Shown here: piece after piece, positions 1 through 64,000 of the stretch
How the letters are laid out: every line of letters starts with the position of its first letter
Numbering within the stretch: position 1 is the first letter of the stretch
Source of the DNA: Eubacteriales bacterium
Lineage (GTDB): Bacteria > Bacillota > Clostridia > Oscillospirales > JAAYXM01
Assembly (NCBI GenBank): GCA_045580305.1
Contig: JAZNNQ010000002.1
Location: 1,787 to 65,786 of the forward strand
Length of the DNA stretch: 64,000 nt
Direction of reading: 5' to 3'
Position numbers and translations under genes: made by a program
Notes under the pieces: generated by a model
Told to the model about the DNA's origin: nothing
The model's input: the letters and a program-made list of their open reading frames with translations, nothing else
Databases searched by the model: none

Positions 1-337
1 GATCGGCTTCTTAGGCTGCATCTTCTGCATCGGCGGTACCTTTGATATGCTGACAAATCTCGCGGTCTTCTCCTGCTGGATATTCTACACGCTCACCTTC
101 GCGGCGGTTATGACCTGGCGCAGAAAGCATCCGGAAATCGAGCGAAAGTACAAGGTGCCTTTCTATCCGGTCATTCCGATTTTGGCGATTATAAGCGGCG
201 TTTATGTTATCTTAAGCCAGATCTTCTGGTCGGGTGCGGCGGCAACTCAGCTCTCTGCCGGAAGTATTGTCGCGACCCTCATAGGACTGCCCATCTACTT
301 CTTAGTTAAAAAATACTATAAATCCAAAGAACAGTAA
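1..337 (+). CDS. amino-acid permease (APC-type), C-terminal fragment; 5' end lies outside the window
   Basis: The frame is open from the window edge. The tail is rich in TM helices (FSCWIFYTLTFAAVMTWRRKHPEIERKYKVPFYPVIPILAIISGVYVI), typical of APC permease C-termini. A terminator follows. Confidence 0.5.
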   Translation, partial: IGFLGCIFCIGGTFDMLTNLAVFSCWIFYTLTFAAVMTWRRKHPEIERKYKVPFYPVIPILAIISGVYVILSQIFWSGAAATQLSAGSIVATLIGLPIYFLVKKYYKSKEQ

Positions 338-339
338 TA

Positions 340-368
340 AAAAAGCCACCGTTTCGGTGGCTTTTTCT
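340..368 (+). terminator. rho-independent terminator
   Basis: Hairpin agccaccg-tttc-ggtggct followed by a T-run, directly after the stop codon. Confidence 0.8.
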
Positions 369-391
369 GTTGGGAATTTTGGCGAAAATTG

Positions 392-420
392 TTGAAAAAG
401 TAATCCTTCGGTGCTATAAT
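392..420 (+). promoter_or_regulatory. sigma-A type promoter (TTGAAA-17 nt-TATAAT, extended -10 TGn)
   Basis: ttgaaa at 392-397, 17-nt spacer, tgc-tataat at 412-420. Near-perfect consensus. Confidence 0.65.
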
Positions 421-441
421 CATATATGCTAGATACTTAAG

Positions 442-461
442 TTACAATGGGTATATTGTAA
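442..461. promoter_or_regulatory. perfect palindrome TTACAAT-N6-ATTGTAA, candidate operator for the WYL regulator
   Basis: 7-bp inverted half-sites read directly, located just downstream of the predicted transcription start. Confidence 0.4.
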
Positions 462-571
462 TTTTGTGTTGCGAAGAATATGTTACGGAAAAAACATACC
501 CCCTGACATACTTTGCAACATAAGTAATTTAAGTGTCTAGCAACCTTAAGCGTCAGAGGGCGATGTTTTTC

Positions 572-605
572 ATGCGTGGTCCTTCGGGGCTGCGCATTTT
601 TTATT
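572..605 (+). terminator. intrinsic terminator / attenuator hairpin inside the leader of the WYL operon
   Basis: atgcgtggtcc-ttcg-ggggctgcgcat, a UUCG-capped stem, followed by TTTTTT (597-602). It lies 80 nt upstream of the regulator ATG. Confidence 0.5.
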
Positions 606-683
606 ATACTTTTTCAGGCGGACATACACCTGTCTGTGTAATTTTATATAATACAATAAAATTACGAAAAGGGATGATTTTCA

Positions 684-1661
684 ATGGAGAATACAAAACA
701 GTACAGAATACTTGAAATCTTTTTCAGAGGCCTGCGAGGCGAGGATATATCGGTTCGTAAGCTTGCTGATGAGTACAATGTGTCCACAAAAAGCGTAAGC
801 CGCAGTATAAGCGAGCTGAAAAACTTTTTAGCGGACAACCGGGAGCTTGTGGGCAATACCGAACTGGAATATTCCTATCAGGACAAGTGCTACCGCCTGT
901 ATATGGATGAATTTTTGAGCAGTAAGGAGCTTTTTGCACTTGTTGAGGTGATGATCGGCGCCCGGGCATTTTCCCGAGAGGAGCTTTTAGAGATTACCGC
1001 AAAATTAAAGCGCTTTACAACGCCGGGTGACTCGCGTATGCTGAGCGAGCTTATCCGTAAGGAGCTGTATCATTACCCCGAGGTAAAGCACGATTGCGAG
1101 CGTGTGCAGGACAACCTCTGGCAGCTGATAAACTGCATAACCGAAAAAAAGGAGATTTCCATCGATTATTATAAGATGGACAGAACCTTTGTAACCCATA
1201 GGGTCTACCCGCTGTCGGTAATGTTCACGGACTATTATTTTTACCTTATCGCCGCAAAAAGCGGTGATGTGAGCAAGCCGGTGTACTTCAGGGTTGACAG
1301 AATAAAATACATAACCGAACACAGAAAAAAGAGCGAAAGATACATACCCGAATTTGACGAAGGCGTGCTCAGAAAGAGGAGCCTTTTTATGTGGCCGGGC
1401 AAGCTCCGCACGATACGGTTTGAATTTTCCGGGCCGTCGGTACAAGCGGTGCTGGACAAGCTGCCCACCGCGAAAATTATTGAGCGTATGGGAAACAAGC
1501 GATACTTGATTGAGGCGGAAACCTACGGCGACGGAATTAAGATGTGGCTGCTCAGTCAGGGGTCATGGGTAAAGGTCACCTCGCCTGCGGACTTTGTAGA
1601 AGAAATGAAAACCGAGCTTAAAAAAATGCTAAAGCTTTATAAAAAAGGGGATAAAAAATGA
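684..1661 (+). CDS. HTH-WYL domain transcriptional regulator (BrxR/CapW-like class)
   Basis: 325 aa. N-terminal HTH (ISVRKLADEYNVSTKSVSRSISEL) and a WYL-type region (VYPLSVMFTDYYFYLIAA..VYFRVDRI). ATGA overlap with the next gene. Confidence 0.8.
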   Translation: MENTKQYRILEIFFRGLRGEDISVRKLADEYNVSTKSVSRSISELKNFLADNRELVGNTELEYSYQDKCYRLYMDEFLSSKELFALVEVMIGARAFSREELLEITAKLKRFTTPGDSRMLSELIRKELYHYPEVKHDCERVQDNLWQLINCITEKKEISIDYYKMDRTFVTHRVYPLSVMFTDYYFYLIAAKSGDVSKPVYFRVDRIKYITEHRKKSERYIPEFDEGVLRKRSLFMWPGKLRTIRFEFSGPSVQAVLDKLPTAKIIERMGNKRYLIEAETYGDGIKMWLLSQGSWVKVTSPADFVEEMKTELKKMLKLYKKGDKK

Positions 1662-2161
1662 TTAACAAAGAGGTTGAAAAGCAGTACAACGATGTCCGGA
1701 TGTCTTTGGAAAACGCGCTGGAGCAGGCAAGTTCCATAGAAGTTTCCGGCGATGAAGAGAATGTAGAATTATCTCAGATCATAAAGACCTTGGAAACACT
1801 CAACGACGGATTTAAAGAGGAAATTGAGAAGCTGAAAAACTCAAGTGAGTGGGACAAGTTCTGTATTGCCTTTTTCGGCGAAACAAACGCCGGCAAATCA
1901 ACCGTAATCGAGTCGCTTAGAATAATTTACGATGAGGAAACACGGCGTGCGGAAGCGCTGGCACAAGAGAAGAAATATCATAGCGCGCTGAGCGAGCATT
2001 GCCAAGAGTATGAAAAGCTCATAACATCTCTTGAGGAGGTAAATACCGCGCTTAAAAGCAAACGCGGTAAAAAAACCCAGAAGATATTAAGTCTTGCTTT
2101 TGGCGTTGTGGGCATAGCGATCGGACTGGTTCTTGCCAATGCGGGGATAATCACATGGTAA
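1658..2161 (+). CDS. tail-anchored coiled-coil protein carrying only the G1 P-loop of a dynamin-like GTPase (N-terminal piece of a split DLP)
   Basis: 167 aa. G1 motif FFGETNAGKSTVIESL flanked by coiled coil, with a C-terminal TM helix ILSLAFGVVGIAIGLVLANAGIITW. No G3 or G4 motif in this ORF. Confidence 0.7.
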   Translation: MINKEVEKQYNDVRMSLENALEQASSIEVSGDEENVELSQIIKTLETLNDGFKEEIEKLKNSSEWDKFCIAFFGETNAGKSTVIESLRIIYDEETRRAEALAQEKKYHSALSEHCQEYEKLITSLEEVNTALKSKRGKKTQKILSLAFGVVGIAIGLVLANAGIITW

Positions 2162-3780
2162 AGAATAAAACTAAAGCAGCGGTAGCGACCTTCATTGAAA
2201 ATGAGAAGGCGTTCTATGACTCACTGAAGAAAATAACAGCATTGGAAAGCGATCTGGGTTGTGTTGACGGAAAGATAATCGGTACGGGTCAGCCGGATTA
2301 TACTCAGGGCTCTACCGAGTATAAACTCGTCGTGGATAACAAAGACTTTTTGCTTATTGACATTCCGGGAATTGAAGGTAAAGAAAAGGAATATAAGAAG
2401 ATAATTTTAAACTCCTTGGAAAAAGCCCATTTGATTTTCTATGTTAACGGTTCGGGCAAAAAGGCGGAAAAGAAGACCCTTGAGAGAATAAAGGCATATA
2501 TGCACGACGGAACATCCGTATATGCACTTTTCAATGTGCATTGTAAGGCCAAGAAAAAAAGAGTCCCGGGCATAGACAAGTCATATACGGAAGAGCTTGC
2601 AGAGGCATATAAGGTGCAGGGCGAGATTGCCGCCCAGACCGAGGCGGAATTCAAGCCGTTTTTGGGTGAGAATTTTAAGGGTAGTGTTTTGCTAAACGGT
2701 CTGCTGTCTTTCTGCTCCTTGGCAGCGGATGGCGACGGAAGTACAACTATCGTCAACGATGAAGAAAAAACCTTGAGAAACGATCAAGTAAAGCTTTTAA
2801 AAGAATACTCGGGCGATTTTGAGCAAATGAGAAGGGAGAGCCACATCGAACTTGTAGAGGATGTTATTGCCCGACACATAGAGCATTTTGATGAATATAT
2901 TATCGAGGAAAACTTAAAAAAGCTGAGAGTGCGTCTTGCCGATACAGTCAGCAAGGTGGAAAGCCTGAAAAAGATCGAGAGCGAGAAAATTAAAAATTTC
3001 CTGAGCGACTATGACGATTTTGAACGCCACTGCAAAAATGCCAAATATGACTTCACCCACACCATACAGCGGATAGGAAGAACAGAGGTGGAATCCGCTT
3101 TTATCGGGGTGAGGGAGGAACTGTTTGATGCGGTTGAGAAAAACGGCGGTAAAATCAAGAAAGAGCAAATTTCTGAGATCTTTGACAAGAGGAAAAACAA
3201 AATAACCAAGGATATAGAAAAGGCGGTAAGCGATAAAGTCAACGAAGCGGCACACGACTACCAGAGCGCGGTCAAAGAGGCTGAAAAAAGACTTTTAAAG
3301 GATTTGCAGCGGGAGCAGAAAAAATTTAAAATCGCGATGCAGGCAAATGCACTAAATTTGGATACTTCTTTTTTAAATGCCCTGAAATTTTCATTTAAAG
3401 ACTTTACCGACGGCGCGATGAAAATCGGTAGATATATTTGGGATATGACTATTGCAATCCCTATCCCGATAATCGGAAGCATTGTCGGACTGTTAGTAGG
3501 ACTATTTGATGTTATATGGGGATGGATTATCTCCAAAGAAAAGCGAATTAACAGGGCAAAGGCGAAGCTGCAAGAGGCTCTCAACGATAAGATAGACGAA
3601 ATAGTGGATGAGATTAAGAAAAGCATAAAAAAGCATAAGCCGGAGGAACAGATCAAACGGGCTCATACCGAAATTCAAAACGGCATTGAGCGACAGCGTG
3701 CGACTCTGCGCGATATTGAAAAACTGCTTGATGTGGTAACATTAAATTTAAACAAAAGCGCTAAGGCGTTAGACAGGTAA
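2155..3780 (+). CDS. dynamin-like protein lacking a P-loop (G2/G3 + stalk + membrane hairpin; C-terminal piece of a split DLP)
   Basis: 541 aa. The start overlaps the previous stop (ATGGTAA). G3-like FLLIDIPGIEG, a long helical region, and a hydrophobic hairpin IAIPIPIIGSIVGLLVGLFDVIWGWII. Confidence 0.7.
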   Translation: MVKNKTKAAVATFIENEKAFYDSLKKITALESDLGCVDGKIIGTGQPDYTQGSTEYKLVVDNKDFLLIDIPGIEGKEKEYKKIILNSLEKAHLIFYVNGSGKKAEKKTLERIKAYMHDGTSVYALFNVHCKAKKKRVPGIDKSYTEELAEAYKVQGEIAAQTEAEFKPFLGENFKGSVLLNGLLSFCSLAADGDGSTTIVNDEEKTLRNDQVKLLKEYSGDFEQMRRESHIELVEDVIARHIEHFDEYIIEENLKKLRVRLADTVSKVESLKKIESEKIKNFLSDYDDFERHCKNAKYDFTHTIQRIGRTEVESAFIGVREELFDAVEKNGGKIKKEQISEIFDKRKNKITKDIEKAVSDKVNEAAHDYQSAVKEAEKRLLKDLQREQKKFKIAMQANALNLDTSFLNALKFSFKDFTDGAMKIGRYIWDMTIAIPIPIIGSIVGLLVGLFDVIWGWIISKEKRINRAKAKLQEALNDKIDEIVDEIKKSIKKHKPEEQIKRAHTEIQNGIERQRATLRDIEKLLDVVTLNLNKSAKALDR

Positions 3781-3798
3781 AAACAGGAGGGAAAGAAA

Positions 3799-5490
3799 GT
3801 GTACGATTTTAAACAGCATACCGAGAACAAAAACGAGCTTCTTGCCAGAATGGACAGCACAAAAGCAAAAATAATTGAGCTTGAAGAATTTGGAATTGAT
3901 ATAAGCGAATCCGTACAGAAAATCGAGAGCGCGAAAGAGATGGTGCGCAACGACAAGATTTCCATCGTATTGGTAGGTGCATTTTCCGACGGTAAAACCA
4001 GTGTTGCGGCAGGTTGGCTCAACGAAAAAATGGACAATATGAAGATTGATACCGATGAATCTTCGGATGAGATATTATGCTACACACCAAGCTCCATTCC
4101 CGAGGGTTGTCAGATTGTTGATACTCCCGGTTTGTTTGGCGACAAAAAAGAAAACGACGGAACGATCACTCTGTCTGAAAAAACAAAAAAATTCATAAGC
4201 GAGGCAAATATAGTTCTTTATGTGGTCACAGCTAAAAACCCACTTAAGGACAGCCACAAGGAATTTGTCAAAAAACTTTTAAAGGACTTAAATAAGCTGC
4301 CCACAACGATTTTTGTCATCAACCGCATGGACGATGTTGCGGATGTGACCGACGAGGAAGAGTATGCCAAACTCGCTAAGATAAAGTCGGATAACCTCCG
4401 CAGTAAGCTTCTTGAATGTGGATTAACCCCTGCAGAGGTTGAAGAGGTTAAAATCGCGTGCATAAGCGCGGCGCCCGACGGTGCAGGCATAGAGATGTGG
4501 AAGAACGACAGAGAAGAGTATTTAAGCAGATCCCATCTGCCTGCGTTGGAAAAGTTTACCAATGATATACTTGAAAATTCCCGCGAACATCTGATAGCAA
4601 AAACCGGCTGTGATGTTCTCAATGCGGAAATTAAGAAAAACTTATCCGCAATTGAAGTTATCGCCAACGAAATAGAAGTTGAAATTCTACCTGTACAGAA
4701 GGAAACCATTCGTCGCAACACCAAGGATTTGCAGCAGCTTCGCAAACGCTTATTGAGTAGCAGAAAAGCAATTCGCGAAGAACTCTACACACTGGAAAAG
4801 AGAAAACTTTCAGCAATAAGAGCGGCGGCGATGGAAAACTTCAAAGATGTCTTAGAGGAGGAAATTGGACTTCTTCCCCAAAATGAAGGCTATCGCTTAA
4901 ATCGGGAAATCAATGATATTTTCGAGAACTATTGTGATAAACACGGCAATTGGGCATGTGAACTGGGCAACTCATTTCAAACTGAATATAACAAGCAAAA
5001 TGATATGATGCAATCCATCCTTTCAAAAAGCGGAGGAGCTCTGAGGGGTGCCGGAAAGCTTGGCACAGATGTGTTCAAAAAAGGTATTTTTGCGGGTCGA
5101 GATCTGCTGGGCAAGCTTGGTAAGACAATAAAGTTCAAGCCCTGGCAGGTTACAAAAATGGCAAATTTCGCAACAAAAGCTCTGCCTGTTATCGGTGCCG
5201 GTATTGATATCGTGATGGGCATAGTAGATAATGTGACGGCAAAGAAGCGGAACAAGGAATTTGAAGCAAACAAGGATGAATTGAAAATGGAGATTGCAGC
5301 ATTATTCAAAACCGTTCAAGACTCTTTGGACGACGAGCAGGCATACTTGAATGATTTTGCACCCGGCTACAATGAACTTCTTGAGAAAATTGCTGAGGAC
5401 GAAGAGACTATGAAGGTAATGGAAAAACAGCTTTCAGGCTTTAAGAAGTGGGAAAAGAATGTTATCGATGTTGACTTTACGGTCTGCTAA
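3799..5490 (+). CDS. bacterial dynamin-like GTPase (complete G domain)
   Basis: 563 aa. GTG start 8 nt after AGGAGG. G1 LVGAFSDGKTSV, G3 IVDTPGLFG, G4 VINRMDDV, a helical stalk, and a paddle-like stretch KALPVIGAGIDIVMGIV. Confidence 0.8.
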   Translation: MYDFKQHTENKNELLARMDSTKAKIIELEEFGIDISESVQKIESAKEMVRNDKISIVLVGAFSDGKTSVAAGWLNEKMDNMKIDTDESSDEILCYTPSSIPEGCQIVDTPGLFGDKKENDGTITLSEKTKKFISEANIVLYVVTAKNPLKDSHKEFVKKLLKDLNKLPTTIFVINRMDDVADVTDEEEYAKLAKIKSDNLRSKLLECGLTPAEVEEVKIACISAAPDGAGIEMWKNDREEYLSRSHLPALEKFTNDILENSREHLIAKTGCDVLNAEIKKNLSAIEVIANEIEVEILPVQKETIRRNTKDLQQLRKRLLSSRKAIREELYTLEKRKLSAIRAAAMENFKDVLEEEIGLLPQNEGYRLNREINDIFENYCDKHGNWACELGNSFQTEYNKQNDMMQSILSKSGGALRGAGKLGTDVFKKGIFAGRDLLGKLGKTIKFKPWQVTKMANFATKALPVIGAGIDIVMGIVDNVTAKKRNKEFEANKDELKMEIAALFKTVQDSLDDEQAYLNDFAPGYNELLEKIAEDEETMKVMEKQLSGFKKWEKNVIDVDFTVC

Positions 5491-5528
5491 TTCGTGTAAA
5501 AAAATATACATAAAGGGGAGAAAGTACA

Positions 5529-6002
5529 ATGGGTAAAATGAAAGCAATAGGCAAGGGAATTGCCAAGGCGTGCAAATGGGCGTACAAGCATTCTAAGGAA
5601 ATCGGTACGGCGGCTAAAGTGGGCTTTGCGGCTTATGATGAAATCCGCAAAACGCGCCATAAAAATAAGGAAACCAAGCCGGAGCTGGAAGAAAGCGGCG
5701 CAACAACCACGGAAAACACGGTTGTCTATGACAAAAGTGCCGTCCTGGCAATAGCAAATCTGGAAAAACGCTGCGAAGAAAAGTGGAAAGCCCTGGAGGA
5801 GTTAAATGCCGACAGGGAAAAGGAAATTTTCGCATTGAGCAAGGATGTCGAGGGCCACATCCAGGAGCTTCGCGATGCGATTGAAACCTTGATAGCCGAA
5901 CAAGAAAAGATCAACAAGAAGCAGAGCCTTGGATTAACGCTGATAAGCGTTATAGGAGGTGTCGGTATAGTAGCGGCCATTATACTGGCTATTGTTCTGT
6001 AA
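5529..6002 (+). CDS. tail-anchored coiled-coil membrane protein, unknown function
   Basis: 157 aa. Basic amphipathic N-terminus, coiled-coil middle, C-terminal TM LTLISVIGGVGIVAAIILAIVL. RBS GGGGAG. Confidence 0.6.
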   Translation: MGKMKAIGKGIAKACKWAYKHSKEIGTAAKVGFAAYDEIRKTRHKNKETKPELEESGATTTENTVVYDKSAVLAIANLEKRCEEKWKALEELNADREKEIFALSKDVEGHIQELRDAIETLIAEQEKINKKQSLGLTLISVIGGVGIVAAIILAIVL

Positions 6003-6016
6003 AAGGGGGATATAAT

Positions 6017-6229
6017 ATGTCAGCAATTGTTGTTAATGTAAAACATATTAAGAAATGCGCCTTTTGCAGAAATTGGTATGATCCTACCAACAGCGCGATT
6101 TCTCCAAAATCCCCGTCAATCGGGTTGTGGGAGATAAAGGACATAAATCAGAAAAACACCTGTACTAAGAAAAACATCCCAATGGCGGCAAACGCTTTTT
6201 GCAGTTCTGATTTTGAGAGTAAAATATAG
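6017..6229 (+). CDS. small Cys-containing protein, unknown function
   Basis: 70 aa. RBS AGGGGG 6 nt upstream. CAFC motif plus two further Cys. Last gene before the terminator. Confidence 0.4.
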   Translation: MSAIVVNVKHIKKCAFCRNWYDPTNSAISPKSPSIGLWEIKDINQKNTCTKKNIPMAANAFCSSDFESKI

Positions 6230-6274
6230 CGAGCGGGTGGCATCTGCAAAAAACGAAAAGAAGCATAAAAACAG

Positions 6275-6310
6275 AAAATCCTCCGAAAACCCGGGGGATT
6301 TTATGTTTAT
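6275..6310 (+). terminator. probable rho-independent terminator closing the WYL-dynamin operon
   Basis: aaaatcctcc-gaaaaccc-gggggatttt stem-loop followed by T-rich sequence. Confidence 0.5.
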
Positions 6311-6336
6311 ACGGACACCTGTATGTCTGACTTGGG

Positions 6337-6345
6337 TGCTATAAT
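6337..6345 (+). promoter_or_regulatory. extended -10 element (TGcTATAAT)
   Basis: tgctataat read directly, about 27 nt upstream of the next ATG. The -35 is weak. Confidence 0.35.
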
Positions 6346-6371
6346 ATGTATGTAAAAGGGAGGTGAAGCGA

Positions 6372-6707
6372 ATGCTGAAATACGAAATCGCAAAAAGCAT
6401 ATACGAAGAAATCAAGGACAAAGTGGCTCATGACACGAGGGAAGGAGTAGAGGGCTTTTATAAGGATTTTTTAGTCAGCGCTTGTGAGTATGCAAAAAAT
6501 CGCATCGACTGGTCCTTTATGAATGGGGAAGAGAAACTGGAGGACGATGCGAGCAGATCAGTAAAGCATGACGCCTTTATGTCAAGACTTAAAGCGGTTT
6601 GCAGAGCGTTACAAATTGACGGAATTGAAGAACTTATGCCGGACAGAAAAACAAAAGGTGACTTTGCCTGTTACATAGCAATGTTCCTGGCATTGGAACA
6701 GCGTTAA
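6372..6707 (+). CDS. hypothetical helical protein
   Basis: ATG at 6372 lies 9 nt after GGGAGG. The track ORF begins at GTG 6363. No recognisable motif. Confidence 0.5.
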   Translation: MLKYEIAKSIYEEIKDKVAHDTREGVEGFYKDFLVSACEYAKNRIDWSFMNGEEKLEDDASRSVKHDAFMSRLKAVCRALQIDGIEELMPDRKTKGDFACYIAMFLALEQR

Positions 6708-6719
6708 GAAAGGAAAAAT

Positions 6720-7316
6720 ATGCCCAAAAACTGGAAGTATATCAAAAAACTGTTGGAGAAGGAGTTTCTCTGCGAAAAACTTAAGGGTCACATAACCTAT
6801 GACCTGACCGATTACAGACCTGCGCCCTGGTATCAGCAGCATTTCATTATGAAATACGATGATGAGGTTCTGCTTTGTGCATCGCAGCCCGACCGCAAGT
6901 GGGACAAGCGCCATCCATATCAGCATACCTATTGGAAGCAGCGGGATGTAATCGCCGAAAAGCTCCGCGAAAAATATGACCTGTCGGAGGAGCAGCTTGC
7001 GGATGTTGTTGAAGATACAATCGAAGAGGTGGACAGAATAAATGCCCATTACGACGGGGTGTTTGGCGTCAAGGACATTGTTGATCTTATCGGCGAGTAT
7101 CTTCATTCGGATATTGAAGCAAGTCTCGGATATCGGCAGGACTACTTCATTAACGCCCTCGCCGTACTTGACAGACGCTGCGGCAAGCGCAGGCTCGAGA
7201 AGCTTGCAAAAACGGACTGTGCGGGATTTCCCGAGTGGTTAAGGCGGATATGCAGGATACGCTTTGAAGCGGAAGGTGTAAGCTACAACAAATATTTTGA
7301 TATTGCAAGAATTTAA
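6720..7316 (+). CDS. hypothetical protein
   Basis: 198 aa, 12-nt gap from the previous gene. No motif I can assign. Confidence 0.5.
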   Translation: MPKNWKYIKKLLEKEFLCEKLKGHITYDLTDYRPAPWYQQHFIMKYDDEVLLCASQPDRKWDKRHPYQHTYWKQRDVIAEKLREKYDLSEEQLADVVEDTIEEVDRINAHYDGVFGVKDIVDLIGEYLHSDIEASLGYRQDYFINALAVLDRRCGKRRLEKLAKTDCAGFPEWLRRICRIRFEAEGVSYNKYFDIARI

Positions 7317-7329
7317 AGGAGTGTATTTT

Positions 7330-7881
7330 ATGTTAGGAAAAATCTTTTCATTACTGGTTGGTTTAGGTATCGGTACCGCGACCGTGAAGCTGATTTCGGA
7401 TAAAATTGCCGATAATGCAAAAAGCAATATTTTATCAATGCTCTACGCGGCAAGAAAACAATACGATGCAGGCGAACTCACCCAGCTGCAGTATGATGAA
7501 ACCCTGAAAATATTACATAAATCCGTAAGCGAAAAGGATAGAAAAGCGATAGACGAGGAGCTGGAAGAGAGGTATTTCATAGCTGAGGATATGTTAAATA
7601 CCCATATCGAGCTATTGGACGAGATCGAGGAGGCGGGAGCTGCCTCGCTGCAGGAATACATTGAAAAGCACCCGAATGATGCCTATATAAACGGCATTGT
7701 GGGCCTGGATGATTATGTATATGAAGAAGGTGAAAAGTCCCCGGAGGAGGCAGAACGCCTTTTGAAAAAATACATATATAATGTCGGAGAAGAGAAAAAA
7801 GAGCTGATAGCAGAGGTAAAGATGCTCGGCGGCGACATTGACAGAGTACAGCGCATATTTGATAAAATAACATTTGAATAA
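7330..7881 (+). CDS. N-terminally membrane-anchored acidic coiled-coil protein
   Basis: ATG 7330 lies 8 nt after AAGGAG. TM MLGKIFSLLVGLGIGTATVKLI followed by Glu-rich helices. Confidence 0.55.
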   Translation: MLGKIFSLLVGLGIGTATVKLISDKIADNAKSNILSMLYAARKQYDAGELTQLQYDETLKILHKSVSEKDRKAIDEELEERYFIAEDMLNTHIELLDEIEEAGAASLQEYIEKHPNDAYINGIVGLDDYVYEEGEKSPEEAERLLKKYIYNVGEEKKELIAEVKMLGGDIDRVQRIFDKITFE

Positions 7882-7888
7882 ATAATAA

Positions 7889-7930
7889 AGGGAGCGCCCG
7901 ACAAATCATCGGGCGCCCCCTTTTGTTTTA
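7889..7930 (+). terminator. rho-independent terminator
   Basis: GC-rich stem gggagcgcccga / tcgggcgccccc followed by ttttgtttt. Confidence 0.85.
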
Positions 7931-7933
7931 TAA

Positions 7934-7962
7934 TTGAAAGATTTTCAAGGATGTGGTATAAT
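7934..7962 (+). promoter_or_regulatory. sigma-A type promoter (TTGAAA-17 nt-TATAAT with TGn)
   Basis: ttgaaa 7934-7939, tgg-tataat 7954-7962, about 55 nt upstream of the first TIR gene. Confidence 0.6.
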
Positions 7963-8015
7963 TCATTTATATAGTCTGCCTGCATTTATTACGAAGAATT
8001 TTAAGGAGATAATTT

Positions 8016-11000
8016 ATGGCATATGATATTTTTATATCCTATAAGGAAAGCGACGGCGCGCAATATGCAGAAAAGTTGAAAAAAGGATTGACAGGCAAAG
8101 GGTATAAATCTGTTTATTTTAACAAAACTGATAAGGACGAAGAAGGAAGTTTTATTACGAGACTTGAAAACGCGATCAAAACTTGTAAAGTTTTTATCTT
8201 TGTGTTGAGCGAAAACGCTAAACAATCTATATTAAATAAAACTGCAGAGAAGGGATCAAAAGAGTTTGATTATGTTTGTTGGGAACTTAGCAGGGCGCGT
8301 GAGTATAGTAAGCATGTGCTGATTTTAAACACAGGCTGTTCTTTTGATCCGTACACCGATAAATATAAATATGATGATATGAAGGATATCGAAATATATA
8401 CAGGAAGAGACTGCAAATCATCTTTGCTTGAAGCGCAGACATTTGAAATGGATAAGATACTTGATGAGCAAGGGGATTTGCTGAAAAGTGCGGGCGTTGA
8501 CATTTCTTTGCGAATGACACTTCGCAGGGTAATTTATGGAGTTTTATCTCTTAAATACAAAGCAAAGAATCCAGCTGGTAATTATGTTGATAAGGAATGT
8601 ATATTCAATAAACAGGCGTTGGAGGCATTGTGTGAATACATAACAAAAGATAACAGTATTACTACAGAAATAGAAAACTGTGCAACAGCGGAAAAATTAA
8701 CTGAATATATGAATAATACCAATCATGAAATGCTACAGGGATTTTGTGAACACTTTGAAATGGAGCCGGGCGGAAAAGAGCAAAAAGCAATTAATATCAA
8801 AATTAAAGACATTGCTATGTGTAAGTTGTATGAAATGGATTGTTGGGAGGTACTCGAGTATTTATATAATTCATATCTTATGATGAATTTTCACGAAGAC
8901 TATGCTTCTATAAGAAAGTTTTATTTAAACAAAACAATAAGTGATTACATTCTTGCGCTTGCTTGGAACAGATATTTTATTAAAAATAAAGATAAAAGAC
9001 GGGAACTTGTTTACAAAATTATTCCCGAACTTATAAGAACCCACAATCATGCGCAGAGATATTTGTTTGCTTTGATAGAAAAGGGAAGATTTGAAAGCGG
9101 GGATGAATGGCTTTTTTGCGATATTGGCGAAGAACACTCGAGCCAGATAAAAATTTTGTTTGGTGAATACTATCGGGATGTTTTTAATACCGATATGGCC
9201 AGATCAACATTTACAGAACGGCTTTTTATGTGGTTTAATCGTAATAAAGATAGTTTTGTTGATTTCTGTTTACAATTAATAAAAAAGTATAAATGCAGTG
9301 ATGCGGAAATATGGAATTTTTTGATTGTAAAATGTGATACGCTGGCAAATAAAAACAGTCTGGAGATTTTAAAAGGATATTTTTCAGAGTATGTAAAACA
9401 AAAAAACTATAAAGTTATCTTTAGAATGATTGAACAAGGGTTAAATAAATTTGTTTTTTTTAATGGTAACCAAGAAAAAGACCAAAAGTTATTTGACTTG
9501 TTATATGGGGCAACAACGAATAGAGAAGTTGTTGAAAAATATGGTCACGGATTAGCGAAAGCATTTTATACATTTTGGAAAAATGATCAGCATACAGAAG
9601 AAATCAAACAAATTACATATGAAAAACACCTCGATAAGATTGTTTCATTTAAAAATCTGTACAATATAGTTGAAGGAATTACCCTTGAAAACCCCGGTAT
9701 TCCCAAGAAAAAGTTTGAAGAAATTCTTCGAGAAACCGTAAACGAGTCGGACGATAAAATTTTAGAGGACAAACAATTTTTGTATGTATTAAATAACATA
9801 TGGGTTACAGACCAAAATGCAGATCTTTACAACAGGGCCGTGAGTAGATTGCTTGATGTATGTACATACTTAAACAGATATTATGGATTTACGGTACTTC
9901 TGTTTGTAAGATATGGAAGAAAAAGCTTTAATGAAGCAAACAGAAAAAGATTATTTGAATGCATAAAAGATTTTGCAGATAAATATGGAGCTGATGTAAA
10001 ACTTGAAGATAAACATTACGATAAAATGTTTAAAATTCTTGAGAATCATTATTTTGACGATATAAGAACAGATTTCAAAATGAAGGTGTTCGACAATGAA
10101 GGAGTAGCACCGGAAACTAAATTGAATATCTTTAACCTTTGGTACGATGTCGGGTTAAAAGAACGACTTAAAGAGAAAATAAAAGAAAATACCGACGAAA
10201 ACAACGAGACACAAAAGGCTTTTAAAATATTGTTTAAAGCCAAAAATAAGAGATGGAAAAATTTACAGGGCTGGAAGGCTGTCCATCTGTATCCTCTCAT
10301 TGAAGAACTTCTTGATTTTGAGAATTTTGTTGAGCTGAAGCCAGATATTCAGAAAAATTTAATACACAATGTAAAAACAAAGAAAGAGTTTTATCCGAAA
10401 ATCAAAGCGCTGTTAGATTCGTTTAAAGTGAATGAGTATGCATGGAATAGCTTAAGCGCTTCCGTAAAAATTGCATTTGTTATGCATATCAATAAAATCA
10501 TTGAAAAGTTTGAAGAAATAGATTTCATTAACTGCTTTGCGGAAAGTGTTATCGAGGATGTAGCATCCATGCGTAAGCGGCGCGGCGAAGTTGAAACGGA
10601 ATATGGAATCAGAGAAGAAACATTAATGTATCATATGATTTTGTTGTATCGAAAAAAACCATGGAAAACAGCAAGATTGTGTGCTGCGGCACAAGTAAAA
10701 TGGTATGGTCAACTTAAATATGAAGATGAAAAGGATGACTACAACAAGAAGAATATGCTCTTTGAACGCCGCGAGTTGTTTAAAACGGCAGTGTCAAATC
10801 CTTGCATCAAGGACTTGACCTGTTATTTAGCGAGAGCGAACTATTCTGTTGTGCGTCAAAATTCATCTGAAATAGCTAACGAGCCGGATGTTTTGAAAGA
10901 TTTTACAACGCTCTTCAGAAACATAATCGGAGGAAGGATTCCGCTGTGGTTTGGCGCGGAAGTGGCAGCGCCGATAAAAACCAAAATGCAGTGGATAGAA

Positions 11001-11591
11001 AATATTGATTTTGAAAGTGTTGTTAATGACTTCAAAAAACGCGATAGCGATCAAGGAAAGTCGTTGGAGGATCAAATACTTGATGCAGCCCAAAAAGGTA
11101 GAGACAATTTTGAAGAAAAGGCTGTTGATTTCGAGGAAGAAGCCGAGAAAATTATAGTATGGAAAAATTCAGAGTGTGATGAAAAGATATATGTTCTAAC
11201 ACGAAAAAGGCTTTTTGCAAGATATTTTGACAACAGCATATGGTATGAAGGGCTGAAGTTTAATGCCTTTCTGTTTATACCACAGATGTGCGAAGAGGTG
11301 TCTTTTGTTTCAACAAGAGATGTATTTGATGTTCGCGTGGAAATAGAGACGGTTAGAAAAGCAATAGAAGAAAAATTCAAATACGCTCTCGTTGAATTTG
11401 ATCCCGCAAAACCCAAATTTGACCGGTTTGTTAAAGGTTGTAGAATTGATAAAACTGTCCAAGAACCAATTAATCAGTTCTATAACGCATATTTGAATTA
11501 TTTAAAACTGGGAGCAATAAAACCTGAAATTGCTGAAGCATTTTCAGACTATGTTAGGCATATGAAACGCACAATTGAAAATATGAAATAG
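8016..11591 (+). CDS. TIR-domain protein with ~1050-aa helical C-terminal region of unknown function
   Basis: 1191 aa. N-terminus MAYDIFISYKESDG..VFIFVLS..DYVCWELSRA is a TIR signature that includes the conserved Glu. I found no Walker A motif. RBS AAGGAG. Confidence 0.75.
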   Translation: MAYDIFISYKESDGAQYAEKLKKGLTGKGYKSVYFNKTDKDEEGSFITRLENAIKTCKVFIFVLSENAKQSILNKTAEKGSKEFDYVCWELSRAREYSKHVLILNTGCSFDPYTDKYKYDDMKDIEIYTGRDCKSSLLEAQTFEMDKILDEQGDLLKSAGVDISLRMTLRRVIYGVLSLKYKAKNPAGNYVDKECIFNKQALEALCEYITKDNSITTEIENCATAEKLTEYMNNTNHEMLQGFCEHFEMEPGGKEQKAINIKIKDIAMCKLYEMDCWEVLEYLYNSYLMMNFHEDYASIRKFYLNKTISDYILALAWNRYFIKNKDKRRELVYKIIPELIRTHNHAQRYLFALIEKGRFESGDEWLFCDIGEEHSSQIKILFGEYYRDVFNTDMARSTFTERLFMWFNRNKDSFVDFCLQLIKKYKCSDAEIWNFLIVKCDTLANKNSLEILKGYFSEYVKQKNYKVIFRMIEQGLNKFVFFNGNQEKDQKLFDLLYGATTNREVVEKYGHGLAKAFYTFWKNDQHTEEIKQITYEKHLDKIVSFKNLYNIVEGITLENPGIPKKKFEEILRETVNESDDKILEDKQFLYVLNNIWVTDQNADLYNRAVSRLLDVCTYLNRYYGFTVLLFVRYGRKSFNEANRKRLFECIKDFADKYGADVKLEDKHYDKMFKILENHYFDDIRTDFKMKVFDNEGVAPETKLNIFNLWYDVGLKERLKEKIKENTDENNETQKAFKILFKAKNKRWKNLQGWKAVHLYPLIEELLDFENFVELKPDIQKNLIHNVKTKKEFYPKIKALLDSFKVNEYAWNSLSASVKIAFVMHINKIIEKFEEIDFINCFAESVIEDVASMRKRRGEVETEYGIREETLMYHMILLYRKKPWKTARLCAAAQVKWYGQLKYEDEKDDYNKKNMLFERRELFKTAVSNPCIKDLTCYLARANYSVVRQNSSEIANEPDVLKDFTTLFRNIIGGRIPLWFGAEVAAPIKTKMQWIENIDFESVVNDFKKRDSDQGKSLEDQILDAAQKGRDNFEEKAVDFEEEAEKIIVWKNSECDEKIYVLTRKRLFARYFDNSIWYEGLKFNAFLFIPQMCEEVSFVSTRDVFDVRVEIETVRKAIEEKFKYALVEFDPAKPKFDRFVKGCRIDKTVQEPINQFYNAYLNYLKLGAIKPEIAEAFSDYVRHMKRTIENMK

Positions 11592-11665
11592 TTTTGTCAT
11601 CTAAATTGTGCACTAATTCTATAATGAACTCAATATATGATCGTATATATTGAGTGGAGGGTACT

Positions 11666-12577
11666 ATGTCAAAATATGCAGTTAGTGATGAAGGTATAAA
11701 AGCTCTTAAAATAACAGCATCTAATGTTTTAAATGCCGTTGAACGGATATTGAATGCTACAAACTCTATAGAATCTGTTGCTGACGAGCATGTTGAAACT
11801 TTAGGACCACACTATGCTTCGTTAGTCGCTGCAATCACAGAGATACGCGAAGCGCAAAGACAAGCAGTTCAACCTGCATATGACATATCCGAAACATTGA
11901 ATGATATTGCCGATGCCTACCAAGATATAATAGATGATGATAAAATTCTTGCAGGCAACAGCGGAACATCTGCAGCAGGTGGTTTGCAGGGCGGAGGAAG
12001 CGACGGCAGTAACAAAGGTGGCAAAGTTGCGTCGTTTTTTGGGAAGATATTTGGCAGCACCGGCGCTTCAGGAAGCCGGTTTGGAGAGTTTAATGTGGAC
12101 TCAAACGGGTTTGTAAAGGGTAATGGATATGACTGTTTTATAAATGACTGGAATAGTTACGGGAAAGTGGAATTTGAAACAGACACGAAAAGTTATTCCG
12201 GGAAAAATGTTACTGAAACGATTGACCCCGGATTGATAGCGGGATTTCGGGTAAGAGAATATGACATCAAGAACCCGGGAACATTTTGGAGCCAACATCA
12301 AACGGGAGGCACTGCGGAGTCGTTTAAAGAAGTGGCTTCGCATATCCCGGAGGTAAAGAGTGAACTGGCTAAAGGCCGCTCTTTGGTTGATTTGGAGAAC
12401 GATCCGGTATTGGGCCCGTGTGCTTCAGTTTATTTTGATCCTGAGAATATGGTGAAAGTAATAAAGTGCGAAGGTTACTATGAATTCCAAGGCAATGGGC
12501 GCCATAGGATTCTTGCGGCAAGAGCCGCGGGGTATGATATTCCGGTGAAGATTGTCGGCAGCCGCAAAAGAAAATAA
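11666..12577 (+). CDS. helical N-domain / Gly-rich linker / ParB-Srx-like C-domain protein (polymorphic-toxin-like architecture)
   Basis: ATG 11666 follows GGAGGG. About 95 aa of helix, then the linker GNSGTSAAGGLQGGGSDGSNKGG, then C-terminal YYEFQGNGRHRILAARAAGYDIPVKIV (ParB/sulfiredoxin-type GxxRxxA motif). Confidence 0.45.
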   Translation: MSKYAVSDEGIKALKITASNVLNAVERILNATNSIESVADEHVETLGPHYASLVAAITEIREAQRQAVQPAYDISETLNDIADAYQDIIDDDKILAGNSGTSAAGGLQGGGSDGSNKGGKVASFFGKIFGSTGASGSRFGEFNVDSNGFVKGNGYDCFINDWNSYGKVEFETDTKSYSGKNVTETIDPGLIAGFRVREYDIKNPGTFWSQHQTGGTAESFKEVASHIPEVKSELAKGRSLVDLENDPVLGPCASVYFDPENMVKVIKCEGYYEFQGNGRHRILAARAAGYDIPVKIVGSRKRK

Positions 12578-12596
12578 ATCGCAAAAAGAAGACACA

Positions 12597-12816
12597 ATGG
12601 ACGAAACAAATAACGATGATATAAATTCTTGAGGTTATTCGCGATATAGAAAAATTTGATTTTGTTATATTTGGTGAGATTCTTATATCATATTGCATTG
12701 CCTACGAAAAATCGCAATTCAACGGTTCTTGTTTCAAAGAGTACATCTATCCACCGACAGCAACGGAGTTTCTCATTGAGGAGAGACAAATGAAGGAAAA
12801 GAGCTTTTGTCCCTGA
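12597..12816 (+). pseudogene. possible frameshifted small ORF (candidate cognate/immunity gene remnant)
   Basis: ATG 12597 gives 11 codons and then TGA. The +1 frame stays open for 61 more codons (EVIRDIEKFDFVIFGEILISYCIAYEKSQFNG..) with no start codon of its own. Confidence 0.2.
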
Positions 12817-12860
12817 CCAGACATAAAGTTTGTCTAATTATTCAAAAAAGGAGAAAATAT

Positions 12861-15800
12861 ATGAATACAAAAGAAGTAACTCCCTATATCTTCATATCAT
12901 ATGCACATGAAGATGCAAATATTGCAAAACGCATCACCGAGTATCTGCAAAATGAAGGTTTTGAAGTTTGGATAGACTATAATAATATTCGCGCAGGAGA
13001 AAAATTCAACGGTGAAATTGCCAAAGCAATTATTGATTCATCGCTACTTATAGCAGTAGTTTCAAATGTATATATATCAAAAGATAAAGATTATTGCACA
13101 AAAGAAATCACATACGCACATAACAGGCAAAAAAATTATATGCCCGTTTACATTGAAAAAGTAAAAGTTCCTATTGGGTGCGAACTGGATTTTGTTTTTC
13201 ATAATGCTTCTCAAGTAGGATTTAATATGAGTCTGGAAAACGACGATGATTTTAATGCGCTTTGTCATTCGATTACAAATTCTGAGTATATGGATTATCT
13301 AAAAGAGTATATGCAAGGCGACACGCCATTGCCTATGCCATATATTAAACCGGACCGATTCGATAAAATTAAGAAATATTATCAGAAGATTGCAAATGGC
13401 AATTATTATTTACCGTCCATCGAAACAGAACTGTTTCCTCCATTTAAAATTGATTCAAAAATAGAGCGGTCTGGTAACAACAATGGACTTTTGTTAGAAA
13501 AAATCATTCAGGATTATAAGACGAATTTTCTGATAATTGGCGATGGAGGTTCCGGAAAAACTGTAGCATTAAGAAGTATATTTAGAAACTTTATAGATAA
13601 TGAAATACCAGCATTGTACATTCCGCTAAATAAAATTCAATTTTCAGAGAAAGTAACCATTCAATCTTATTTAGAAGATGAGATGCAATTAACATGGCAT
13701 TCTCTAAAGATATACGGGAAGCGCGATTCAAGCAACAGTCCATTACGATTATTATTCGACGGATTAAATGAGATTCCGGGGGATCGAAGAGCAGTATTAA
13801 ATCAAATCAAAGAAATTATGCGGTGGGATAATGTTCAGATTATAATATCTTCAAGAAGTGATTTTAGCAATAATTTAACACGAGACATCATGTTTAAAAC
13901 CATTTATTTACAACCCCTTGAAGAAAACACAGTAAAAGCATTTCTTGAAAAAAAGAGTATGCCTGCTAACCTTAATAAGAAAATGACTTCGCTGTTACGT
14001 AATCCATTGATGCTCATGTTATACATAAATACTGATATGAGCATGTATGAGCCTTTGTCGAAATATTCAAATTACTACAAAATAAATATTTCCAGTTCCC
14101 CGTCTTCCGAAGAACAAATCATGTGGAATTTCTTACAAAGCCAGCTATATCGTGTTGATGAGAGCTTTTCAAGTCAGTTTGTTTGTGATGCATTTGTTAT
14201 AATTGAATTTCTTTTGCCATTATTGGCGAACCATATGATAATAAACGGTAAAAGCAACATCGACGAAAACGAACTTGATGATTTCTTAGATTCCTTGACA
14301 TCACGAGATGACTATAAATATTACAATAATAGGTTGAGGAAGATTGAGCGAACATTAGATATTGAGGAATACAAATACAAGGGGAACAATTTGAATAGGG
14401 TTTTATTTAACAAATTATCCTTAATGGTTGAGGCTGAAACGGGCGAGGAAGATGACTCGAAAAGGTATGAGTTCTTTCATCAAAGTTTCAGAGATTTTTT
14501 TGCAGCTATGTTTGTTGCAAAAAAGCTTGAAATGATAGCAAATGAAAAAACAACCAACTTTGAAGAAATATCAAAAATCCCGTATGAGATTGAGATTATC
14601 AAATATGTTGCGGAAATTTCTATGGAAAAACAAGCAAAGCCGGTTTGGACAGCAGAAGGATTAACTTATCCCGGAAAAAACGAACCTCTCTCTGCTTCCT
14701 CTTTTTCTGATGCTGAAAAATCGTTAAATGCGTATAGAGGTCTATTTGATGAAAGTGCTCAAAACATTGTTTGTAATGTTTACAAGATAATGTCGATAGG
14801 TAGAGACAGACATTTGTCAAATTGTGATTTTTCATCATTAGATTTAAGAAAATGCAATCTTAAGGGTGGGTACTATTCTGATTGGTATTGTGATAATGAG
14901 TATCCGTCATCTTTTGAAAATTCGTACATAGACCTGGATTGTTTTATATCACAAGGACATCAAGCTACAATAAAATCAATCTGTGAAGGAAATGGAGGAG
15001 TATTTACTGCAGATACTGAAGGTACAGTTAAGCATTGGCGGTTCGATGAAAATATACCTATATTTACTGTAACAACACCGGAAGGAGCTATTATAAGTAT
15101 AGATTATTCTGAAAAATCAAAGCAATTGGCTATTCTAAAACAACATGCCGTATATTTATATGATTTAGAAACAGATGTAGTGTCTATGATTGCATCTGCA
15201 AAAAGTACATATCGCTACATTAGGTTTAATACAGACGATCAAATAGAAGTAACATATGACACATCACCTTTAACATGGACGAACTTGTCCGGAGTAATAA
15301 CGACTGATTATTTGTCGTTAGATATTCCTTGCGGGTGCTCTGCCATTGATTCAAAACATACGCAGATACTGAGAAGTTATCTCTACGGCACTGTTCATAG
15401 GTATGACCCCTGTGATAATTCAATTATCGGTGAACTAAATATGTTAGAAAAAGCAGAGGGAAATGGAATTACCGACATCAAGTTTAGTAATGACGATTCA
15501 AGATTTCTGGTTGGCTTCGGGAACAATGTCTTTGAGTTTGATAGTCATTCATTGGAACAGCTACACAAGCTGGAATTCAAATCTTTAGTTAATTCTGTTA
15601 TGTACACAGCGGACGATAAAATTGTGGTTGCAACAGGTGTAAATATAGTTGTGTTAAATAAAGATTTTTCTTATTACAAAGAGTTTGCAGGTGAGTCTCT
15701 TCCTAATATAATTAAAAAATTGTTTAAGGATGATGGAAAACTTTATTTTCTCGACACGACTGGAACAATCAAGCTTATTTCAGACAAGATAACCGTAAGT

Positions 15801-16205
15801 AAAACCAGAAAACCTTGGTTTAAACCCCGCACAATAGCCTTTGGACATGATGGACTTGACAGACACTCTACCAAGATGTTTGCGATAACAAGTGCACCTA
15901 AATTAATTGGTAAAGAAAAGAAAGTATGCATTGGATATGATTATGAGAAGAACGCTATTTTCGATTTAGTCAAGGATTATGAGATTTTCAATGTTTTCCA
16001 TGGCAGGGATAACGATGAATATGAAATCCATATACTTGCAAATAAGATAGTTGCTATAAATAAAAAAACCAGCGAACGAGTACTGTTTGTTAATTACAAG
16101 GGAATTACCATTCATGGGTGTAACTTTAAAAACATTTTAGGTAGCATAACCGAAGATGAAGGCATACATTTACTTGTGCAGAATGGAGGAATTGTTAATG
16201 AATAA
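12861..16205 (+). CDS. TIR-NACHT(STAND NTPase)-WD40-like repeat protein
   Basis: ATG 12861 follows AAGGAG. TIR signature YIFISYAHED..DYCTKEITYA. Walker A IIGDGGSGKTVAL and Walker B LRLLFDGLNEIP. C-terminal WD-like units such as GHQATIKSI..DTEGTVKHWRF. Confidence 0.8.
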   Translation: MNTKEVTPYIFISYAHEDANIAKRITEYLQNEGFEVWIDYNNIRAGEKFNGEIAKAIIDSSLLIAVVSNVYISKDKDYCTKEITYAHNRQKNYMPVYIEKVKVPIGCELDFVFHNASQVGFNMSLENDDDFNALCHSITNSEYMDYLKEYMQGDTPLPMPYIKPDRFDKIKKYYQKIANGNYYLPSIETELFPPFKIDSKIERSGNNNGLLLEKIIQDYKTNFLIIGDGGSGKTVALRSIFRNFIDNEIPALYIPLNKIQFSEKVTIQSYLEDEMQLTWHSLKIYGKRDSSNSPLRLLFDGLNEIPGDRRAVLNQIKEIMRWDNVQIIISSRSDFSNNLTRDIMFKTIYLQPLEENTVKAFLEKKSMPANLNKKMTSLLRNPLMLMLYINTDMSMYEPLSKYSNYYKINISSSPSSEEQIMWNFLQSQLYRVDESFSSQFVCDAFVIIEFLLPLLANHMIINGKSNIDENELDDFLDSLTSRDDYKYYNNRLRKIERTLDIEEYKYKGNNLNRVLFNKLSLMVEAETGEEDDSKRYEFFHQSFRDFFAAMFVAKKLEMIANEKTTNFEEISKIPYEIEIIKYVAEISMEKQAKPVWTAEGLTYPGKNEPLSASSFSDAEKSLNAYRGLFDESAQNIVCNVYKIMSIGRDRHLSNCDFSSLDLRKCNLKGGYYSDWYCDNEYPSSFENSYIDLDCFISQGHQATIKSICEGNGGVFTADTEGTVKHWRFDENIPIFTVTTPEGAIISIDYSEKSKQLAILKQHAVYLYDLETDVVSMIASAKSTYRYIRFNTDDQIEVTYDTSPLTWTNLSGVITTDYLSLDIPCGCSAIDSKHTQILRSYLYGTVHRYDPCDNSIIGELNMLEKAEGNGITDIKFSNDDSRFLVGFGNNVFEFDSHSLEQLHKLEFKSLVNSVMYTADDKIVVATGVNIVVLNKDFSYYKEFAGESLPNIIKKLFKDDGKLYFLDTTGTIKLISDKITVSKTRKPWFKPRTIAFGHDGLDRHSTKMFAITSAPKLIGKEKKVCIGYDYEKNAIFDLVKDYEIFNVFHGRDNDEYEIHILANKIVAINKKTSERVLFVNYKGITIHGCNFKNILGSITEDEGIHLLVQNGGIVNE

Positions 16206-18045
16206 TAAGATAGAAGATTTAATAATAGAATTTTACGATTTTTCAATTTGTAAATGTAAAGCAAGTGTTAAGGTTTGCGAATTAGATATTTTTATACCGG
16301 ACTTTGTTGTAATGAATGCTTCAAATACAGTGGAAGTATATATGCCCGCTGCCTATAAAACTACATGGCCGTTTAAAGAAATAACATGGCACGAGATTCG
16401 GCATGCAGTTCTTGACGAATTCAAACAAAAATATCAATCCTTTGGAAGTTTTAATGTTGAGTTTGAGGCTATTGATAACAATGTATATCTTGCCAAGGTG
16501 GATTATGATTTCTTAGATATACACTTGGATGGGTGCAAAGTCAAAGTAAAAAACAAGCGCCCGTTTATAAATATGCCTGAAAATTTTAAAAATATATGGC
16601 CTTATCATTCCATCGCATGGTTGGATGTTCGCAATGCAATGGTAGAACATTTTAAGAAGCAAAGGAAAACTCAAAAAGATGTATTAAATTATATACCAAT
16701 GGTAAGTGTTCACGATGTATCTAACGACGGAACGGCGTTGTTTGATATAGAAATACCGGAATTGCAATATGAGCTTACAGATGGGGCCATATACTATATA
16801 AGTAATGATAATATCAATATTAATTTGCCGAGCGACTTTCCTGTTAACCCGGAAAATGGATTGACTCGAAAAGGTGTATTAAAAACTATACGCGAAGAAT
16901 ATTTAAAGCAAATTAATGGTATTGATATAACACCCTATTCCAAATCCGAAACACAATGCGAACTCGAATCGAACAAAAACAAATTCGGGAGAATAATGGA
17001 TGCTGATGGTAGGCCGTTCATGTTTGTTCCAAACACAGAATTAAGACCGATCGGAAAAATTTTTGATACGAATAAATTTCAAACAGCAAAAAAACTCCTT
17101 AAAGCATTAAGTAGCAATGACATAGGCATATTCGAAATTGATACATTATCTATAATTGAGAAATTTCGATATGTTAATAGTAATATGATCATAGATTTAT
17201 TTGCCAGCGGATATATTTCTCGAGGTTGGAGGAATATTAATAAAAATAAACTTGCTGGTATCTTTGACCGATTAGCAAAACATAATCTTGTAAATATATG
17301 CAAATTTGTGCGTGTAGATGAATCTTATCGAAACAATGTTACCGGCGAAGAAATTTACCGCATATTTTCGTTAGCTGAGACTGGAAATCGACTATTAAGT
17401 GAACTTGGTAGGGTTCACCACTATAATCCTTTTGATGTTTACCAAAACGGTAATTTTGTAAAAGCAATTCTAGCTGCAAATCAGTGGCTCGTTTATTGGC
17501 TAAGTTCTTATCCGGAGGAAATTAAGGACAAATATGACACCGCTAAAGTTATCCATGCTTTAGGTGCAGAGAAGAGTGGAGCAAAGATTTACTCTATGAT
17601 TACTTGCAATGATATAACTTTAATTGGAGAACCGTTAAGAAGAACATACGAATTTGATGAGCCTCAAAATGCGATTGAAATACAAGAGAAACTTAAACGC
17701 CTGTTCTACCTCATAGACTTTAAAGGTGATATATATACAAATAGCGGGTATAAGCCGGTTGAATACAATCTTGGAAATGATTCAATAATTTGCTACATAT
17801 GCGAAGATGACGACCATATTAAGGAAATGTGGCATATTGTAAAGTCCATAATAATGGATAATCCAAGCAAAAAAGTCTGGTTTACAACGGATGCGCGCTT
17901 ATTCAACTACTCTTGTGAAAACGAACGCTTTTTTATGTTTGACAAAGATGATCAAATGAACAGAGTGGATCTGTTTAATGAAATGAAACTTGGTAAAGAA
18001 CGCGCATATGATTTCATAGATCAGACAAGCACCGAATCGTTTTAA
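16198..18045 (+). CDS. protein with three tandem SpoVG-like repeats and a replication-relaxation-like winged-helix C-terminal half
   Basis: ATG 16198 lies 7 nt after GGAGGA and overlaps the upstream stop by 8 nt. There are three modules of about 80 aa, each ending ..MP..W/P..I.W..VR.A.L.EF/YK.Q. The C-terminal half contains IIEKFRYVNSNMIIDLF..IFDRLAKHNLV..IYRIFSLAETG. Confidence 0.45.
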   Translation: MNNKIEDLIIEFYDFSICKCKASVKVCELDIFIPDFVVMNASNTVEVYMPAAYKTTWPFKEITWHEIRHAVLDEFKQKYQSFGSFNVEFEAIDNNVYLAKVDYDFLDIHLDGCKVKVKNKRPFINMPENFKNIWPYHSIAWLDVRNAMVEHFKKQRKTQKDVLNYIPMVSVHDVSNDGTALFDIEIPELQYELTDGAIYYISNDNININLPSDFPVNPENGLTRKGVLKTIREEYLKQINGIDITPYSKSETQCELESNKNKFGRIMDADGRPFMFVPNTELRPIGKIFDTNKFQTAKKLLKALSSNDIGIFEIDTLSIIEKFRYVNSNMIIDLFASGYISRGWRNINKNKLAGIFDRLAKHNLVNICKFVRVDESYRNNVTGEEIYRIFSLAETGNRLLSELGRVHHYNPFDVYQNGNFVKAILAANQWLVYWLSSYPEEIKDKYDTAKVIHALGAEKSGAKIYSMITCNDITLIGEPLRRTYEFDEPQNAIEIQEKLKRLFYLIDFKGDIYTNSGYKPVEYNLGNDSIICYICEDDDHIKEMWHIVKSIIMDNPSKKVWFTTDARLFNYSCENERFFMFDKDDQMNRVDLFNEMKLGKERAYDFIDQTSTESF

Positions 18046-18282
18046 TATACACAAGCGACTATTGGTTAGGGATTTTAAAGAAAACGAAAATGCTGACAGG
18101 AGTTGAATGAATTGAGATGCACGATAAATGTAATAAAATTGGCAGATTGCTGATGGCATCAATAATAACTGCGAAGAAAGAACGAAAAATCAGTGATCTT
18201 TAAATCATGTGCTGATTTTACAATGTATCCAATCTAAGATGAATTTGGGCAACTTTAAATTTGACCTGAAAGAAGGATTATC

Positions 18283-20718
18283 ATGCATGAAGAGGAAAGA
18301 ATAGATGAAAGACACAGATATTTTGCTTTTGTAGCTTATACTCGATATAAAAGAAAAGATTTCAAATATGCAGAAAAAATATACAAAGAGCTTCAAAAGC
18401 ATAGATTACCCGCAAAGATTGCAAAGAAATATCCTGAAAAGCATAAAAGAACGAAGCCTTTATTTTTAGATCATTTTGATATGCCACCCGAAAATTACAA
18501 TAGGATTGATCCGCTTGCGTTAAAAGAGTCAAAGAAATTAATAGTAGTATGCTCAACCAGACTGGTCGAACATGAAACTACTGCCGTAATTAAGGAAATT
18601 CAAGACTTCTTGGATTCGGGACACGACTGGGATGATATTATTCCGGTTTTAGTGGAAAAACCGAATAAAAAAGAAGACCGTGACGCGCGTGTGCAAAGGT
18701 GCTTTCCTAAAATATTAAGAGAGTTAAATGCGAAAAATAACGGAGAATATAATAAGATAGCAGTTGATTTCTTCAAACCTTCCGGAAAAAAGGATGTGGA
18801 GAGTGTCATATACAAGATGATTTCATACATTCAAGGAATCAACTTGACGGAACTCGAAAGATTTGAGCGTAAGAGAAAAAGAATGCGAATGATTTTTGGC
18901 TCACTTTTATGTGCCGTTCTTATCCTGCTTGGTGTGCTTTTAATGGGGTGGACAAGCGAAAAGATCAATATAAAAAACGGAATACAAGAGGCAATCAATG
19001 TGTCCGAAAATAACACATATAATGCCATAACAAGTCTATTTGATATTGAAAAGCGCCAAAATCGTTTTTTATTGAATAACGAAAGAGTTTATAGTGCTCT
19101 TGAAGCGGCTGCCGATTACAAAGCGGGACAATGTTTGAGAAAAAAGCAATTTTATTTTAACAATATTGAAAGCATCGAGGTTGTTAATAAAGTGGGCAAC
19201 CTTTTTGGCGTCAAGACAACAGATCGATATTATGTTATAGATGTAAATGATTGTGAAATAAAGTATGAAATATCTGCCAATAACTTTTGGTATGAGAAAG
19301 AAAATAAAAAATATCAGATGGTTCTGAATAACGACGCGACAGGAGATTATGAACTTCAAAAAGTATGGTGTGACAATGATAAGGTATACCTTTCCATCGC
19401 ACCCCCAAATGATTACAATGCTGAAAAACTTGAAGTAGTTGTAGATATAGCCGACAATAGTTCATACCGCGCAGACATTATATGGGGCGATCAATCTTAT
19501 GCCAAAAAAGATGATGGGATTCAAATGTTGGGAACGGTTGTGTCAGTTCCTGATAAAGATGGAAATTTCACATCGCTGGTGCATGAATCTAATGTTGGCA
19601 CTTATGCGGTAAGGGCTGATTTGAATGTAATATGGTCTATGGATAAAACGGGTTGTGTGTATATTTGGTCAATGAGGAATGGATATTCTTTGGCCGATAA
19701 AATGTATGATAAGAACAATAGATATGTGTGGGCAACATCTACCGATGGATTATTGTTCAGAATCGATTTGGAAAGCGGCGAATTAACGAAGATAATAAAA
19801 AATAAAGAAATTTCTTTTATTGGACAAGATGATACGCAGATTTTTGTGGCAATAAAGAACGAAAATCTGGAATATCCGGCTATTTGCATGTGTGACAAAA
19901 AAACCGGTGTTGTAAAGCAAATAAACCGTCTCCCTGAAATAAATGAAAAAAATAAACATCTTATGACACCGCAATCAAATTCCCTGGTTGGAAGGGAATG
20001 TGTAATTGTAGCCCGAAGCCTTATCGATCACATTAATGGAAATCATCTGTCGGAGGCCTTGTTTGACAAGAACAATGCAATTAAATTTATGGATGTTCTT
20101 GAGGAAAATACTCTCGCTGATATTGAGGTATATTTCGATATGCAAAGCTCAGATGCATTTAATTCGATGAAAACCACTATCATATCAAACAGACAAACAG
20201 TGTTAATGCCAAGAATACACACCTTCAACGGTATGCTCACAGAGGAGCTATATAAAATCAATGATGGTGAATGGCGACCGATATATACAGATAGCGGTAT
20301 TTTAACTGGTATTGATATTCCGAAGGATTTAGATTTTGATAAAGAACATATTTTGCATATAAAAGCGGTTGATGGAAGTAAAAATGAAACGACCAAGTCG
20401 TTTAGATTTACTATGGAAAACCGGGAAGTTCAGTGGCGGATTGAAAGCGGCGGAAGACAACTTGCTTCCAAAGAAGTTACTGAGATAGAAACTCAGGATA
20501 TTGTAATTGAGTGTAAAGAAAATGCGGCCAATTCCGTAAAAGAAATTACATATGCTTTTGATAACGATCCGGAAGTATTTTGTGTGCAAGGCGAACGGGC
20601 AGAGATCAAAATACCTAAAAAATATCTCGATGGAAATGAACATAAGATATTGATATATTTTGTTTCTGAAAAGGTTACAACGAAGTATTATGTATATTCA
20701 TTTAAGTATGTAAAATGA
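18283..20718 (+). CDS. TIR-TM-extracytoplasmic beta-propeller/Ig-like protein
   Basis: 811 aa. TIR-like YFAFVAYTR..KPLFLD..KKLIVVCS..VIKEIQDF..IIPVLVEKP. KRKRMR plus TM IFGSLLCAVLILLGVLLMGW at aa ~203-223. WD-like strands and a beta-rich C-terminus. Confidence 0.65.
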   Translation: MHEEERIDERHRYFAFVAYTRYKRKDFKYAEKIYKELQKHRLPAKIAKKYPEKHKRTKPLFLDHFDMPPENYNRIDPLALKESKKLIVVCSTRLVEHETTAVIKEIQDFLDSGHDWDDIIPVLVEKPNKKEDRDARVQRCFPKILRELNAKNNGEYNKIAVDFFKPSGKKDVESVIYKMISYIQGINLTELERFERKRKRMRMIFGSLLCAVLILLGVLLMGWTSEKINIKNGIQEAINVSENNTYNAITSLFDIEKRQNRFLLNNERVYSALEAAADYKAGQCLRKKQFYFNNIESIEVVNKVGNLFGVKTTDRYYVIDVNDCEIKYEISANNFWYEKENKKYQMVLNNDATGDYELQKVWCDNDKVYLSIAPPNDYNAEKLEVVVDIADNSSYRADIIWGDQSYAKKDDGIQMLGTVVSVPDKDGNFTSLVHESNVGTYAVRADLNVIWSMDKTGCVYIWSMRNGYSLADKMYDKNNRYVWATSTDGLLFRIDLESGELTKIIKNKEISFIGQDDTQIFVAIKNENLEYPAICMCDKKTGVVKQINRLPEINEKNKHLMTPQSNSLVGRECVIVARSLIDHINGNHLSEALFDKNNAIKFMDVLEENTLADIEVYFDMQSSDAFNSMKTTIISNRQTVLMPRIHTFNGMLTEELYKINDGEWRPIYTDSGILTGIDIPKDLDFDKEHILHIKAVDGSKNETTKSFRFTMENREVQWRIESGGRQLASKEVTEIETQDIVIECKENAANSVKEITYAFDNDPEVFCVQGERAEIKIPKKYLDGNEHKILIYFVSEKVTTKYYVYSFKYVK

Positions 20719-20802
20719 TGAGCATATTAACCTAAAGGTGCGCTTGCGGGGCGTATGACTTGATTCTGCCGCAAGGAACACAAATTTTTTGGAGTGAAAG
20801 CA

Positions 20803-23226
20803 ATGAGTGAGCAATACACACACGACATATTTATAAGTTTCAGCTTTGCCGATCAGCAGGTGGCTGAGGAGATTGTCAACATACTGAACACCAAATACGG
20901 TTTTTCCTGCTGGATATGTACCCGTGACATTGACGGCGGCCGACGCTACAAGGCACTTATTCCCGATGCAATTGACGGCGCCCGCGCAGTGGTGTTCATT
21001 CAGAGTGAGAAGGCGCTGGCCTCCCGTGAGATACCCAAGGAAATCGGTATGGCATTTGACGCTGATAAGGTCATCATTCCCTTTAAACTTGACCAGGCGC
21101 AGCCTCAGGGTGACTTGCGCTACGATCTGTATGGTGTTGAGTACATAGATGCTACCGTTCCCACCAAGGAGCAGAGGATATACGAGCTGGCAAAGGCGGT
21201 CTCAAAAGCGATAGCGAAGCCTCTGCCCGATGATGCCGCGCCCTTGACGGGTGAACGGATTATTTCCACCCCGTCAGTTATTCCGAAGAATGTATTTTGT
21301 GGCAGAGAGTGTGTGCTGCAGACGCTTTGTGATAAGTTCGCCGAGGGTGAACGGGTGGTTTTCCTGCAGGGCATCGGAGGTATCGGAAAGACCGAGATTG
21401 CAAAGCAATACGCTAAAAGAAACAGAACAAAATATGATACAATCGTCTATGCCACCTACGGCGGAAGCATTGAAGATATTATAAATGGTGATGAGCCGTT
21501 TACACTTGAACCGGAACTGCCGCGGCTTCTTATGTCCGACGGAACCCGGGAGGATGACCGGGCATATTTTGCGAGAAAACTACGCAAGATACAGCAGATT
21601 ACCGATGAGAAAACCCTTATTATCATCGATAATTTTGACACAAAGAATGACCCGGCATTGACCGAACTTTTACAAGGCAGGTACCACCTGCTTATCACCA
21701 CCAGATGCGACTATGCCCGAATGTATCCCACTATTAAGGTCGGCCCCATTGATTCTATGGACAACCTGCTTGATGTGTTTATGGAAAATTACCGTGGCTT
21801 TGAGGTAGAGCGTGAGGATGAGGCGCTTAACGAGCTTATAGAGCTTGTAAACCGCCACACCTACACCATAGAGCTTCTGGCACAGCATATGGAAAACAGC
21901 GGCCAGACCGCAGAGGAGATGCTGGCCGCACTCAAAAAAGAGGGCATAATGTCCCTCAATGAAGAGGTTGGCTCTGCGGGCAATAAAACCCGCGTAGCAT
22001 ACGAAAACCTTATAAAAATGTTCAAGGTCTTTTCTCTGACTGATGAGGAGCAGCGTATATTGCGCTTGCTGTCCCTGATGCCGCTCGGCGGTGTGAATGT
22101 GCGGGACTTTAAGTTCTGGGCGAACCTTTCATCACTTAAAATATTAAACGATCTTGATTGCCGCGGCTGGATAATGCGAAATACCGGCGGTATCGCATTG
22201 CATCCTATTGTACGCGATGTTGTGCGTCACGAGCTGCCGGTAACCGAGGAAAATACGGGTGAGTTTTTACAACAATTCACCGAAACCATAGCAGAGAGCA
22301 AGACATGGCGCTACCCGATGGCGCAAAAAGAGGTCTATGCCGCAATTGCAGCGGAACTGCTGGATGTGTTCGACACCATCAATGAGGACACGCTGTCATT
22401 ATACCAGAAGGCGGAAACGCTGTTCAGCTTCTCGGTGCGTCCCGAGGCGGCGGTGGAGCTTGCTGCGCGTCTGTATGAGTATAATTGTGCTGCCGTCGGC
22501 AAGGAGAGCTTCCGTGCGGGTTATGCTGCTTTCAAGGCCGGTTGGGCGTATAAATTCAACCTCTGTCTTGAAAATGCGCTGGAAAACGCGGAAAAATGGC
22601 TTACTCTGGGCGGCGAGATTATGGGCGGACTTAAGCTCGATACATCCTTTGAAAATGCGACATACGGCCAGCTTTTGGGCAATCTTTCCCGCGTGTGCAT
22701 CCTGCTGTCCGAGGAGAAGTACGATAAGGAAAGACTGCTTTTGGCAAAGGCATATGCCGGTGACTCGGTTGATGTAAGTGAAGAGTGGCTTTTTCCGGGC
22801 GACCCACAGTATCCCAAAGTGGCAGGCGCGTATATGCAGATGGCAGATGCCTGCATCGCCCTTGAGGAATATGATCGCGCTAAGGAGTTGATTGATGCAT
22901 CCTACGACATCCTGTTTGCCCTTTTTGGCGACAATGATCCCGACACACTCCACGCGCTGGCGCGAAAGGCGACTATTCTATACCATACAGGCAAATATGA
23001 GGACGCTATCGCTACCGCATCACGGAGTATGGAAGGCTACGGCCATTTTTATGGCGAGCTTCACGGTGAGCGATATGAACAGCTTATCATTCTTTTGAAA
23101 TCCCACCTTGCTATGGGAAACACCGAAAAAGTGAAAGAACTGAAGGCGTATGCGCTGGAAATCGGCGGAAAGATATTTGCCGAAAATTCCGAACAGTTGC
23201 GGTACTTAAATGAATTAAAGGACTGA
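20803..23226 (+). CDS. TIR-NB-ARC(STAND)-TPR protein
   Basis: ATG 20803. TIR signature HDIFISFSFADQ..REIPKEIGMA. P-loop VVFLQGIGGIGKTEIAKQYA and Walker B LIIIDNFD. C-terminal TPR-like helical repeats. GC matches the flanking chromosome. Confidence 0.8.
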   Translation: MSEQYTHDIFISFSFADQQVAEEIVNILNTKYGFSCWICTRDIDGGRRYKALIPDAIDGARAVVFIQSEKALASREIPKEIGMAFDADKVIIPFKLDQAQPQGDLRYDLYGVEYIDATVPTKEQRIYELAKAVSKAIAKPLPDDAAPLTGERIISTPSVIPKNVFCGRECVLQTLCDKFAEGERVVFLQGIGGIGKTEIAKQYAKRNRTKYDTIVYATYGGSIEDIINGDEPFTLEPELPRLLMSDGTREDDRAYFARKLRKIQQITDEKTLIIIDNFDTKNDPALTELLQGRYHLLITTRCDYARMYPTIKVGPIDSMDNLLDVFMENYRGFEVEREDEALNELIELVNRHTYTIELLAQHMENSGQTAEEMLAALKKEGIMSLNEEVGSAGNKTRVAYENLIKMFKVFSLTDEEQRILRLLSLMPLGGVNVRDFKFWANLSSLKILNDLDCRGWIMRNTGGIALHPIVRDVVRHELPVTEENTGEFLQQFTETIAESKTWRYPMAQKEVYAAIAAELLDVFDTINEDTLSLYQKAETLFSFSVRPEAAVELAARLYEYNCAAVGKESFRAGYAAFKAGWAYKFNLCLENALENAEKWLTLGGEIMGGLKLDTSFENATYGQLLGNLSRVCILLSEEKYDKERLLLAKAYAGDSVDVSEEWLFPGDPQYPKVAGAYMQMADACIALEEYDRAKELIDASYDILFALFGDNDPDTLHALARKATILYHTGKYEDAIATASRSMEGYGHFYGELHGERYEQLIILLKSHLAMGNTEKVKELKAYALEIGGKIFAENSEQLRYLNELKD

Positions 23227-23231
23227 TTTTT

Positions 23232-24908
23232 ATGAAAAGATTACTTTGCGGCGGTAAGGTTGTAAATGTCTTCACCGGTGAGATAGAGTGCAAGAACATT
23301 CTTATTGACGGTGAGAAAATCATCGGCGTTGGCGACTATACTCCCGATGAGGCGGACACCGTTGAGGACATAACGGATAAATATGTTTGCCCGGGCTTTA
23401 TCGACGGCCATATACATATCGAGAGCACTATGCTCACACCGGCGGAGCTTGCGAAAATCTGCCTGCCCCACGGCACCACCGCCATCGTTGCGGATCCTCA
23501 CGAGATCGCCAATGTCTGCGGTACAAAGGGCATTGAATATATGCTCTCGGCGAGCGAAGGCCTTCCCATGAATGTGTTTTTCACACTTCCTTCCTGCGTG
23601 CCTGCCACCGCCTTTGACGAGTCGGCCACAGTGCTGAAAGCCGCTGATATCAAGGACTTTTATGATAATCCCCGCATTGTGGGACTGGCTGAAATGATGA
23701 ACTACCCGGGCGTAATACATAATGACCCCGAGGTTATGAAAAAGATAGAGGATGCAAAGGCTTCCGGCAAGGTACTCGACGGCCATGCACCACTTCTCAC
23801 CGGCAAGGATCTGGACAAATACATCTCTGCCGGCATTATGAGCGATCACGAATGCTCAAGCTTCGAGGAGGCATCCGAGCGTATTGCCAAGGGTCAGCAT
23901 ATTATGATCCGTCAGGGCACTGCGGCGCGGAATTTAATTGACCTTCTGCCGTTGTTTGAAGCGCCTTATAATACAAGGTGTATGCTGGTAACCGATGACC
24001 GCCACCCGGAGGATTTGATGGGTGAGGGTCATATCGACAATATTATCCGCCTGGCGGTGAAAAACGGCAAATCCGCAGTCACCGCAATCCAGATGGCGAC
24101 CATTCGCCCGGCGGAATACTTCGGGCTGAAGGGCCTTGGTGCTATCGCACCGGGATACAGAGCGGATTTTCTCATCTTAAACGACCTTGAAACCCTTGAG
24201 ATTACAGATGTCTACACACGGGGCGAAAAAGTGGTCGAGAATAAGATCGTCCGCCCCTTTAGCGCACCCATTGTTCCGGAAAAACTCAATGCGCGTGTGT
24301 ACAATTCCTTTAATGTGGGAACACTTTCCCCCGAGGATTTCAAAATAGAGGCAAAAGGTGAGAAGTGCCGCGTTATCGAGATACTTCCCGGCCAGCTTAT
24401 TACAAAGGAGTGCATCTGCGCGATAAACGGCGTTGATACCGAGCGGGATATATTAAAGCTCGCGGTAATCGAGCGGCATAACAATACCGGCCATATGGGC
24501 CTTGGCTATATAAAGGGCATTGGTATGAAAGCGGGCGCAATTGCATCATCCGTGTCCCACGATTCGCACAATATAATCGTAATCGGCACAAATGACGAGG
24601 ATATGGCGTGCGCTGCAAACCATATCCGTGAGTGCGGCGGAAATGTAGTGGTTAAAAACGGCGAAATCCTGGCTGAGATGCCCCTGCCCGTAGCGGGCCT
24701 TATGTCGGATAAGGATGGCGAAACAGTAGCGGCGGAGAACAGAAAAGTTCACGAAATGGTACATAAATTAGGCGTCAAGGAAAACATCGCGCCCTTTATG
24801 AATATGGCGTTTGTAAGCCTGTCGGTAATTCCCGACCTTAAAATGACAACTCAGGGTCTGGTGGATGTAAACCGCTGGGAGCGGGTTTCGTTATATATCG
24901 AAGATTAA
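23232..24908 (+). CDS. ade: adenine deaminase
   Basis: 558 aa. GFIDGHIHIESTM metal-binding motif and overall Ade-like layout. Only 5 nt after the TIR-NB-ARC stop. Confidence 0.85.
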   Translation: MKRLLCGGKVVNVFTGEIECKNILIDGEKIIGVGDYTPDEADTVEDITDKYVCPGFIDGHIHIESTMLTPAELAKICLPHGTTAIVADPHEIANVCGTKGIEYMLSASEGLPMNVFFTLPSCVPATAFDESATVLKAADIKDFYDNPRIVGLAEMMNYPGVIHNDPEVMKKIEDAKASGKVLDGHAPLLTGKDLDKYISAGIMSDHECSSFEEASERIAKGQHIMIRQGTAARNLIDLLPLFEAPYNTRCMLVTDDRHPEDLMGEGHIDNIIRLAVKNGKSAVTAIQMATIRPAEYFGLKGLGAIAPGYRADFLILNDLETLEITDVYTRGEKVVENKIVRPFSAPIVPEKLNARVYNSFNVGTLSPEDFKIEAKGEKCRVIEILPGQLITKECICAINGVDTERDILKLAVIERHNNTGHMGLGYIKGIGMKAGAIASSVSHDSHNIIVIGTNDEDMACAANHIRECGGNVVVKNGEILAEMPLPVAGLMSDKDGETVAAENRKVHEMVHKLGVKENIAPFMNMAFVSLSVIPDLKMTTQGLVDVNRWERVSLYIED

Positions 24909-24941
24909 AGAATATAATAGTGTAAGAAAGGAGTAAAAGTA

Positions 24942-25523
24942 ATGAGAATATGTGTATACGGTGCGGCATCGCCCACAATTGATGAGGAATATAAAACAAA
25001 GGTAGAGGAGCTCGGCAGGATTATGGTTGAGCGCGGCCATTCGCTGGTATTTGGCGGCGGCGGTAACGGCCTTATGGGCGCGGTTGCTCGTGGTGTCAAG
25101 GCGGCAGGCGGCGATATTCTCGGCATTATTCCCAAGTTTTTCGGCGATGAGGCGGTGGAGGAGATCTGCGGCTTCTGTAACCGACTTATCGAGCCGGACA
25201 GTATGCGCGAGCGCAAGATGATTATGGAATACAGCGCGGACGCCTTCATCGTAACCCCCGGCGGCATCGGCACCTTTGAGGAGTTTTTTGAGATACTTAC
25301 ATTAAAGCAGCTTTGCCGTCATAACAAGCCAATTGCGGTGTATAACATAAAGGGCTATTATGACGATATCCAAAATGTAATGGGTAACGCTATTGAAAAG
25401 AAATTTGTCAAGGAAAACTGCCTGGATTTATACAAGGTAACAGATAATCTTGATGAGCTTTTCGAGTATCTTGAGACCCCGGTGACAGAGACCCGCAATG
25501 TAAAGGAATTAAAAGACGGCTAA
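24942..25523 (+). CDS. LOG-family protein (nucleotide 5'-monophosphate phosphoribohydrolase, TIGR00730-type)
   Basis: 193 aa. Carries FGGGGNGLMGAV and the PGGIGTFEEFFE signature. Confidence 0.85.
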   Translation: MRICVYGAASPTIDEEYKTKVEELGRIMVERGHSLVFGGGGNGLMGAVARGVKAAGGDILGIIPKFFGDEAVEEICGFCNRLIEPDSMRERKMIMEYSADAFIVTPGGIGTFEEFFEILTLKQLCRHNKPIAVYNIKGYYDDIQNVMGNAIEKKFVKENCLDLYKVTDNLDELFEYLETPVTETRNVKELKDG

Positions 25524-25544
25524 AATTACGGCGCCTTCATTTAG

Positions 25545-25750
25545 GGAGGAATTGGTTTTGACCTGACCTTTTCCGCTAAAAGTTCATCAAAAAATCAGGT
25601 AATACGCCGGTATTACCTGATTTTTATTCTTTCTTTTAACGAAAAATTTCTATTTCAAAACTGCAAAGCATCTTAAAACTATCATTTTTTGATACAGAGC
25701 AAACAAAAAATAATGGATAATCCTGTCGGATATTCGATATTTTTTGTGCA
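25545..25750. repeat. ~200-bp interspersed repeat, copy 1 (contains a symmetric terminator hairpin)
   Basis: Aligns by eye with 40775-40975: ..attggttttga..catcaaaaa(t)..ggtaatacgcc(g/a)gtattacc..ttttattctttctttt..tttcaaaactgc..ataatcctg(t/a)cggatat.. Confidence 0.7.
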
Positions 25751-25866
25751 GCTATGTGCTAAAAATGGTGTTTTAAGACAATTTATCCCTAAGTGAAGGT
25801 GCCGTACACGGCGTACTATTAGGGACAGAAAAAGCCTTGAACTTTAAAAGTTCAAGGCTTTTTTTA

Positions 25867-25990
25867 GGCTCCCTCTGACGAGGGAGCTGTTGAGCGGAGA
25901 GCGAAACTGAGGGAGAGATTTTGAAGAATTATTTTCTCTCCTTCCGTCAAAACCTACGGTTTTGCCACCTTCCTCGTCAGAGGAAGGCTA
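25867..25990. repeat. REP-like palindromic repeat cluster (GGCTCCCTCTGAnGAGGGAGC / TCTCCnTCCGTCAAAA types)
   Basis: The same motifs recur at 34252, 49181, 57654-57775 and 58120. Confidence 0.7.
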
Positions 25991-26005
25991 AAAGAAGTAT
26001 ACTTA

Positions 26006-26749
26006 TTAATAAATATCAACCGGGTATAAAATCTTCAGCTGGTTTAAGTGGGAGGCGTATGCCTTCTGCTGCTTATCCTGAAGCACCGACTTCTTAAGCT
26101 GGGGTGCGATCTTCTCATAGGGGATCTCTGACGGCTCGTTCTTAGCCTCGAGCTTAATGAGGTGGTAGCCGAACTGGGTCTTAACCGGCTCGGAAATCGT
26201 ACCGACCTCCATGGAAAATGCAGCCTCCTCAAACTCGGGCACCATCTGACCGCGACCAAACTCACCGAGTGAGCCGCCCTCTTTACCGGAGGGGCAGGTG
26301 GAAAACCGCTTTGCAGCATCCTCGAAAGTGATTTTGCCCGCCTTGATGTCCTCGTAAACCTCTTTGATTTTCGCCTCATCCTCGATTAAAATGTGGCTTG
26401 CGGTAACTGTTTCCGGGGAAACAAACTCAGCCTTGTGCTCCTCATAATAAGCCTTCACATCGGCGTCAGTCACAGTAACCGTGGAAATTGCCTTCTCAAT
26501 TGCGAAATTGGCAAGCATCTCATCCTTAACGGTTGCAAGATCCTGCTGGAAGCGGGAGTCAGCCTCATAGAAATTAGCCTTTGCCTCATTTAAGAAAAGG
26601 TTCTTTGCAATAATCTGCTCAAGTACTGCTTTTTTGCCCTCGGGTGTGTTGTAGCCCGCACCGCGGGGGCCGAGTGCAGCGATGGTTTTGTCGATATCCG
26701 CCTCGGTAATAACGGTGTTACCGACCTTTGCTAAAATTTTACTGTCCAT
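26006..26749 (-). CDS. peptidyl-prolyl cis-trans isomerase, parvulin (PpiC) type
   Basis: 247 aa. SurA-N-like helices followed by a parvulin core (ASHILI..GGSLGEFGRGQMVPEFE..FGYHLIKL). Confidence 0.8.
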   Translation of the reverse strand: MDSKILAKVGNTVITEADIDKTIAALGPRGAGYNTPEGKKAVLEQIIAKNLFLNEAKANFYEADSRFQQDLATVKDEMLANFAIEKAISTVTVTDADVKAYYEEHKAEFVSPETVTASHILIEDEAKIKEVYEDIKAGKITFEDAAKRFSTCPSGKEGGSLGEFGRGQMVPEFEEAAFSMEVGTISEPVKTQFGYHLIKLEAKNEPSEIPYEKIAPQLKKSVLQDKQQKAYASHLNQLKILYPVDIY

Positions 26750-26871
26750 AATTTAATACCTCCAATTGTGAGGTATTATAACACATAAGTCAGCGCATTT
26801 CAATACTCTTGCAATTTGGAATATTTTGTGATAGAATAATTTTATCTGTTAAAAAAAGGAGAAAAGGTATA

Positions 26872-28404
26872 ATGGATATTTTAGCATTCGCATTGTACTT
26901 TGTTGCAATGGTAGTAATCGGCTTGGTTTTCTTTATCAAGTCAAAGAGCGCTACTGAAAAGGACTACTTCCTCGGTGGCCGTGCAATGGGCCCATGGGTA
27001 ACCGCTATGAGCGCCCAGGCATCCGATATGTCCGCTTGGCTTCTTATGGGTCTCCCTGGAAGCATTTTGGCATTCGGCTTCGGTCAGGCTTGGATCGGTA
27101 TCGGTCTTGCTATCGGTACTGCCGCAAACTGGATACTTGTTGCGAGAAGACTTCGTAAGTTCTCCCGCGCTGCAGGGGATTCCATCACGCTTCCCCAGTA
27201 TCTTACCAACCGTTTCGCATCCAAGAGTCGTGCGGTTTCTGTAATTTGCGCTATCGTGTTCCTTGTATGCTTTACAATTTATGTAGCATCAGCCTTCGTT
27301 GCAGGTGCAGATGTGTTTACAACACTTATCCCCGAGCTTGATTATCAGCTTGCTATGATCATCTTTGCGGCAATCGTTGTAATTTACACCTTCCTTGGCG
27401 GCTTTAAGGCGGTTTGCTGGACCGACTTCTTCCAGGGCCTTCTTATGATCGCGGCGCTCCTTATCGTGCCCATCGTTGTAGGCTTTGTTAAGGATCTTGA
27501 CTTATCAGCACTCAACACCATCTACCACGGCCCGAACGGTGAGGAGTTTAAGTTCGTTGCAAACTTCTTCAATGCAACTCCTCAGGACATTATTTCCGGT
27601 CTCGGCTGGGGTCTCGGATACTTCGGTATGCCCCACATTATCGTTCGCTTTATGGCAATTGAGAAGCCCTCTATGGTTAAGAAGAGCGCGACCGTTGCTA
27701 TCATCTGGGTAGTACTTGCACTTGCTGCTACCATCTTAATCGGCTACCTTGGCAGAATGTTTGTCTATGCTGACGGTACCGATCTTTCCGCAAAATTACT
27801 TGCTGAGGGTGCACAGTCTCTCATTTTCGTAGAGCTCGCCCGTGATGTATTCCCCGGCTTTATTGCAGGACTTCTCCTTGCTGCTATCATCGCGGCAAGT
27901 ATGTCAACCGCTGACTCTCAGCTCCTTGTTGCGGCGTCTTCCTTCTCTTCTGACCTTTACAAGCCTATGATCAGAAAGAACGCGTCCAATAAGGAAATGC
28001 TCTGGGTAAGCCGTATTATCGTTGTTGTTATCGCTGTAGTAGCGTTCTTTATCGCGTCAAGCGAGGGCGAGGCTGCTCAGGCGATTATGAACCTTGTATC
28101 CAATGCTTGGGGTATCTTCGGTGCCGCATTCGGCCCTGTAGTTCTGTTCTCCCTTTTCTGGAAGCGCTTTACCTACAAGGGCGCTGTTGCAGGTATTATC
28201 ACCGGTGCTGTGGTCGATATGCTCTGGCTGTGGTTACCCGTTGCAGGAAGCACCCTTACCGCAATTACCGGTATCTACGAGATCATCCCGGGCTTTATCC
28301 TCGGCGCTGTTGCCGCTGTCGTTGCAACCTTAATTGACAAGAAGCCGTCTGCTGAGGTTCTTGCTATTTACGAGTCTGCAACAGACAACTCAATCGACGA
28401 TTAG
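26872..28404 (+). CDS. putP: sodium:proline symporter (SSS family)
   Basis: ATG 26872 follows AAGGAG. DYFLGGRAMGPWVTAMSAQASDMSAWLLMGLPG matches the PutP N-terminal signature. Multi-TM. Confidence 0.85.
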   Translation: MDILAFALYFVAMVVIGLVFFIKSKSATEKDYFLGGRAMGPWVTAMSAQASDMSAWLLMGLPGSILAFGFGQAWIGIGLAIGTAANWILVARRLRKFSRAAGDSITLPQYLTNRFASKSRAVSVICAIVFLVCFTIYVASAFVAGADVFTTLIPELDYQLAMIIFAAIVVIYTFLGGFKAVCWTDFFQGLLMIAALLIVPIVVGFVKDLDLSALNTIYHGPNGEEFKFVANFFNATPQDIISGLGWGLGYFGMPHIIVRFMAIEKPSMVKKSATVAIIWVVLALAATILIGYLGRMFVYADGTDLSAKLLAEGAQSLIFVELARDVFPGFIAGLLLAAIIAASMSTADSQLLVAASSFSSDLYKPMIRKNASNKEMLWVSRIIVVVIAVVAFFIASSEGEAAQAIMNLVSNAWGIFGAAFGPVVLFSLFWKRFTYKGAVAGIITGAVVDMLWLWLPVAGSTLTAITGIYEIIPGFILGAVAAVVATLIDKKPSAEVLAIYESATDNSIDD

Positions 28405-28571
28405 CGTCAAAGCAAAGGAAGCGGTTCTCCGTTTCCGCTAAAAAGCGAAAACTGCGATTACTTCCTTGCTTCTCCTTTTTCAAAACAAACCCACTGCGTT
28501 GGGCTTTGTTTTGAGGGGCGAATAAAAATTCGCCCTATTACAATTTAATATCGTATCTTAACAGTGTGTCG

Positions 28572-28745
28572 GCTATATTGCATAAGATATAGTCGGTGAA
28601 AAGGGAACACGGTGAGAACCCGTGACGATAACCGTCGCTGTATGTGTTTTGCTTATGCCCGTCGGCGAAAGCCGGTCATTGGGAAACTGAGAAGGCAGGG
28701 TGTAAGCGCTAAGGCACGAGCCAGAAGACCTGCATTGATATTCTA
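28572..28745 (+). promoter_or_regulatory. cobalamin (B12) riboswitch aptamer
   Basis: Conserved blocks aagggaacacggtgagaacccgtgac, ..ccgtcgctgt.., gggaaactgagaaggc and the B12-box-like gagccagaagacctgc. Confidence 0.8.
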
Positions 28746-28816
28746 CCGTACTTGTACCTTGTACATAGGTAGGATAGCGGGACTTCTGCGCCCTAAATAA
28801 GATAATCACAGGAAAA

Positions 28817-28862
28817 CTCGGCTGTGGTAGAACTTTATGTTTTACCACAGCCGTTTTTTTAT
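28817..28862 (+). terminator. riboswitch expression-platform terminator
   Basis: cggctgtggta..taccacagccg stem followed by TTTTTTT, 43 nt before the regulated ATG. Confidence 0.8.
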
Positions 28863-28904
28863 ATTTATCCAAGCCAACCGGCTTAAGAAAGGTCGTAGAA
28901 GAAA

Positions 28905-31133
28905 ATGTTAAAAAGAATAGTTTCACTAATGATGTGTATGGTTCTTATAGTCGGAATCATACCGATTTGTGCCAAGGCAACCGATGCGGTTACCGTTTCG
29001 GTGTCATTTAGCATAAATGGCACCCTTGAAGCGGACAAATACGGCGAGATAATCGCAAACCGCGAGATAGAGCTTTCGGGTAAAGAGAGTTACACCGCAA
29101 ATGACGCCCTTCATGCGCTCCACACCTTATATCATCCCGATGGCGAGGAGGCTTACGGAACAGATGTTTCCACCTCCGACTGGGGCACATACTCCTACAT
29201 AACAAAACTTTGGGGCGACAATAGCGGCAAATTCGGCTACCAGGTAAACGGCGGCGAGGTAAGCACAACCTTAGATACCCCAATGGGTGACGGGGATACG
29301 CTGGATGTGTGTATCTATGAAAATTACTACCCCGACACCGAGGATTACACAAAATTCGATATAAGATACGCCGAGGTGATTGAGGGCGAGAGCGTGTATT
29401 TAACCCTAAGCTATTGCAGCGGTTATGATGATAACACCTTTGCTATGATTTTCTCACCCCTTGAAGGCGCTACCATCACCATCGACGGTGAGAAAACCGA
29501 TATTGTGACCGATGCAGACGGCAGAGCGGAGATAACAGTAGAGGATGCAGGGAACTACATCATCTCGGCCGCTATGACAAAAACCTTAGCGGGAGAAAAC
29601 CCGAAGGTTGTTGGTGCAATCACCGCGCCCGCGTGCACACTTAAAGTAACTATGCGCCCTGAAAATGCGCTACTTCACGGCATTGCAGGTGCATATTTAG
29701 ACGACGGGGTGCTTGATAGCGGCTCAAACCTTCCTTGGATAGTGGCAGACCTTGCGGTATATGCCGAGCTTTACCCGAACGGTAAAAATGTGTTTGGCAA
29801 AAATCTCCGTCAGGCGTGCCTTGATAAGCTTATAAGCAATGCAGCCACTATGAACTCCCCCGGAGACCTTGCAAAGACGATTATTGCACTGTCTGCTCTG
29901 GGATATGATGCGAGTGCGGTTTATACCTCGAGCGGTGCGGAGCTTAAATTAGTTGAAAAATTAATCGCTCTTGTGGATGCACAAAGTGAAGATGTAACCA
30001 ATATGTACACCCTTCCTTATGTGATTATCGCGCTGGGCGCGGGGGACTATGCAACCCATGCACAAATGGAGTACCTTGTAAATTCCGCGATAAGCACCAA
30101 AGCGGACTGGTTAAAGGTAGAGGATATGGGCACCGACGCCATGACACCTATGATTCTTGCCCTTGCGCCATATGACGCGGCAAAGGACGCAATAGACGAG
30201 GCGGTTACCGTGCTTCTCGGTGAACAGCGTGAGGACGGACTTATTGACGGCTTGCCCGGCTATGAAAGCGCATCCACAGCCCTTGCAATTTGTGCGCTTT
30301 CCGCTCTGGATTATGATGTAACCGAGATTACAAAGGGCGGGGACAGCCTTATGGCGGGACTTATCTCTGATGCCAATGAAGATATGACTGCGCTCAGCAA
30401 CGCCTTTGCAACCGAGCAGGGTTTCCGCGCACTTTTAGCTTGGAAAATGCAGGGCGAGGGCGTGTACGATTTTTCGGATTTCCCCAAGGATGAAGCCCAC
30501 GCAACCCGAGTAGCCATCGGTGGCGGCGGTGGTGGCGGCACCACAAAGCCGGTAGTGCCCGAAGAAGAACCGGAGGAAATTCCCGAGGAGGTGCCCGCAA
30601 TTTCCTTCCCGGATGTAAAAGAGGGCGACTGGTACTATGATGCGGTTTCCTTCGTTTGCAATGAAGGCCTTTTCAATGGTACCGGTAACGGCTTTGAGCC
30701 GAACGGCAAAATGACCCGAGCAATGCTTGTGACCGTGCTGTATCGCTTAGGCGGTGAGCAGACCGCAGAGGCAAGCGCCTTTGACGATGTGAAAGCGGGG
30801 GACTGGTATTTTGACGCGGTAAATTGGGCGGCATCAAAGGGCATTGTAAAGGGTGTTAATGAATATGCCTTCGCGCCCAATGAAAGCGTAACAAGAGAAC
30901 AGCTTGCCACTATTTTATACCGCTTTGCGGCATCAAAGGGCGAGGATACAGAGGGTAGTGACATAAGCACCTTTGCGGATGCAGATACCGTGTCCTCTTA
31001 TGCAATCGACGCTATTTCCTTTGCGGTTGCCCGCGGTATTGTGACCGGTAAGGGTGAGGGCATTCTCGCGCCTCGTGACACCGCAACCAGAGCCGAGGTC
31101 GCAACAATGCTTATGAGGTATACTTCCAAATGA
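28905..31133 (+). CDS. cell-surface protein: signal peptide, DUF4430 (transcobalamin-like) domain, alpha/alpha-toroid (prenyltransferase-like) region, three SLH domains
   Basis: 742 aa. N-terminal signal. DUF4430-like ..YQVNGGEV..DGDTLDVCIYE. Gly run GGGGGG. Three SLH repeats (FPDVKEGDWYYDAV.., FDDVKAGDWYFDAV.., FADADTVSSYAIDAI..). Confidence 0.7.
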   Translation: MLKRIVSLMMCMVLIVGIIPICAKATDAVTVSVSFSINGTLEADKYGEIIANREIELSGKESYTANDALHALHTLYHPDGEEAYGTDVSTSDWGTYSYITKLWGDNSGKFGYQVNGGEVSTTLDTPMGDGDTLDVCIYENYYPDTEDYTKFDIRYAEVIEGESVYLTLSYCSGYDDNTFAMIFSPLEGATITIDGEKTDIVTDADGRAEITVEDAGNYIISAAMTKTLAGENPKVVGAITAPACTLKVTMRPENALLHGIAGAYLDDGVLDSGSNLPWIVADLAVYAELYPNGKNVFGKNLRQACLDKLISNAATMNSPGDLAKTIIALSALGYDASAVYTSSGAELKLVEKLIALVDAQSEDVTNMYTLPYVIIALGAGDYATHAQMEYLVNSAISTKADWLKVEDMGTDAMTPMILALAPYDAAKDAIDEAVTVLLGEQREDGLIDGLPGYESASTALAICALSALDYDVTEITKGGDSLMAGLISDANEDMTALSNAFATEQGFRALLAWKMQGEGVYDFSDFPKDEAHATRVAIGGGGGGGTTKPVVPEEEPEEIPEEVPAISFPDVKEGDWYYDAVSFVCNEGLFNGTGNGFEPNGKMTRAMLVTVLYRLGGEQTAEASAFDDVKAGDWYFDAVNWAASKGIVKGVNEYAFAPNESVTREQLATILYRFAASKGEDTEGSDISTFADADTVSSYAIDAISFAVARGIVTGKGEGILAPRDTATRAEVATMLMRYTSK

Positions 31134-31729
31134 GAAGGATAATATTATGTTTTCTCAGCTTAATACTCCTTTGCGCCTGCGGTGCGCCCGAGGTGGTACC
31201 CGAGCCACCGGTTAAGGTTGTTGAGCAGGAGGTTGAAGAAATTCTTAAGGCAGCAAAGCCTGCCCCCGAGGTGCTTGAACCTGCCCCACAAGCGGCGGTA
31301 AAGGAAGATCCCCCCAAAGCAGAAGAGCCGATTACACCGCCGGAAACCAAACCCGAGAAAGCGCCCGAGGAAGAGGAAGAAAAACCCCTTTGCACACTGT
31401 CGATAACCTGCGAAAAGGCGGTAGGTAAAAAGGAAAACCTGCCCGAGAACGGCGTTTTATTAAATGCCGTAACCGTAGAATTTACCGAGGGTGAAAGCGT
31501 TTTCGATGTGCTTAAAAGATGCCTTGCGGAAAAGGGTATTGCTCTTGAATACCGCGAGGATGCGACTTTTAAATCTATCTATATCGTTTCGATCGGCCCT
31601 CTTTCGGAAAAGGACTGCGGCGCATATTCCGGCTGGATGTATAAGGTAAACGGTACACCACCTACCTATGCTTCCTCGGAATATAAACTAAAAGATGGCG
31701 ATGTTATAGAGTTTTATTACAGCTGTTAG
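31130..31729 (+). CDS. lipoprotein with Pro/Glu-rich linker and C-terminal DUF4430 (B12-binding-like) domain
   Basis: 199 aa. Lipobox LLCACG. C-terminus SGWMYKVNGTPP..LKDGDVIEFYYS. 4-nt overlap with the upstream gene. Confidence 0.7.
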   Translation: MRRIILCFLSLILLCACGAPEVVPEPPVKVVEQEVEEILKAAKPAPEVLEPAPQAAVKEDPPKAEEPITPPETKPEKAPEEEEEKPLCTLSITCEKAVGKKENLPENGVLLNAVTVEFTEGESVFDVLKRCLAEKGIALEYREDATFKSIYIVSIGPLSEKDCGAYSGWMYKVNGTPPTYASSEYKLKDGDVIEFYYSC

Positions 31730-31741
31730 AAACCTCTGTAG

Positions 31742-31818
31742 GGGTCGATGCCCTCATCGACCCGAAATAAAGCCTTCCCCTTGAGGGGAAGGGGAACCGC
31801 TTTAGCGGTGGATGAGGT
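31742..31818. repeat. REP-like double-hairpin repeat (GGGGTCG..CGACCC and CCTTCCCCTnGAGGGGAAGGGGnACCGCnnnGCGGTGGATGAG types)
   Basis: The second type recurs nearly verbatim at 36979-37027 and 63205-63250. Confidence 0.7.
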
Positions 31819-31819
31819 A

Positions 31820-31856
31820 AAAAATACCCCCTATGGATTTCCATAGGGGGATATTT
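31820..31856. terminator. bidirectional terminator between convergent genes
   Basis: aaaaataccccctatgg-attt-ccatagggggatatttt. Confidence 0.75.
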
Positions 31857-31862
31857 TATGTA

Positions 31863-32924
31863 TTAGTCGCAGTAAACAATAGGCTTAATGAGGTCTCTCG
31901 GTTTGTCCTTCATAAGCTGAAGTGCTTCGCCCATCTTGTCAAAGCCGTGGAACTCGTGAGTGATCATACGGGACGGATCAAGACGGTCAGCCATAAGCAT
32001 ATTGGTAAGGCGCTCAGCACGGCGTCTGCCACCCGGGCAAAGACCGCCGCGAATGGTCTTATGACCCATAAAGCCGCCGCTGATGGACATATAGTCAAAC
32101 TTAAACTCAGCAACGCCGGTAATTACATTGAGGTTAACCATGCTGCCACCGCAACGGGTAACAGCCATAGCCTGAGCGAGAGTCTTGTCATCGCCGCCTG
32201 CAACGATAGCAGCGTCAACACCGCGACCGTTGGTGAGAGCCATAATCTGCTCTACTAAATCGCCGTCCTTGTAGGAAACGATGTCGGTTGCGCCGTACTC
32301 TTTAGCGAGAGCAACACAGTTGGGACGGGTACCAACAGCGATAATCTGACCTGCACCCATAAGCTTAGAACCTGCAACAGCCATAAGACCGACAGGGCCG
32401 ATACCGAATACAACAACGGAGTCGCCGTAGCGAACCTCGGCAAGCTCGGAGCCGTGGAAGCCGGTGGTCATCATATCAACAACCATAATAGCCTTCTTGA
32501 TGTCTAAGCCTTCGGGCAGGTGGCATAAGTTCATATCAGCGGAGCGGACCTTGAACTTTTCAGCCATAGTGCCGTCCTCATAGTTTGAGAAGTTGATGCC
32601 TGCGAACATTCCGCCTGCATCCCAGGGATCGCCGTCCTGAATGTCAGGATGCTTCCAGGTGGGGGTGGTACAGGGGACGATTACCTTGTCGCCAACCTTA
32701 AAATCGGTTACATTAGCGCCAACCTCAATAACCTCACCGATAGCCTCGTGGCCTAAAGTGATGTCCTTAAGATGGGGACCGTCCATTTCCCAAGCGGTAT
32801 GTACATCGGAAGAACAGGGGCAAAGTGCGATAGGTTTACAAATTGCGTCGTCGGGCCCGCAGATAGGATCGGGCTTTTCCATCCAACCTACAACACCCAT
32901 TTCGTGTCTTACATAAGCTTTCAT
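31863..32924 (-). CDS. adh: zinc-dependent NAD(P)-dependent (secondary) alcohol dehydrogenase
   Basis: 353 aa. The N-terminus ..VGWMEKPDPICGPDDAICKPIALCPCSSDVHT resembles Thermoanaerobacter/Clostridium secondary ADHs. GxGxxG motif VVVFGIGPVG. Confidence 0.8.
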   Translation of the reverse strand: MKAYVRHEMGVVGWMEKPDPICGPDDAICKPIALCPCSSDVHTAWEMDGPHLKDITLGHEAIGEVIEVGANVTDFKVGDKVIVPCTTPTWKHPDIQDGDPWDAGGMFAGINFSNYEDGTMAEKFKVRSADMNLCHLPEGLDIKKAIMVVDMMTTGFHGSELAEVRYGDSVVVFGIGPVGLMAVAGSKLMGAGQIIAVGTRPNCVALAKEYGATDIVSYKDGDLVEQIMALTNGRGVDAAIVAGGDDKTLAQAMAVTRCGGSMVNLNVITGVAEFKFDYMSISGGFMGHKTIRGGLCPGGRRRAERLTNMLMADRLDPSRMITHEFHGFDKMGEALQLMKDKPRDLIKPIVYCD

Positions 32925-33063
32925 GGGATATACCTCCTAAGTAAAATATTAACTTAATTTGTATTATATCATAGATTATGGCCGAAAACAAGGCTTTTTT
33001 GAAAACAAAAACCAGTTAAAATTACGGGGTTGAATTTAGGGGCGAAAGTGTATATACTTTTAT

Positions 33064-34248
33064 ATGGAAAGGGGCGTGAAAGCCTTGAATTTCAAACCGC
33101 TTGAAGCATTGATGGATCACCTTACATCCTGGCGCATCCCGGGCAATTCCGTTGTGATTACCCTGAATAACAAAGAGGTTTTTTCATATTCCTCGGGCTA
33201 TGCATCCCTTGAAGAAAAAATCCCGATGGACAGGGATAAGATTATAAATATTTACTCATCCAGTAAGGTGCTCACCGCCACCGCAGGTATGCAGCTGGTT
33301 GAAAAAGGGCTTTTAGACCTTGATGCACCCCTTTACGACTACATTCCCGAATACAGGGAAATGTACTTAACTAATGGCGAAAAAGCCAAAAAACCAATTA
33401 CCATACGCCATCTTTTCACAATGACCGCGGGCTTCCACTATGACAGAAATGTAGAGGCGTTTAAAAAGTCCCGCGTGGAAACAGAGGGCAGGATGGAAAC
33501 CCTTAAGGTTATCCGCAATCTTGCAAAAGAGCCGCTTATGAGTGATCCGGGCGAGCGTTACCGCTACAGCTTCTGCCACGATGTATTGGCGGCGGTAATT
33601 GAGGTAATCTCGGGTAAAAAATACCGTGATTATGTTAAAGAAAATATTTACGCACCCCTCGATATGCAAAGGTCGTTTTTCCACAATGACGATATCCGCC
33701 ACCTTATGGCGGAGCAATACCTCTATGAAAATTCTGATGAAAAGGACATTGTAAAGCTCCAGAACGATGAAAGAAACGGAAAAGACGGCAAAATTGTAAA
33801 TGTGGGCAAGGAGGTCGGCCTTATTTTCGGCCCTGAGTACGACTCCGGCGGCGCGGGAGTAATAACCACGGTTTCCGACTACTCTAAATTCACCTCAGCC
33901 CTTGCAAATTGGGGTGTTGGGCAGGATGGAGAGCGGATATTGAATAAGGCTTCCGTTGAGCTTTTAAGAACGCCGCAGCTTCCCCATACCCATCTTTATA
34001 CATATCATCCCCATCCGCCTCTTTTGGGCTATGCCTACGGTCTGGGTGTGCGGGTAATGGAGGATTTAGCTCTTGCAAAATCAAAGGGCAGGATAGGGGA
34101 GTTTGGCTGGAACGGCGCGGCGGGATCGGCGGTAATAATCGACCCTGAAATCGGACTTTCCGTGTTCTACGCCCACCATATGATAAACCCACAGGAGGAG
34201 TATTTTATGCCACGCCTCCGCAACACGGTGTACGACTGCTTGAAATAG
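33064..34248 (+). CDS. serine hydrolase, beta-lactamase/PBP4*-like family
   Basis: 394 aa. SxxK motif YSSSKVLTA. Start codon uncertain. Confidence 0.65.
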   Translation: MERGVKALNFKPLEALMDHLTSWRIPGNSVVITLNNKEVFSYSSGYASLEEKIPMDRDKIINIYSSSKVLTATAGMQLVEKGLLDLDAPLYDYIPEYREMYLTNGEKAKKPITIRHLFTMTAGFHYDRNVEAFKKSRVETEGRMETLKVIRNLAKEPLMSDPGERYRYSFCHDVLAAVIEVISGKKYRDYVKENIYAPLDMQRSFFHNDDIRHLMAEQYLYENSDEKDIVKLQNDERNGKDGKIVNVGKEVGLIFGPEYDSGGAGVITTVSDYSKFTSALANWGVGQDGERILNKASVELLRTPQLPHTHLYTYHPHPPLLGYAYGLGVRVMEDLALAKSKGRIGEFGWNGAAGSAVIIDPEIGLSVFYAHHMINPQEEYFMPRLRNTVYDCLK

Positions 34249-34251
34249 AAA

Positions 34252-34492
34252 AAGCCTCCCTCTGATTGAGGGAAGCGATGGGAGCGCCGCCGGTGGCGGA
34301 TGAAGAGACCTGAGCGCGTAGCAGCGGTCGAAATTTTGTGAGGCTTTACGCCGAACTAAAAATTTCGGGCACCGCAATAGAAGTACCGATATTTTGTCAC
34401 CGCAGGTGACGGAGGGAGAGATAACCAAAACTAAATTCTATCCCCTCCGCCTCACTACCGTTCAGCACCTCCACTTACTATAAGGAGAGGCC
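34252..34492. repeat. REP-like repeat cluster
   Basis: gcctccctctgattgagggaagc, ..cggtggcggatgaag.., gacggagggagag, and ccctccgcctcac..cacctccac. Confidence 0.6.
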
Positions 34493-34512
34493 TGCTATAA
34501 AGGAGTAAATTT

Positions 34513-35430
34513 ATGGTAACACAGCTTTTAATATATAAAATCGCCCAGCTTGCAATTATGATGGCAATCGGCTTTGCGCTGGTTAAATTCAAGGTGCTGA
34601 AAAGCGGGGACAGCGTGGTGCTGTCCAAAATGTCGCTGTATATTTTTATGCCGGCGGTAATTGTAAACGCCTTTAATAAAGAGCTTACCGCTGAGGTAAT
34701 GGAGGGGCTCGGCCTTGCATTTTTAGCGGCCATCGTGCTGCACATTGTATTCCTGCTCATCGATCAGGTTTGTAAGCGGGCGTTAAAGTGCACCACCGTT
34801 GAGCGAACATCTGTAGTGTACTCCAATTCGGGAAACCTTATCATCCCTATTGTGGGCTACATTTTAGGTAATGAATGGGTAATTTACAGCTGCGCCTTTT
34901 TGATTATCGCGCTGATTCTTACATGGACACACGAGGTGCGCCTATTCAATAAACACGAAAAATTCAATATACTGAAAATCCTCTTGAATGTGAATATGCT
35001 CACCATTCTTCTCTGCCTTGCAATAGTTGCATTCGGCATAAAGCTCCCCGCCTTCTGCTATGAGATAACCGGGGATCTGGGCAATATGCTTGCACCTTCC
35101 GCAATGCTTGTTGCGGGAATGCTGGCGGCGAATATCGACTTTAAGAAATACCTTAAAAAGGGCAGGCTGTATCTGGTTACCTTCTGCCGCCTTGTAGCAG
35201 TGCCTGCGGTTATTCTGGTGCTGTTTAAAATAGCGATGCCCTATATAAGCGTGGCAAATGCAGATAAAATCCTGCTTATTTCCTTTTTAGCAAGCATAAC
35301 ACCCTCCGCATCCACGGTAATACAGATGTCACAGGTATACGGTGACGATGTGGAATACGCGGTTGCAATAAACTTTATGACCACCGCTTTGTGTATAATT
35401 ACAATGCCGATTTTAGTGGCGTTGTTTTAA
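34513..35430 (+). CDS. AEC (auxin efflux carrier) family transporter
   Basis: 305 aa, multi-TM, AEC-like N-terminus. Confidence 0.7.
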   Translation: MVTQLLIYKIAQLAIMMAIGFALVKFKVLKSGDSVVLSKMSLYIFMPAVIVNAFNKELTAEVMEGLGLAFLAAIVLHIVFLLIDQVCKRALKCTTVERTSVVYSNSGNLIIPIVGYILGNEWVIYSCAFLIIALILTWTHEVRLFNKHEKFNILKILLNVNMLTILLCLAIVAFGIKLPAFCYEITGDLGNMLAPSAMLVAGMLAANIDFKKYLKKGRLYLVTFCRLVAVPAVILVLFKIAMPYISVANADKILLISFLASITPSASTVIQMSQVYGDDVEYAVAINFMTTALCIITMPILVALF

Positions 35431-35457
35431 TAAAAGGACAGAAGGAGGCATTAATTT

Positions 35458-36159
35458 ATGAGCGAATACATATTAGAGTGCATCGGTCTCAGCAAAAGAT
35501 TTGAAGTAAAACCTGCGCTTAGCAATGTGTCCCTATCCATCGGCCGCGGGAAGATCATCGGCCTTTTAGGCCCTAACGGAAGCGGCAAAACAACACTTAT
35601 TAAAATAGCCAACGGCCTTATCCTACCCACGAGCGGGAGTGTGCTTATCGACGGGAAGCAGCCCGGCTATGAAAGCAAGAAGATAGTATCCTATCTCCCT
35701 GACAGAAATTATTTAGTAGGCAAAATGAAGGTTTCGGAGATCGTTCAAATGTTTGAGGATTTCTACGAGGATTTTGACAGTGCAAAAGCGTATGCAATGA
35801 TAGAGCGCCTGCATATAAGTCCGGAGGATAAGCTGGGTATCCTTTCCAAGGGAAATAAGGAAAAGGTACAGCTCATCCTTGTTATGAGCAGAAAAGCGGA
35901 TCTTTACCTTTTGGATGAGCCTATCGGCGGTGTTGACCCCGCTACCCGAGACTATATTTTAGACACCATAGTTAAAAACCACTCTGAAAATTCAACGGTA
36001 ATCATATCCACCCATTTGATAAGCGATGTGGAAAAAATTCTTGATGAAGTGATTTTCATTAAGGACGGCGGTGTCATTCTGCACGAAAATGCGGAAACAC
36101 TGCGCTCTCGTGAGGGCAAGAGCGTGGACCTGGTGTTCAGGGAGGTATTCAGATGTTAG
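35458..36159 (+). CDS. ABC transporter ATP-binding protein
   Basis: Walker A LLGPNGSGKTTL, signature LSKGNKEKV, Walker B LYLLDEP. Confidence 0.9.
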   Translation: MSEYILECIGLSKRFEVKPALSNVSLSIGRGKIIGLLGPNGSGKTTLIKIANGLILPTSGSVLIDGKQPGYESKKIVSYLPDRNYLVGKMKVSEIVQMFEDFYEDFDSAKAYAMIERLHISPEDKLGILSKGNKEKVQLILVMSRKADLYLLDEPIGGVDPATRDYILDTIVKNHSENSTVIISTHLISDVEKILDEVIFIKDGGVILHENAETLRSREGKSVDLVFREVFRC

Positions 36160-36977
36160 GAAAGCTTATTAAATACGAATTTAAAGCTACCTGCAAATTT
36201 ATGTTTCTGATATACACACTGCTTATAGCCATGGCTGTGATAATATCGGTGAGCGTTGCCTTTGACATTACCGAGGTACTGGGAAGGATCGCAGAGAAAT
36301 TTCAGCCTGCAAGCACGGTTTTGGATGTGTTTGCAATCACCGTTATCATACTTTTTGTTGTTGTCAATGTGGTTGTATTCTCGGGAATGTTCTTTTATGC
36401 CATAAAAAGATTTAAGGATAACCTGCTTGGCGATGAGGGCTATCTTATGCACACACTGCCGGTTAAAACACGGGACAATATCATTGCAAAATGCACGGTT
36501 TCGGTTGTATGGACGATGCTTAGTTCTTTTGTCGTGATAATCGCCTATACCATTCTGGCTGTTGGAATGTTCGGAATAGGGGCGCTTGGCGGAATTCCGT
36601 TTTTAATCGGTGAAATATTGGAAAACGGCACCGGTGTAGCGGATATATTGCTTTTTTCGGCCGAGGGTGTAATTCTATCGATTGTTATGTTGGTAAGTTC
36701 ATATCTGCACATATATGCAAGTATGGCGGCAGGCTATTCTTACAACACCCACAGAGTAGCAAGGTCAATAGGCATTTATGTGGTGCTCTCAATGATAGCA
36801 AGTGCATTGAAATCCACAACGACAAATGTTTTGTCAATGCTGTATATTGCTGAAGTTGACAGTATGGTTACCTTTCATATTGCGCTTTGTATGGAAATCA
36901 TTTTTAGTGCAGCTTGCGCCGTGGTGCTGTATTTTATAACCCACCATTTTATGAATAAGAAATTGAATTTACAATAA
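36153..36977 (+). CDS. ABC-2-type / unknown multi-TM permease partner
   Basis: 274 aa. Overlaps the ATPase gene by 7 nt. About 6 TM helices. Confidence 0.6.
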   Translation: MLGKLIKYEFKATCKFMFLIYTLLIAMAVIISVSVAFDITEVLGRIAEKFQPASTVLDVFAITVIILFVVVNVVVFSGMFFYAIKRFKDNLLGDEGYLMHTLPVKTRDNIIAKCTVSVVWTMLSSFVVIIAYTILAVGMFGIGALGGIPFLIGEILENGTGVADILLFSAEGVILSIVMLVSSYLHIYASMAAGYSYNTHRVARSIGIYVVLSMIASALKSTTTNVLSMLYIAEVDSMVTFHIALCMEIIFSAACAVVLYFITHHFMNKKLNLQ

Positions 36978-36978
36978 C

Positions 36979-37027
36979 GCCCCCCTTTGTGTAAAGGAAG
37001 GGGGACCGCCTTGGCGGTGGATGAGAT
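36979..37027. repeat. REP-like double hairpin (CCTTCCCC/GGGGAAGG + ACCGC/GCGGT type)
   Basis: ccccctttgtgtaaaggaagggggaccgccttggcggtggatgag. Confidence 0.65.
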
Positions 37028-37122
37028 GTAAAAAAAGCAAGGGAAACCCCTTGCTTTTTTATTGCCAAAATCTGCAAAGTATGTTAAAATGACTTTGATT
37101 TCGCTTATGAGGTGATTCACCC

Positions 37123-38091
37123 ATGGAAATGTTCTACAGCACACTAAGCCAGATGCTTATGATGTTTACCCTCATCGCAGCGGGCTTTGTACTTCGAAAG
37201 TGCTCTATTCTGCCACTCGACTCGGATACGGGTATGGCGCGGGCTGAGACTTTTATTTTCGGACCTGCCCTATATATCGGAACCCAGATGCAGCAGTGCT
37301 CAGTCGAGATGTTCCGTGAGAATTATACACTTATAATCTACGGTCTTATAATTACTGTCTGTGCTATAGTTGTATCGTACCCCTTGTGCCGCATCTTCAT
37401 CCGCAAAAAAGGCGCAAGTGAGGCTCAGCTTTATCAGCAGAATGTGTATAAATACGCCCTTGCTTTTGGAAACTACGGCTTTATGGGAAACTTTATCGCC
37501 CTTACCGTTTTTGGCCCGGAATTTCTAAATAAATACATCCTCTTTACCTTCTTTGTGGGCATCCTTTGCCTTACCTGGGGTCTGTATGTTCTGGTTCCGA
37601 AAGATCAAGGACAGAGCATAGGGCACAATATAAGAAAAGGCCTTTTAAATCCTATGACCATCGGCCTGCTTTTAGGTATGGCGTTGGGCCTTTTGAATGT
37701 CAGAGAATATGTACCGCAGTTTCTTTTGACCGCCCTTGACCAGGCGGGTGCCTGCCAGGGCCCGGTTGCAATGATACTTGCGGGTTTTGTAATCGGCGGC
37801 TATAATTTCAAAGAGCTGCTGCTCAATAAAAAGGTGTATCTTGCCACCGCTTTCCGCCTTGTCCTCATCCCTGCGGTAATGCTTCTTATCTTGAGGGTAT
37901 CTGGCGCGAGTGATGAGCTTATGATTTTAACCCTCATCGCATTCGGTACACCCCTTGGACTTAATACCATCGTGTTCCCCGCGGCATACGGCGGTGAAAC
38001 CAAGACCGGCGCATCAATGGCGATGATTTCACACACACTATCGGTAATTACGATACCTTTGATGTATCTTGTATTTATAGTTTTATTATAA
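37123..38091 (+). CDS. AEC family transporter (second copy)
   Basis: 322 aa, multi-TM, paralogous in layout to 34513-35430. Confidence 0.7.
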   Translation: MEMFYSTLSQMLMMFTLIAAGFVLRKCSILPLDSDTGMARAETFIFGPALYIGTQMQQCSVEMFRENYTLIIYGLIITVCAIVVSYPLCRIFIRKKGASEAQLYQQNVYKYALAFGNYGFMGNFIALTVFGPEFLNKYILFTFFVGILCLTWGLYVLVPKDQGQSIGHNIRKGLLNPMTIGLLLGMALGLLNVREYVPQFLLTALDQAGACQGPVAMILAGFVIGGYNFKELLLNKKVYLATAFRLVLIPAVMLLILRVSGASDELMILTLIAFGTPLGLNTIVFPAAYGGETKTGASMAMISHTLSVITIPLMYLVFIVLL

Positions 38092-38101
38092 GGAGAACTA
38101 T

Positions 38102-39517
38102 ATGAGAAAAACGAAAATTATCTGCACAATAGGTCCTGCCTCCGCAAATGAGGAGACCCTTATCAAAATGTGCAAAGCGGGTATGAATGTTGCCCGCCTT
38201 AACTTCTCCCACGGCACACACGCAGACCATAAGGAAAAAATTGACCTTATTAAAAAGGTCCGTGAGGAACTTAATCTCCCCATCGCAATTATGCTTGACA
38301 CCAAAGGGCCTGAGTACCGTATCGGTACTTTTGAGAGTGGCAAGGTCGAGGTAAAGGAAGGAGAGTGCTTCACCTTCACCACCCGGGATGTGATGGGCGA
38401 TGAAACCATCGTCTCGGTAAATTATGAGAATCTTGCCGACGACCTTGCGGTGGGTGACAATATCCTTGTAAATAACGGACTTGTCCGTTTTGAGGTCGAG
38501 GAGATTGCGGACACCGAGGTTAAGTGCCGCGTCATATCGGGCGGCGTGCTCTCTAATAAAAAGAGTATGAACTTCCCCAATAAGGTGCTCAAGGGCGACT
38601 TTTTGAGCGAGCAGGACAAGGCTGACCTTCTCTTTGGTATCGAGCAGGATGTTGACTTTGTTGCCGCATCCTTCGTTTCAAATAAGGCGGATATCAAGGC
38701 GATGCGCGACTTTTTGGATGCAAACGGCGGCGAAAAGATAGAACTTACCGCGAAAATTGAGAACCGCGCAGGCGTTCTTAATGTGGATGAAATCTGCGAA
38801 ATTGCCGACGGTATTATGGTTGCGCGCGGCGATCTCGGCGTTGAAATTCCCTTTATCGAGGTGCCCTCGGTACAGAAGTTTTTAATTAATCGCTGCCGCT
38901 TACTCGGTAAGCGCGTTATCACCGCAACCGAGATGCTCGAGAGTATGATCCACAACGCCCGCCCCACCAGAGCGGAGATTTCCGATGTGGCAAACGCGGT
39001 GTATGACGGAAGCTCCTGTGTAATGCTCTCCGGCGAGACCGCTGCGGGCAAGTATCCGGTGGAAGCGGTCAGCAATATGGCACAAATTGCGGAGTTCACC
39101 GAAAGCCACATCGACTATGCAAAGTGGTTTAAGGAGAAGGAATATAAGATTAAAAACAACTTAGACGCTATCTGCCATTCCGCGGTTGCAATGGCGATCG
39201 ATGTGGGCGCAAAGGCGCTTGTTGTAAACTCAATGTCAGGCCGCACCATCCGTAAGGTAAGCCGTTTCAGAGGCCCTGCGGACATCGTGGGCACCACCAC
39301 CGATAAAAAGGTGTGGCGTCAGCTGAATATGAGCTGGGGCGTCATTCCGGTAATGACAGAAAAATATTCCTCTATTGACATTGTGTTCTATGAAGCGTTA
39401 AAATTAGCAAGAAGCGTGCTTAACCTGGAGACCGGTGACCATGTGGTTATGACCGGCGGTCTTATAAACGGCGAGCCGGGAAATACAAGCACGATTAAAC
39501 TTGAAGTTGTAAGATAA
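38102..39517 (+). CDS. pyk: pyruvate kinase
   Basis: MRKTKIICTIGPAS.., ..MVARGDLGVEIP.., 471 aa. Confidence 0.95.
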   Translation: MRKTKIICTIGPASANEETLIKMCKAGMNVARLNFSHGTHADHKEKIDLIKKVREELNLPIAIMLDTKGPEYRIGTFESGKVEVKEGECFTFTTRDVMGDETIVSVNYENLADDLAVGDNILVNNGLVRFEVEEIADTEVKCRVISGGVLSNKKSMNFPNKVLKGDFLSEQDKADLLFGIEQDVDFVAASFVSNKADIKAMRDFLDANGGEKIELTAKIENRAGVLNVDEICEIADGIMVARGDLGVEIPFIEVPSVQKFLINRCRLLGKRVITATEMLESMIHNARPTRAEISDVANAVYDGSSCVMLSGETAAGKYPVEAVSNMAQIAEFTESHIDYAKWFKEKEYKIKNNLDAICHSAVAMAIDVGAKALVVNSMSGRTIRKVSRFRGPADIVGTTTDKKVWRQLNMSWGVIPVMTEKYSSIDIVFYEALKLARSVLNLETGDHVVMTGGLINGEPGNTSTIKLEVVR

Positions 39518-39530
39518 AAGGAGAAAAATT

Positions 39531-39959
39531 ATGAAAAAGACAGTATTACTTATTTTAGCAGCTCTTATGTGTGTAACACTCATCTCTTGCGGCGGAAACC
39601 AGTCGGGCACAATCGAGACCACCGTTAAGGAGATAACACCGGAGGGTAACCTCATTCTTGATGCCGACATCGGCGATCTTGAAGGCGAGGCAATCATCCC
39701 CGGTAACGAGATTTTAATCACCATCGTGGCAGCTGATGCTCCCAAATTAAAGGAAGGCGAGGAGTTTACCGGCAAGTACAAGGCGGTTATGCTCTTTAAC
39801 CGTGAGTATTTAGAGGGTAAGGGTATCGATCAGATGTATGCCAATGCAGATGAGGACAAGGTCGAGATTTTGACCTACGAGGGCAACTTCGCTGAGACCT
39901 ACAGCATCACAGCAGGTGATAAGATCACCATCACCAAAATTATTCAGCCTGCAGCGTAA
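39531..39959 (+). CDS. small lipoprotein, unknown function
   Basis: Signal peptide plus lipobox LISCGG. 142 aa. Confidence 0.6.
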   Translation: MKKTVLLILAALMCVTLISCGGNQSGTIETTVKEITPEGNLILDADIGDLEGEAIIPGNEILITIVAADAPKLKEGEEFTGKYKAVMLFNREYLEGKGIDQMYANADEDKVEILTYEGNFAETYSITAGDKITITKIIQPAA

Positions 39960-39968
39960 AAAATCGAG

Positions 39969-39998
39969 AGCCGGGAGTGCAACGCTCCTGGCTTTTTA
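39969..39998 (+). terminator. rho-independent terminator
   Basis: agccgggag-tgcaacg-ctcctggct followed by TTTTT. Confidence 0.75.
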
Positions 39999-40012
39999 AT
40001 ATGCAATATAGT

Positions 40013-40044
40013 AAACATAAATTATATTATGTAAACTATAAAAT
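40013..40044. repeat. 31-bp direct repeat, left copy (AACATAAATtATATTATGTAAACTA..AAAAT)
   Basis: Matches 42922-42953 with one mismatch and one indel. Contains the inverted half-sites ACATAA/TTATGT. Confidence 0.7.
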
Positions 40045-40141
40045 AAACAAATTAAAAAATTTTTTAAAATTACATCTTTACAAGCTAAAAAAAGTGTGCT
40101 AAAATATAGGACATATTATAGGATATAAAGGAGGTATAAAT

Positions 40142-40384
40142 ATGACAATTGATGTAAAGAGTATTGTCAATATAAGCGAGGCTAACCAGAATTTCACTAA
40201 GGTTGCCAAAATAGCGGAAGAGAATGGCCAGGCAGTTATTTTCAAGCACAACAAGCCTAAATTTGTACTTGTTGATTTGGAAAACGGCGGCTATTTGCAG
40301 CTGTCTGACAGCGAAAAAATTGACATTGCGGCAAAACGAGTTATGGAAAAATATATGATAGCATTTAAGGAGCTTGCAAAATGA
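40142..40384 (+). CDS. Phd/YefM-type antitoxin
   Basis: 80 aa. 4-nt overlap with the Doc gene. Typical size and position. Confidence 0.75.
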   Translation: MTIDVKSIVNISEANQNFTKVAKIAEENGQAVIFKHNKPKFVLVDLENGGYLQLSDSEKIDIAAKRVMEKYMIAFKELAK

Positions 40385-40758
40385 TAACATTTACTAAAGA
40401 AAAGGTGCTTTATTTGCACAATATGATGGCAAATGCCACCGGCGGCAGCGTAGGTCTGCGGGATGAGGGACTTTTAGAGAGCGCGTTGTACAGTGTTAAT
40501 GCGGGTTTTGGTGGCGAGGAATTCTACAAAACCATTGAGGAAAAGGCGGCACACCTCGGCTTTTCCCTGATTTCAAACCACGCCTTTGTTGACGGCAATA
40601 AGCGCATCGGCGTTTTTGTAATGCTGACATTTTTAGAGGTAATGGGCGTAAATATGACCTGTACAAATGATGATGTAATTAAACTGGGGCTCGGCGTGGC
40701 AGACGGCAGTATGAAATACGACAAAATTTTAGACTGGATAAAAAAACACAGTAACTAA
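40381..40758 (+). CDS. doc: Doc (death-on-curing) Fic-fold toxin
   Basis: HAFVDGNKRIG = Doc-type Fic motif. 125 aa. Confidence 0.9.
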   Translation: MITFTKEKVLYLHNMMANATGGSVGLRDEGLLESALYSVNAGFGGEEFYKTIEEKAAHLGFSLISNHAFVDGNKRIGVFVMLTFLEVMGVNMTCTNDDVIKLGLGVADGSMKYDKILDWIKKHSN

Positions 40759-40774
40759 CGCCGCAGCCAGATAA

Positions 40775-40975
40775 GGAAGCATTGGTTTTGATACCATATT
40801 TTCCGTAAATAGTGCATCAAAAATTCCGGTAATACGCCAGTATTACCGGAATTTTATTCTTTCTTTTTACAAAAAATCTTGCTTTCAAAACTGCCTTGCA
40901 TCCTGAAAAGATGAATTTTGGATGAAGTTCAAGCTAAAAACGCCTCATAATCCTGACGGATATGGGGTGTTTTTA
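40775..40975. repeat. ~200-bp interspersed repeat, copy 2
   Basis: See 25545-25750. Contains the hairpin ccggtaatacgccagtattaccgg flanked by A and T runs. Confidence 0.7.
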
Positions 40976-40976
40976 T

Positions 40977-41807
40977 TTATTGTCCGTATACAAGGTAAAT
41001 TTCCGCGTCCTTATCGGCGCCCTTTGACTGATAGGGGATGGTGCACTGGTGATTACCGAAAGCGGATTTATAACCTTCGGGCACATCCAGTTTAAAACTG
41101 TCGCCCTTTAATGTGCGACCGACGACCGAGCGCTGGTTTGAATGATGGGGATCCAAGGTTACCTTGACCGTGCGGCACTGATTTGCCGGCGCGGTAAGGC
41201 GTGAATATAAATTCGCCGCCATATCCGGGCGGGGCAGGTCATACTCAACGGTAATGTCCGCGAAAAGTTCACCGTCCAGATAAATCTGCTGTGCCGCAAA
41301 CTCGTGACTTTCTTTATTTACCACATAAACCACCTCGAACTTGCCCTCGGTGATACCGTACTCCTCATAGAGAAGCTTTGTATAGGCATCAGTGGGGCGT
41401 GTCCTGACGGTGAGAAGCTCATTTTCCTCGTTCTTTTCAAGTACGGTTGAAACCTTCGCACTCTCAGCAACGAGGGGTGCGGTAAAACGCTCCTTTAACA
41501 TATGGAAGCTGTAGTCCTCGCGCAGATAAAGCTCGGTATAAAACTTGCCGTCAGAGTAGGAATAACAGCCGCTGGAAAGGTATACGGTCTGCTTCTCATC
41601 ATTGTAGAAGTAGGCAAAATTAGGCTGATAAAAACGACTAAAGCTGCTACCGTCCGCCATGGTGGTGGTCAGGGTAAAGGAAGTGTGGTTTTTGAAGACG
41701 GAGGCAAGTGTGTTGGCATTGTATAATTGCTTCATATTGTCCCTGCCGCAGCCTGCAAGACAGGTAAGGCAGAGAATAAGTGCTAAAACCAAAGATATCT
41801 TTCGCAT
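40977..41807 (-). CDS. lipoprotein, unknown function
   Basis: The start at internal Met 41807 (MRKISLVLALILCLTCLAGCG, with lipobox) follows GGAGGG. Confidence 0.65.
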   Translation of the reverse strand: MRKISLVLALILCLTCLAGCGRDNMKQLYNANTLASVFKNHTSFTLTTTMADGSSFSRFYQPNFAYFYNDEKQTVYLSSGCYSYSDGKFYTELYLREDYSFHMLKERFTAPLVAESAKVSTVLEKNEENELLTVRTRPTDAYTKLLYEEYGITEGKFEVVYVVNKESHEFAAQQIYLDGELFADITVEYDLPRPDMAANLYSRLTAPANQCRTVKVTLDPHHSNQRSVVGRTLKGDSFKLDVPEGYKSAFGNHQCTIPYQSKGADKDAEIYLVYGQ

Positions 41808-41808
41808 A

Positions 41809-42030
41809 TTATCTTCCCTCCGGATCAATAGAAAAATCGCTCACATCAAAGCCCAGTTCAATGTCGTCATCCGATGGGGGAGTGCGACTGAAGGGGTTGT
41901 ATTCATAATGGCGGCACTTGAAGTTCTTGGCAACAACGCCGTGACGCTTGCATACCACCATATCGTCATTTACCGGATTACCCTCGGCACAGTATGCACA
42001 GCAGGGTTGTATGTCCTTGTTAAAAAGCAT
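41809..42030 (-). CDS. small Cys-rich protein, unknown function
   Basis: 73 aa. Carries CCAYCAEG..VCKRH..KCRH, probably zinc-binding. Confidence 0.45.
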   Translation of the reverse strand: MLFNKDIQPCCAYCAEGNPVNDDMVVCKRHGVVAKNFKCRHYEYNPFSRTPPSDDDIELGFDVSDFSIDPEGR

Positions 42031-42058
42031 AAGTTTTCACCTCGGTATACAGTATATA

Positions 42059-42919
42059 TCATAAGATGAAAAATGTCAAAAAAAGAACAAAAACCGCCGC
42101 AAGTGCGCCGTGGAGAAGCTTGCCGATAAAATGCCGTTTTGGACTGAGTCCCGCATCAAAGCAGAGGGACGCCACCTGCGCCTGAACACACAAGCCGCCA
42201 AAGCTTGTGAAAAATGCGGCGCACACCACACCGAAGGTGTCTCTCGGCAGGGAAAACACACCGCGAGACATCTCAATAACACCGATTAAAAAGTTGCTGA
42301 TCGGTAAAAAATATCCCAAAACAGCCAATAATACACTAAAAAATATCACAAAAGCACAGATGTTAAGACAACTGAACAGCCCGCGCTGCACACCGTCGGT
42401 GAAGGAAGCGGAAAAGGGCAGTGAGGGCGCGGGCTTGACTACTGTTTTAGGTGAAAAAATACGGATAACAAGAGCGGAGAGTATGTGAGCAGCCCAGACG
42501 ATAAGGGCGATTTTTATACTGCCGAATGCACCGCCAACCGCCCCAAAAATAAAACCCGCACCGCAAAGGGAGCAGTAGGGCAGAGCACCTTCGGCGGCCT
42601 GCTTTGAAATAAGTCCTTCCCTGTACATATCGCAGATAATACTCGCACCCAAAGGATATCCGCCAACCGCTCCCAAAATCATCGGCGATGTTGGGACAAG
42701 CCCCGCCTTTATGATGAAATTTGACAGCACGAAAAAGGGGAAAAGTGACGGTATAAGCGACCTTCCGCAAAGTGCGACGGCAGAGGACACCGCCTCGGCA
42801 ACCACTTGGGGCAGCAGTAAAAACACCGCCGCAACAAGCAGACAAAAACAAAGAAAAACAGCCTTTTTCAAAACATCACCCCAACTAAGTGTATTGCCGC
42901 GCTTCGCACAAAATGCCAA
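42059..42919 (-). CDS. multi-TM membrane protein (nucleoside-recognition/YlbJ-like, tentative)
   Basis: 286 aa, about 7 TM helices. The family call rests on memory of N-terminal similarity only. Confidence 0.35.
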   Translation of the reverse strand: MAFCAKRGNTLSWGDVLKKAVFLCFCLLVAAVFLLLPQVVAEAVSSAVALCGRSLIPSLFPFFVLSNFIIKAGLVPTSPMILGAVGGYPLGASIICDMYREGLISKQAAEGALPYCSLCGAGFIFGAVGGAFGSIKIALIVWAAHILSALVIRIFSPKTVVKPAPSLPFSASFTDGVQRGLFSCLNICAFVIFFSVLLAVLGYFLPISNFLIGVIEMSRGVFSLPRDTFGVVCAAFFTSFGGLCVQAQVASLCFDAGLSPKRHFIGKLLHGALAAVFVLFLTFFIL

Positions 42920-42921
42920 GT

Positions 42922-42953
42922 GAACATAAATAATATTATGTAAACTAAAAATA
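42922..42953. repeat. 31-bp direct repeat, right copy
   Basis: gaacataaataatattatgtaaactaaaaata. Confidence 0.7.
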
Positions 42954-43144
42954 CAGGTGTACTATGTTGAAAATGGTATCCGAATGTGGTAAACTTTTAT
43001 ATGCGAGTGACAAAAAGCATTCCCCCCCGAGGGGAAGGTGGATTGTAGGGCACAGCCTTTAGGATGTGTCGTAAAATATACAATACGGCAAGCCGTACGA
43101 TAATTTAAGCGGAGAAAACAGCAATTTTACAAGGAGCAAAAGCA

Positions 43145-44524
43145 ATGAAACGACTTATCGGGTCGAAAGACCTTTACAAAAAAATAATAAAGCTTGCCAT
43201 TCCCATAATGGTACAGAATCTTATAACCAACTTTGTCGCGCTTATCGACAATATTATGATCGGCGCGGTCGGTACAGAGCAGATGTCGGGTGTCGCGATA
43301 GTTAATCAGATATTCTTCGTGTTCAACCTTGCGGTGTTCGGCGCGGTGAGTGGCGCGGGCATCTTCTGTGCACAGTTTTTCGGCAAAGGCGATTATAATG
43401 GCGTGCGGCATACCCTGCGGTTTAAAATTATATCCGCAATTGCCATAACCGCCGTGGGTATGGGTGTTTTCCTGCTTTTGGGTGATAATCTTATCACCTC
43501 ATTCCTCCACGACGCGGACAAGGGCATTGACCTCGCCCTTACCTTTGACAGTGCCAAAACCTATATGCTCATAATGCTTGTGGGAAATGTGGCATTTGCC
43601 TTGGAGAGCGCCTATTCCTCCACACTTCGCGAAGGCGGTAACACAACCGTTCCAATGGCTGCAGGTATTGCGGCAATTATCACCAACACCTGTTTAAACT
43701 GGCTTTTAATCTTCGGTATCGGCCCGTTCCCCGAACTTGGCGTTGCGGGTGCGGCTATCGCCACGGTCATATCGCGCTTTGTGCAGGTGAGCATCGTCAT
43801 CTTCTGGACACATAAAAACCGTAACCGTCTTGTATACCCCAAAGGTCTGTATCGCGGTTTCAAAATACCTCTTGCTCTGGCAAAGCGTATTACCGTAAAA
43901 GGCTTCTTACCGCTGGTGCTCAATGAAACTCTTTGGGCGGCGGGTATGGCAATGCTGACCCAGTGCTACTCGCTAAGGGGTATCGATGTGGTGGCAGGCC
44001 TTAATATCTCCACCACCGTGTCAAACCTTTTTAATGTAATGTTTATCGCAATCGGCTCGGGCGTGTCAATAATCCAGGGCCAGTTTTTGGGCGCAGGCAA
44101 ATTCTATGAGGCAAAGGACTCCGCCCCCAAGCTCATCGCCTTTTCCACCGTTATATGCATTTTTGTGGGTGCCGTAATGGCAAGCCTTTCATCGGTTTTC
44201 CCAATGGTGTACAACACCAGCGAACACATCAAGTCACTGGCTACCAATTTCATCCTGCTCTCGGCACTTTTTATGCCGATACACGGTATGTGCCACTCCA
44301 CATATTTCACCATCCGCGCGGGTGGCAAGACCGGCATAACCTTCCTTTTCGACTCGGGTTATACCTGGCTTGTGGCGGTACCTCTGGCGTATTGCCTGGC
44401 GCATTTTACCGATCTTGGCATCTTCACGGTGTATTTTTTAGTCCAGGGCGCTGAGATGGCAAAATGTATTATCGGCGGCGTGCTGGTATCAAAGAATGTG
44501 TGGCTGTCAAACATAGTTAAATAA
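43145..44524 (+). CDS. MATE family efflux transporter
   Basis: 459 aa, 12 TM. N-terminus ..LAIPIMVQNLITNFVALIDNIMIG.. is typical of MATE. Confidence 0.85.
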   Translation: MKRLIGSKDLYKKIIKLAIPIMVQNLITNFVALIDNIMIGAVGTEQMSGVAIVNQIFFVFNLAVFGAVSGAGIFCAQFFGKGDYNGVRHTLRFKIISAIAITAVGMGVFLLLGDNLITSFLHDADKGIDLALTFDSAKTYMLIMLVGNVAFALESAYSSTLREGGNTTVPMAAGIAAIITNTCLNWLLIFGIGPFPELGVAGAAIATVISRFVQVSIVIFWTHKNRNRLVYPKGLYRGFKIPLALAKRITVKGFLPLVLNETLWAAGMAMLTQCYSLRGIDVVAGLNISTTVSNLFNVMFIAIGSGVSIIQGQFLGAGKFYEAKDSAPKLIAFSTVICIFVGAVMASLSSVFPMVYNTSEHIKSLATNFILLSALFMPIHGMCHSTYFTIRAGGKTGITFLFDSGYTWLVAVPLAYCLAHFTDLGIFTVYFLVQGAEMAKCIIGGVLVSKNVWLSNIVK

Positions 44525-44671
44525 TAAAAACGGCAATGAACGGCGATTTATCCCTATGACCAACCGCCGAATCCATTGTCGTTTTCTTCTTATATTTATG
44601 TCTTGCTTATGGCGTGAAACTATGTTATACTTATACCAAGTATATATTTATGTTAAAATGAGGCGTTTTAT

Positions 44672-45439
44672 ATGAAAAAAGAATTTGAAAATAAAACTAT
44701 TGATGGTCTTATCGAGGGCAGAAATGCGGTGCACGAGGCACTGCGCGCCCACCGTGTTATAAATAAGGTTTTTTACGCTAAAGGTGACGGTGACAGAATG
44801 CTTTCGCACCTTGCACATCAAGCAAAGGAAGCGGGTGCGGTGGTCGTTGCCTGCGACAGAAGAAAGCTTGACTCAATGAGCGAGACCGGTGCACATCAGG
44901 GCATCATCGCCTTTGCCGCCGCTCACGATTATGCAAGTGTTGAGGACATTCTTGAAAACGCCGCCGCTTCGGGCAGAGCACCTCTTGTGGTGGTATGTGA
45001 CGAGATAAGCGATCCCCACAATTTAGGCGCTATAATCCGCTCGGCGGAGGCTGCAGGCGCCCACGGCGTAATCATTCCCAAAAGAAGATCGGCCGCACTC
45101 ACCGCGGTGGTTGAGAAGGCATCCGCCGGCGCAACCTCATACCTGCCGGTGGCCCGCGTTCCCAATATCGCCGCTTGCCTTGACAATCTCAAAAAGCGGG
45201 GCCTGTGGGTATTTGGCACTGCACTGCAGGAAAACAGCATCTCACTTTATGAGGCTGACCTTAAGGGCGCTGTGGCGATTGTTATCGGTTCCGAGGGCGA
45301 GGGGATGAGCCGCCTCACCCGTGAAAAGTGTGACTTTACGGTAAAAATCCCGATGATAGGTAAAATAGAGTCGCTTAACGCCTCCTGCGCCGCGGCAGTG
45401 GTGCTGTACGAGGCTGTGCGACAGAGGATAGGGGGTTAA
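44672..45439 (+). CDS. rlmB: 23S rRNA (guanosine-2'-O)-methyltransferase, SpoU/TrmH family
   Basis: IEGRNAVHEAL.., ..DEISDPHNLGAIIRSAEAAGAHGVII.., ..ESLNASCAAAVVLYE. Confidence 0.85.
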   Translation: MKKEFENKTIDGLIEGRNAVHEALRAHRVINKVFYAKGDGDRMLSHLAHQAKEAGAVVVACDRRKLDSMSETGAHQGIIAFAAAHDYASVEDILENAAASGRAPLVVVCDEISDPHNLGAIIRSAEAAGAHGVIIPKRRSAALTAVVEKASAGATSYLPVARVPNIAACLDNLKKRGLWVFGTALQENSISLYEADLKGAVAIVIGSEGEGMSRLTREKCDFTVKIPMIGKIESLNASCAAAVVLYEAVRQRIGG

Positions 45440-45442
45440 AAT

Positions 45443-47566
45443 ATGTCAGATTATGAATGGGGCGACGAGAACTTGGATGAGTTTTCCCTTGAAGATATAC
45501 TGGCGGAATTCCGCGAGGACAAGCCGAAGTTCGAGCCGAAGATCGATGATATTTTAGAGGAGTTTCGCGAGGAAAAGGCAAAGCCTGCTGTACAACCGGA
45601 AGAGGCTGATGAGCAGGATAAACCGATTATCGATCAGGGTCTTTTTGACGAGATAAAGGCTGAAAATGCAAAACCCAAGACAATGAAGAAGCAGGCGAAG
45701 CAGAAAAAAGGCTTCTCCTCAACCTTTGATATTTTCCGCAAAAAGGACAAAACTCCCGAGAAAATGCCCACAAAGACAAATGCTCCTCACGCGGTACTTG
45801 CTGAGCGCCCGCCAAAGGTCAAAAAGGACAAGGAAAAACTGTCCAATACCATTGACTTAAATAAACTTTTTGAAAAGGGTGAGGAGTACGATCGTGCCGT
45901 GGAAACAAAGCACGAAAACTACGAGAAGCCGTCAGACTATGTGCGCCACAACGCCCTCCGCGTTCGCTCGGGCGTATTCCTTGTTATCTTAAGCTTTATC
46001 GTAATGCTGCCCGCAATTTACTTAAATTTCGGCGCATCCATGGGCCTTCCCATTCCCGAGGCTATCTCCTGGGACGCACACCCCTTCAGGTACTTAATTG
46101 CGCTCAGCGGTCTGCTGTTGGCGTCTGTCCTTATAAATGTCAAAATCTTCTGGCGCGGTTTAAAGGGCATCTTTACATTAAGTGCCAATATGTACTCAAT
46201 GATAACCGTGTCGGCGGTGGCATCCCTTGCCCACGCGGGCTTTATGATGCTGAATCGCGACTGCCGTCAGAGCCTGCCTTATTGCGGCATCTGCGTGGTG
46301 CTTCTCTTCTTTTCATCCCTGGGTCATTATTTCAGGGAGAGTGCGCGCCTTCGTGCCTGCAAGGCGGCTTGCGCCTCAAAGACACCCAGCGGTATCTTTA
46401 TTTCCGAGCGCGACGGGCAAATTAATCTTATCAAGCACCCGGTTACCGAGACCGAGCCCTTTACAAAATATGTGTGTATGCCCGACGGCGCAGAGCGTTT
46501 CTGGACATATCTTGCGCCAATTCTGCTTATATTAAGCTTAGTGCTGGCGTTTATCGCATCTGTGGGTCGCGGTCAGGCGCAGAACTTCTTCTGGGCATAC
46601 GCGGCGATAACCTCGGTGGCATCGCCATTCTTTATCCTGCTGTCCTACGGCTTGCCCTTCTCCAAGATAACAAAAAAACTCAGCGTAATGGGCGCCGCGC
46701 TGGGCGGCTGGTACGCGGCATTTTCGCTATCTGGCAAGCGCAATCTCATTATGCGCGACAGCGACCTTTTCCCCAAGGGCACCATCAGCTCCCACGGTAT
46801 GAAGGTGTTTAACGACTTCTCCTACGACACTATCGTGTCCTATGCGACCAGTATGCTCTCCGCCGCAAAAAGCGGTCTTTATCCGCTGTTCTCCGAGATA
46901 CTCAAGAGCCAGTACGGCAAGTGCGAGCCGGTCCATCAGCTTATGCACCACGAGGCCGGCGGTATGCAGGGCGAGATAAACGGCGACAATGTGCTTCTCG
47001 GCACAGAGAGCTTCGTTCTCCGTATGAGCGTGCAGCTTTTGGAGCGCAGTTCGGCTAAAAACACATTGTATCTTGTAATAAACGGCCGACTTGCCGCTGC
47101 ATTCAATCTCAAGTACCGCCTCAGCGAGGATGTAAAGGCGGGCCTTGATAACTGTGTACAGGGCAGGGTAAATCCGGTGCTTGCATCGGTTGACTGTAAC
47201 CTTACACCGGTTATGATCGAGGATGAAATGGGTCTTAAATCGGGTACTATCGACTATCCCAATATTGAGGAGCGCCTTGACCTTTCCGGTGAGGAGCAGT
47301 ATCTGGAATACGACCCCTCCGCATTTATCACCCGCGCGGGTCTTACACCCTTTGCGGCGGCGGTAAATTCCGCACGACGCCTGCGCAAGGTGACCATCCG
47401 CAACACCGTGCTCGCCACCGTGTGTGCGGGTCTGGGTGTGGCGTTTATGTTCTACATCACATTTGTACAGTCTTTTGAGTCGGGCGCGCCCTATAATGTG
47501 TTTATCTATATGCTGCTTTGGACGCTTTCCGTATATATTTTATCATCGAGAGGTAATGTAAATTGA
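45443..47566 (+). CDS. large membrane protein; resembles a degenerate P-type (P1B-like) ATPase without the DKTGT motif (tentative)
   Basis: 707 aa. Charged low-complexity N-terminus, then TM blocks. LFFSSLGHYFRESARLR.. and ..LVINGRLAAAFNLKYRLSEDVKAGLD.. recall P1B ATPases. No DKTGT found. Confidence 0.35.
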   Translation: MSDYEWGDENLDEFSLEDILAEFREDKPKFEPKIDDILEEFREEKAKPAVQPEEADEQDKPIIDQGLFDEIKAENAKPKTMKKQAKQKKGFSSTFDIFRKKDKTPEKMPTKTNAPHAVLAERPPKVKKDKEKLSNTIDLNKLFEKGEEYDRAVETKHENYEKPSDYVRHNALRVRSGVFLVILSFIVMLPAIYLNFGASMGLPIPEAISWDAHPFRYLIALSGLLLASVLINVKIFWRGLKGIFTLSANMYSMITVSAVASLAHAGFMMLNRDCRQSLPYCGICVVLLFFSSLGHYFRESARLRACKAACASKTPSGIFISERDGQINLIKHPVTETEPFTKYVCMPDGAERFWTYLAPILLILSLVLAFIASVGRGQAQNFFWAYAAITSVASPFFILLSYGLPFSKITKKLSVMGAALGGWYAAFSLSGKRNLIMRDSDLFPKGTISSHGMKVFNDFSYDTIVSYATSMLSAAKSGLYPLFSEILKSQYGKCEPVHQLMHHEAGGMQGEINGDNVLLGTESFVLRMSVQLLERSSAKNTLYLVINGRLAAAFNLKYRLSEDVKAGLDNCVQGRVNPVLASVDCNLTPVMIEDEMGLKSGTIDYPNIEERLDLSGEEQYLEYDPSAFITRAGLTPFAAAVNSARRLRKVTIRNTVLATVCAGLGVAFMFYITFVQSFESGAPYNVFIYMLLWTLSVYILSSRGNVN

Positions 47567-48447
47567 TTAAAAGATCCGGTATGGTATCAATCGTAGGTCG
47601 CCCCAATGTGGGTAAATCCACGCTGATAAACGCCCTTGCGGGGGAGAAGATCGCGATTGTAAGTGACAAACCACAAACCACCCGTAACCGTATTATGGGT
47701 GTTATAACAAAAGGTGAGTGTCAGGTGGTCTTTATGGACACACCGGGCATCCACAAGCCGAAAACCAAGCTGGGCGAGTATATGGTAAAGGTAGTACGCG
47801 ACTCGGTTTGCTATGTTGACGCCATCCTTATGCTGGTGCATCCGGTTGCCGAGATCGGCAAGGCTGAGGAGGCACTTATCGAGAGCATTGCGGCGTCCAA
47901 CCTTCCCGCGATACTCGTTATAAATAAGATCGACACGGTGGAGCCGGAAAAACTCTTCCCGGTAATCGCAATGTATAAAGAGCGCTTCGATTTCGAGGCG
48001 ATCATCCCGATCTCAGCGCTGCAAGGCGACGGGGTTAAACTTGTGCTGGATGAGGTGGAAAAGTTCATTCCCGAGGGTCCTGCGCTGTTCCCCGAGGATA
48101 TGACCACCGATCAGCCGGAAAAGGCAATGATTGCGGAGATAATCCGCGAAAAACTGCTTAATTCTCTAAGCCGTGAGGTGCCACACGGCACCGCGGTGGA
48201 GATAACCAAATTCACAGAGCGGGAGAATGAAATTATCGATGTCTGCGCCACCATCTATTGCGAGAAGGCGAGCCACAAGGGCATCATCATCGGAAAAAAG
48301 GGCGCGATGCTTAAAAAGATAAGCAGCGAGTCACGAGAAGAGATAGAGCGCTTTATGGGCACCAAGGTCTACCTTGAAACCTGGGTCAAGGTCAAGGAAA
48401 ACTGGCGCGAGAGCGACTTTTTACTGAGGAACTTCGGCTATGAATAA
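47563..48447 (+). CDS. era: GTPase Era
   Basis: IVGRPNVGKSTLINAL, DTPG, NKID, C-terminal KH domain. Confidence 0.95.
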   Translation: MIKRSGMVSIVGRPNVGKSTLINALAGEKIAIVSDKPQTTRNRIMGVITKGECQVVFMDTPGIHKPKTKLGEYMVKVVRDSVCYVDAILMLVHPVAEIGKAEEALIESIAASNLPAILVINKIDTVEPEKLFPVIAMYKERFDFEAIIPISALQGDGVKLVLDEVEKFIPEGPALFPEDMTTDQPEKAMIAEIIREKLLNSLSREVPHGTAVEITKFTERENEIIDVCATIYCEKASHKGIIIGKKGAMLKKISSESREEIERFMGTKVYLETWVKVKENWRESDFLLRNFGYE

Positions 48448-49180
48448 AACCCATCGGGTGGAGCGGGGCATAGTACTCCGTGCCACAGCCTATAAGGACG
48501 CGGATGTTATGCTCACCCTGCTTACCGAATGTAGCGGCAAGCTCTCGGTTATGGCGCGGGGTGCACGCCGAAAGGGCAGTAGACTTGGCGCCGCAATAGA
48601 GCCGCTTGCTTATTCCGAGTTTACACTTTACAGTAACGGCAACAGCTTCACATTAAATGAGGCAGAGCCGATAGAACTGTTTTACAGTCTGCGCTCGGAT
48701 CTGGACGCGCTCACCCTGGGTAACTATTTTGCCGAGGTGGCGGACAGAGCGGCAGATGCGGAGTTTGCAGACCCTCATCTTCTGCGGCTGGTACTCAATT
48801 CCCTTTACGCGTTAAGTAAAAAATTAGCGCCAATTGAACTTATAAAAGCCGCATTTGAACTTAAAATCGCCTGCCTTGCAGGTTATCAGCCAAGCCTTTT
48901 TATCTGCGCCAACTGCGACACACCCGTTGCCGAGGGTCGCTTTAGCGTAACCAACTCCGCCATTTACTGTAACTGCTGTCCTCAGCCGGGCGTCTTTTTG
49001 GACAGTGGTGTGCTCGCCGCAATGCGCTATATAATCGGCGCGGATGTAAAGCGGCTATTCTCCTTTAAATTGAGTGATAGCGGGGTCAGGATTATGGGTG
49101 AGCTTTGTGAGGCGTACCTTAAGCACCACTTCGATTGTGAATTTAAAAGCCTGAATTTATATAATACGATTAAAGTATAA
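48440..49180 (+). CDS. recO: DNA repair protein RecO
   Basis: 246 aa. Follows era (conserved synteny). Zn-finger CANCD..CNCC. Confidence 0.85.
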   Translation: MNKTHRVERGIVLRATAYKDADVMLTLLTECSGKLSVMARGARRKGSRLGAAIEPLAYSEFTLYSNGNSFTLNEAEPIELFYSLRSDLDALTLGNYFAEVADRAADAEFADPHLLRLVLNSLYALSKKLAPIELIKAAFELKIACLAGYQPSLFICANCDTPVAEGRFSVTNSAIYCNCCPQPGVFLDSGVLAAMRYIIGADVKRLFSFKLSDSGVRIMGELCEAYLKHHFDCEFKSLNLYNTIKV

Positions 49181-49360
49181 AAGCCTCCCTCTGATGAGGG
49201 AGGTGCCGAGGCACGAGGCGGAGGGAGAGATGCTCCCAATTTACTTTATCTCTCCCTCAGTCAAACCTTCGGTTTGCCAGCTCCCTCGTCAGAGGGAGCC
49301 CGTAGGGGTCGGCCTCCCGGGCGACCCGTATTCCGGAAGGGATAAATCCCTTCCCTACGC
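49181..49360. repeat. REP-like repeat cluster (three motif types)
   Basis: aagcctccctctgatgagggagg; tctccctcagtcaaaccttcggtttgcc; ctccctcgtcagagggagc; ggggtcggcctcccgggcgaccc. Confidence 0.7.
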
Positions 49361-49378
49361 TTGTAAAGGATAGAGAAA

Positions 49379-51763
49379 ATGACTGATTTAACGCTAAAAT
49401 CAATAAAAACCTTAGAGCTTCCCGCGGTACTTGAGCTTCTTGCGGCTCAGGCAACTGGTGAGGAGGCTAAAAGTCTTGCCCGAAACCTTGTGCCTTTTAC
49501 CCATATCGAGGATATAAAGACCGCGTTGGGCGAGACCGACTGTGCAAAAAATCTTATCTCCACACGGGGCGCACCATCCTTTGCGGGCATCCGCAATCCG
49601 GAGTCCTCGGTGTTCCGCGCAAGTCGCGGCGGTGTGCTCTCCTGTAAGGAGCTTCTTGCCATTGCGAGCCTTCTTAAATGTGTGCGAGGTGTTGTAAACT
49701 GGCGCGGGGAAGAGGGTAAGCTATCACTTGACCCCTTCTTCTTCTCACTTGTGCCCAATAAATATTTAGAGGACGCTATCAATACCGCGATAATAAGCGA
49801 GGACGAGGTGTCCGACCGTGCGTCCGCAACCCTTGCGGACATCCGCCGCAAAATGCGGGAGAAAAATGCAAAAATCCGTGACTCGCTCTCCAAGATCATC
49901 TCCTCACCCACACAGTCAAAGCTCCTGCAGGAGGCGATCATTACTCAGCGCGGCGGCAGATATGTAGTGCCGGTAAAGGCAGAGCATAAGACCCTTATCC
50001 CGGGTATCACACATGATGTTTCCGCCTCGGGCGCAACACTTTTTATAGAGCCGATGGCGGTAGTGAACTTGAATAACGATTTAAGAGAGCTTGAAGGTAA
50101 AGAGAAGGACGAAATTGAGCGCATCCTCGCGGAACTTTCCGCCTCGGTGTCCGACTATGGCGAGGCGCTTAGTGAAAACTATAAGATACTGACCCGTCTT
50201 GACTTTATCTTTGCAAAGGCAAAACTGTCCTTTGAAATGAACGGCGACGCGCCGGATGTGAATGATAAGGGCGAAACACTCTTAAAGCACGCCCGCCATC
50301 CGTTACTTGATAAAAAGAAGACCGTTCCGGTGGACATCCGCTTAGGCCTTGATTTTGACACCCTTATTATCACCGGCCCCAATACCGGCGGTAAAACCGT
50401 GTCCCTTAAAACCCTCGGTCTTTTGACAATTATGACCCAGTGCGGCCTGCACATTCCCGTGTCCGACGGAAGTCAGGTGGCGGTATATGACAAGATTTTT
50501 GCGGACATCGGTGACGAGCAGAGTATAGAGCAGTCACTTTCCACCTTCTCGTCACATATGGTAAATATCGTGGCGATACTTAAAGAGGCTGACTCCTCAT
50601 CCCTCATTCTGTTTGACGAATTAGGCGCCGGCACCGACCCGGTAGAGGGTGCGGCCCTTGCGGTAAGCATTATCGAATATGCCCGCGCCCTTGGCGCAAA
50701 GATCGCCGCAAGCACACATTATACCGAACTTAAGAGCTATGCGCTTACCACCGAGCATGTGGAAAACGCAAGTTGTGAATTTGATGTTGCCACCCTGCGC
50801 CCCACATACAAGCTGCTTATCGGCGTGCCGGGTAAGAGTAACGCTTTTGCTATTTCAAAGAGTTTGGGCCTTCCCGAGTATATTATCGACAAGGCAAGCA
50901 CGCTGCTGGACAGCGAGGACAAGCGCTTTGAGGAGATAATAGAGAGCCTCGAGGAAAAGCGATGCGCGCTGGAGCGTGACCGTGCCGAGGCGGCGCGACT
51001 TCGCCGTGAGGCAAGCGAGATATACCGTCGCGCCGAGGAATTTGACGCCAAAATCGAACACGATCGCGACACAGCACTCCAAAAGGCAAAGGCGGAGGCG
51101 GAGCGACTCATCAAGGATGCCCGCGCTACCGCAGATCAGGTCTTTGACGAGCTGAGCGAGCTTCGCAAAAAGAAAATAAAAGACGACAATTACAAGCAGG
51201 AAAATGAGGCCCGTGCCGCACTCCGCAAGAGTCTTAATGAGGCTGAGGATAAGCTTCACGGTATGAACAAGAAAAAGGCAAAGGTCGCCGAAAAACCCGC
51301 CCGCCCCTTGAAAGTGGGCGACACGGTAGAACTTATAAACCTGGGCGCAAGGGGTACTGTGCTCACCCTGCCCGATAAAAACGGAAGCCTTCAGATCCAG
51401 GCGGGTATTATGAAGGTAAGTGTAAAACTCCGCGAGTTAAAACTTGTTGAAAACAGCGGCGATAAGACCGTGCAGGACTTCATAAAAAAGAAAACCATAG
51501 AACTTCGAAATGTCAAAATCGCCCCCGAGGTGGATCTCCGCGGTATGATGGCGGAGGAAGCAATTGATACTCTGGAGCGCTATATTGACAACGCCTTTCT
51601 CGCGAAGCTTCCCTCCGTGCGTATCATACACGGCAAGGGTACAGGCGTACTCAGAAAGGCTGTTCAGGACTCACTCAAAACCAACCGCCATGTAAAATCC
51701 TTCCGCCTTGGCACCTTCGGCGAGGGCGAAACGGGAGTTACCATCGCGGAACTCCGTATATAG
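49379..51763 (+). CDS. mutS2: endonuclease MutS2
   Basis: 794 aa. Walker A ITGPNTGGKT, long coiled coil, C-terminal Smr domain (..IIHGKGTGVLR..). Confidence 0.95.
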   Translation: MTDLTLKSIKTLELPAVLELLAAQATGEEAKSLARNLVPFTHIEDIKTALGETDCAKNLISTRGAPSFAGIRNPESSVFRASRGGVLSCKELLAIASLLKCVRGVVNWRGEEGKLSLDPFFFSLVPNKYLEDAINTAIISEDEVSDRASATLADIRRKMREKNAKIRDSLSKIISSPTQSKLLQEAIITQRGGRYVVPVKAEHKTLIPGITHDVSASGATLFIEPMAVVNLNNDLRELEGKEKDEIERILAELSASVSDYGEALSENYKILTRLDFIFAKAKLSFEMNGDAPDVNDKGETLLKHARHPLLDKKKTVPVDIRLGLDFDTLIITGPNTGGKTVSLKTLGLLTIMTQCGLHIPVSDGSQVAVYDKIFADIGDEQSIEQSLSTFSSHMVNIVAILKEADSSSLILFDELGAGTDPVEGAALAVSIIEYARALGAKIAASTHYTELKSYALTTEHVENASCEFDVATLRPTYKLLIGVPGKSNAFAISKSLGLPEYIIDKASTLLDSEDKRFEEIIESLEEKRCALERDRAEAARLRREASEIYRRAEEFDAKIEHDRDTALQKAKAEAERLIKDARATADQVFDELSELRKKKIKDDNYKQENEARAALRKSLNEAEDKLHGMNKKKAKVAEKPARPLKVGDTVELINLGARGTVLTLPDKNGSLQIQAGIMKVSVKLRELKLVENSGDKTVQDFIKKKTIELRNVKIAPEVDLRGMMAEEAIDTLERYIDNAFLAKLPSVRIIHGKGTGVLRKAVQDSLKTNRHVKSFRLGTFGEGETGVTIAELRI

Positions 51764-51950
51764 CGATATAAATTACCAGGGGTAATTTGCGATATGCTTT
51801 AAGGCGCGATATATGCGATGCATACGATATGCCTTGCGGCACGATAATTTATATCATATCGCAATCGCAAAGTGAGCGGTTATATCGCATTTTGAATAAC
51901 AAAATATACCGCACGAACGAAGTGAGTATATCGCGAAAGAGGAGTTATTG

Positions 51951-52295
51951 ATGGAAAACAAAACAATAAAAGAATTGGCAGTCGAACTGACAATTGAAAT
52001 AACAACTGTATGCGATGATATTAAAGGGTGAGCTGTATTTACAAATCAGCTTCTTCGGTCATGTTCCTCTGTAGGGGCGAATGCATATGAAGCGAAATAT
52101 GCACAGAGCAAAGCGGATTTTATAAGCAAAATGGAGATTGCACTTAAAGAGTGTTATGAAACAGAGTATTGGCTGGAAATCCTTTTTAAAATCGGCGCTA
52201 TTGATGACGGAACTTATAAAAAACTTATTAACAAAAGTGGTACAATAAGGAGAAAACTTATTGCATCCGTTAAAACGGTGAAAACCCCAAAATAA
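51951..52295 (+). pseudogene. four-helix-bundle protein (23S rRNA intervening-sequence protein family) interrupted by an in-frame TGA at codon 27
   Basis: MENKTIKELAVELTIEITTVCDDIKG-TGA-AVFTNQLLRSCSSVGANAYEAKYAQSKADFISKMEIALKECYETEYWLEILFK.. in a single frame. Stop at 52029-52031. Confidence 0.7.
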
Positions 52296-52470
52296 GTTTT
52301 TGTAAAGTGTTCATAAAAATCCTTATAGTGAAAATATACAAGAATTACACCCTTGAAGGTGAAAAATTCTTGTCTTTGACTATGAAAAAACAGTTGACGA
52401 AGTGACTTGAAATTTGTTATTCTATGTATAATAAGAATGATAGCAAATTTGTGAACGGAGGCCACATTTT

Positions 52471-52734
52471 ATGTGTTCTAAAGTAGTTGTAATCAATAAC
52501 CAGATCGGACTTCGTGCCCGTCCTGCAACCTTCTTTATCCAGAAGGCAAACGAGTTTAAATCAAGCATCACCGTTGAGCGTGAGGAGCGTCGCGTTAATG
52601 CGAAGAGCTTACTTGGCGTTCTCTCCCTTGGCATTGTTAAGGGTACCGAGATCACTATCACCGCTGAAGGTAGTGACGAGAATGAAGCACTTTTAGCACT
52701 TTGCGAGCTTGTAAACTCCAACTTTTCCGAGTAA
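52471..52734 (+). CDS. HPr-like phosphocarrier-fold protein with Arg at the His15 position (Crh-like)
   Basis: 87 aa. GLRARPA where HPr has G(I/L)HARPA. The Ser46 context is retained (VNAKSLLGVLSL). Confidence 0.8.
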   Translation: MCSKVVVINNQIGLRARPATFFIQKANEFKSSITVEREERRVNAKSLLGVLSLGIVKGTEITITAEGSDENEALLALCELVNSNFSE

Positions 52735-52753
52735 TTCATAAAGAAGATCATTT

Positions 52754-52786
52754 AAAAGGCAGGATGGGTAATCCTGCCTTTTTTTG
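52754..52786 (+). terminator. rho-independent terminator
   Basis: ggcaggat-gggta-atcctgcc followed by TTTTTTT. Confidence 0.85.
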
Positions 52787-52790
52787 TCAA

Positions 52791-53065
52791 AGCCGAGGGA
52801 AAATGATGCCCCTTAAGGTTTTAAAACTTAAATTTCGCGAAATACCGCATAAAATTCTGCAAATATACGCCAGTATTATTCTTGAATTTTACTTGTCTTT
52901 CGACAAAATTTATTGTTTTAAAACTCTTCGACCTTAAACGCCGGAAAATTTTATGGATTTTCGGTACGGAGGACGAAGGTAGGCTGGCGCCTTGCGAGGA
53001 CGACAAGGCGAAAAGACGAAAATTTAACAAGTTTAAGGCTTGAGGGGCATCGTTTTCCCTCGGCT
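52791..53065. mobile_element. MITE-like element: 22-bp terminal inverted repeats enclosing ~230 bp of non-coding A+T-rich DNA
   Basis: agccgagggaaaatgatgcccc (52791-52812) against ggggcatcgttttccctcggct (53044-53065), 21/22 complementary. Imperfect complementarity extends further inward. Confidence 0.45.
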
Positions 53066-53079
53066 AAGGAGGTGATTAT

Positions 53080-54876
53080 ATGGTCAATTTACACGACAAG
53101 GCGAGAAGCCTGCCCGCACTTCCCGGCGTTTACATTATGATGAACAAAACAGGTGAAGTGATATATGTCGGCAAGGCGAAGAAACTGATAAACCGCGTAA
53201 GCTCATACTTTGCGCCAAATCCCAACCACAATTACAAAACCTCGGTTATGGTAAGCCGTGTGCACGATTTTGACTATGTGGTCACCGATACCGAATTTGA
53301 GGCGCTGATACTTGAAAACTCACTTATAAAGCGCCATAAGCCGCGGTATAATATACTTTTAAAGGACGATAAGGGCTATCCCTTCATCCGCCTTGATGTG
53401 AAGGCGGAGTATCCGCGGTTTTCCATCGTGTCAAAAATCGCCTCGGACGGTGCCCGTTATTTCGGACCTTACGGCGGCAGATCACTTTCCAAGGCCGCCA
53501 TTGACGCGGTGTGTCAGGTAATGAAACTTCCCACCTGCAAGCGGGCATTTCCCCAAACCATCGGGCGTGGCAGACCCTGTTTAAATGCCCATCTCGGCAG
53601 ATGCGACGCGGTGTGTGGCGGCAAGGTATCAAAGGAAGAATATCGGGCAAAAATCGACCGCGCCATAGAGCTTTTTGAGGGCAAGGGCGAAAAGCTGCTT
53701 GCGGAAATGCGGGCGCGAATGGAAGTTCACGCCGAAAAGATGGAATTTGAGGCGGCGGCAAAGCTCCGTGACGAAATACGCGCCATTGAAAACCTCGGCG
53801 TGCGGCAGAAAATTATTTCCGGCGCACTGAGCGATACCGATGTAATCGCGCTGGAAATAGGGGAGAGCAAGTGTGCTTTCTCGGTGCTCCATTATATCGA
53901 GGGCGCGCTCTTGGAGAGCGAGTGTGAGCTTATTGACACTCCGGTATATACAGAGCGTGCAGAACTTCTTGCGGACTTTATCCGTCGGTACTATATGCCC
54001 AAGCGTGTACTGCCGAAAAACATATATGTAGCAGGTGAGGTGGCAGATTGCACCCTTCTGTCGCAATGGCTCACTTCGGTTGCAACACATAAGGTGGAAC
54101 TTACCTCACCCCAGCGTGGCGACAAGGTAAAACTTACCCAAATGGCACAGCAAAACGCGGCGGAAAAGTTAAAGATTGCGGTAAGTGACGAGGAAAAATG
54201 CGCCCGTGTAATCGAGGATTTGCAGCATCTGCTTGGTTTAGATAAGCCACCACGCCGTATAGAGTGCTACGACATTTCAAATACCGGCGGCGAAAATCAG
54301 GTAGCGTCAATGGTGGTCTGGCAGGACGGAAAGCCGAAACGCTCGGACTATCGCAAATTCAAAATTAAAACCATAGCTGACCAGAACGATGTGGAGGCCC
54401 ACCGTGAGGTAATCTCCCGCAGGATGGAGCGGTATAACGCGGGTGATGCTAAATTTTCGCCTCTGCCCGACCTTATTTTCCTTGATGGCGGCAAGCCGCA
54501 GGTAAACGGTGTTGTTGCGCTGGGTATCGACATTCCCGTGTTCGGTCTTGTCAAGGATGAAAAGCACCGCACCCGCGCGATAATAAATGCGGCGGGTGAG
54601 GAGGTGTCCATCTCCGCATCGCCCGCGGTTTTCAAGCTTTGCGCGGGCATTCAGGAGGAGGTGCACCGCGTCGCCATTTCCTACCACCGTTCACTGCGCG
54701 ACAAGGTAGGCTCCACCCTTACCAAAATTGAGGGCGTGGGCGAGGTGCGCGCAAAAAAACTTTTACGCCATTTTAAAAGCATTACCGCCATTAAAACAGC
54801 CGATGTTTCCGAATTAGCTGCGGTGGTGCCCGAGGATGTGGCGATTAACATCCACAATTATTTTAAGGAGAAATAA
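53080..54876 (+). CDS. uvrC: excinuclease ABC subunit C
   Basis: 598 aa. GIY-YIG N-terminus (PGVYIMMNKTGEVIYVGKAKKL), with UvrBC and HhH regions. Confidence 0.95.
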   Translation: MVNLHDKARSLPALPGVYIMMNKTGEVIYVGKAKKLINRVSSYFAPNPNHNYKTSVMVSRVHDFDYVVTDTEFEALILENSLIKRHKPRYNILLKDDKGYPFIRLDVKAEYPRFSIVSKIASDGARYFGPYGGRSLSKAAIDAVCQVMKLPTCKRAFPQTIGRGRPCLNAHLGRCDAVCGGKVSKEEYRAKIDRAIELFEGKGEKLLAEMRARMEVHAEKMEFEAAAKLRDEIRAIENLGVRQKIISGALSDTDVIALEIGESKCAFSVLHYIEGALLESECELIDTPVYTERAELLADFIRRYYMPKRVLPKNIYVAGEVADCTLLSQWLTSVATHKVELTSPQRGDKVKLTQMAQQNAAEKLKIAVSDEEKCARVIEDLQHLLGLDKPPRRIECYDISNTGGENQVASMVVWQDGKPKRSDYRKFKIKTIADQNDVEAHREVISRRMERYNAGDAKFSPLPDLIFLDGGKPQVNGVVALGIDIPVFGLVKDEKHRTRAIINAAGEEVSISASPAVFKLCAGIQEEVHRVAISYHRSLRDKVGSTLTKIEGVGEVRAKKLLRHFKSITAIKTADVSELAAVVPEDVAINIHNYFKEK

Positions 54877-54878
54877 AT

Positions 54879-55421
54879 ATGAGAGTTATAACAGGTACGG
54901 CGCGCGGCCGTAAACTTAAAACCTTAGAGGGCCTTGACACCCGCCCGACAACCGACAGAATTAAGGAGTCGATTTTCAATATAATCCAGTTTGAAATCCC
55001 GGGCAGAAAGATACTCGACCTTTTCGGCGGCAGCGGCCAGATGGCAATCGAGGCGCTAAGTCGCGGTGCGGAAAGTGCGGTCATCGTCGATGCATCCACC
55101 GCCGCAACAAAAATAATTGCGGAAAATGTAAAGACCTGCGGCTTTGAGAAGCAGACAAATGTAATAACCGGCGATTTTTCAAACTTTCTTTCCACCACAA
55201 AGGAGAAGTTTGATGTTATCTTTTTAGACCCGCCTTACCGTGAAAATTTTCTTGTGCGCGCCATAAATAAGATTTGTGACATTGACATTTTGACAGATAG
55301 TGGTATAATAGTATGTGAGAGTGCCCGCGAAACGGTTATGCCCGATGTGACTGAGCCGTATACCAAGGGCCGTGAGTATCTTTACGGAAAGTCGAAGATT
55401 ACCGTGTATCGAAGGGGATAG
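54879..55421 (+). CDS. rsmD: 16S rRNA (guanine966-N2)-methyltransferase
   Basis: MRVITGTARGRKLKT.., DLFGGSGQMAIEALSRGA, FLDPPY. Confidence 0.9.
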   Translation: MRVITGTARGRKLKTLEGLDTRPTTDRIKESIFNIIQFEIPGRKILDLFGGSGQMAIEALSRGAESAVIVDASTAATKIIAENVKTCGFEKQTNVITGDFSNFLSTTKEKFDVIFLDPPYRENFLVRAINKICDIDILTDSGIIVCESARETVMPDVTEPYTKGREYLYGKSKITVYRRG

Positions 55422-55423
55422 TT

Positions 55424-55909
55424 ATGAAAACTTGTATCTATCCGGGCAGTTTTGACCCGGTTACCCTCGGGCATCTTGATGTTATCCGTCGCGCCGCTTC
55501 TATCTTTGATAAGGTAGTGGTGGTGGTAATGGTAAACGCCAAGAAAAAGACCCTCTTCACACTTGAAGAGCGGTCAGAGCTTATTAAGCGTGTAACTCGC
55601 GATCTGCCCAATGTAAGCGTTTCCTTTTCCGATGATCTGCTCTCCCGCTATGCGGACACCTTGGGTGACTGCGTGGTGGTCAAGGGTCTGCGCGCAATAA
55701 GCGATTTTGAGGCTGAGTTCCAGCAGGCGCTTATTAACCGCAAGCTTAATCCGAAACTCGAAACCGTGTTCCTGCCGACCTCGGAGGAGTATTTGTACCT
55801 TTCCTCAAGCCTTGTTAAAGAGGTGGGCCTTTTAGACGGTGATATTTCCAAATTTGTACCCGGTGAAATTTTAGACGATGTTAAGAAAAAATTAAGTAAG
55901 GGGAATTAG
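55424..55909 (+). CDS. coaD: pantetheine-phosphate adenylyltransferase
   Basis: IYPGSFDPVTLGHLDVIRRA. 161 aa. Confidence 0.95.
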   Translation: MKTCIYPGSFDPVTLGHLDVIRRAASIFDKVVVVVMVNAKKKTLFTLEERSELIKRVTRDLPNVSVSFSDDLLSRYADTLGDCVVVKGLRAISDFEAEFQQALINRKLNPKLETVFLPTSEEYLYLSSSLVKEVGLLDGDISKFVPGEILDDVKKKLSKGN

Positions 55910-55913
55910 ACTT

Positions 55914-56378
55914 ATGGCTGTAAGAATAGAAGAATTAATCGGTATGTTACACGACGCGATTTCAGACGCATTTACACTGCCCTTCGGCGGTGGCAAGTGT
56001 CTTGTTGATAAGGATGAGGCTCTCGGCTTACTTGACGAAATCCGTGAGAACCTGCCCCAGGATTTAGAGCAGGCACGCGTTATCGTTGAGGAGCGCAACG
56101 ATATTTTAGCTCAGTCCAAGCGTGAGGCTGAGAATATCAAACGCGCCGCTGAAGAGCGTGCACGCCAGCTTGTGTCCGAGGACGAGATTTTACTTACCGC
56201 AAAGCAGAAGGCAAATGAGATGATTACCCTTGCTGAGACCAAGTCCAAGGAGCTCTCCCGTACCGCAAACGAGTATGTTGACGACTCACTCCGCCGCTTA
56301 GAGCAGGTTATGGAGCAGGCGCTCAACGAAACCCATCGCGCAAGAGAGGACTTCAAGAAAGTCTCCGGTAAACAGTAA
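55914..56378 (+). CDS. conserved coiled-coil protein of unknown function
   Basis: 154 aa, highly charged helices. Follows coaD. Confidence 0.5.
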   Translation: MAVRIEELIGMLHDAISDAFTLPFGGGKCLVDKDEALGLLDEIRENLPQDLEQARVIVEERNDILAQSKREAENIKRAAEERARQLVSEDEILLTAKQKANEMITLAETKSKELSRTANEYVDDSLRRLEQVMEQALNETHRAREDFKKVSGKQ

Positions 56379-56384
56379 AAAATC

Positions 56385-56420
56385 AAAAGGCTGTGGCTCA
56401 CCCACAGCCTTTTTCGTTTT
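56385..56420 (+). terminator. rho-independent terminator
   Basis: ggctgtgg-ctca-cccacagcc followed by TTTTT. Confidence 0.85.
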
Positions 56421-56447
56421 TAGTTTTAAGAAAAGAGATGATAAACC

Positions 56448-56882
56448 GTGAATGTCGCGAAAACAAATAAAGATTATCCAGATCCATTGGATGTGAGATA
56501 TAAGCACGACCTTACGCACATCAATGACATAATGGAGCCCTATAGCGACGAAGTGATTTTTTGCGCATTTGGTACCGATTTGCCTATGTTTCATATGACA
56601 GATGATCATTTATATGATATTTTCCAACATGCACCGAGGCATGGCTTAGGATGGCGCGGACTTACTCGTGATTACAATCAGATGGAAGGCACTTTCGGGG
56701 ATTACTTGTGCGTATGGGTGGTTATACCGGATTTAGATGAGTGGATTGAAGATTTGCTGTATTATCAGCACTTCACTTTTTCGTTTGAGGAAACAACGCG
56801 ACCTGCGTATTACGCTCTTCTGGATTGGCTTGGTGCGGCGAAGAAAAGCGTATGCAAAGAGGTTTTGTGTTGTAGGCGGTAG
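56448..56882 (+). CDS. hypothetical protein
   Basis: 144 aa, GTG start. No motif recognised. Confidence 0.4.
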   Translation: MNVAKTNKDYPDPLDVRYKHDLTHINDIMEPYSDEVIFCAFGTDLPMFHMTDDHLYDIFQHAPRHGLGWRGLTRDYNQMEGTFGDYLCVWVVIPDLDEWIEDLLYYQHFTFSFEETTRPAYYALLDWLGAAKKSVCKEVLCCRR

Positions 56883-56927
56883 TTGAGGAAAATACCACAG
56901 CTTTTTTATATCAAAGTAGGTGATTAT

Positions 56928-57602
56928 ATGATATACATAACCGGGGATACTCATATTCCCATAGATATTCAGAAATTATCTTCAAAGTTGTTTCCTGAGC
57001 AGAAGAAAATGACAAAAGGCGACTATGTGATAATTTGCGGCGATTTCGGCGGCCTTTGGGACGGAGGCAATGAAGAAAAATATTGGGTCAAATGGCTTAA
57101 AGATAAAAACTTTACAACCCTGTTCGTGGACGGAAATCACGAGAATTTCTCACTGCTCAACAGCCTGCCGGTAATGGATTTTGCGGGCGGTAAGGTGCAC
57201 CGTGTGGAGGAGGGTGTTTACCACCTTATGCGCGGCGAAATTTACAACCTTGAGGGTAAGAACTTTTTTACCTTTGGCGGCGCGGCGTCTCATGACAGAG
57301 CATATCGTACCGAGGGCAAGAACTGGTGGTCTGAGGAGCTGCCGAGTACGGCGGAATATGAGTACGGGTTGGAAAATTTAAAAAGCCATAACTTTTTCGT
57401 GGATTATATAATCACACACTGCGCACCTGCAGATGTGCAGAATATGATAGCCGCACATTATAAACAAAGCGAACTTACCGCGTTTCTGCAGGAGATAAAA
57501 GCGAAAACCACATATACTCATTGGTATTTCGGTCACTATCACAGAGATATTGCCCTTGACGAAAAGCACACGGTGGTATTTGAAAAGAAGATACTATTAT
57601 AA
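56928..57602 (+). CDS. metallophosphoesterase (calcineurin-like)
   Basis: The internal ATG 56928 follows an RBS. Motifs ITGDTH, CGDFGG, DGNHEN and ITHCAP. Confidence 0.8.
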   Translation: MIYITGDTHIPIDIQKLSSKLFPEQKKMTKGDYVIICGDFGGLWDGGNEEKYWVKWLKDKNFTTLFVDGNHENFSLLNSLPVMDFAGGKVHRVEEGVYHLMRGEIYNLEGKNFFTFGGAASHDRAYRTEGKNWWSEELPSTAEYEYGLENLKSHNFFVDYIITHCAPADVQNMIAAHYKQSELTAFLQEIKAKTTYTHWYFGHYHRDIALDEKHTVVFEKKILL

Positions 57603-57637
57603 AAAGGCTGTGAGCATACCCACAGCCTTTTTGTTTT
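57603..57637 (+). terminator. rho-independent terminator (near-duplicate of 56385-56420)
   Basis: ggctgtg-agcatac-ccacagcc followed by TTTTT. Confidence 0.85.
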
Positions 57638-57653
57638 AGCCCTTTCCTCGTAT

Positions 57654-57712
57654 CTATCTCTCCCTCCGTCAAAAATCAGAGATTTTTGCCACCTCCCTCA
57701 TCATAGGGAGGC
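57654..57712. repeat. 59-bp direct repeat, left copy
   Basis: tatctctccctccgtcaaaaatcagagatttttgccacctccctcatcatagggaggct. Confidence 0.8.
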
Positions 57713-57746
57713 TTTATTTTTTTGGCTCCCTCTGATGAGGGAGCTG

Positions 57747-58115
57747 TCAGCGAAGCTGACTGAGGGAGAGAGTTTTAACAACAAAATCTATGTGTTCGCA
57801 AACACCTGCGAAATTACGGTCTATATCTGTGTTGCAAATTCGTAACACAGATAACCCCATATCTTCCAGTTCTTTTTTGCGGAGGTTATCTTTTTGTTTT
57901 TGTGTATCGGTGTAATGCTCTCCACCGTCAAGCTCAAGTACAAGCTTAGCTTTTGCACAATAGAAGTCAGCGATATAATTTGCTATGGTTTTTTGTCGTT
58001 GGAAACGCGGAGAATAACCTCTTAAGAAATTGTACCACAGCTTTCTTTCCCAAGGGGTCATATTTTTTCTTAATTCTTTTGCCAAAGGAATATTATTTTT
58101 ATTATAGGGTATCAT
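57747..58115 (-). CDS. DUF559 / Vsr-fold endonuclease-domain protein
   Basis: 122 aa. ..RFQRQKTIANYIADFYCAKAKLVLELDGGEH.. is typical of DUF559. The C-terminus runs into a REP-like sequence. Confidence 0.75.
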   Translation of the reverse strand: MIPYNKNNIPLAKELRKNMTPWERKLWYNFLRGYSPRFQRQKTIANYIADFYCAKAKLVLELDGGEHYTDTQKQKDNLRKKELEDMGLSVLRICNTDIDRNFAGVCEHIDFVVKTLSLSQLR

Positions 58116-58119
58116 TTTG

Positions 58120-58178
58120 TATCTCTCCCTCCGTCAAAAATCAGAGATTTATTAAGCCTCCCTCATCATAGGGAGGCT
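58120..58178. repeat. 59-bp direct repeat, right copy
   Basis: tatctctccctccgtcaaaaatcagagatttattaagcctccctcatcatagggaggct. Confidence 0.8.
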
Positions 58179-58180
58179 GA

Positions 58181-58212
58181 ATAAAAACTCCCGTGGAATT
58201 TTCCACGGGAGT
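58181..58212 (-). terminator. rho-independent terminator of purA
   Basis: ctcccgtggaa..ttccacgggag with a T-run on the minus strand. Confidence 0.8.
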
Positions 58213-58217
58213 TAAAC

Positions 58218-59522
<1,305 letters not shown>

Positions 59523-59680
59523 TTATAACACAGATAAAAGAAAAATACAAACCTTTTTTTAAAAATATTTATATAAATTATAGTAGATTTATTTGCGGAA
59601 TTGAGTTATAATATACTATGTATAGATATGTGATAAAGCCTTCCCCTCGAGGAGAAGCCCAAAATAGGCAGGAGTATTTT

Positions 59681-60748
59681 ATGATTTATTTGGACAATGC
59701 CGCCACTACAAAAATGACGGACGCGGCAAAAAATGCATATATTGAAGCGCCCTTCGGCAACCCGTCCTCATTACATAATCTGGGCATTGAGGCCGAGCGT
59801 GTGGTGCGTGACACTCGCGAAAAGCTTGCGAAAAAACTAAATGCCACACGCGAGGAGGTTTTCTTTACCTCCGGCGGCAGTGAGAGCAACAACACCGCTA
59901 TCTTCGGTGCCGCTCGGGCGAGAGCGCGTCGGGGTAAGCATATAATCACCACCGCGGTGGAGCACGCGTCTGTCCTTGAGGCGTGCAAGACGCTTGAAAA
60001 GGACGGCTTTAAGGTTACCTACCTTGCGCCCCAAGACATAACCCCCGAAGGTGTTGTGTCCGCAATGGGTGATGACACGGTTTTAGTATCAATTATGGCG
60101 GTAAATAACGAGGTTGGTGAAGTTTTCCCGATTTTCGATATTGCAAGAGCGGTTAAGGCGAAAAACAAGGATGTTATTTTCCACAGTGACGCGGTTCAGG
60201 CGTTTGGTAAGATACCATTAAATCTCCGTGATGGCAATATTGACCTGCTCAGCATTTCGGGCCATAAAATTCACGCGCCCAAAGGAATAGGTGCGCTTTA
60301 TGTGCGCCGTGGGGTGCGAATTCTGCCACTTATCTGCGGCGGCGGTCAGGAAAAGGGTATGCGCTCGGGCACCGAGAATGTGCCGGGTATCGCCGCTCTT
60401 GGTGCAGTGCTGGATTTTGATATTATGGACGGCACTTTGATAAACAGATTAAAAGACGGGCTTTCCCAAGTCGAGAGTGTGCATATTCTCAAAGAGCCGA
60501 AAGCGCCCCATGTGCTCTCGATATCAATTCCCAAGTACCCCAGCGAGGTGCTTATGCGAATTCTTGAGGAGCGGGGCATATATGTATCCTCCGGCTCTGC
60601 CTGCTCAAAGGGTAAACGGAGCTATGTACTCTCTGCATACGGTGTCAACCCAAAGCTTATTGATTCTGCAATAAGGGTGAGCTTATCGCGATACACCACC
60701 GAGGAAGAGATAGATGAATTTATAAAAGCGGTAAAAGAACTGTTTTAA
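59681..60748 (+). CDS. nifS: cysteine desulfurase (NifS/IscS class V aminotransferase)
   Basis: The ATG at 59681 gives MIYLDNAATT... PLP lysine context SGHKIHAPKG. Catalytic SGSACS. Adjacent to thiI. Confidence 0.9.
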   Translation: MIYLDNAATTKMTDAAKNAYIEAPFGNPSSLHNLGIEAERVVRDTREKLAKKLNATREEVFFTSGGSESNNTAIFGAARARARRGKHIITTAVEHASVLEACKTLEKDGFKVTYLAPQDITPEGVVSAMGDDTVLVSIMAVNNEVGEVFPIFDIARAVKAKNKDVIFHSDAVQAFGKIPLNLRDGNIDLLSISGHKIHAPKGIGALYVRRGVRILPLICGGGQEKGMRSGTENVPGIAALGAVLDFDIMDGTLINRLKDGLSQVESVHILKEPKAPHVLSISIPKYPSEVLMRILEERGIYVSSGSACSKGKRSYVLSAYGVNPKLIDSAIRVSLSRYTTEEEIDEFIKAVKELF

Positions 60749-60762
60749 GTGAGGCATAAATA

Positions 60763-61929
60763 ATGAAAGAAATATTACTGTTAAAATTAGGTGAAATCGT
60801 ACTTAAGGGTTTAAACAGAGGCGCATTTGAGAAGCGTCTTATGAAAAATGTTGCGTGGCGTATCCACGATTTAGGTAAGTTTAAAATCTACTGTCTTCAG
60901 TCTACAATATATGTAGAGCCTGAGGATGAGGGTATTGATATGCTCGAGGTCGAGGACAGAATTGCCAAGGTCTTCGGCGTTGTCAGCATCTGCCGCGCGG
61001 CAGAGTGTCCTAAGGATATGGACGCGATTTTTGACACTGCGGTAAAATTTTTAGGTGATAAATTAAAAAGCGCAAAAACCTTCAAGGTTGACGGTAAGCG
61101 CTCCGACAAGTCCTTCCCGAAAAAGTCACCGGAGATTGCAATGGAAATCGGCGGAAGATTACACGACTTATATCCCAATTTAACCGTCGATGTAAAGAAC
61201 CCCGAGCTTTTAATTAAGGTGGAGGTCAGAGACCGCGCCGCATTTGTACACGCTAATCCCAGAATGGGCGCGGGCGGTATGCCGGTAGGTGCAAACGGTC
61301 GGGCGGCGCTCCTGCTCTCCGGCGGCATCGATTCACCGGTTGCGGGCTATATGATAGCAAAAAGAGGTGTTTCCCTTATGGGCATCCACTTCTTCTCATA
61401 CCCCTATACCTCTGAGCGCGCGAAGCAGAAGGTAATCGAGCTTGCGGAAAAGGTCAGCGCATACACCGGTAAAATGTATGTGGCAATGGTGCCATTTACC
61501 GAAATTCAGGAGAAAATCCGCGATAATTGCGACGAGGATCTGTTCACCCTCATTATGCGCCGCTTTATGATGCGTATTGCTGAGAAAATTGCGATTAAAA
61601 ACGACTGTAAGGCACTTATTACCGGTGAGAGCTTAGGTCAGGTCGCAAGCCAGACTATGGAAGCTCTCGGTGTTACCGCAAGTATGTGCACCTTACCCGT
61701 GCTCCGTCCGGTAATCGGTATGGATAAGGAGGAGATCGTTGTTATCTCCCGTAAGATCGACACCTTTGAAACATCAATCCTGCCTTATGAGGACTGCTGT
61801 ACCGTATTTACACCCAAGCACCCGAAAACCAAGCCGAGACTTTACGATATCGAGGCGGCTGAGGCGGCACTTGATGTTGAGGCTTTGGTAGCGGAGGCTA
61901 TCGAGAAAACCGAATTTGTAGAAATTTAG
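60763..61929 (+). CDS. thiI: tRNA 4-thiouridine synthase
   Basis: THUMP N-terminus. PP-loop LLLSGGIDSPVAGYM. Confidence 0.9.
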   Translation: MKEILLLKLGEIVLKGLNRGAFEKRLMKNVAWRIHDLGKFKIYCLQSTIYVEPEDEGIDMLEVEDRIAKVFGVVSICRAAECPKDMDAIFDTAVKFLGDKLKSAKTFKVDGKRSDKSFPKKSPEIAMEIGGRLHDLYPNLTVDVKNPELLIKVEVRDRAAFVHANPRMGAGGMPVGANGRAALLLSGGIDSPVAGYMIAKRGVSLMGIHFFSYPYTSERAKQKVIELAEKVSAYTGKMYVAMVPFTEIQEKIRDNCDEDLFTLIMRRFMMRIAEKIAIKNDCKALITGESLGQVASQTMEALGVTASMCTLPVLRPVIGMDKEEIVVISRKIDTFETSILPYEDCCTVFTPKHPKTKPRLYDIEAAEAALDVEALVAEAIEKTEFVEI

Positions 61930-61942
61930 AGGTGAATTTGCT

Positions 61943-63187
61943 TTGAGTAAAAGCGCTGAAATTATTGCCGTAGGAACAGAATTGCTCCTTGGCAATATCG
62001 CAAACACAGATGCACAGATGATATCTCAGGCTTTAAGTGAGCTTGGTATAAATGTTTTCTACCACACGGTGGTAGGTGATAATCCCGAGCGCCTTAAGAA
62101 AACCGTGGCAATTGCGAAGGAGCGAGCTGACATTTTAATCACCACCGGCGGTCTTGGCCCCACCTTTGACGATCTTACCAAGCAGACCTTAGCCGAGGCT
62201 TTCGGCAAGGAGCTTTACCGTGACGAGGAGGAGATGGCAAAATTACACGCCTTCTTTGAAAAGCGCGGCACGCCGATGACCAAAAATAACGAACAGCAGG
62301 CGTACCTGCCCGTGGGCTGTACGGTACTTACCAACCCTTGGGGTACCGCACCCGGCTGCGCCTTTGAGGCGGAGGGTAAGGTGGTTATTATGCTGCCCGG
62401 CCCGCCCAGAGAGTGTAAGCCTATGATGTACGAGCGTGCGATGCCGTATCTTAAGAAATTTGTAGACGCTACCATTGTGTCTCACGAGATTAATATTTTC
62501 GGTATGGGTGAGAGCGCGGTCGAGGACAAGATAAAAGAAATCGCCGAGCATATGGAAAACCCCACCCTTGCGCCTTATGCAAAAGAGGGTCAGGTGGTAC
62601 TCCGCGTTACAGGAAAGGCTGAGAATGAGGAAAAGGCAGACGCTCTTACCCGCCCGGTAATCGAACAGGTAAAGAATATTCTGGGCGATGTTATCTACGG
62701 CGTGGATGCAAAATCTTTAGAGGCAAGAGTGGCGGAACTTTTAAAGGAAAAGGGCAAAACCCTGTCCACCGCTGAGTCCTGCACCGCGGGACTTCTTTCC
62801 AAGCGCATTACCGACATCCCGGGCACATCAAGCGTGTTCCTCGGCGGTGTGGTGGTATACAGTAATGAAGCCAAGGAAAATCTCCTGGGCATTCCCCACG
62901 AATTGCTTTCGGATTTCGGCGCGGTAAGCCGCGAATGTGCAACTATGCTCTCCCGCAATGTGGCACAGCTTTTCGGCGCTGACATCGGCGTTGGAATTAC
63001 CGGAATTGCAGGGCCTGACGGCGGCACTGAGGAAAAGCCGGTAGGTACCGTTTATGTATCGGTATCCGCAGGCGGTGTTACCTGGTGCAAGACCATCCGC
63101 CCGCAAAGAGACCGCGCGCTAAACCGCAATATGGCGACCTTAACCGCACTTGATATGGTGAGAAGATATTTAGAAGGACTTAAATAG
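61943..63187 (+). CDS. cinA: competence/damage-inducible protein CinA (NMN amidohydrolase family)
   Basis: TTG start. AEIIAVGTELLLGNIANTD.., C-terminal PncC-like domain. Confidence 0.9.
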   Translation: MSKSAEIIAVGTELLLGNIANTDAQMISQALSELGINVFYHTVVGDNPERLKKTVAIAKERADILITTGGLGPTFDDLTKQTLAEAFGKELYRDEEEMAKLHAFFEKRGTPMTKNNEQQAYLPVGCTVLTNPWGTAPGCAFEAEGKVVIMLPGPPRECKPMMYERAMPYLKKFVDATIVSHEINIFGMGESAVEDKIKEIAEHMENPTLAPYAKEGQVVLRVTGKAENEEKADALTRPVIEQVKNILGDVIYGVDAKSLEARVAELLKEKGKTLSTAESCTAGLLSKRITDIPGTSSVFLGGVVVYSNEAKENLLGIPHELLSDFGAVSRECATMLSRNVAQLFGADIGVGITGIAGPDGGTEEKPVGTVYVSVSAGGVTWCKTIRPQRDRALNRNMATLTALDMVRRYLEGLK

Positions 63188-63204
63188 AGCCTCCTACAAC
63201 AAAT

Positions 63205-63250
63205 AGCCTTCCCCTGGAGGGGAAGGGGGACCGCTTGCGGTGGATGAGGG
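63205..63250. repeat. REP-like double hairpin
   Basis: agccttcccctggaggggaagggggaccgcttgcggtggatgagggg. Confidence 0.7.
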
Positions 63251-63285
63251 GCCTTCCTAAAAAACAAGACCTAAAAAGGTGAATT

Positions 63286-63999
63286 ATGGCTTATTTTGAC
63301 TGCTTTTACGATTCTGATAAACTGAATAAGAAAACCGCCTTTCGGGTAAATATTCCCGACGGTGTGGATGTGACAAGTGCGCCTGTGGTGTATCTGCTTC
63401 ACGGACTTGACGGCACATATCTTTCCTGGTTTGACAATACCGATTTAATCGGCGCTTCAAACCGCGCGGGAGTTATAATCGTATCACCCGATGCGGGCAA
63501 CAGCTTTTACACCGGCGCGCACCTTGACTTTATTGTTGAGGAGCTTATTCCCTTTACCGAGCGCACCTTTAATTTAAAGGGTAAACGGCATATAGCGGGC
63601 GTTTCAATGGGCGGTCACGGCGCTTATAAAATAGCGCTCAAATATCCTGAGCTTTTTGAAACCGCGGGGTCATTTTCCGGTGTGCTTGATCTTCAAGCGC
63701 CCATTAACGACGCCATAGATACCCGTGCAAGAGCTTGTATGGAAGCGGTATTCGGTAAGGATTTCGATCTTAAAGGTACGGAAAACGACCTTTTTGACTT
63801 GATTTATAAGTCAAAGCCTATGAAAATGTACCAGTTCTGCGGTAAGGAGGATTTCCTCTATTCGGTTAATTTAAGCTTCCGCAGACACGGAAACTTCGCA
63901 AAGATGGACATTGATTTCTTCGAGGCGCAGGGCGACCATACATGGCCTACCTGGGCAAGACAGATAGACCACTATCTCAATTGGGTAAAAGAGGTGTAA
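63286..63999 (+). CDS. esterase family protein (alpha/beta hydrolase, esterase D-like)
   Basis: 237 aa. LLHGLDG.., nucleophile elbow GVSMGGHGA, C-terminal ..GDHTW. Confidence 0.75.
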   Translation: MAYFDCFYDSDKLNKKTAFRVNIPDGVDVTSAPVVYLLHGLDGTYLSWFDNTDLIGASNRAGVIIVSPDAGNSFYTGAHLDFIVEELIPFTERTFNLKGKRHIAGVSMGGHGAYKIALKYPELFETAGSFSGVLDLQAPINDAIDTRARACMEAVFGKDFDLKGTENDLFDLIYKSKPMKMYQFCGKEDFLYSVNLSFRRHGNFAKMDIDFFEAQGDHTWPTWARQIDHYLNWVKEV

Positions 64000-64000
64000 A

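What the first reader, a model, noticed from the sequence alone, without database searches (positions are those of the whole stretch)
684..6229. WYL-switched operon of two dynamin-like GTPases plus two small membrane/Cys partners: candidate undescribed membrane-acting defence system
Six co-directional genes have junctions of -4, -7, +18, +38 and +14 nt, and a hairpin at 6275-6310 closes the unit. The genes are:
- an HTH-WYL regulator;
- a 167-aa coiled-coil protein with a dynamin-type P-loop and a C-terminal TM anchor;
- a 541-aa protein with the remaining G-domain motifs, a stalk and a hydrophobic hairpin;
- a complete 563-aa dynamin-like protein (GxxxxGKT, DTPG, NRMD) with a paddle-like stretch;
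- a 157-aa tail-anchored coiled-coil protein;
- a 70-aa Cys protein.
Tandem bacterial dynamin-like proteins are established (DynA, LeoABC, and the LeoA/LeoBC-type anti-phage dynamin system, called Eleos in DefenseFinder as far as I recall). HTH-WYL proteins of the BrxR/CapW class are established repressors of defence operons. I do not know a described system that combines a WYL switch, a G domain split after G1, and two tail-anchored or Cys-rich accessory proteins. The operon abuts a TIR-rich island, which supports an immune role by guilt by association.
Basis: partly seen in the sequence, partly recalled or inferred. Interest (0 to 1): 0.8.

Follow-up and report, generated by a model that had tools for sequence, protein, structure and literature searches.

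The report
WYL-regulated LeoCBA (Eleos) dynamin operon
This is a gut-Clostridia copy of the already known Eleos/LeoABC dynamin-like anti-phage system. It sits under a WYL-type regulator, and the one unfamiliar part is a small, widely conserved four-cysteine protein that travels with such regulators and with dynamin operons.

Summary
The six ORFs, their junctions and the closing hairpin are all real.

- **Core genes.** The three central genes are LeoC, LeoB and LeoA: PADLOC E = 3e-41, 8e-111 and 3e-179, and LeoA matches PDB 4AUR at 5e-94. The "G domain split after G1 plus TM anchor" is the leoC/leoB arrangement described for ETEC in 2014. It is common in gut Clostridia (256 LeoB clusters).
- **Regulator.** WYL regulators next to Eleos occur elsewhere, for example WYL-LeoBC-LeoA on a Chryseobacterium plasmid, and in a published WYL survey.
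- **157-aa protein.** It is an orphan and is absent from the closest relative loci.
- **70-aa protein.** It belongs to a real family of 232 clusters with four conserved Cys and a net basic charge. It follows leoA in four Leo lineages. It also sits beside at least ten other dynamin-operon types and beside WYL genes that head exchangeable defence cargo, so it is not Leo-specific.
- **New regulatory observation.** A palindrome plus -10 motif (GGACA-N6-TGTC-N12-TATAAT, no -35) lies before the WYL gene and again just after the 70-aa gene, and is conserved in relatives. Its geometry matches PafBC-type WYL activators.

Verdict: a new variant of a known kind, of moderate interest.

The parts
620..652 (+). 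Candidate regulator box plus -10 element: GGACATACACCTGTC, then 12 nt, then TATAAT. There is no -35 hexamer. It lies 32 nt upstream of the WYL start codon.
   Evidence: The same composite motif sits upstream of the WYL gene in L001 (6755) and L097 (3309). Across window+L001+L097+L018 there are 8 instances, against 0.003 expected in 300 dinucleotide shuffles.
684..1661 (+). HTH-WYL-WCX transcription regulator (325 aa), the first gene of the operon. Its stop codon overlaps the leoC start by 4 nt.
   Evidence: Pfam WYL 7e-9, WCX 5e-6, HTH_11 1.6e-4. PADLOC WYL 7e-25. It is 75% identical in L001 and L097. A family profile hits PafBC at 1.7e-9, DriD at 7e-8, BrxR at 3.5e-5 and CapW at 1.6e-3.
1658..2161 (+). 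LeoC (167 aa): N-terminal coiled coil, P-loop GETNAGKS (K80) and a C-terminal membrane anchor (140-167).
   Evidence: PADLOC LeoC PDLC03843, E = 3e-41. It matches LeoBC model positions 19-98 only. The P-loop is invariant and a hydrophobic tail is present in 8 lineages. TM scan.
2155..3780 (+). LeoB (541 aa): the rest of the split G domain (DIPG), a helical stalk and a hydrophobic paddle hairpin (428-461).
   Evidence: PADLOC LeoB PDLC03842, E = 8e-111. It matches LeoBC model positions 99-567. There are 256 homologous clusters, all about 540 aa. Hydropathy.
3799..5490 (+). LeoA (563 aa): a complete dynamin-like GTPase (GAFSDGKT with K66, DTPG, NRMD) with a helical neck/trunk.
   Evidence: PADLOC LeoA, E = 3e-179. 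NCBIfam NF041922, E = 2e-145, above its cutoff. Pfam DLP_helical 5e-54. ETEC LeoA crystal structure 4AUR, E = 5e-94, aligned over residues 3-536.
5529..6002 (+). 157-aa tail-anchored coiled-coil protein (TM 132-157). It is a strain-specific orphan, co-transcribed by position with a good RBS.
   Evidence: Only itself is found among 5.8 billion clusters. No family hit. Absent between leoA and the 70-aa gene in L001, L018 and L097/98. BLASTP against LeoC gives E = 0.11.
6017..6229 (+). 70-aa basic Cys4 protein ('Cys70'; C14, C17, C49, C62) and the last gene of the transcription unit. It belongs to a conserved, unnamed family.
   Evidence: 103 close clusters and 232 clusters at 50% identity. The four Cys are conserved at 93-99% and the median net charge is +6. 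AF2 mean pLDDT 86, all-beta. It follows leoA in L001, L018, L097/98 and L100. No hit in Pfam (only a chance-level match, E = 0.022), NCBIfam, PADLOC or the PDB.
6275..6302 (+). Hairpin (11-bp stem) that closes the WYL-to-Cys70 unit.
   Evidence: Terminator-like scan; sequence.
6313..6345 (+). Second copy of the regulator box plus -10 element: GGACACCTGTATGTC, then 12 nt, then TATAAT. It lies immediately after the hairpin and before the next gene.
   Evidence: Equivalent second boxes lie after Cys70 in L001 (12306), L018 (2539) and L097/98 (8618/5297).
6363..7881 (+). Downstream three-gene module: 114 aa, SF0329-family 198 aa, and 194 aa with an N-terminal TM. It probably belongs to the same regulon through the second box, and it differs between relatives.
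   Evidence: ORFs. SF0329 PF25753 3e-27 and NF049912 5e-25. TM at 8-34. No homologues in related loci. Strong bidirectional terminator at 7887-7923.

Best explanation
The locus is an Eleos-type (LeoC-LeoB-LeoA) dynamin-like anti-phage operon of a gut Clostridium (order Eubacteriales or similar), led by an HTH-WYL-WCX regulator. It sits inside a ~22-kb defence island.

**Shown by sequence**
- WYL, leoC, leoB, leoA, the 157-aa gene and the 70-aa gene form one tightly packed unit between a box-plus-(-10) promoter (620-652) and a hairpin (6275-6302).
- LeoC carries the P-loop and a membrane anchor. LeoB carries the rest of the G domain, the stalk and a hydrophobic paddle. LeoA is a complete soluble dynamin-like protein.
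- An identical box-plus-(-10) architecture recurs right after the hairpin (6313-6345).

**Inferred**
1. The WYL protein binds the palindromic boxes and switches both promoters on in response to an infection or DNA-damage cue sensed by its WYL domain. ssDNA is the ligand in PafBC, DriD and SiwR.
2. The promoters lack a -35 element, and the TGTC half-site sits exactly 12 nt from the -10, as in PafBC promoters. Activation is therefore slightly favoured over BrxR-like repression.
3. LeoC and LeoB then reconstitute a membrane-tethered GTPase. It pairs through its G domain with LeoA and remodels or seals the cytoplasmic membrane, delaying or preventing productive phage lysis. The precedent is B. subtilis DynA.
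4. The 157-aa tail-anchored protein is a strain-specific add-on of unknown value.
5. The 70-aa Cys4 protein is a conserved, portable companion co-expressed at the operon's end. It more likely acts at the level of sensing or regulation, or as a generic adaptor, than as a dedicated dynamin subunit.
For: **Identity of the core**
- PADLOC: LeoC 3e-41, LeoB 8e-111, LeoA 3e-179.
- NCBIfam LeoA/HP0731, 2e-145.
- PDB 4AUR LeoA, 5e-94.
- The split point falls at LeoBC model position 98/99.
- The ETEC description of leoC (P-loop plus a 22-aa anchor) and leoB matches.

**Conservation of the leoC-leoB-leoA triplet**
- It is present in 8 lineages.

**Defence context**
- TIR/NACHT/STAND neighbours here.
- Type I R-M, AbiJ and KAP NTPase, or patatin, or integrative elements next to relatives.

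**Eleos as an anti-phage system**
-.

**Regulator**
- Domains.
- WYL-LeoBC-LeoA on plasmid NZ_CP033935.
- Eleos is listed among WYL-flanked systems.

**Boxes**
- (8 observed against 0.003 expected).
- BrxR also has two boxes in one island.
- PafBC consensus tGTCgg(N10)tA(N3)T without a -35.
- SiwR binds a palindrome.
- The WYL profile is closest to PafBC and DriD.

**DynA mechanism**
-.
Against: - No experiment links this particular operon to phage resistance.
- ETEC LeoABC was first characterised as a vesicle/toxin-secretion factor.
- One relative (L107) sits among ordinary metabolic genes.
- The Eleos mechanism itself is unpublished beyond homology.
- Binding of the WYL protein to the boxes is inferred only from position, palindromy and conservation. 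The motif was defined post hoc on the window and then confirmed in relatives.
- Activator versus repressor is unresolved. BrxR and CapW also hit the profile (3.5e-5 and 1.6e-3), and a repressor bound at -39 to -25 would also block RNA polymerase.
- The system-level DefenseFinder and PADLOC rules could not be run.
Confidence: 0.72

Rival explanations
1. This is an undescribed six-gene membrane-acting defence system in which the tail-anchored 157-aa protein and the 70-aa Cys protein are integral, co-evolving subunits of the dynamin machine.
For: - All six genes are tightly packed with good ribosome-binding sites (RBSs), and one hairpin closes the unit.
- Cys70 follows leoA in four Leo lineages and diverges in step with them: 43% in L100, where LeoB is 43% and LeoA 55%.
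- In L063/L065 its stop codon overlaps a dynamin start.
- DLP genes are about 9-fold denser within 6 kb of Cys70 than further away.
Against: - The 157-aa gene has no homologue anywhere and is absent in L001, L018 and L097.
- Cys70 is absent from four Leo lineages (L099, L101, L106, L107) and from plasmid Eleos loci.
- It occurs with helicase+PIN, NERD-helicase, RCC1 and unknown cargo, and with no defence genes at all.
Confidence: 0.15
2. WYL and Cys70 form a portable regulatory 'frame'. Cys70 is a small Cys4 metalloprotein that works with the WYL regulator as co-sensor, anti-repressor, co-activator or nucleic-acid binder. It does not work with the dynamins. The pair brackets or precedes whatever defence cargo is inserted.
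For: - In one species-level backbone, DNA is 98-99% identical through WYL, Cys70 and a 38-aa Cys mini-ORF, and then diverges into unrelated cargo: 3 DLPs, SF1 helicase+PIN, or an unknown pair. A Zn-ribbon-RCC1 cargo follows an ~83%-identical version of the same flank.
- WYL lies within 6 kb in 10 of 27 non-redundant groups.
- WYL and Cys70 identities correlate (r = 0.69 over 9 non-redundant pairs).
- A regulator box follows Cys70 in three lineages.
- Cys70 is basic (median +6) with a highly conserved surface motif, WYDPTNSAI.
Against: - The correlation could simply reflect shared host phylogeny.
- 7 of 27 groups have DLPs but no WYL, and 10 of 27 have neither.
- L100 has Leo plus Cys70 with an XRE-type regulator instead of WYL.
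- No structural homologue indicates DNA or protein binding.
Confidence: 0.3
3. The operon is not an immune system. It is a stress-inducible membrane-maintenance or vesiculation module, as proposed for ETEC LeoABC and mycobacterial IniA/IniC, and it merely resides next to defence genes.
For: - ETEC LeoAB disruption reduces secretion of periplasmic and outer-membrane proteins.
- IniA/IniC and DynA act in membrane stress.
- WYL regulators of the PafBC/DriD/SiwR type control DNA-damage responses rather than phage defence.
- L107 lies among metabolic genes.
Against: - LeoA+LeoBC was validated as an anti-phage system, according to the Eleos preprint citing earlier work.
- Most relatives sit in defence or mobile contexts.
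- The operon lies in a variable island between a permease gene and an adenine deaminase gene, together with four TIR proteins.
Confidence: 0.13

Closest known systems
LeoABC of enterotoxigenic E. coli H10407 (Michie et al. 2014, PMC4159319; LeoA structure PDB 4AUR)
   Same: - Same gene order, leoC-leoB-leoA.
- LeoC is the P-loop fragment with a C-terminal membrane anchor.
- LeoB is the remainder of the G domain plus a paddle.
- LeoA is a full DLP, aligned over its full length to 4AUR at E = 5e-94.
   Different: - The ETEC locus is on a pathogenicity island next to tia.
- mentions no WYL regulator and no 70-aa Cys protein there.
- ETEC is Gram-negative, with a proposed periplasmic location. Here the host is Gram-positive-type Clostridia.
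- LeoC is shorter here (167 versus 206 aa).
Eleos anti-phage system (LeoA + LeoBC; DefenseFinder name; the PADLOC-DB v2 library used here holds LeoA, LeoB, LeoC and LeoBC models)
   Same: All three core proteins hit the Eleos models strongly. The locus lies in a defence island.
   Different: - Eleos is described as a two-gene system with a fused LeoBC. Here LeoBC is split.
- The operon also carries a regulator, an orphan membrane protein and the Cys70 gene, none of which matches any PADLOC model.
HTH-WYL-WCX regulators: BrxR/CapW (defence repressors) and PafBC/DriD/SiwR (ssDNA-triggered activators)
   Same: - Same three-domain architecture.
- First gene of the operon it presumably controls.
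- Palindromic boxes at two promoters, like BrxR's R-BOX1/2.
- TGTC-N12-TAnnnT geometry without a -35, like PafBC.
   Different: - A single-sequence search finds no solved relative. Only the family profile does, and it ranks PafBC and DriD above BrxR and CapW.
- The mode of action (activation versus repression) and the ligand are untested.
Bacillus subtilis DynA (two-headed dynamin-like protein in phage defence)
   Same: - Two dynamin-like modules act together at the membrane.
- Paddle-type hydrophobic membrane-binding element.
- A protective role against phage through membrane stabilisation and delayed lysis.
   Different: - DynA is a single fused polypeptide, expressed constitutively.
- It has no TM-anchored split fragment, WYL regulator or Cys protein.
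- Sequence similarity to it was not tested here.

Membership tests
Eleos / LeoABC dynamin-like system | A LeoA-family dynamin-like GTPase (G1-G4 motifs plus a DLP helical domain) | tested here: met
   PADLOC LeoA 3e-179. NF041922 scores 485.6 bits against a cutoff of 325. PF18709 5e-54. 4AUR 5e-94.
Eleos / LeoABC dynamin-like system | A second DLP (LeoBC) encoded immediately upstream, fused or split into LeoC (P-loop plus membrane anchor) and LeoB (rest of the G domain, stalk and paddle) | tested here: met
   LeoC 3e-41 covers LeoBC model positions 19-98. LeoB 8e-111 covers LeoBC model positions 99-567. TM anchor at 140-167 and hairpin at 428-461. This matches the ETEC description.
Eleos / LeoABC dynamin-like system | Conserved adjacency and order leoC-leoB-leoA across relatives | tested here: met
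   Eight lineages have the triplet at 43-66% identity.
Eleos / LeoABC dynamin-like system | System-level call by the DefenseFinder or PADLOC rules | not testable with these tools
   Only the PADLOC HMM library could be scanned. The rule engines are not available.
Eleos / LeoABC dynamin-like system | GTPase-dependent protection against phage | not testable with these tools
   This needs a wet-lab experiment. The only support is by homology.
BrxR/CapW-type WYL defence repressor | wHTH-WYL-WCX architecture, encoded at the head of a defence operon | tested here: met
   Pfam HTH_11/GntR-like, WYL and WCX. 4-nt overlap with leoC.
BrxR/CapW-type WYL defence repressor | Closest solved relatives are BrxR or CapW | tested here: not met
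   phmmer gives no PDB hit. The profile ranks PafBC 1.7e-9, DriD 7e-8, BrxR 3.5e-5, CapW 1.6e-3 and a second BrxR 0.11.
BrxR/CapW-type WYL defence repressor | Inverted-repeat operator near its own promoter, and repression relieved on infection | tested here: inconclusive
   A palindromic box is present and conserved at two promoters. Its position (TGTC 12 nt from the -10, no -35) fits PafBC-type activation as well as repression. No binding or expression data exist.
PafBC/SiwR-type WYL activator (sigma adaptation) | Target promoters with a canonical -10, no -35, and a regulator element centred near -26 (tGTCgg-N10-tAnnnT) | tested here: met
   9 of 10 motif instances are GGACA-N6-TGTC-N12-TA(T/G)A(A/G)T. 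No -35-like hexamer is seen on reading the two window promoters. Consensus.
PafBC/SiwR-type WYL activator (sigma adaptation) | ssDNA binding by the WYL domain, and activation of RNA polymerase | not testable with these tools
   This needs biochemistry.
Cys4 metal-binding mini-domains (zinc ribbon / HiPIP-like) for the 70-aa protein | Four conserved metal-ligand cysteines | tested here: met
   C14, C17, C49 and C62 are conserved at 93-99% in 121 representatives. C14, C17 and C62 are invariant, and C49 is nearly so, in A1/A2.
Cys4 metal-binding mini-domains (zinc ribbon / HiPIP-like) for the 70-aa protein | Significant sequence or fold match to a known zinc-ribbon or HiPIP family | tested here: not met

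The most novel reading that the evidence does not exclude
The WYL regulator and the 70-aa Cys4 protein together form a previously unrecognised, portable two-gene control module of gut Clostridia. The module frames exchangeable defence cargo, with dynamin operons the commonest cargo. The WYL protein would activate -35-less promoters in a PafBC-like manner at boxes on both sides of the frame. Cys70 would be a metal (Zn or Fe-S) co-sensor or adaptor needed for induction or for effector function.
Probability: 0.25. Interest if true: 0.65.

Novelty: new variant of a known kind. Interest (0 to 1): 0.42.

Why it matters
Eleos is a validated anti-phage system with a poorly understood mechanism and eukaryotic relatives (GIMAPs, dynamins). 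This locus offers three things.

- **A natural on-switch.** It gives a compact Firmicute version with testable operator boxes, which could be used to find what triggers Eleos.
- **A conserved small partner.** The 70-aa Cys4 family (232 clusters, no annotation) recurs next to many different dynamin operons and WYL regulators. It is a cheap candidate for a missing sensor or adaptor.
- **A possible activator mode.** The promoter geometry suggests that some defence-associated WYL proteins are PafBC-like activators rather than BrxR-like repressors. That would broaden the current repressor-centred picture of WYL control of immunity.

None of this overturns current knowledge. The core system is known.

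Tried and rejected
1. **The 157-aa protein as a conserved component: rejected.** It has no homologue, no exact-match contig, no family hit, no significant similarity to LeoC, and is absent from the closest loci.
2. **Cys70 as a Leo-specific subunit: rejected.** Sampling of 80 metagenome loci shows many non-Leo and non-dynamin contexts.
3. **Cys70 on plasmids or phages.** No PLSDB hit and only one IMG/VR contig.
5. **Large unknown cargo proteins as divergent dynamins (c9 about 1000 aa, c6, the 811-aa and 467-aa proteins).** No P-loop was found in them and jackhmmer did not recruit them. The four that were scanned (c9, c6, the 811-aa and the 467-aa protein) had no Pfam hit, and c9, c6 and the 811-aa protein had no PADLOC hit.
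6. **The structured 424-610 element.** It has no Rfam family and is not repeated in the window or in related loci.
7. **Literature searches.** The search 'WYL + dynamin' returned only noise. 'SF0329' returned nothing relevant.
8. **The genome-contig scan with single LeoA** found only one relative, so wider Leo contexts had to come from LeoB homologues.
9. **Supplementary tables of the WYL survey** are not held, so the number of WYL-Eleos pairs could not be read.

Full report
**1. Observation**

ORF listing confirms six co-directional genes at 684-1661, 1658-2161, 2155-3780, 3799-5490, 5529-6002 and 6017-6229. The junctions are -4, -7, +18, +38 and +14 nt. A hairpin at 6275-6302 follows the last gene.
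- P-loop GETNAGKS and a C-terminal anchor (140-167) in the 167-aa protein.
- DIPG and a hydrophobic hairpin (428-461) in the 541-aa protein.
- GAFSDGKT, DTPG and NRMD in the 563-aa protein.
- A C-terminal TM (132-157) in the 157-aa protein.
- Four Cys in the 70-aa protein.

The neighbouring island holds four TIR-domain proteins between 8016 and 23226, at 31-39% GC. It is bounded by an amino-acid permease fragment (47-337) and an adenine deaminase gene (23232-).

**2. What the core is**

The three central proteins are LeoC, LeoB and LeoA.
- PADLOC-DB has separate models for each, and they hit at 3e-41, 8e-111 and 3e-179.
- Against the fused LeoBC model, the 167-aa protein covers positions 19-98 and the 541-aa protein covers 99-567. 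The split therefore falls right after the P-loop helix.
- NCBIfam's LeoA/HP0731 model is passed (485.6 bits against a cutoff of 325).
- The ETEC LeoA crystal structure 4AUR aligns over the full length at 5e-94.

Michie et al. (2014) described exactly this arrangement. LeoC is the N-terminal GTPase fragment with the P-loop and a 22-residue C-terminal membrane anchor. LeoB is the remainder with the paddle. Both lie upstream of leoA, and the split is conserved in diverse bacteria. Eleos is the DefenseFinder name for LeoA+LeoBC as an anti-phage system.

It is also common. LeoB has 256 homologous clusters of about 540 aa in gut metagenomes. Eight sampled lineages keep leoC-leoB-leoA with an invariant LeoC P-loop and a hydrophobic tail.

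**3. The regulator**

The first gene encodes an HTH-WYL-WCX protein. WYL next to Eleos is not unique to this locus:
- A Chryseobacterium plasmid carries WYL-GTPase(LeoBC)-LeoA.
- L099 has a WYL gene heading a larger cluster that ends in leoCBA.
- A 2025-26 survey of defence-associated WYL proteins names Eleos among the flanked systems.
- More distant Leo loci have XRE-type or no regulators.

The new observation is a composite motif: GGACA-N6-TGTC, then exactly 12 nt, then a TATAAT-like hexamer, with no -35.
- It lies 32 nt before the WYL start (620-652) and again just after the hairpin behind the 70-aa gene (6313-6345).
- The same pair of sites flanks the homologous units in L001 and L097/98. 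L018, a short contig that lacks the WYL end, carries the site after Cys70.
- There are 8 instances in about 93 kb, against 0.003 expected in dinucleotide shuffles. All are on the operon strand.
- Two boxes in one island have a precedent in BrxR.
- The geometry, however, equals the PafBC consensus tGTCgg(N10)tA(N3)T of -35-less 'sigma adaptation' promoters. It also resembles the SiwR palindrome.
- A profile of 15 homologues of this WYL protein ranks PafBC (1.7e-9) and DriD (7e-8) above BrxR (3.5e-5) and CapW (1.6e-3).

I therefore regard 'WYL switch' as right. 'BrxR/CapW-class repressor' is unproven, and activation is slightly more likely.

The second box implies that the regulon continues into 6363-7881. 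That stretch holds a 114-aa protein, an SF0329-family protein and a 194-aa TM protein, and a strong terminator follows at 7887-7923. This module differs in each relative.

**4. The two small proteins**

*The 157-aa tail-anchored protein* is an orphan.
- A search of 5.8 billion clusters returns only itself.
- It hits no family.
- In L001, L018 and L097/98, leoA is followed directly, 35-53 nt later, by the 70-aa gene.
- It mimics LeoC's tail (coiled coil plus a Gly-rich TM), but the similarity is not significant (E = 0.11).

*The 70-aa protein* is a real, constrained family.
- It has 103 close clusters and 232 clusters at 50% identity. Almost all are stand-alone proteins of 55-100 aa.
- C14, C17, C49 and C62 are conserved at 93-99%. 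W20, D22, P23, P30 and W38 are also conserved, and the median net charge is +6.
- With 98 sequences, AF2 gives an all-beta model at pLDDT 86.
- The best fold matches are weak and not significant. They are HiPIP-like Fe-S mini-proteins, and small 'zinc finger' or 'zinc ribbon' proteins of gut phages.

**5. What the 70-aa protein travels with**

I fetched 80 metagenome loci and one viral locus, called and clustered their genes, and marked DLP-like and WYL-like proteins.

The gene follows leoA in the window, L001, L018, L097/98 and L100. In L100 it is 43% identical and was not called as a gene.

It also adjoins at least ten other dynamin-operon architectures that are only weakly Leo-like. One example is WYL-98aa-DLP820-169aa-DLP608-DLP599-136aa-110aa-Cys70. 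Another is the C. beijerinckii locus Cys68-DLP552-DLP580-DLP543. In some cases the start and stop codons overlap.

DLP genes number 67 in the 775 kb within 6 kb of Cys70, against 3 in the 320 kb further out.

Cys70 is not dynamin-specific, though. In one species-level backbone, DNA is 98-99% identical through WYL, Cys70 and a 38-aa Cys-rich mini-ORF, up to that ORF's stop codon. Beyond it the cargo is three DLPs, an SF1 helicase plus a PIN protein, or two unknown ~1000-aa proteins. A Zn-ribbon-RCC1 protein follows a more divergent (~83% identical) version of the same flank.

Among 27 non-redundant Cys70 groups with at least 3 kb on both flanks:

| Neighbour within 6 kb | Groups |
|---|---|
| DLP | 12 |
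| WYL | 10 |
| Either | 17 |
| Neither | 10 |

This set includes two groups fetched via LeoB, which biases it slightly towards DLPs.

WYL and Cys70 identities correlate (r = 0.69 for 9 non-redundant pairs). Shared phylogeny could explain that.

Four Leo lineages lack Cys70. In two of them an IS66 element or a group II intron fragment lies right after leoA.

**6. Mechanism**

*Shown:* the gene content, the operon structure, the conserved boxes, the membrane anchors and the GTPase motifs.

*Inferred from the named families:*
1. The WYL protein senses an infection or DNA-damage cue. ssDNA is the ligand in PafBC, DriD and SiwR. It then switches both promoters.
2. LeoC and LeoB reconstitute a membrane-tethered GTPase that pairs with LeoA (the heterotypic pairing proposed).
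3. GTP-driven membrane remodelling or sealing limits phage release, as shown for DynA.
4. Cys70 is co-expressed as the last gene. Its portability argues for a generic sensing, regulatory or adaptor role rather than a role as a dedicated dynamin subunit.

**7. Comparison and verdict**

Membership of Eleos/LeoABC is met on every sequence-testable criterion. The phage phenotype and the system-level calls could not be tested.

The locus differs from described Eleos in four ways:
- The co-transcribed conserved Cys4 protein.
- The strain-specific tail-anchored protein.
- The box-flanked architecture.
- The possibly activator-type WYL regulator.

This makes it a new variant of a known kind, not a new system. 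Interest is moderate (0.42). The specialist value lies in the Cys70 family, the WYL/Cys70 cargo-exchange frame and the PafBC-like promoters. It does not lie in the split dynamin.

Noticed in passing
window 392-610: A strong sigma-70-like promoter (392-420: TTGAAA, 17 nt, TATAAT, with TG) is followed by a ~180-nt highly structured stretch (nested inverted repeats). The stretch ends in a terminator-like hairpin at 572-597. RNA fold is -68.6 kcal/mol, z = -7.3. It has no Rfam match and is absent from relatives and from the rest of the window. It may be a small RNA or a leader upstream of the WYL promoter.
   Followed up: partly
window 8016-23226: Low-GC (31-39%) island with four TIR-domain proteins: 1191 aa (TIR); 1132 aa (TIR-NACHT-beta-propeller); 811 aa (weak TIR); 810 aa (TIR-AAA-TPR). 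It also holds 307-aa and 629-aa proteins with no family hit. The island is bounded by adenine deaminase at 23232. The WYL-type box does not occur in it.
   Followed up: partly
L044-L065 (e.g. L057 8878-10361): A defence hotspot in one gut species. The DNA is 98-99% identical through a Ser/Thr kinase (PASTA), unknown 895-aa and 482-aa proteins, WYL and Cys70. Identity ends exactly at the stop codon of a 38-aa Cys-rich mini-ORF (MRHHHSVVRPLFCPYCHKPYCVDFFGRCVHCKRIMPVF). Unrelated cargo of more than 10 kb follows.
   Followed up: partly
L002-L010, L045, L048, L063, L078, L085, L089: Operons of three dynamin-like proteins (550-830 aa) that are only weakly Leo-like (PADLOC 1e-6 to 1e-29 for the two architectures scanned, L006 and L010). 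They include coiled-coil proteins of 110-250 aa and Cys70. They may be distinct, undescribed multi-dynamin systems.
   Followed up: partly
P0109 (772 aa, from the representative search): The only fusion found. It has three tandem Cys70 domains at the C-terminus of a protein whose N-terminal 580 residues have no Pfam match. Its genomic context could not be looked up.
   Followed up: no
L001 11979-12239: An 86-aa ORF directly after Cys70 carries two repeats of KWQCxxCGxTQTTxGLRP...FCGKSxDHxHKW. This is another small Cys-rich protein, analogous in position to the 38-aa mini-ORF of the L057-type loci.
   Followed up: no
L044, L046, L050, L055, L057, L058, L074, L094 (cargo after Cys70): A recurrent cargo of a ~270-aa protein plus one or two ~1000-aa proteins. 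It has no Pfam or PADLOC hit and no Walker A motif. It is the commonest non-dynamin cargo downstream of WYL-Cys70.
   Followed up: no
L099 1497-10358: A WYL regulator followed by an AIG1/IIGP-like small GTPase, an LRAT-family protein, a patatin phospholipase and then leoC-leoB-leoA. This may be a larger composite membrane-targeting cluster. An IS66 element lies directly downstream.
   Followed up: no

What the first reader, a model, noticed from the sequence alone, without database searches (positions are those of the whole stretch)
1658..3780. GTPase domain split between the P-loop and switch/G3 motifs, with a TM helix at the break point
The first ORF has only G1 (FFGETNAGKSTVIESL). It then runs through about 70 aa of coiled coil into a C-terminal TM helix and stops. 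The next ORF starts inside the stop region (ATGGTAA, 7-nt overlap). It has no P-loop but carries FLLIDIPGIEG (G3) about 75 aa in. A single G domain therefore seems to be encoded on two translationally coupled polypeptides, one of them tail-anchored. From memory, the known Leo-type split separates larger modules rather than cutting within the G domain. The break does not look like a simple assembly frameshift. The frame of the second ORF has a stop at 2068-2070, and the first frame encodes a convincing TM helix across the junction.
Basis: seen in the sequence. Interest (0 to 1): 0.65.

Follow-up and report, generated by a model that had tools for sequence, protein, structure and literature searches.

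The report
Known LeoC/LeoB split dynamin (Eleos)

Summary
ORF1 (1658-2161, 167 aa) has only the P-loop and ends in a C-terminal TM helix. ORF2 (2155-3780, 541 aa) starts in an ATGGTAA overlap, has no Walker A and carries DIPG. It is wrong that this differs from the known Leo split. PADLOC calls the three genes LeoC (3e-41), LeoB (8e-111) and LeoA (3e-179). ETEC H10407 LeoC/LeoB, read directly, break at the same place: AFFGETNAGKST plus a hydrophobic tail in LeoC, and VDGxIIGTGxxDFT...DVPG in LeoB. Michie et al. 2014 describe exactly this, and Millman et al. 2022 note it again for the dynamin (Eleos) defence system. The split is conserved. All 120 listed LeoC homologues are 158-192 aa. Of 80 genome loci, 64 are split, and 62 of those have a hydrophobic tail. 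LeoB follows in all three relative frames, which excludes a frameshift artefact or conserved recoding. An AF2 model of LeoB (pLDDT 80) is a dynamin-like fold whose G domain lacks β1/P-loop/α1. Three minor points are new. Switch 1 appears to lie in LeoB. Fused relatives carry 16-295 aa at the same site. The local operon adds a WYL regulator and a conserved 70-aa Cys-rich protein.

The parts
392..420 (+). Promoter-like site (TTGAAA-17-TATAAT, TG-extended) upstream of the operon
   Evidence: Consensus match only (11/12); function not shown.
684..1661 (+). HTH-WYL-WCX transcriptional regulator. Its stop overlaps the leoC start (ATGA).
   Evidence: Pfam WYL 7e-09 and WCX 5e-06. PADLOC WYL 7e-25. 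A WYL/WCX gene sits directly before leoC in L006 and L007 as well.
1658..2161 (+). leoC: N-terminal helices, β1, P-loop and α1 of the split dynamin-like GTPase, then a long helix and a C-terminal tail anchor
   Evidence: PADLOC LeoC 3.1e-41. BLASTP against ETEC LeoC gives 31% identity, E 7e-26. All 120 listed homologues are 158-192 aa.
1871..1903 (+). G1/P-loop FFGETNAGKST (LeoC aa 72-82)
   Evidence: E75 to T82 are invariant in A1. The motif is identical in ETEC LeoC.
2075..2158 (+). LeoC C-terminal hydrophobic tail anchor (aa 140-167)
   Evidence: Kyte-Doolittle peak 2.32. A hydrophobic tail is present in 62 of 64 split genome loci and in 104 of 117 family representatives.
2155..2161 (+). 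ATGGTAA: the leoB start overlaps the leoC stop (translational coupling)
   Evidence: The same ATGGTAA occurs in L006. L004, L005 and L007 also have 7-nt overlaps.
2155..3780 (+). leoB: the rest of the dynamin-like protein (Switch 1, G3, remaining G-domain strands, helical neck/trunk, hydrophobic paddle, C-terminal helix)
   Evidence: PADLOC LeoB 7.9e-111. BLASTP against ETEC LeoB gives 29% identity, E 8e-48. AF2 pLDDT is 80. Top Foldseek hits are 4AUR (LeoA) and 5OWV_C.
2263..2304 (+). Candidate Switch 1/G2 motif VDGKIIGTGQPDYT (LeoB aa 37-50)
   Evidence: D38, G39, I41, I42, G43, T44, G45, D48 and T50 are invariant in 119 LeoB sequences. The motif lies in the loop just before β2 in the AF2 model. 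In unsplit LeoBC it follows α1 directly. The assignment as G2 is inferred.
2359..2370 (+). G3/Switch 2 DIPG (LeoB aa 69-72)
   Evidence: D69, P71 and G72 are invariant. The motif sits at the end of β3 in the model.
3436..3537 (+). LeoB hydrophobic paddle-like segment (aa 428-461)
   Evidence: Kyte-Doolittle peak 2.43. It aligns with the hydrophobic region of ETEC LeoB. Its pLDDT is low.
3799..5490 (+). leoA: complete soluble dynamin-like GTPase partner (GVG start codon is GTG, preceded by GGAGG)
   Evidence: PADLOC LeoA 2.7e-179. NCBIfam NF041922 scores 485.6 bits against a cut-off of 325. Pfam DLP_helical 5e-54. BLASTP against ETEC LeoA gives 34% identity, E 2e-102.
5529..6002 (+). 157-aa tail-anchored coiled-coil ORF between leoA and the small conserved gene. 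Membership of the system is uncertain.
   Evidence: TM at aa 132-157, Kyte-Doolittle 2.88. No family match. Absent at this position in L001, L002, L004, L006 and L007.
6017..6229 (+). 70-aa Cys-rich protein conserved immediately downstream of leoA in this clade
   Evidence: Orthologues are in L004 8423-8635 and L006 8285-8497 and L007 4964-5176. No Pfam or NCBIfam family.
6275..6302 (+). Terminator-like hairpin closing the operon
   Evidence: Pattern match only.

Best explanation
Positions 1658-5490 are a leoC-leoB-leoA (Eleos, dynamin-like) anti-phage operon. It sits in a defence island of a Clostridia-type genome, behind a WYL regulator. LeoC and LeoB together make one bacterial dynamin-like protein encoded as two chains. 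LeoC supplies the N-terminal helices, the central β1 strand, the P-loop and helix α1. It then runs out along a long helix to a C-terminal tail anchor in the cytoplasmic membrane. LeoB begins with a roughly 30-aa helix. It supplies Switch 1, Switch 2 (DIPG), the remaining strands of the G domain, the helical neck/trunk, a hydrophobic paddle and the C-terminal helix. β1 is the central strand of a Ras-like sheet (established fold knowledge), so LeoB's G domain cannot be complete or bind GTP without LeoC. The tightly coupled translation (ATGGTAA) probably favours assembly of an obligate heterodimer whose G domain is pinned to the membrane. This membrane-bound LeoCB would then work with soluble LeoA through GTP-dependent G-domain pairing to remodel or seal membrane during phage infection. 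Shown here: gene identity, the position of the split, its conservation, and the incomplete G-domain fold of LeoB. Inferred: LeoC-LeoB complementation, helix-helix pairing at the break, the assignment of Switch 1 to LeoB, and the defence mechanism.
For: PADLOC gives LeoC 3e-41, LeoB 8e-111 and LeoA 3e-179. The fused LeoBC profile maps ORF1 aa 4-88 to positions 19-98 and ORF2 aa 36-521 to positions 99-567. ETEC LeoC/B/A were read from NC_017633.1 and compared. The order is C-B-A, the P-loop and hydrophobic tail are the same in LeoC, and VDGxIIGTGxxDFT...DVPG is the same in LeoB. E values are 7e-26, 8e-48 and 2e-102. The literature describes this exact split and re-sequenced it. [quoted passage not shown] Both halves are colinear with natural fused proteins: ORF1 6-97 matches P0277 8-99 and ORF2 30-530 matches P0277 134-651. 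The split is conserved. The AF2 LeoB model has pLDDT 80 and the element order helix, loop, β2, β3-DIPG, α2, β4, α3, β5 and onward, so no β1/P-loop/α1. Foldseek's best PDB hits are LeoA 4AUR, Cj-DLP 5OWV, SynDLP, IniA and BDLP. ORF2 has no Walker A. The context is a defence island with three TIR proteins.
Against: No direct evidence here that the two chains bind. LeoB has no canonical [NT]KxD G4 motif. Michie et al. place Switch 1 in LeoC, whereas I place it in LeoB. Defence has been shown only for an unsplit Bacillus system. The ETEC system was linked to toxin and vesicle release, and LeoA was reported as periplasmic. The mechanism of Eleos is unknown.
Confidence: 0.93

Rival explanations
1. 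The split is a sequencing or assembly frameshift, for example in the A7 run at 2069-2075, within a gene that is really a fused leoBC.
For: One extra A in the A7 run would join ORF1 aa 1-139 to ORF2's frame, which is open from 2071. Fused LeoBC genes exist: 15 of 80 loci.
Against: All 120 listed LeoC homologues, at 48-68% identity, stop at the same place with a hydrophobic tail read in ORF1's frame. L006 has the same ATGGTAA. L001 and L002 have 12-15 nt spacers with GGAGG or GGAG. ETEC has a 10-nt spacer and was re-sequenced. 64 of 80 genome loci are split. The alternative-frame peptide (PEDIKSCFWRCGHSDRTGSCQCGDNH) resembles nothing in the fused proteins.
Confidence: 0.01
2. Programmed recoding (a ribosomal frameshift or stop read-through) makes a fused LeoCB protein, and the two ORFs are not separate products.
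For: The ORFs overlap by 7 nt. In L001 and L002 the two genes happen to lie in the same frame, separated by a single stop.
Against: Across 59 split loci, LeoB lies in all three frames relative to LeoC (26/19/14), with spacings from overlaps to about 57 nt. No single recoding mechanism is therefore conserved. There is no slippery heptamer at 2150-2161. Shine-Dalgarno sequences precede the leoB starts.
Confidence: 0.02
3. LeoC and LeoB do not rebuild a G domain. LeoB would be a GTPase-dead membrane scaffold, and LeoC an independent small membrane protein or regulator.
For: Binding has not been shown. Michie et al. could not purify LeoB/LeoC alone, together or as a chimera. LeoB lacks a canonical G4 motif.
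Against: The P-loop in LeoC is invariant, and so are the Switch-1-like and DxPG motifs in LeoB. Such conservation is not expected in dead fragments. Natural fusions are colinear with both halves. The LeoB model lacks the central β1 strand, and its G-domain confidence (block means 62-80) is below that of the helical parts (85-94). P-loop mutation of the LeoBC-type protein abolishes defence in the Bacillus system.
Confidence: 0.04
4. The operon serves vesicle formation, secretion or general membrane maintenance, as first proposed for ETEC LeoABC, and not phage defence.
For: The ETEC leoAB disruption reduces secretion of periplasmic and outer-membrane proteins. The mechanism of Eleos is unknown.
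Against: The operon lies beside three TIR-domain STAND-like proteins in a low-GC island (32-36% against 46-50%). It sits behind a WYL/WCX regulator typical of defence loci. The operon co-localises with defence systems in 60% of cases, and a homologue protects against jumbo phages.
Confidence: 0.1

Closest known systems
LeoC/LeoB/LeoA of enterotoxigenic E. coli H10407 (Michie et al. 2014, PLoS One 9:e107211; LeoA structure 4AUR)
   Same: The gene order is C-B-A. LeoC is N-terminal helices, P-loop (AFFGETNAGKST, identical) and a C-terminal hydrophobic anchor. LeoB is VDGxIIGTGxxD[FY]T, DxPG, helical domains and a paddle. LeoA is a complete soluble DLP. Pairwise E values are 7e-26, 8e-48 and 2e-102.
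   Different: Identity is only 29-34%. LeoC here is shorter (167 against 205 aa, so a shorter helix before the anchor). The genes overlap by 7 nt instead of having a 10-nt spacer. The host is Gram-positive-type (Clostridia-like). The operon includes a WYL regulator and small downstream genes in place of tia/orf5.
Eleos ('dynamins') anti-phage system, LeoA + LeoBC, of Bacillus vietnamensis (Millman et al. 2022; named Eleos by Cury et al. 2022)
   Same: Same protein families (PADLOC LeoBC profile 4e-20 and 5e-62 for the two halves). Defence-island location. Two paired dynamin-like GTPases.
   Different: The tested system has an unsplit LeoBC. Here the first gene is divided, a variant those authors mention for ETEC. 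Defence by a split version has not been tested, as far as the papers I read show.
Bacillus subtilis DynA (two-headed fused DLP; Guo et al. 2022, mBio)
   Same: A bacterial dynamin-like GTPase pair acting at the membrane. It protects against phage by preserving membrane integrity and delaying lysis (abstracts).
   Different: DynA takes the opposite genetic route: two DLPs fused into one chain. It is a housekeeping gene with no split G domain and no tail anchor.
Campylobacter jejuni DLP1/DLP2 pair (5OWV) and Nostoc BDLP1 (2J68)
   Same: Tandem-encoded bacterial DLPs with a G domain, neck, trunk and paddle. They are among the best structural matches of the LeoB model.
   Different: These have contiguous G domains and no tail-anchored fragment.
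Long isoform of mitochondrial Mgm1/OPA1
   Same: A membrane anchor near the G domain holds one DLP at the membrane while a soluble partner joins it. Michie et al. draw this analogy.
   Different: That anchor is N-terminal on a single chain and is removed by proteolysis to give the short form. It is not a gene split.

Membership tests
Eleos / LeoABC dynamin-like system | A LeoA-family dynamin-like GTPase encoded next to the LeoB(C) gene(s) | tested here: met
   ORF3 3799-5490: PADLOC LeoA 2.7e-179. NCBIfam NF041922 scores 485.6 bits, above the cut-off of 325. 34% identity and E 2e-102 to ETEC LeoA.
Eleos / LeoABC dynamin-like system | A LeoB homologue: a DLP lacking the P-loop, with DxxG, helical domains and a hydrophobic paddle | tested here: met
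   PADLOC LeoB 7.9e-111. 29% identity and E 8e-48 to ETEC LeoB over aa 37-488. No Walker A; DIPG present; hydrophobic segment at aa 428-461.
Eleos / LeoABC dynamin-like system | A LeoC homologue: N-terminal helices, P-loop and a C-terminal hydrophobic anchor | tested here: met
   PADLOC LeoC 3.1e-41. 31% identity and E 7e-26 to ETEC LeoC. Tail Kyte-Doolittle 2.32.
Eleos / LeoABC dynamin-like system | Gene order leoC-leoB-leoA on one strand, tightly spaced | tested here: met
   Window genes are 1658-2161, 2155-3780 and 3799-5490. The same order is seen in ETEC and in L001, L002, L004, L006 and L007.
Eleos / LeoABC dynamin-like system | A split located between P-loop/α1 and the rest of the G domain | tested here: met
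   The LeoBC profile maps ORF1 to positions 19-98 and ORF2 to positions 99-567. The ETEC sequences break at the same point. The published description agrees.
Eleos / LeoABC dynamin-like system | Anti-phage activity that depends on the GTPase P-loops | not testable with these tools
   Shown only for the unsplit B. vietnamensis system. Here there is only defence-island context.
Dynamin superfamily / bacterial dynamin-like proteins | A G domain with G1-G4 motifs | tested here: inconclusive
   G1 is in LeoC and G3 in LeoB. A candidate G2 is T50 of LeoB, which is invariant. No canonical [NT]KxD is present; after β5 the sequence is N127-V-H-C-K.
Dynamin superfamily / bacterial dynamin-like proteins | A helical neck/trunk with a membrane-binding paddle; overall DLP fold | tested here: met
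   AF2 pLDDT is 80 with long helices at 231-305, 336-397 and 461-540. Top Foldseek hits are 4AUR, 5OWV_C, 9EM7/7ZW6, 6J72 and 2J68. TM-scores are low (0.2-0.3), as expected for flexible multi-domain proteins.
Dynamin superfamily / bacterial dynamin-like proteins | GTP hydrolysis and membrane remodelling | not testable with these tools
   This needs biochemistry. Michie et al. could not purify LeoB/LeoC.

The most novel reading that the evidence does not exclude
The split could be a working device and not a neutral gene fission. In this family the loop between α1 and Switch 1 is an insertion hotspot: fused relatives carry 16 to 295 aa there, with amphipathic but never truly transmembrane middles. 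The split forms look like such a helical hairpin cut at its membrane tip. The result is a tail-anchored P-loop fragment and a separate catalytic remainder. If the two assemble only under certain conditions, for example membrane perturbation by phage or expression released by the WYL regulator, then LeoC/LeoB would be a natural split-GTPase switch that gates dynamin activity at the membrane. In this clade it would work with accessory small proteins, including the conserved 70-aa Cys-rich protein.
Probability: 0.1. Interest if true: 0.5.

Novelty: already known. Interest (0 to 1): 0.12.

Why it matters
It matters little as a discovery. The P-loop/Switch split with a tail anchor is the published LeoC/LeoB architecture, and standard defence-system HMMs recognise this locus. 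The check has three practical uses. It stops a known system from being flagged as novel. It shows the split form is the majority among 80 sampled species genomes (64 of 80), so it deserves the biochemical attention that has so far gone to unsplit systems. It gives a tractable set of natural fused, insertion-bearing and split variants for testing why a dynamin G domain tolerates, or benefits from, being cut between α1 and Switch 1.

Tried and rejected
(1) I tried a pseudo-multimer AF2 run on ORF1, a Gly-Ser linker and ORF2. (2) AF2 of the natural long fused homologue P0379 without an alignment gave an unusable model (pLDDT 42.7), and I drew no conclusions from it. (3) I built a mixed MSA (A3) of fused, LeoC and LeoB sequences to model a fused protein. 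MAFFT spread the LeoC tails across the G domain and placed LeoB's N-terminal helix on the P-loop columns, so I abandoned it and modelled LeoB alone. (4) A sequence search of the PDB with the LeoB profile found nothing at E<=0.01. With the LeoC profile it found only generic P-loop matches to Gα and IRG proteins. The weak Pfam G-alpha hit on ORF1 is therefore P-loop/α1 similarity and does not indicate a Gα relationship. (5) Cluster look-up gave no names for the window proteins. (6) An Rfam scan of 1-8000 found no RNA family. (7) I considered the frameshift-artefact and programmed-recoding readings and rejected both on comparative grounds. (8) The antisense ORFs inside 1658-3780 are treated as spurious, given the strong plus-strand homology.
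Full report
OBSERVATION.

ORF1 (1658-2161, +, 167 aa) carries FFGETNAGKST at aa 72-82. It has no DxxG and no [NT]KxD. After a long charged stretch that is predicted to be helical, it ends in TQKILSLAFGVVGIAIGLVLANAGIITW. That tail has a 19-residue Kyte-Doolittle peak of 2.32 and runs to the stop.

ORF2 (2155-3780, +, 541 aa) starts at the ATG of ATGGTAA, a 7-nt overlap with the ORF1 stop, with GGGGA 8-13 nt upstream. It has no Walker-A-like motif. DIPG lies at aa 69-72 and a second hydrophobic segment at aa 428-461. ORF2's frame is closed by TAA at 2068-2070.

I also noted an A7 run at 2069-2075. One extra A there would join the two frames, so the artefact question had to be settled by comparison with other genomes.

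WHAT IT IS. PADLOC profiles identify ORF1 as LeoC (3.1e-41), ORF2 as LeoB (7.9e-111) and the next gene, 3799-5490, as LeoA (2.7e-179). The profile of unsplit LeoBC aligns ORF1 aa 4-88 to positions 19-98 and ORF2 aa 36-521 to positions 99-567. The two ORFs are therefore consecutive pieces of one protein family, and the junction falls right after the P-loop helix. NCBIfam places ORF3 in the LeoA/HP0731 family with 485.6 bits against a cut-off of 325.

I fetched the founding example, E. coli ETEC H10407 leoC-leoB-leoA, from NC_017633.1 and translated it.
- ETEC LeoC contains AFFGETNAGKSTIIESLRI and ends ...RFTLLATACGCFIAGAGGMAALLSQIW*.
- ETEC LeoB starts 10 nt later and carries RRVDGLIIGTGESDFTKGNTHY...LIDVPGIEG.
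- The window has GCVDGKIIGTGQPDYTQGSTEY...LIDIPGIEG at the matching position.
- Pairwise BLASTP between window and ETEC gives 31% identity with E 7e-26 for LeoC, 29% with 8e-48 for LeoB, and 34% with 2e-102 for LeoA.

The break point, the tail anchor and the gene order are the same.

WHAT IS ALREADY PUBLISHED. Michie et al. [quoted passage not shown] They say its C-terminal 22 residues are a predicted membrane anchor. [quoted passage not shown] DXXG'. They re-sequenced the junction and report the split arrangement as conserved in various bacteria.

Millman et al. 2022 showed that the two-gene dynamin operon of Bacillus vietnamensis protects against the jumbo phages AR9 and PBS1. Protection requires the P-loop of each protein. 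[quoted passage not shown] Cury et al. named the system Eleos.

The finding is a correct rediscovery.

NOT AN ARTEFACT, NOT RECODING. Several lines of evidence agree.
- The 120 best LeoC homologues (48-68% identity) are all 158-192 aa. In an alignment of 14 of them, the P-loop is invariant and the tail is hydrophobic in all.
- The 120 best LeoB homologues are 516-561 aa, apart from one 773-aa outlier. None of the inspected neighbourhoods is fused.
- In L004-L007 the genes overlap by 7 nt, and L006 has the same ATGGTAA.
- In L001 and L002 the genes are separated by 12-15 nt containing GGAGG or GGAG.
- An exhaustive profile search found 702 cluster representatives. Of the top 150, 136 are short, 130 of those have a P-loop and none has DxPG. 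Of the 117 that are at least 150 aa, 104 have a hydrophobic C-terminus. Ten are long fused proteins.
- In 80 species-representative genome loci, 64 are split, 15 are fused and 1 is cut by a contig end. The loci come from Clostridia, Treponema, Brachyspira, Muribaculaceae, Pseudomonas, Acinetobacter, Serratia, Verrucomicrobia and others. 62 of the 64 split loci have a hydrophobic tail, and 59 have the LeoB motif ORF directly downstream.
- In those 59 loci, LeoB lies in all three frames relative to LeoC (26/19/14). That excludes both a recurrent frameshift error and any single conserved recoding mechanism.

One caveat applies. These searches were seeded with a split-type LeoC, so the split-to-fused ratio is biased towards split forms.

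STRUCTURE. LeoB alone, modelled with a 119-sequence alignment, gave a mean pLDDT of 80. The order of elements is:
- helix 2-32;
- a loop at 33-53 holding the invariant residues D38, G39, I41, I42, G43, T44, G45, D48 and T50;
- β 54-60, then β 63-69 ending in DIPG;
- helix 77-90, β 93-98, helix 106-115, β 121-127, helix 144-173, β 174-180;
- then long neck/trunk helices, a low-confidence hydrophobic tip and a C-terminal helix.

Compared with the canonical Ras-like order (β1-G1-α1-G2-β2-β3-G3-α2-β4-α3-β5-G4-α4-β6; established knowledge), this is a G domain that lacks exactly β1, the P-loop and α1. Confidence in the G-domain part (block means 62-80) is lower than in the helical parts (85-94). That fits a missing central strand. 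Foldseek against the PDB ranks LeoA 4AUR first, followed by Cj-DLP 5OWV_C, SynDLP, IniA, BDLP and MxA.

BLASTP shows both ORFs are colinear with natural fused proteins. For example, ORF1 6-97 matches P0277 8-99, and ORF2 30-530 matches P0277 134-651.

SMALL NEW POINTS. All three are inferences.

(a) Switch 1. In unsplit LeoBC the sequence runs GKSTIIETFRILF..(16-25 aa)..VDGxIVGDGRxDFT. In the split systems that invariant motif is in LeoB, in the loop just before β2. The G2 threonine (T50 here) therefore most likely belongs to LeoB, not to LeoC as Michie et al. wrote.

(b) Insertion hotspot. In 25 fused proteins the spacing between GKS[TS] and that motif ranges from 16 to 295 aa. The longer inserts are predicted coiled coils with amphipathic middles and never contain a true TM segment (19-residue Kyte-Doolittle at most 1.12). 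Split LeoC tails are real TM-grade segments. The split therefore looks like a helical-hairpin insertion cut at its membrane-facing tip. On that reading, the LeoC helix at aa 90-138 and the LeoB helix at aa 2-32 are the two arms and probably hold the chains together.

(c) Local operon. The genes run as follows:
- WYL/WCX regulator (684-1661), whose stop overlaps the leoC start (ATGA);
- leoC, leoB and leoA;
- a 157-aa tail-anchored ORF (5529-6002) that is absent from relatives;
- a 70-aa Cys-rich protein (6017-6229) that is conserved after leoA in L004, L006 and L007;
- a terminator-like hairpin at 6275-6302.

MECHANISM (best estimate). LeoC and LeoB form an obligate two-chain dynamin-like GTPase. 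Its G domain is tethered to the cytoplasmic membrane by LeoC's tail anchor, and its tip is tethered by LeoB's paddle. Coupled translation favours co-assembly. Soluble LeoA pairs with it through GTP-dependent G-domain contacts. By analogy with DynA and the tested Eleos system, the pair remodels or seals membrane during phage infection. Only the gene identities, the position and conservation of the split, and the incomplete G-domain fold are shown here. The rest is inference.

CONTEXT. The operon (42-45% GC) adjoins a low-GC stretch (32-36%, 8-20 kb). The neighbourhood encodes three TIR proteins: TIR_2 at 8016-11591, TIR-NACHT-β-propeller at 12807-16205 and TIR-AAA_16-TPR at 20794-23226. Housekeeping genes at 46-50% GC follow. 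This is a defence island. The named homologues point to Clostridia (Eubacteriales, Lachnospiraceae, Ruminococcus).

VERDICT. Novelty: already known. Interest: low (0.12).

Noticed in passing
window 6017-6229 (+); L004 8423-8635; L006 8285-8497; L007 4964-5176: A 70-aa Cys-rich protein (CAFCxNWYDPTNSAIxPKSPxIGLWEIKD...NAFCS) is conserved immediately downstream of leoA in this clade. It has no Pfam or NCBIfam family. It may be an unrecognised accessory component of this Eleos subtype.
   Followed up: partly
window 5529-6002 (+): A 157-aa coiled-coil protein with a C-terminal tail anchor (aa 132-157, Kyte-Doolittle 2.88) sits between leoA and the 70-aa gene. Its layout resembles the C-terminal half of LeoC, but it has no P-loop. 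It is absent at this position from the five related loci inspected.
   Followed up: partly
window 684-1661 (+); L006 3369-4334; L007 48-1013; L001 497-1501: An HTH-WYL-WCX regulator lies directly upstream of leoC. In the window its stop overlaps the leoC start (ATGA). In L001 the WYL gene is separated from leoC by a small GTPase and by LRAT and patatin genes.
   Followed up: partly
window 8016-11591, 12807-16205, 20794-23226 (+): Three large TIR-domain proteins lie here: TIR_2 only (1191 aa), TIR-NACHT-β-propeller (1132 aa) and TIR-AAA_16-TPR (810 aa). The first two lie in a low-GC (32-36%) stretch next to the Eleos operon, so this is a defence island.
   Followed up: partly
window 11654-12577, 16156-18045, 18283-20718 (+): ORFs of 307, 629 and 811 aa inside the low-GC island have no Pfam match at E<=1e-4. 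They could be uncharacterised defence genes.
   Followed up: no
LeoB aa 37-50 (window 2263-2304); ETEC LeoB in L003: The invariant VDGxIIGTGxxD[FY]T motif, the likely Switch 1, is in LeoB both here and in ETEC. Michie et al. 2014 state that Switch 1 is in LeoC. This is a small discrepancy with the literature.
   Followed up: partly
P0277, P0353, P0370, P0374, P0379, P0388; L082-L085, L087: Unsplit LeoBC relatives carry insertions of 16 to 295 aa between the P-loop helix and the Switch-1 motif. The long ones are coiled coils with amphipathic middles. The site of the LeoC/LeoB split is therefore an insertion hotspot.
   Followed up: partly
P0148 (773 aa): One LeoB homologue is about 230 aa longer than the rest and carries a precomputed PF02746 (MR_MLE_N) hit. 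It is probably a gene-calling fusion, but this was not examined.
   Followed up: no
window 6720-7316 (+): An SF0329-family protein (Pfam PF25753, 3e-27) lies just downstream of the operon. It has a weak PADLOC PDC-M03B hit.
   Followed up: no
window 572-597 (+): A terminator-like hairpin lies between the promoter-like site (392-420) and the WYL gene start. No Rfam family matches there.
   Followed up: partly

Follow-up and report, generated by a model that had tools for sequence, protein, structure and literature searches.

The AT-rich block in a defence island of an uncultured Clostridia genome is real, and it is probably neither one system nor a demonstrable single insertion. We consider it likely that four modules (A to D), each with a distribution of its own, are stacked here within an integrase-free island (Table 1). 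The stack would consist of a stand-alone TIR-helical protein (A), a WXG100-like protein (B), a two-gene NLR-like system (C) and a TIR-TM-ectodomain protein (D). Within the same explanation, the TIR-NACHT-WD40 gene and the gene of a 615-aa protein form a conserved two-gene NLR-like immune module, and they are the only block genes that travel together. This conserved pair is the useful result: a large relaxase-fold partner persists despite 28-50% divergence and a TIR-to-kinase swap, with fusions in ten TIR and three Roc-COR lineages. It makes two ideas testable: that a STAND receptor works with a separate DNA-directed subunit, and that immunity recruited an enzyme family of conjugation.

Table 1. 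Features in and around the AT-rich block. Positions refer to the window, the whole 64-kb stretch of DNA that was analysed.
Feature	Position	Strand	Description
Amino-acid-permease-like gene, 3' end	ends near 335		left neighbour of the island; translation of the left end
WYL-domain regulator (HTH-WYL-WCX)	684..1661	+	first island gene; Pfam WYL E 7e-9, WCX; PADLOC WYL E 7e-25
Eleos (dynamin-like) system	1658..5490	+	LeoC 1658-2161, LeoB 2155-3780, LeoA 3799-5490
Four small ORFs	5529..7881	+	157 aa, 114 aa, SF0329-family 198 aa, 194 aa; role unassigned
Bidirectional intrinsic terminator, strong	7887..7923	.	17-bp stem, 10 G-C pairs; T-run holds 7921
AT-rich block	7921..20737	+	34.7% GC; read as four stacked modules A-D
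Best promoter-like site of the region	7934..7962	+	TTGAAA-17-TATAAT, extended -10 TG; 11/12 matches; directly 5' of the first block gene
Module A, TIR-helical protein	8016..11591	+	stand-alone TIR plus ~1,090 aa of helical sequence (1191 aa); Pfam TIR_2 E 1e-10; TIR Glu is E90
Module B (orf307), 303 aa	11666..12577	+	WXG100/EspC-like helical hairpin, Gly-rich linker, unassigned 170-aa C-terminal domain ending in GNGRHRILAARAAG motif
Module C gene 1, 1114 aa	12861..16205	+	TIR-NACHT-WD40-like STAND protein; ATG at 12861; Walker A GDGGSGKT
Module C gene 2, 615-aa partner	16198..18045	+	three SpoVG-like repeats (8-239), wHTH (about 297-361), PD-(D/E)XK-fold domain of Replic_Relax/MOBC type
Module D, TIR-TM protein	18283..20718	+	divergent TIR (residues 22-129), Pfam TIR_2 E 1.2e-4, under the cut-off; one TM helix (about 200-226); ~585-aa C-terminal region
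TIR-NB-ARC-TPR STAND protein	20803..23226	+	just outside the block; last island gene; Pfam TIR_2 E 8e-17, TPR_12, AAA_16, NB-ARC
Adenine deaminase	23232-24908	+	right flank; host-like GC; Pfam Adenine_deam_C E 5e-61
LOG/SLOG-family protein	24942-25523	+	right flank; host-like GC; Pfam Lysine_decarbox E 2e-35; TIGR00730 170 bits, cut-off 96

The block of about 12.8 kb has a GC content of 34.7%, against 47.2% for the remainder of the 64-kb window. Windows of 1 kb had a mean GC of 34.7% (sd 2.5) in the block and 47.2% (sd 3.6) elsewhere, and every other 12.9-kb window of 21000-64000 had at least 46.1%. GC3 was 30-32% in four block genes, 38% in orf307 and 51-61% in host genes. Codon usage (RSCU) correlated with r = 0.56-0.85 between block genes and about 0 between block and host genes. 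Maximum-likelihood change points of the composition are located at 7921, within the T-run of the terminator 3' of the upstream gene, and at 20737, 19 nt past the stop codon of the last block gene. These measures bear out the abrupt AT-rich block of the first-pass annotation, whose edges at 7930 and 20790 lie within about 10-50 nt of the change points. All six of its single-line GC values were reproduced (21.7, 26.7 and 30.0% inside; 45.0, 55.0 and 48.3% outside). The block genes are five and all on the plus strand, as annotated, with starts corrected to 11666, 12861 and 16198, and to 20803 for the TIR-NB-ARC-TPR gene outside the block.

A chromosomal defence island of about 22.5 kb (684-23226) surrounds the block, which is its AT-rich core. 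The island lacks an integrase and is bordered by the permease gene on the left and the adenine deaminase gene on the right. This larger island, including the Eleos system directly upstream of the block, had been missed before. The three contiguous Eleos genes have PADLOC matches for LeoC (E 3e-41), LeoB (8e-111) and LeoA (3e-179), together with a Pfam DLP_helical match (E 5e-54); LeoA is encoded in one operon with LeoB and LeoC. Their composition is intermediate (GC3 46-51%). For the four small ORFs, Pfam SF0329 (E 3e-27) is the sole match. Beyond the right edge, the fourth TIR gene has a GC content of 49.7%, an RSCU correlation of r = 0.84 with the host and a P-loop GIGGIGKT, which agrees with its earlier description as a TIR-NB-ARC-TPR gene with host-like GC. 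The adenine deaminase and the LOG/SLOG-family gene are probably housekeeping genes. The earlier statement that a SLOG protein is absent is right for the inside of the block, to which it referred, but this LOG/SLOG-family gene is located in the right flank.

Defence islands are commonly AT-rich, integrase-free and built of cassettes that move independently. As a compositional anomaly the block is ordinary, and it offers a clean quantified example of such an island. The reported absence of an integrase, a tRNA and flanking repeats was confirmed by scans of the window. No integrase or transposase family matched among the window ORFs scanned, and no tRNA was detected in the 64 kb. The block edges carry no direct or inverted repeat of at least 10 nt, and shared 8-mers were close to chance expectation. 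No sequence of the same species or genus was found; the best match of the adenine deaminase had 64% identity.

The annotation of four TIR genes within 15 kb, each with another architecture, stands: the proteins share sequence only in the TIR domain. All four have the conserved TIR glutamate and a Pfam match to the domain (E 1e-10, 2e-21, 1e-4 and 8e-17). Modules A and D represent two rare TIR architectures, and no system-specific model in PADLOC, Pfam or NCBIfam matched either of them. Each TIR protein would be a self-contained sensor-effector, with clustered TIR domains that consume or convert NAD+ once triggered. From knowledge of the families, we infer an anti-phage function of these genes.

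The module A protein has no Walker A or P-loop motif. Its homologues P0012 (77%) and P0013 (47%) are encoded by lone AT-rich genes amid housekeeping genes. In L017-L019 the gene stands by itself between GH31 and Fe-ADH genes, and in L020-L021 it is found upstream of GDSL-lipase and Rnf genes. The GC contents of the two homologues and their own flanks are 32.6 vs 44.4% and 31.4 vs 40.7%. The module A gene has 82% DNA identity with its counterpart in another Clostridia genome. DNA homology to L017 is limited to 7999-11625; the flank in common amounts to 17 nt on the 5' side of the gene and 34 nt on its 3' side.

For module D, the TIR-TM assignment was upheld by the single TM helix, which has the sequence RKRKRMR on its N-terminal side. 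The C-terminal region is predicted to be extracytoplasmic. The propeller part of the earlier assignment comes down to weak beta-propeller-like signals (E 0.03). The N-terminal 200 aa and the TM helix align with P0018, a Pfam-annotated TIR-TM-beta-propeller protein (E 3e-14). Homologues with 58% and 53% identity occur in other contexts, without any other block gene. Judged by its predicted topology, module D would be a bacterial TIR protein arranged like a Toll-like receptor, with a cytoplasmic TIR and an external sensor of about 585 aa; its novelty is weaker than that of the pair.

Module B differs in composition from the rest of the block (GC 44%, GC3 38%). Its N-terminus matches Pfam EspC (E 6.5e-4) and WXG100 (E 0.02), both under the cut-offs. 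A single-sequence AlphaFold2 (AF2) model shows a confident helical hairpin for residues 12-88 only and is unusable for the C-terminal part (pLDDT < 50). The C-terminal 171 aa have no Pfam match at E <= 10, and searches of this domain in Pfam, NCBIfam, PADLOC, PDB sequences, plasmids and phages returned nothing. Directly 3' of the gene, the gap to module C has just short or frameshifted reading frames and no immunity gene. Module B is possibly a polymorphic-toxin-like protein. The ParB/Srx-like toxin proposed before found no profile, PDB or usable AF2 support; left over are a resemblance to GNGRHRxxAA and the weak WXG100/EspC-like N-terminus. A ParB/Srx fold for orf307 was supported by no tool, and the motif GNGRHRILAARAAG alone is visible.

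The first gene of module C encodes a STAND protein with Pfam matches to TIR_2 (E 2e-21), NACHT (E 3.3e-5) and beta-propeller families (E 2e-5 to 6e-3). In coordinates of the 1132-aa ORF, these are located at 28-122, 242-382 and 713-945. The ORF opens with TTG; homologue alignments begin at its residue 19, the ATG at 12861. The NACHT match is close to the Pfam cut-off (24.2 vs 26.7 bits) and overlaps with matches to NPHP3_N and nSTAND5 on the same stretch; the beta-propeller matches are also under their cut-offs. Both NACHT and beta-propeller matches are stronger in homologues, with NACHT detected in those of L015 and L016. Together with the P-loop, this substantiated the TIR-NACHT-WD40-like annotation. 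The protein has the two traits of an NLR-like STAND protein, a NACHT-type P-loop NTPase and a tripartite layout of effector, NTPase and repeat sensor. The NLR, bNACHT and TIR-NLR models of PADLOC did not match past the TIR part; otherwise mad8 matched with E 1e-3.

The 615-aa partner was modelled by AF2 with a pLDDT of 76. The model has three β-β-β-β-α repeats, for which Foldseek retrieved SpoVG (2ia9, probability 0.99, TMt 0.54-0.57, E 0.11), along with weak matches to wHTH plus PD-(D/E)XK nucleases. Pfam SpoVG (PF04026) does not match the partner directly and does match its homologues (E 1e-19 to 6e-42). The annotation of three SpoVG-like repeats with a winged helix was sustained by the model, Foldseek and the homologues. 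The partner has invariant residues in EPxRR (478-482), CEDxxH (535-540) and WxTxD (561-565).

Residues 271-587 of the partner align with Replic_Relax-type proteins (hhalign probability 99.9, E 6e-34, alignment A1 vs A5). In this set of 13 proteins, 8 match PF13814, two of them seen above the cut-off; the partner itself has no PF13814 match even at E <= 1. On this profile evidence, the partner core of wHTH and PD-(D/E)XK fold is homologous to Replic_Relax/MOBC relaxases. Examples of the MOBC/Replic_Relax family PF13814 are TraX of pAD1 and MobC of CloDF13. Replic_Relax is a member of the PD-(D/E)XK superfamily (PMC3424549) and corresponds to the MOBC relaxases (PMC5357655, PMC12857230). The fold was apparently recruited to defence in the partner, where the PD-(D/E)XK domain might be inactive and serve DNA binding only. 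The claim of a block free of mobility genes has to be split: no integrase or transposase matched, but relaxase homology is present in the C-terminal half of the 615-aa protein.

The association of the two module C genes is conserved. In the window, the end of gene 1 and the start of the partner gene share 8 nt. Five distinct other contexts were read (L009, L013, L014, L015, L016), from a partner family of 167 cluster representatives. In 5/5, the partner homologue is located immediately 3' of an effector-NACHT-WD40 gene with an overlap of 1-17 nt. Both genes diverge in parallel, with identities of 49/52, 46/50, 42/30, 35/41 and 28/32%. At L014, a Pkinase domain replaces the TIR in the NACHT-WD40 gene, and the partner is present. 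Among 37 long relatives (cluster representatives), the partner core is fused to TIR_2 in ten, to NACHT (Pfam) in six and to Roc-COR GTPases in three. One fusion protein, P0094, comprises TIR-NACHT-propeller and the partner core, and its NACHT-propeller part is homologous to gene 1 (E 1e-29).

In bacteria, NLR-like proteins commonly count as single-gene systems, and no published description of a TIR-NACHT-WD40 protein with a relaxase-like partner was found. The pair may tentatively be seen as an undescribed two-component NLR-like class: a domesticated relaxase-type DNA nickase or reader would be protein-coupled to a STAND core with an exchangeable TIR or kinase head, and the module would have been captured repeatedly by NACHT and Roc-COR NTPases. 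During infection, a phage component recognised by the WD40-like propeller may trigger oligomerisation of the NACHT NTPase and, in turn, the N-terminal TIR. The translationally coupled partner would work with the NACHT-WD40 core via protein contact. The partner may be a co-effector that nicks or cleaves DNA; a nucleic-acid co-sensor is slightly less likely, as is, to the same degree, a regulator or something else. Reception of a TIR-made nucleotide is an unlikely role, since the partner persists next to a protein kinase head in place of the TIR.

The first-pass annotation had proposed a single insertion of about 12.8 kb and had named a pile-up of singletons as the finding that would speak against it. 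The TIR-helical and TIR-TM genes are found elsewhere without other block genes, and a pile-up of singletons is therefore what the homologues indicate. A tblastn search of all window proteins against all fetched loci revealed, beside the module C pair, a 35%-identical TIR-NB-ARC-TPR protein in L016 as the sole further co-occurrence. Acquisition of the whole block as one cassette, brought in by one step from one low-GC donor and with five genes cooperating as a multi-TIR system, is improbable. It would suit the sharp edges, the co-oriented genes with short gaps, the single strong promoter at the left edge and the hairpin with a trailing T-run on the right. Transfer of a pre-stacked block in one step is possible, and the similar codon usage of modules A, C and D (r = 0.58-0.85) agrees with it. 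However, of the modules with readable homologue contexts (A, C and D), none is accompanied there by another, and the L017 homology stops shortly behind gene A. The deviating GC3 of orf307 and the intergenic gaps of 283 nt (B to C) and 237 nt (C to D) also argue against one cassette. The homologues are AT-rich in other hosts too, and shared composition therefore does not imply a shared event. For a stack of modules, low GC would be a trait of these gene families wherever they are found, as horizontally circulating, unameliorated cargo.

Two further readings assign the genes to known systems. In a Thoeris-like array, the TIR proteins would be ThsB-like sensors making a nucleotide signal for one effector, either the LOG/SLOG protein or the 615-aa partner. 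PADLOC ThsB models match the TIR domains only, and weakly (E 5e-7 to 1e-3), a Thoeris type III ThcB4 model of NCBIfam gave E 4e-10 with 39 bits against a cut-off of 220, and a SLOG-superfamily gene is located 1.7 kb from the last TIR gene. This LOG protein, however, passes the cut-off of the housekeeping family TIGR00730, has host GC and is not joined to a SIR2, Macro or TM effector. No nucleotide-sensor domain is recognised in the partner, which is kept beside a kinase in place of a TIR and is covalently fused in many relatives, and the TIR proteins own large sensor regions, unlike the short ThsB. This array is very unlikely. Still less credible is a working MOBC-type relaxase on a degenerate integrative mobilizable element, although this would explain the acquisition of the block. 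It draws on the relaxase homology of the C-terminal half and on an integrase N-terminal fragment just upstream of the homologous pair in L009. In every context read, however, the protein is tied to the STAND gene and not to conjugation or integration genes, and relatives have it as a fusion with TIR-STAND and Roc-COR proteins. Around the pair, every locus has other flanks. Neither an integrase nor a coupling protein, an oriT-like repeat array or att repeats were found in the window, and a conjugation context (oriT, coupling protein, T4SS, mobilizable element) was likewise absent from the scanned window ORFs and the five related loci. The conserved immune pair in a stack of modules is preferred over both readings.

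Known systems share parts of this organisation. Like bNACHT (Kibby et al., bioRxiv 10.1101/2022.07.19.500537) and STAND proteins of the TIR-NLR and Avs type, module C is located in a defence island and combines a TIR effector, a NACHT NTPase and a WD40-like repeat sensor. The presumed logic is also the same, oligomerisation on sensing and then TIR activation. Unlike these, module C has a large conserved partner gene, translationally coupled and at times fused, its head swaps with a kinase while the partner is retained, and it has no PADLOC NLR or bNACHT match beyond the TIR. The partner resembles MOBC relaxases (PF13814) in a winged HTH followed by a PD-(D/E)XK restriction-endonuclease-like domain and in the motifs NQ, ExVRR, CEDxxH and FTxD. 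It differs by missing the Pfam model itself, by the three SpoVG-like repeats at the N-terminus and by its linkage or fusion to STAND and Roc-COR NTPases, without oriT, coupling protein or T4SS genes. Its repeats are modelled with the β-β-β-β-α fold of SpoVG (PF04026; 2ia9), but they are triplicated and highly diverged in a 615-aa multidomain protein, whereas SpoVG itself acts alone as a regulator of some 100 aa. Thoeris (ThsB TIR with ThsA SIR2/Macro-SLOG) also has TIR domains with the conserved glutamate, and several TIR genes side by side are known from multi-ThsB loci. In contrast to Thoeris, the block has no ThsA-type effector (SIR2, Macro or TM fused to SLOG), the nearby LOG gene is a plain, housekeeping-like TIGR00730 member and the TIR proteins have 800-1200 aa with sensor regions of their own. 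In its atypical composition without integrase or tRNA, the island corresponds to defence islands and integration hotspots without mobility genes; two core genes enclose unrelated, densely packed and co-directional systems (Eleos, four TIR proteins, two STANDs). Nothing essential differs; the GC contrast of 12.5 points and the TIR gene density are high for such islands.

The sliding GC profile of the window has a trough at about 7.9-20.8 kb. A likelihood method placed the change points of GC at 7921 and 20737. The block between them has 34.7% GC versus 47.2% for the remaining window (1-kb windows: means of 34.7%, sd 2.5, and 47.2%, sd 3.6), and the lowest value of any other 12.9-kb window within 21-64 kb is 46.1%. 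Third codon positions show the shift most strongly: four block genes have a GC3 of 30-32% and the fifth, orf307, has 38%, against 51-61% for host genes. Correlations of RSCU are 0.56-0.85 within the block and about 0 between its genes and those of the host; for the TIR-NB-ARC-TPR gene just beyond the right edge, the correlation with the host is 0.84. The sharply AT-rich block of the first-pass annotation is thus borne out by sliding GC, change points, GC3 and codon usage, and the six GC values reported there for single sequence lines were reproduced exactly on recount. A strong terminator occupies 7887-7923, with the left change point inside its T-run. Immediately after it comes the sequence that most resembles a promoter in this region, TTGAAA-17-TGgTATAAT (7934-7962). 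The right change point is located 19 nt past the stop codon of the final block gene, followed by a hairpin and a T-run. Repeats flanking the block edges did not exceed chance, the window has no tRNA, and integrase and transposase families were absent among the window ORFs scanned.

The organism represents an uncultured Clostridia lineage. The AT-rich block is the core of a defence island that covers about 22.5 kb (684-23226) and is bordered by a core gene on either side. Upstream of the block, a WYL regulator gene precedes a full Eleos system; together they are of intermediate composition (GC3 46-58%). Four small ORFs come next. The Eleos system directly upstream had been absent from the first-pass finding. 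The left end of the window is the C-terminus of an amino-acid-permease-like protein. Rightward of the island follow an adenine deaminase, a LOG/TIGR00730 protein, a PPIase and a sodium:solute symporter, and farther right pyruvate kinase, MutS2 and other housekeeping genes. As a pile-up of defence genes, the island is striking but ordinary.

Features of the defence island and their positions in the window
Feature	Position	Strand	Evidence
Eleos LeoC/LeoB/LeoA, preceded by WYL regulator	684-5490		PADLOC 3e-41, 8e-111, 3e-179
A, TIR plus ~1,090 aa without family match or P-loop	8016-11591	+	Pfam TIR_2 E 1e-10
B (orf307), helical hairpin, Gly-rich linker, 170-aa C-terminal domain	11666-12577	+	
C1, TIR, NACHT and beta-propeller-family matches	12861-16205	+	TIR E 2e-21; NACHT E 3e-5; P-loop GDGGSGKT
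C2, 615 aa	16198-18045	+	
D, divergent TIR, one TM helix at ~200-226, ~585 aa beyond	18283-20718	+	TIR E 1.2e-4, below cut-off
TIR-NB-ARC-TPR, outside the right edge	20803-23226		P-loop GIGGIGKT

Several loci outside the island were also observed. The LOG/SLOG-superfamily protein (24942-25523; TIGR00730, 170 bits) is encoded beside the adenine deaminase, 1.7 kb beyond the final TIR gene. A role as Thoeris effector was considered and rejected: the gene has a host-like GC and the protein passes the cut-off of a housekeeping family. Given this GC, it probably functions in purine salvage. A cobalamin riboswitch (28547-28751; Rfam RF00174, 77 bits) lies upstream of the gene for a protein of 742 aa that contains three SLH domains. 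A small islet of about 37-40% GC at 39.5-41 kb contains a Fic/Doc-family gene (40142-40758, Pfam E 2.5e-15) overlapping an 80-aa ORF upstream, probably a toxin-antitoxin pair. A second low-GC stretch of 1.3 kb (51764-53079, 38-40% GC), between mutS2 and the next gene, had neither an ORF of at least 110 aa nor an Rfam match.

The five block genes are all on the plus strand. Homologue alignments and RBS positions favoured the starts at 12861, 16198, 11666 and 20803; they disfavoured TTG 12807, ATG 16156, GTG 11654 and GTG 20794. The TIR domain is the only common part of the four TIR proteins, and the conserved Glu is present in all four. The N-terminal 200 amino acids and TM helix of D align (E 3e-14) with a protein annotated by Pfam as TIR plus beta-propellers. 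The basic cluster N-terminal to the single TM helix predicts a Toll-like-receptor-style topology, with a cytoplasmic TIR domain and the ~585 aa extracellular.

The first-pass domain calls were largely right, except for orf307, where a ParB/Srx-like toxin had been proposed. The sole basis of that call was the motif GNGRHRILAARAAG seen in the sequence; profile, PDB, plasmid and phage searches lent it no support. The hairpin of orf307 is confident and weakly similar to EspC (E 6.5e-4) and WXG100 (E 0.02), both below cut-off. The 170-aa C-terminal domain had no match in Pfam, NCBIfam, PADLOC, PHROGs, PDB sequences, plasmids or phages, nor did tblastn of orf307 detect one in plasmids and phages. 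The single-sequence AF2 model (pLDDT 46) was unusable for this domain. The 283-nt gap after orf307 contains, at 12598-12815, an 11-codon ATG ORF (MDETNNDDINS) and then a +1-shifted open frame of ~64 codons without a start codon. Together these frames resemble a small gene disrupted by a frameshift, which may once have provided immunity to orf307.

The block had been read as a single insertion. This reading is not supported, as homologues of A and D occur elsewhere without the other block genes. A homologue of A with 77% identity lies alone between GH31 glycosidase and Fe-ADH genes on three contigs, and one with 47% identity stands by itself, 5' of GDSL-lipase and Rnf genes. Nucleotide homology (81.6%) between the window and one of the related loci, L017, is confined to A, from 17 nt 5' of its start through 34 nt 3' of its stop. 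D homologues (58% and 53% identical) have unrelated neighbours, an unannotated 1036-aa protein and DUF3232 at one locus and ComEC and HolA at the other. A tblastn comparison of each island protein with each fetched locus revealed only one other co-occurrence, a TIR-NB-ARC-TPR protein of 35% identity on the metagenomic contig L016 (389-2749), directly upstream of a C pair. Seen once, this neighbourhood may be a coincidence. Homologue contexts and tblastn thus found the independent occurrence that the first-pass annotation had itself named as an argument against one insertion.

The uniform composition would suit a common origin, but these gene families are characteristically AT-rich, so that composition cannot show a single acquisition event. 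The A homologues are AT-rich versus their own flanks (32.6 vs 44.4% and 31.4 vs 40.7% GC). The C pair lies below its flanks in the contexts read, by only 2-3 points in two loci and by none in L014; in one host of 53% GC the pair has 50%. The most plausible reading of the block is a stack of cargo genes in a defence hotspot. The best match of the adenine deaminase was only 64% identical in a scan of one genome per GTDB species (an Oscillospiraceae MAG) and 40% in the JGI metagenome scan. Exact look-ups of the adenine deaminase, the TIR-NACHT ORF and the protein P0001 returned no record. Each block protein occurs once in a collection of 15 billion proteins, all on one NCBI contig. IMG/VR viral contigs held no relative of the C2 family profile or of the four other block proteins, megablast of 7000-22000 had no plasmid match, and PHROGs gave TIR-type matches only.

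The part deserving follow-up is the pair of a STAND protein, C1, and its relaxase-like partner, C2. The first-pass annotation had described C2 as three SpoVG-like domains plus a winged helix. This was correct; it was also incomplete, as it missed a relaxase-type nuclease fold. Modelled by AF2 with nine homologues (pLDDT 76), C2 has three b-b-b-b-a repeats (8-239), a winged helix (~297-361) and a C-terminal a/b domain. The repeats match SpoVG 2ia9 (Foldseek, prob 0.99), and C2 homologues have true SpoVG domains (Pfam E 1e-19 to 6e-42). The top viral match is Gp146 of Bacillus phage G (E 4e-8, TM 0.62). Foldseek matches of the C-terminal half to nucleases of wHTH plus PD-(D/E)XK type (Cdn1, VC1899, Can2, Card1, Nt.BspD6I and McrC) are weak. 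Since no PDB match reached E <= 0.001, the nuclease fold is deduced mainly from profile homology. When 1.84 billion representatives were searched with a profile, 167 relatives were retrieved, of which 70 had E <= 1e-30; the core conserved across them is the C-terminal half. The distant relatives that are stand-alone proteins (~300 aa) match Pfam Replic_Relax (PF13814). The C2 and Replic_Relax-type groups align with a probability of 99.9 (hhalign, E 6e-34) and have the motifs NQ, ExVRR, CEDxxH and FTxD in common. Replic_Relax was placed in the PD-(D/E)XK superfamily, usually with HTH fusion (PMC3424549), and corresponds to the MOBC relaxase family (PMC5357655). In the MOBC prototype, TraX of pAD1, a winged HTH forms the N-terminus, the active site resembles that of a restriction endonuclease, and no covalent DNA intermediate arises (PMC12857230). 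By this homology, the conserved functional part of C2 is a predicted relaxase-type nuclease fold. The family is modular: the wHTH-nuclease core is in tandem duplicate in P0006 (L015, 8001-10487), and P0010 misses most SpoVG repeats.

In all five distinct contexts that were readable, a C2 homologue is located directly 3' of an effector-NACHT-WD40 gene, with stop/start overlaps of 8, 11, 11, 1 and 17 nt; the overlap in the window is 8 nt (ATGAATAA). The two genes diverge in parallel (49/52, 46/50, 42/30, 35/41 and 28/32% identity). In L014, a protein kinase replaces TIR as the STAND head and the partner is still present. Of the 37 long proteins related to the partner core, TIR_2 is present in 10, NACHT in 6 and Roc-COR in 3. 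P0094 (1602 aa) combines TIR, a NACHT-propeller homologous to C1 (E 1e-29) and a C-terminal partner core. In P0112 and P0114 the core is N-terminal to NACHT-pentapeptide or Roc-COR modules, and SpoVG is replaced by other N-terminal repeats, which we read as S1/OB-like in appearance. That C1 and C2 are functionally linked is very likely, given their conserved adjacency, translationally coupled reading frames, parallel divergence and recurrent fusion. C2 as an active mobilisation relaxase was considered and rejected, since its gene context speaks against it. Just upstream of the pair in L009, a 104-aa fragment (322-636) resembles an integrase N-terminal SAM-like domain and may be a mobile-element remnant.

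From knowledge of the families we infer how these proteins could work. TIR domains with the intact Glu would consume NAD+ or produce a signal after their sensor parts are triggered. In the C pair, the propeller would sense, NACHT oligomerise and TIR become activated. The partner is predicted to bind nucleic acid by its three SpoVG-like repeats and wHTH, and to nick or cleave by its MOBC-like domain. Its coupling to the NACHT-WD40 core could be by protein contact or through a TIR-made nucleotide. Protein contact is favoured, because the partner is kept through the swap of TIR for a kinase and is often covalently fused. A DNA-directed co-effector is the narrowly preferred role of the partner; a nucleic-acid co-sensor is somewhat less probable, and a regulator or other function equally so.

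Searches of open-access papers and bioRxiv preprints found no description of the pair, nor of SpoVG or Replic_Relax proteins tied to STAND defence. PADLOC system models did not match it past the TIR domain. Without a ThsA-type effector the pair is not Thoeris, and without conjugation or integration context it is not a mobilizable element. In its tripartite layout and proposed working, it resembles the bacterial NLR-related and TIR-NLR defences.
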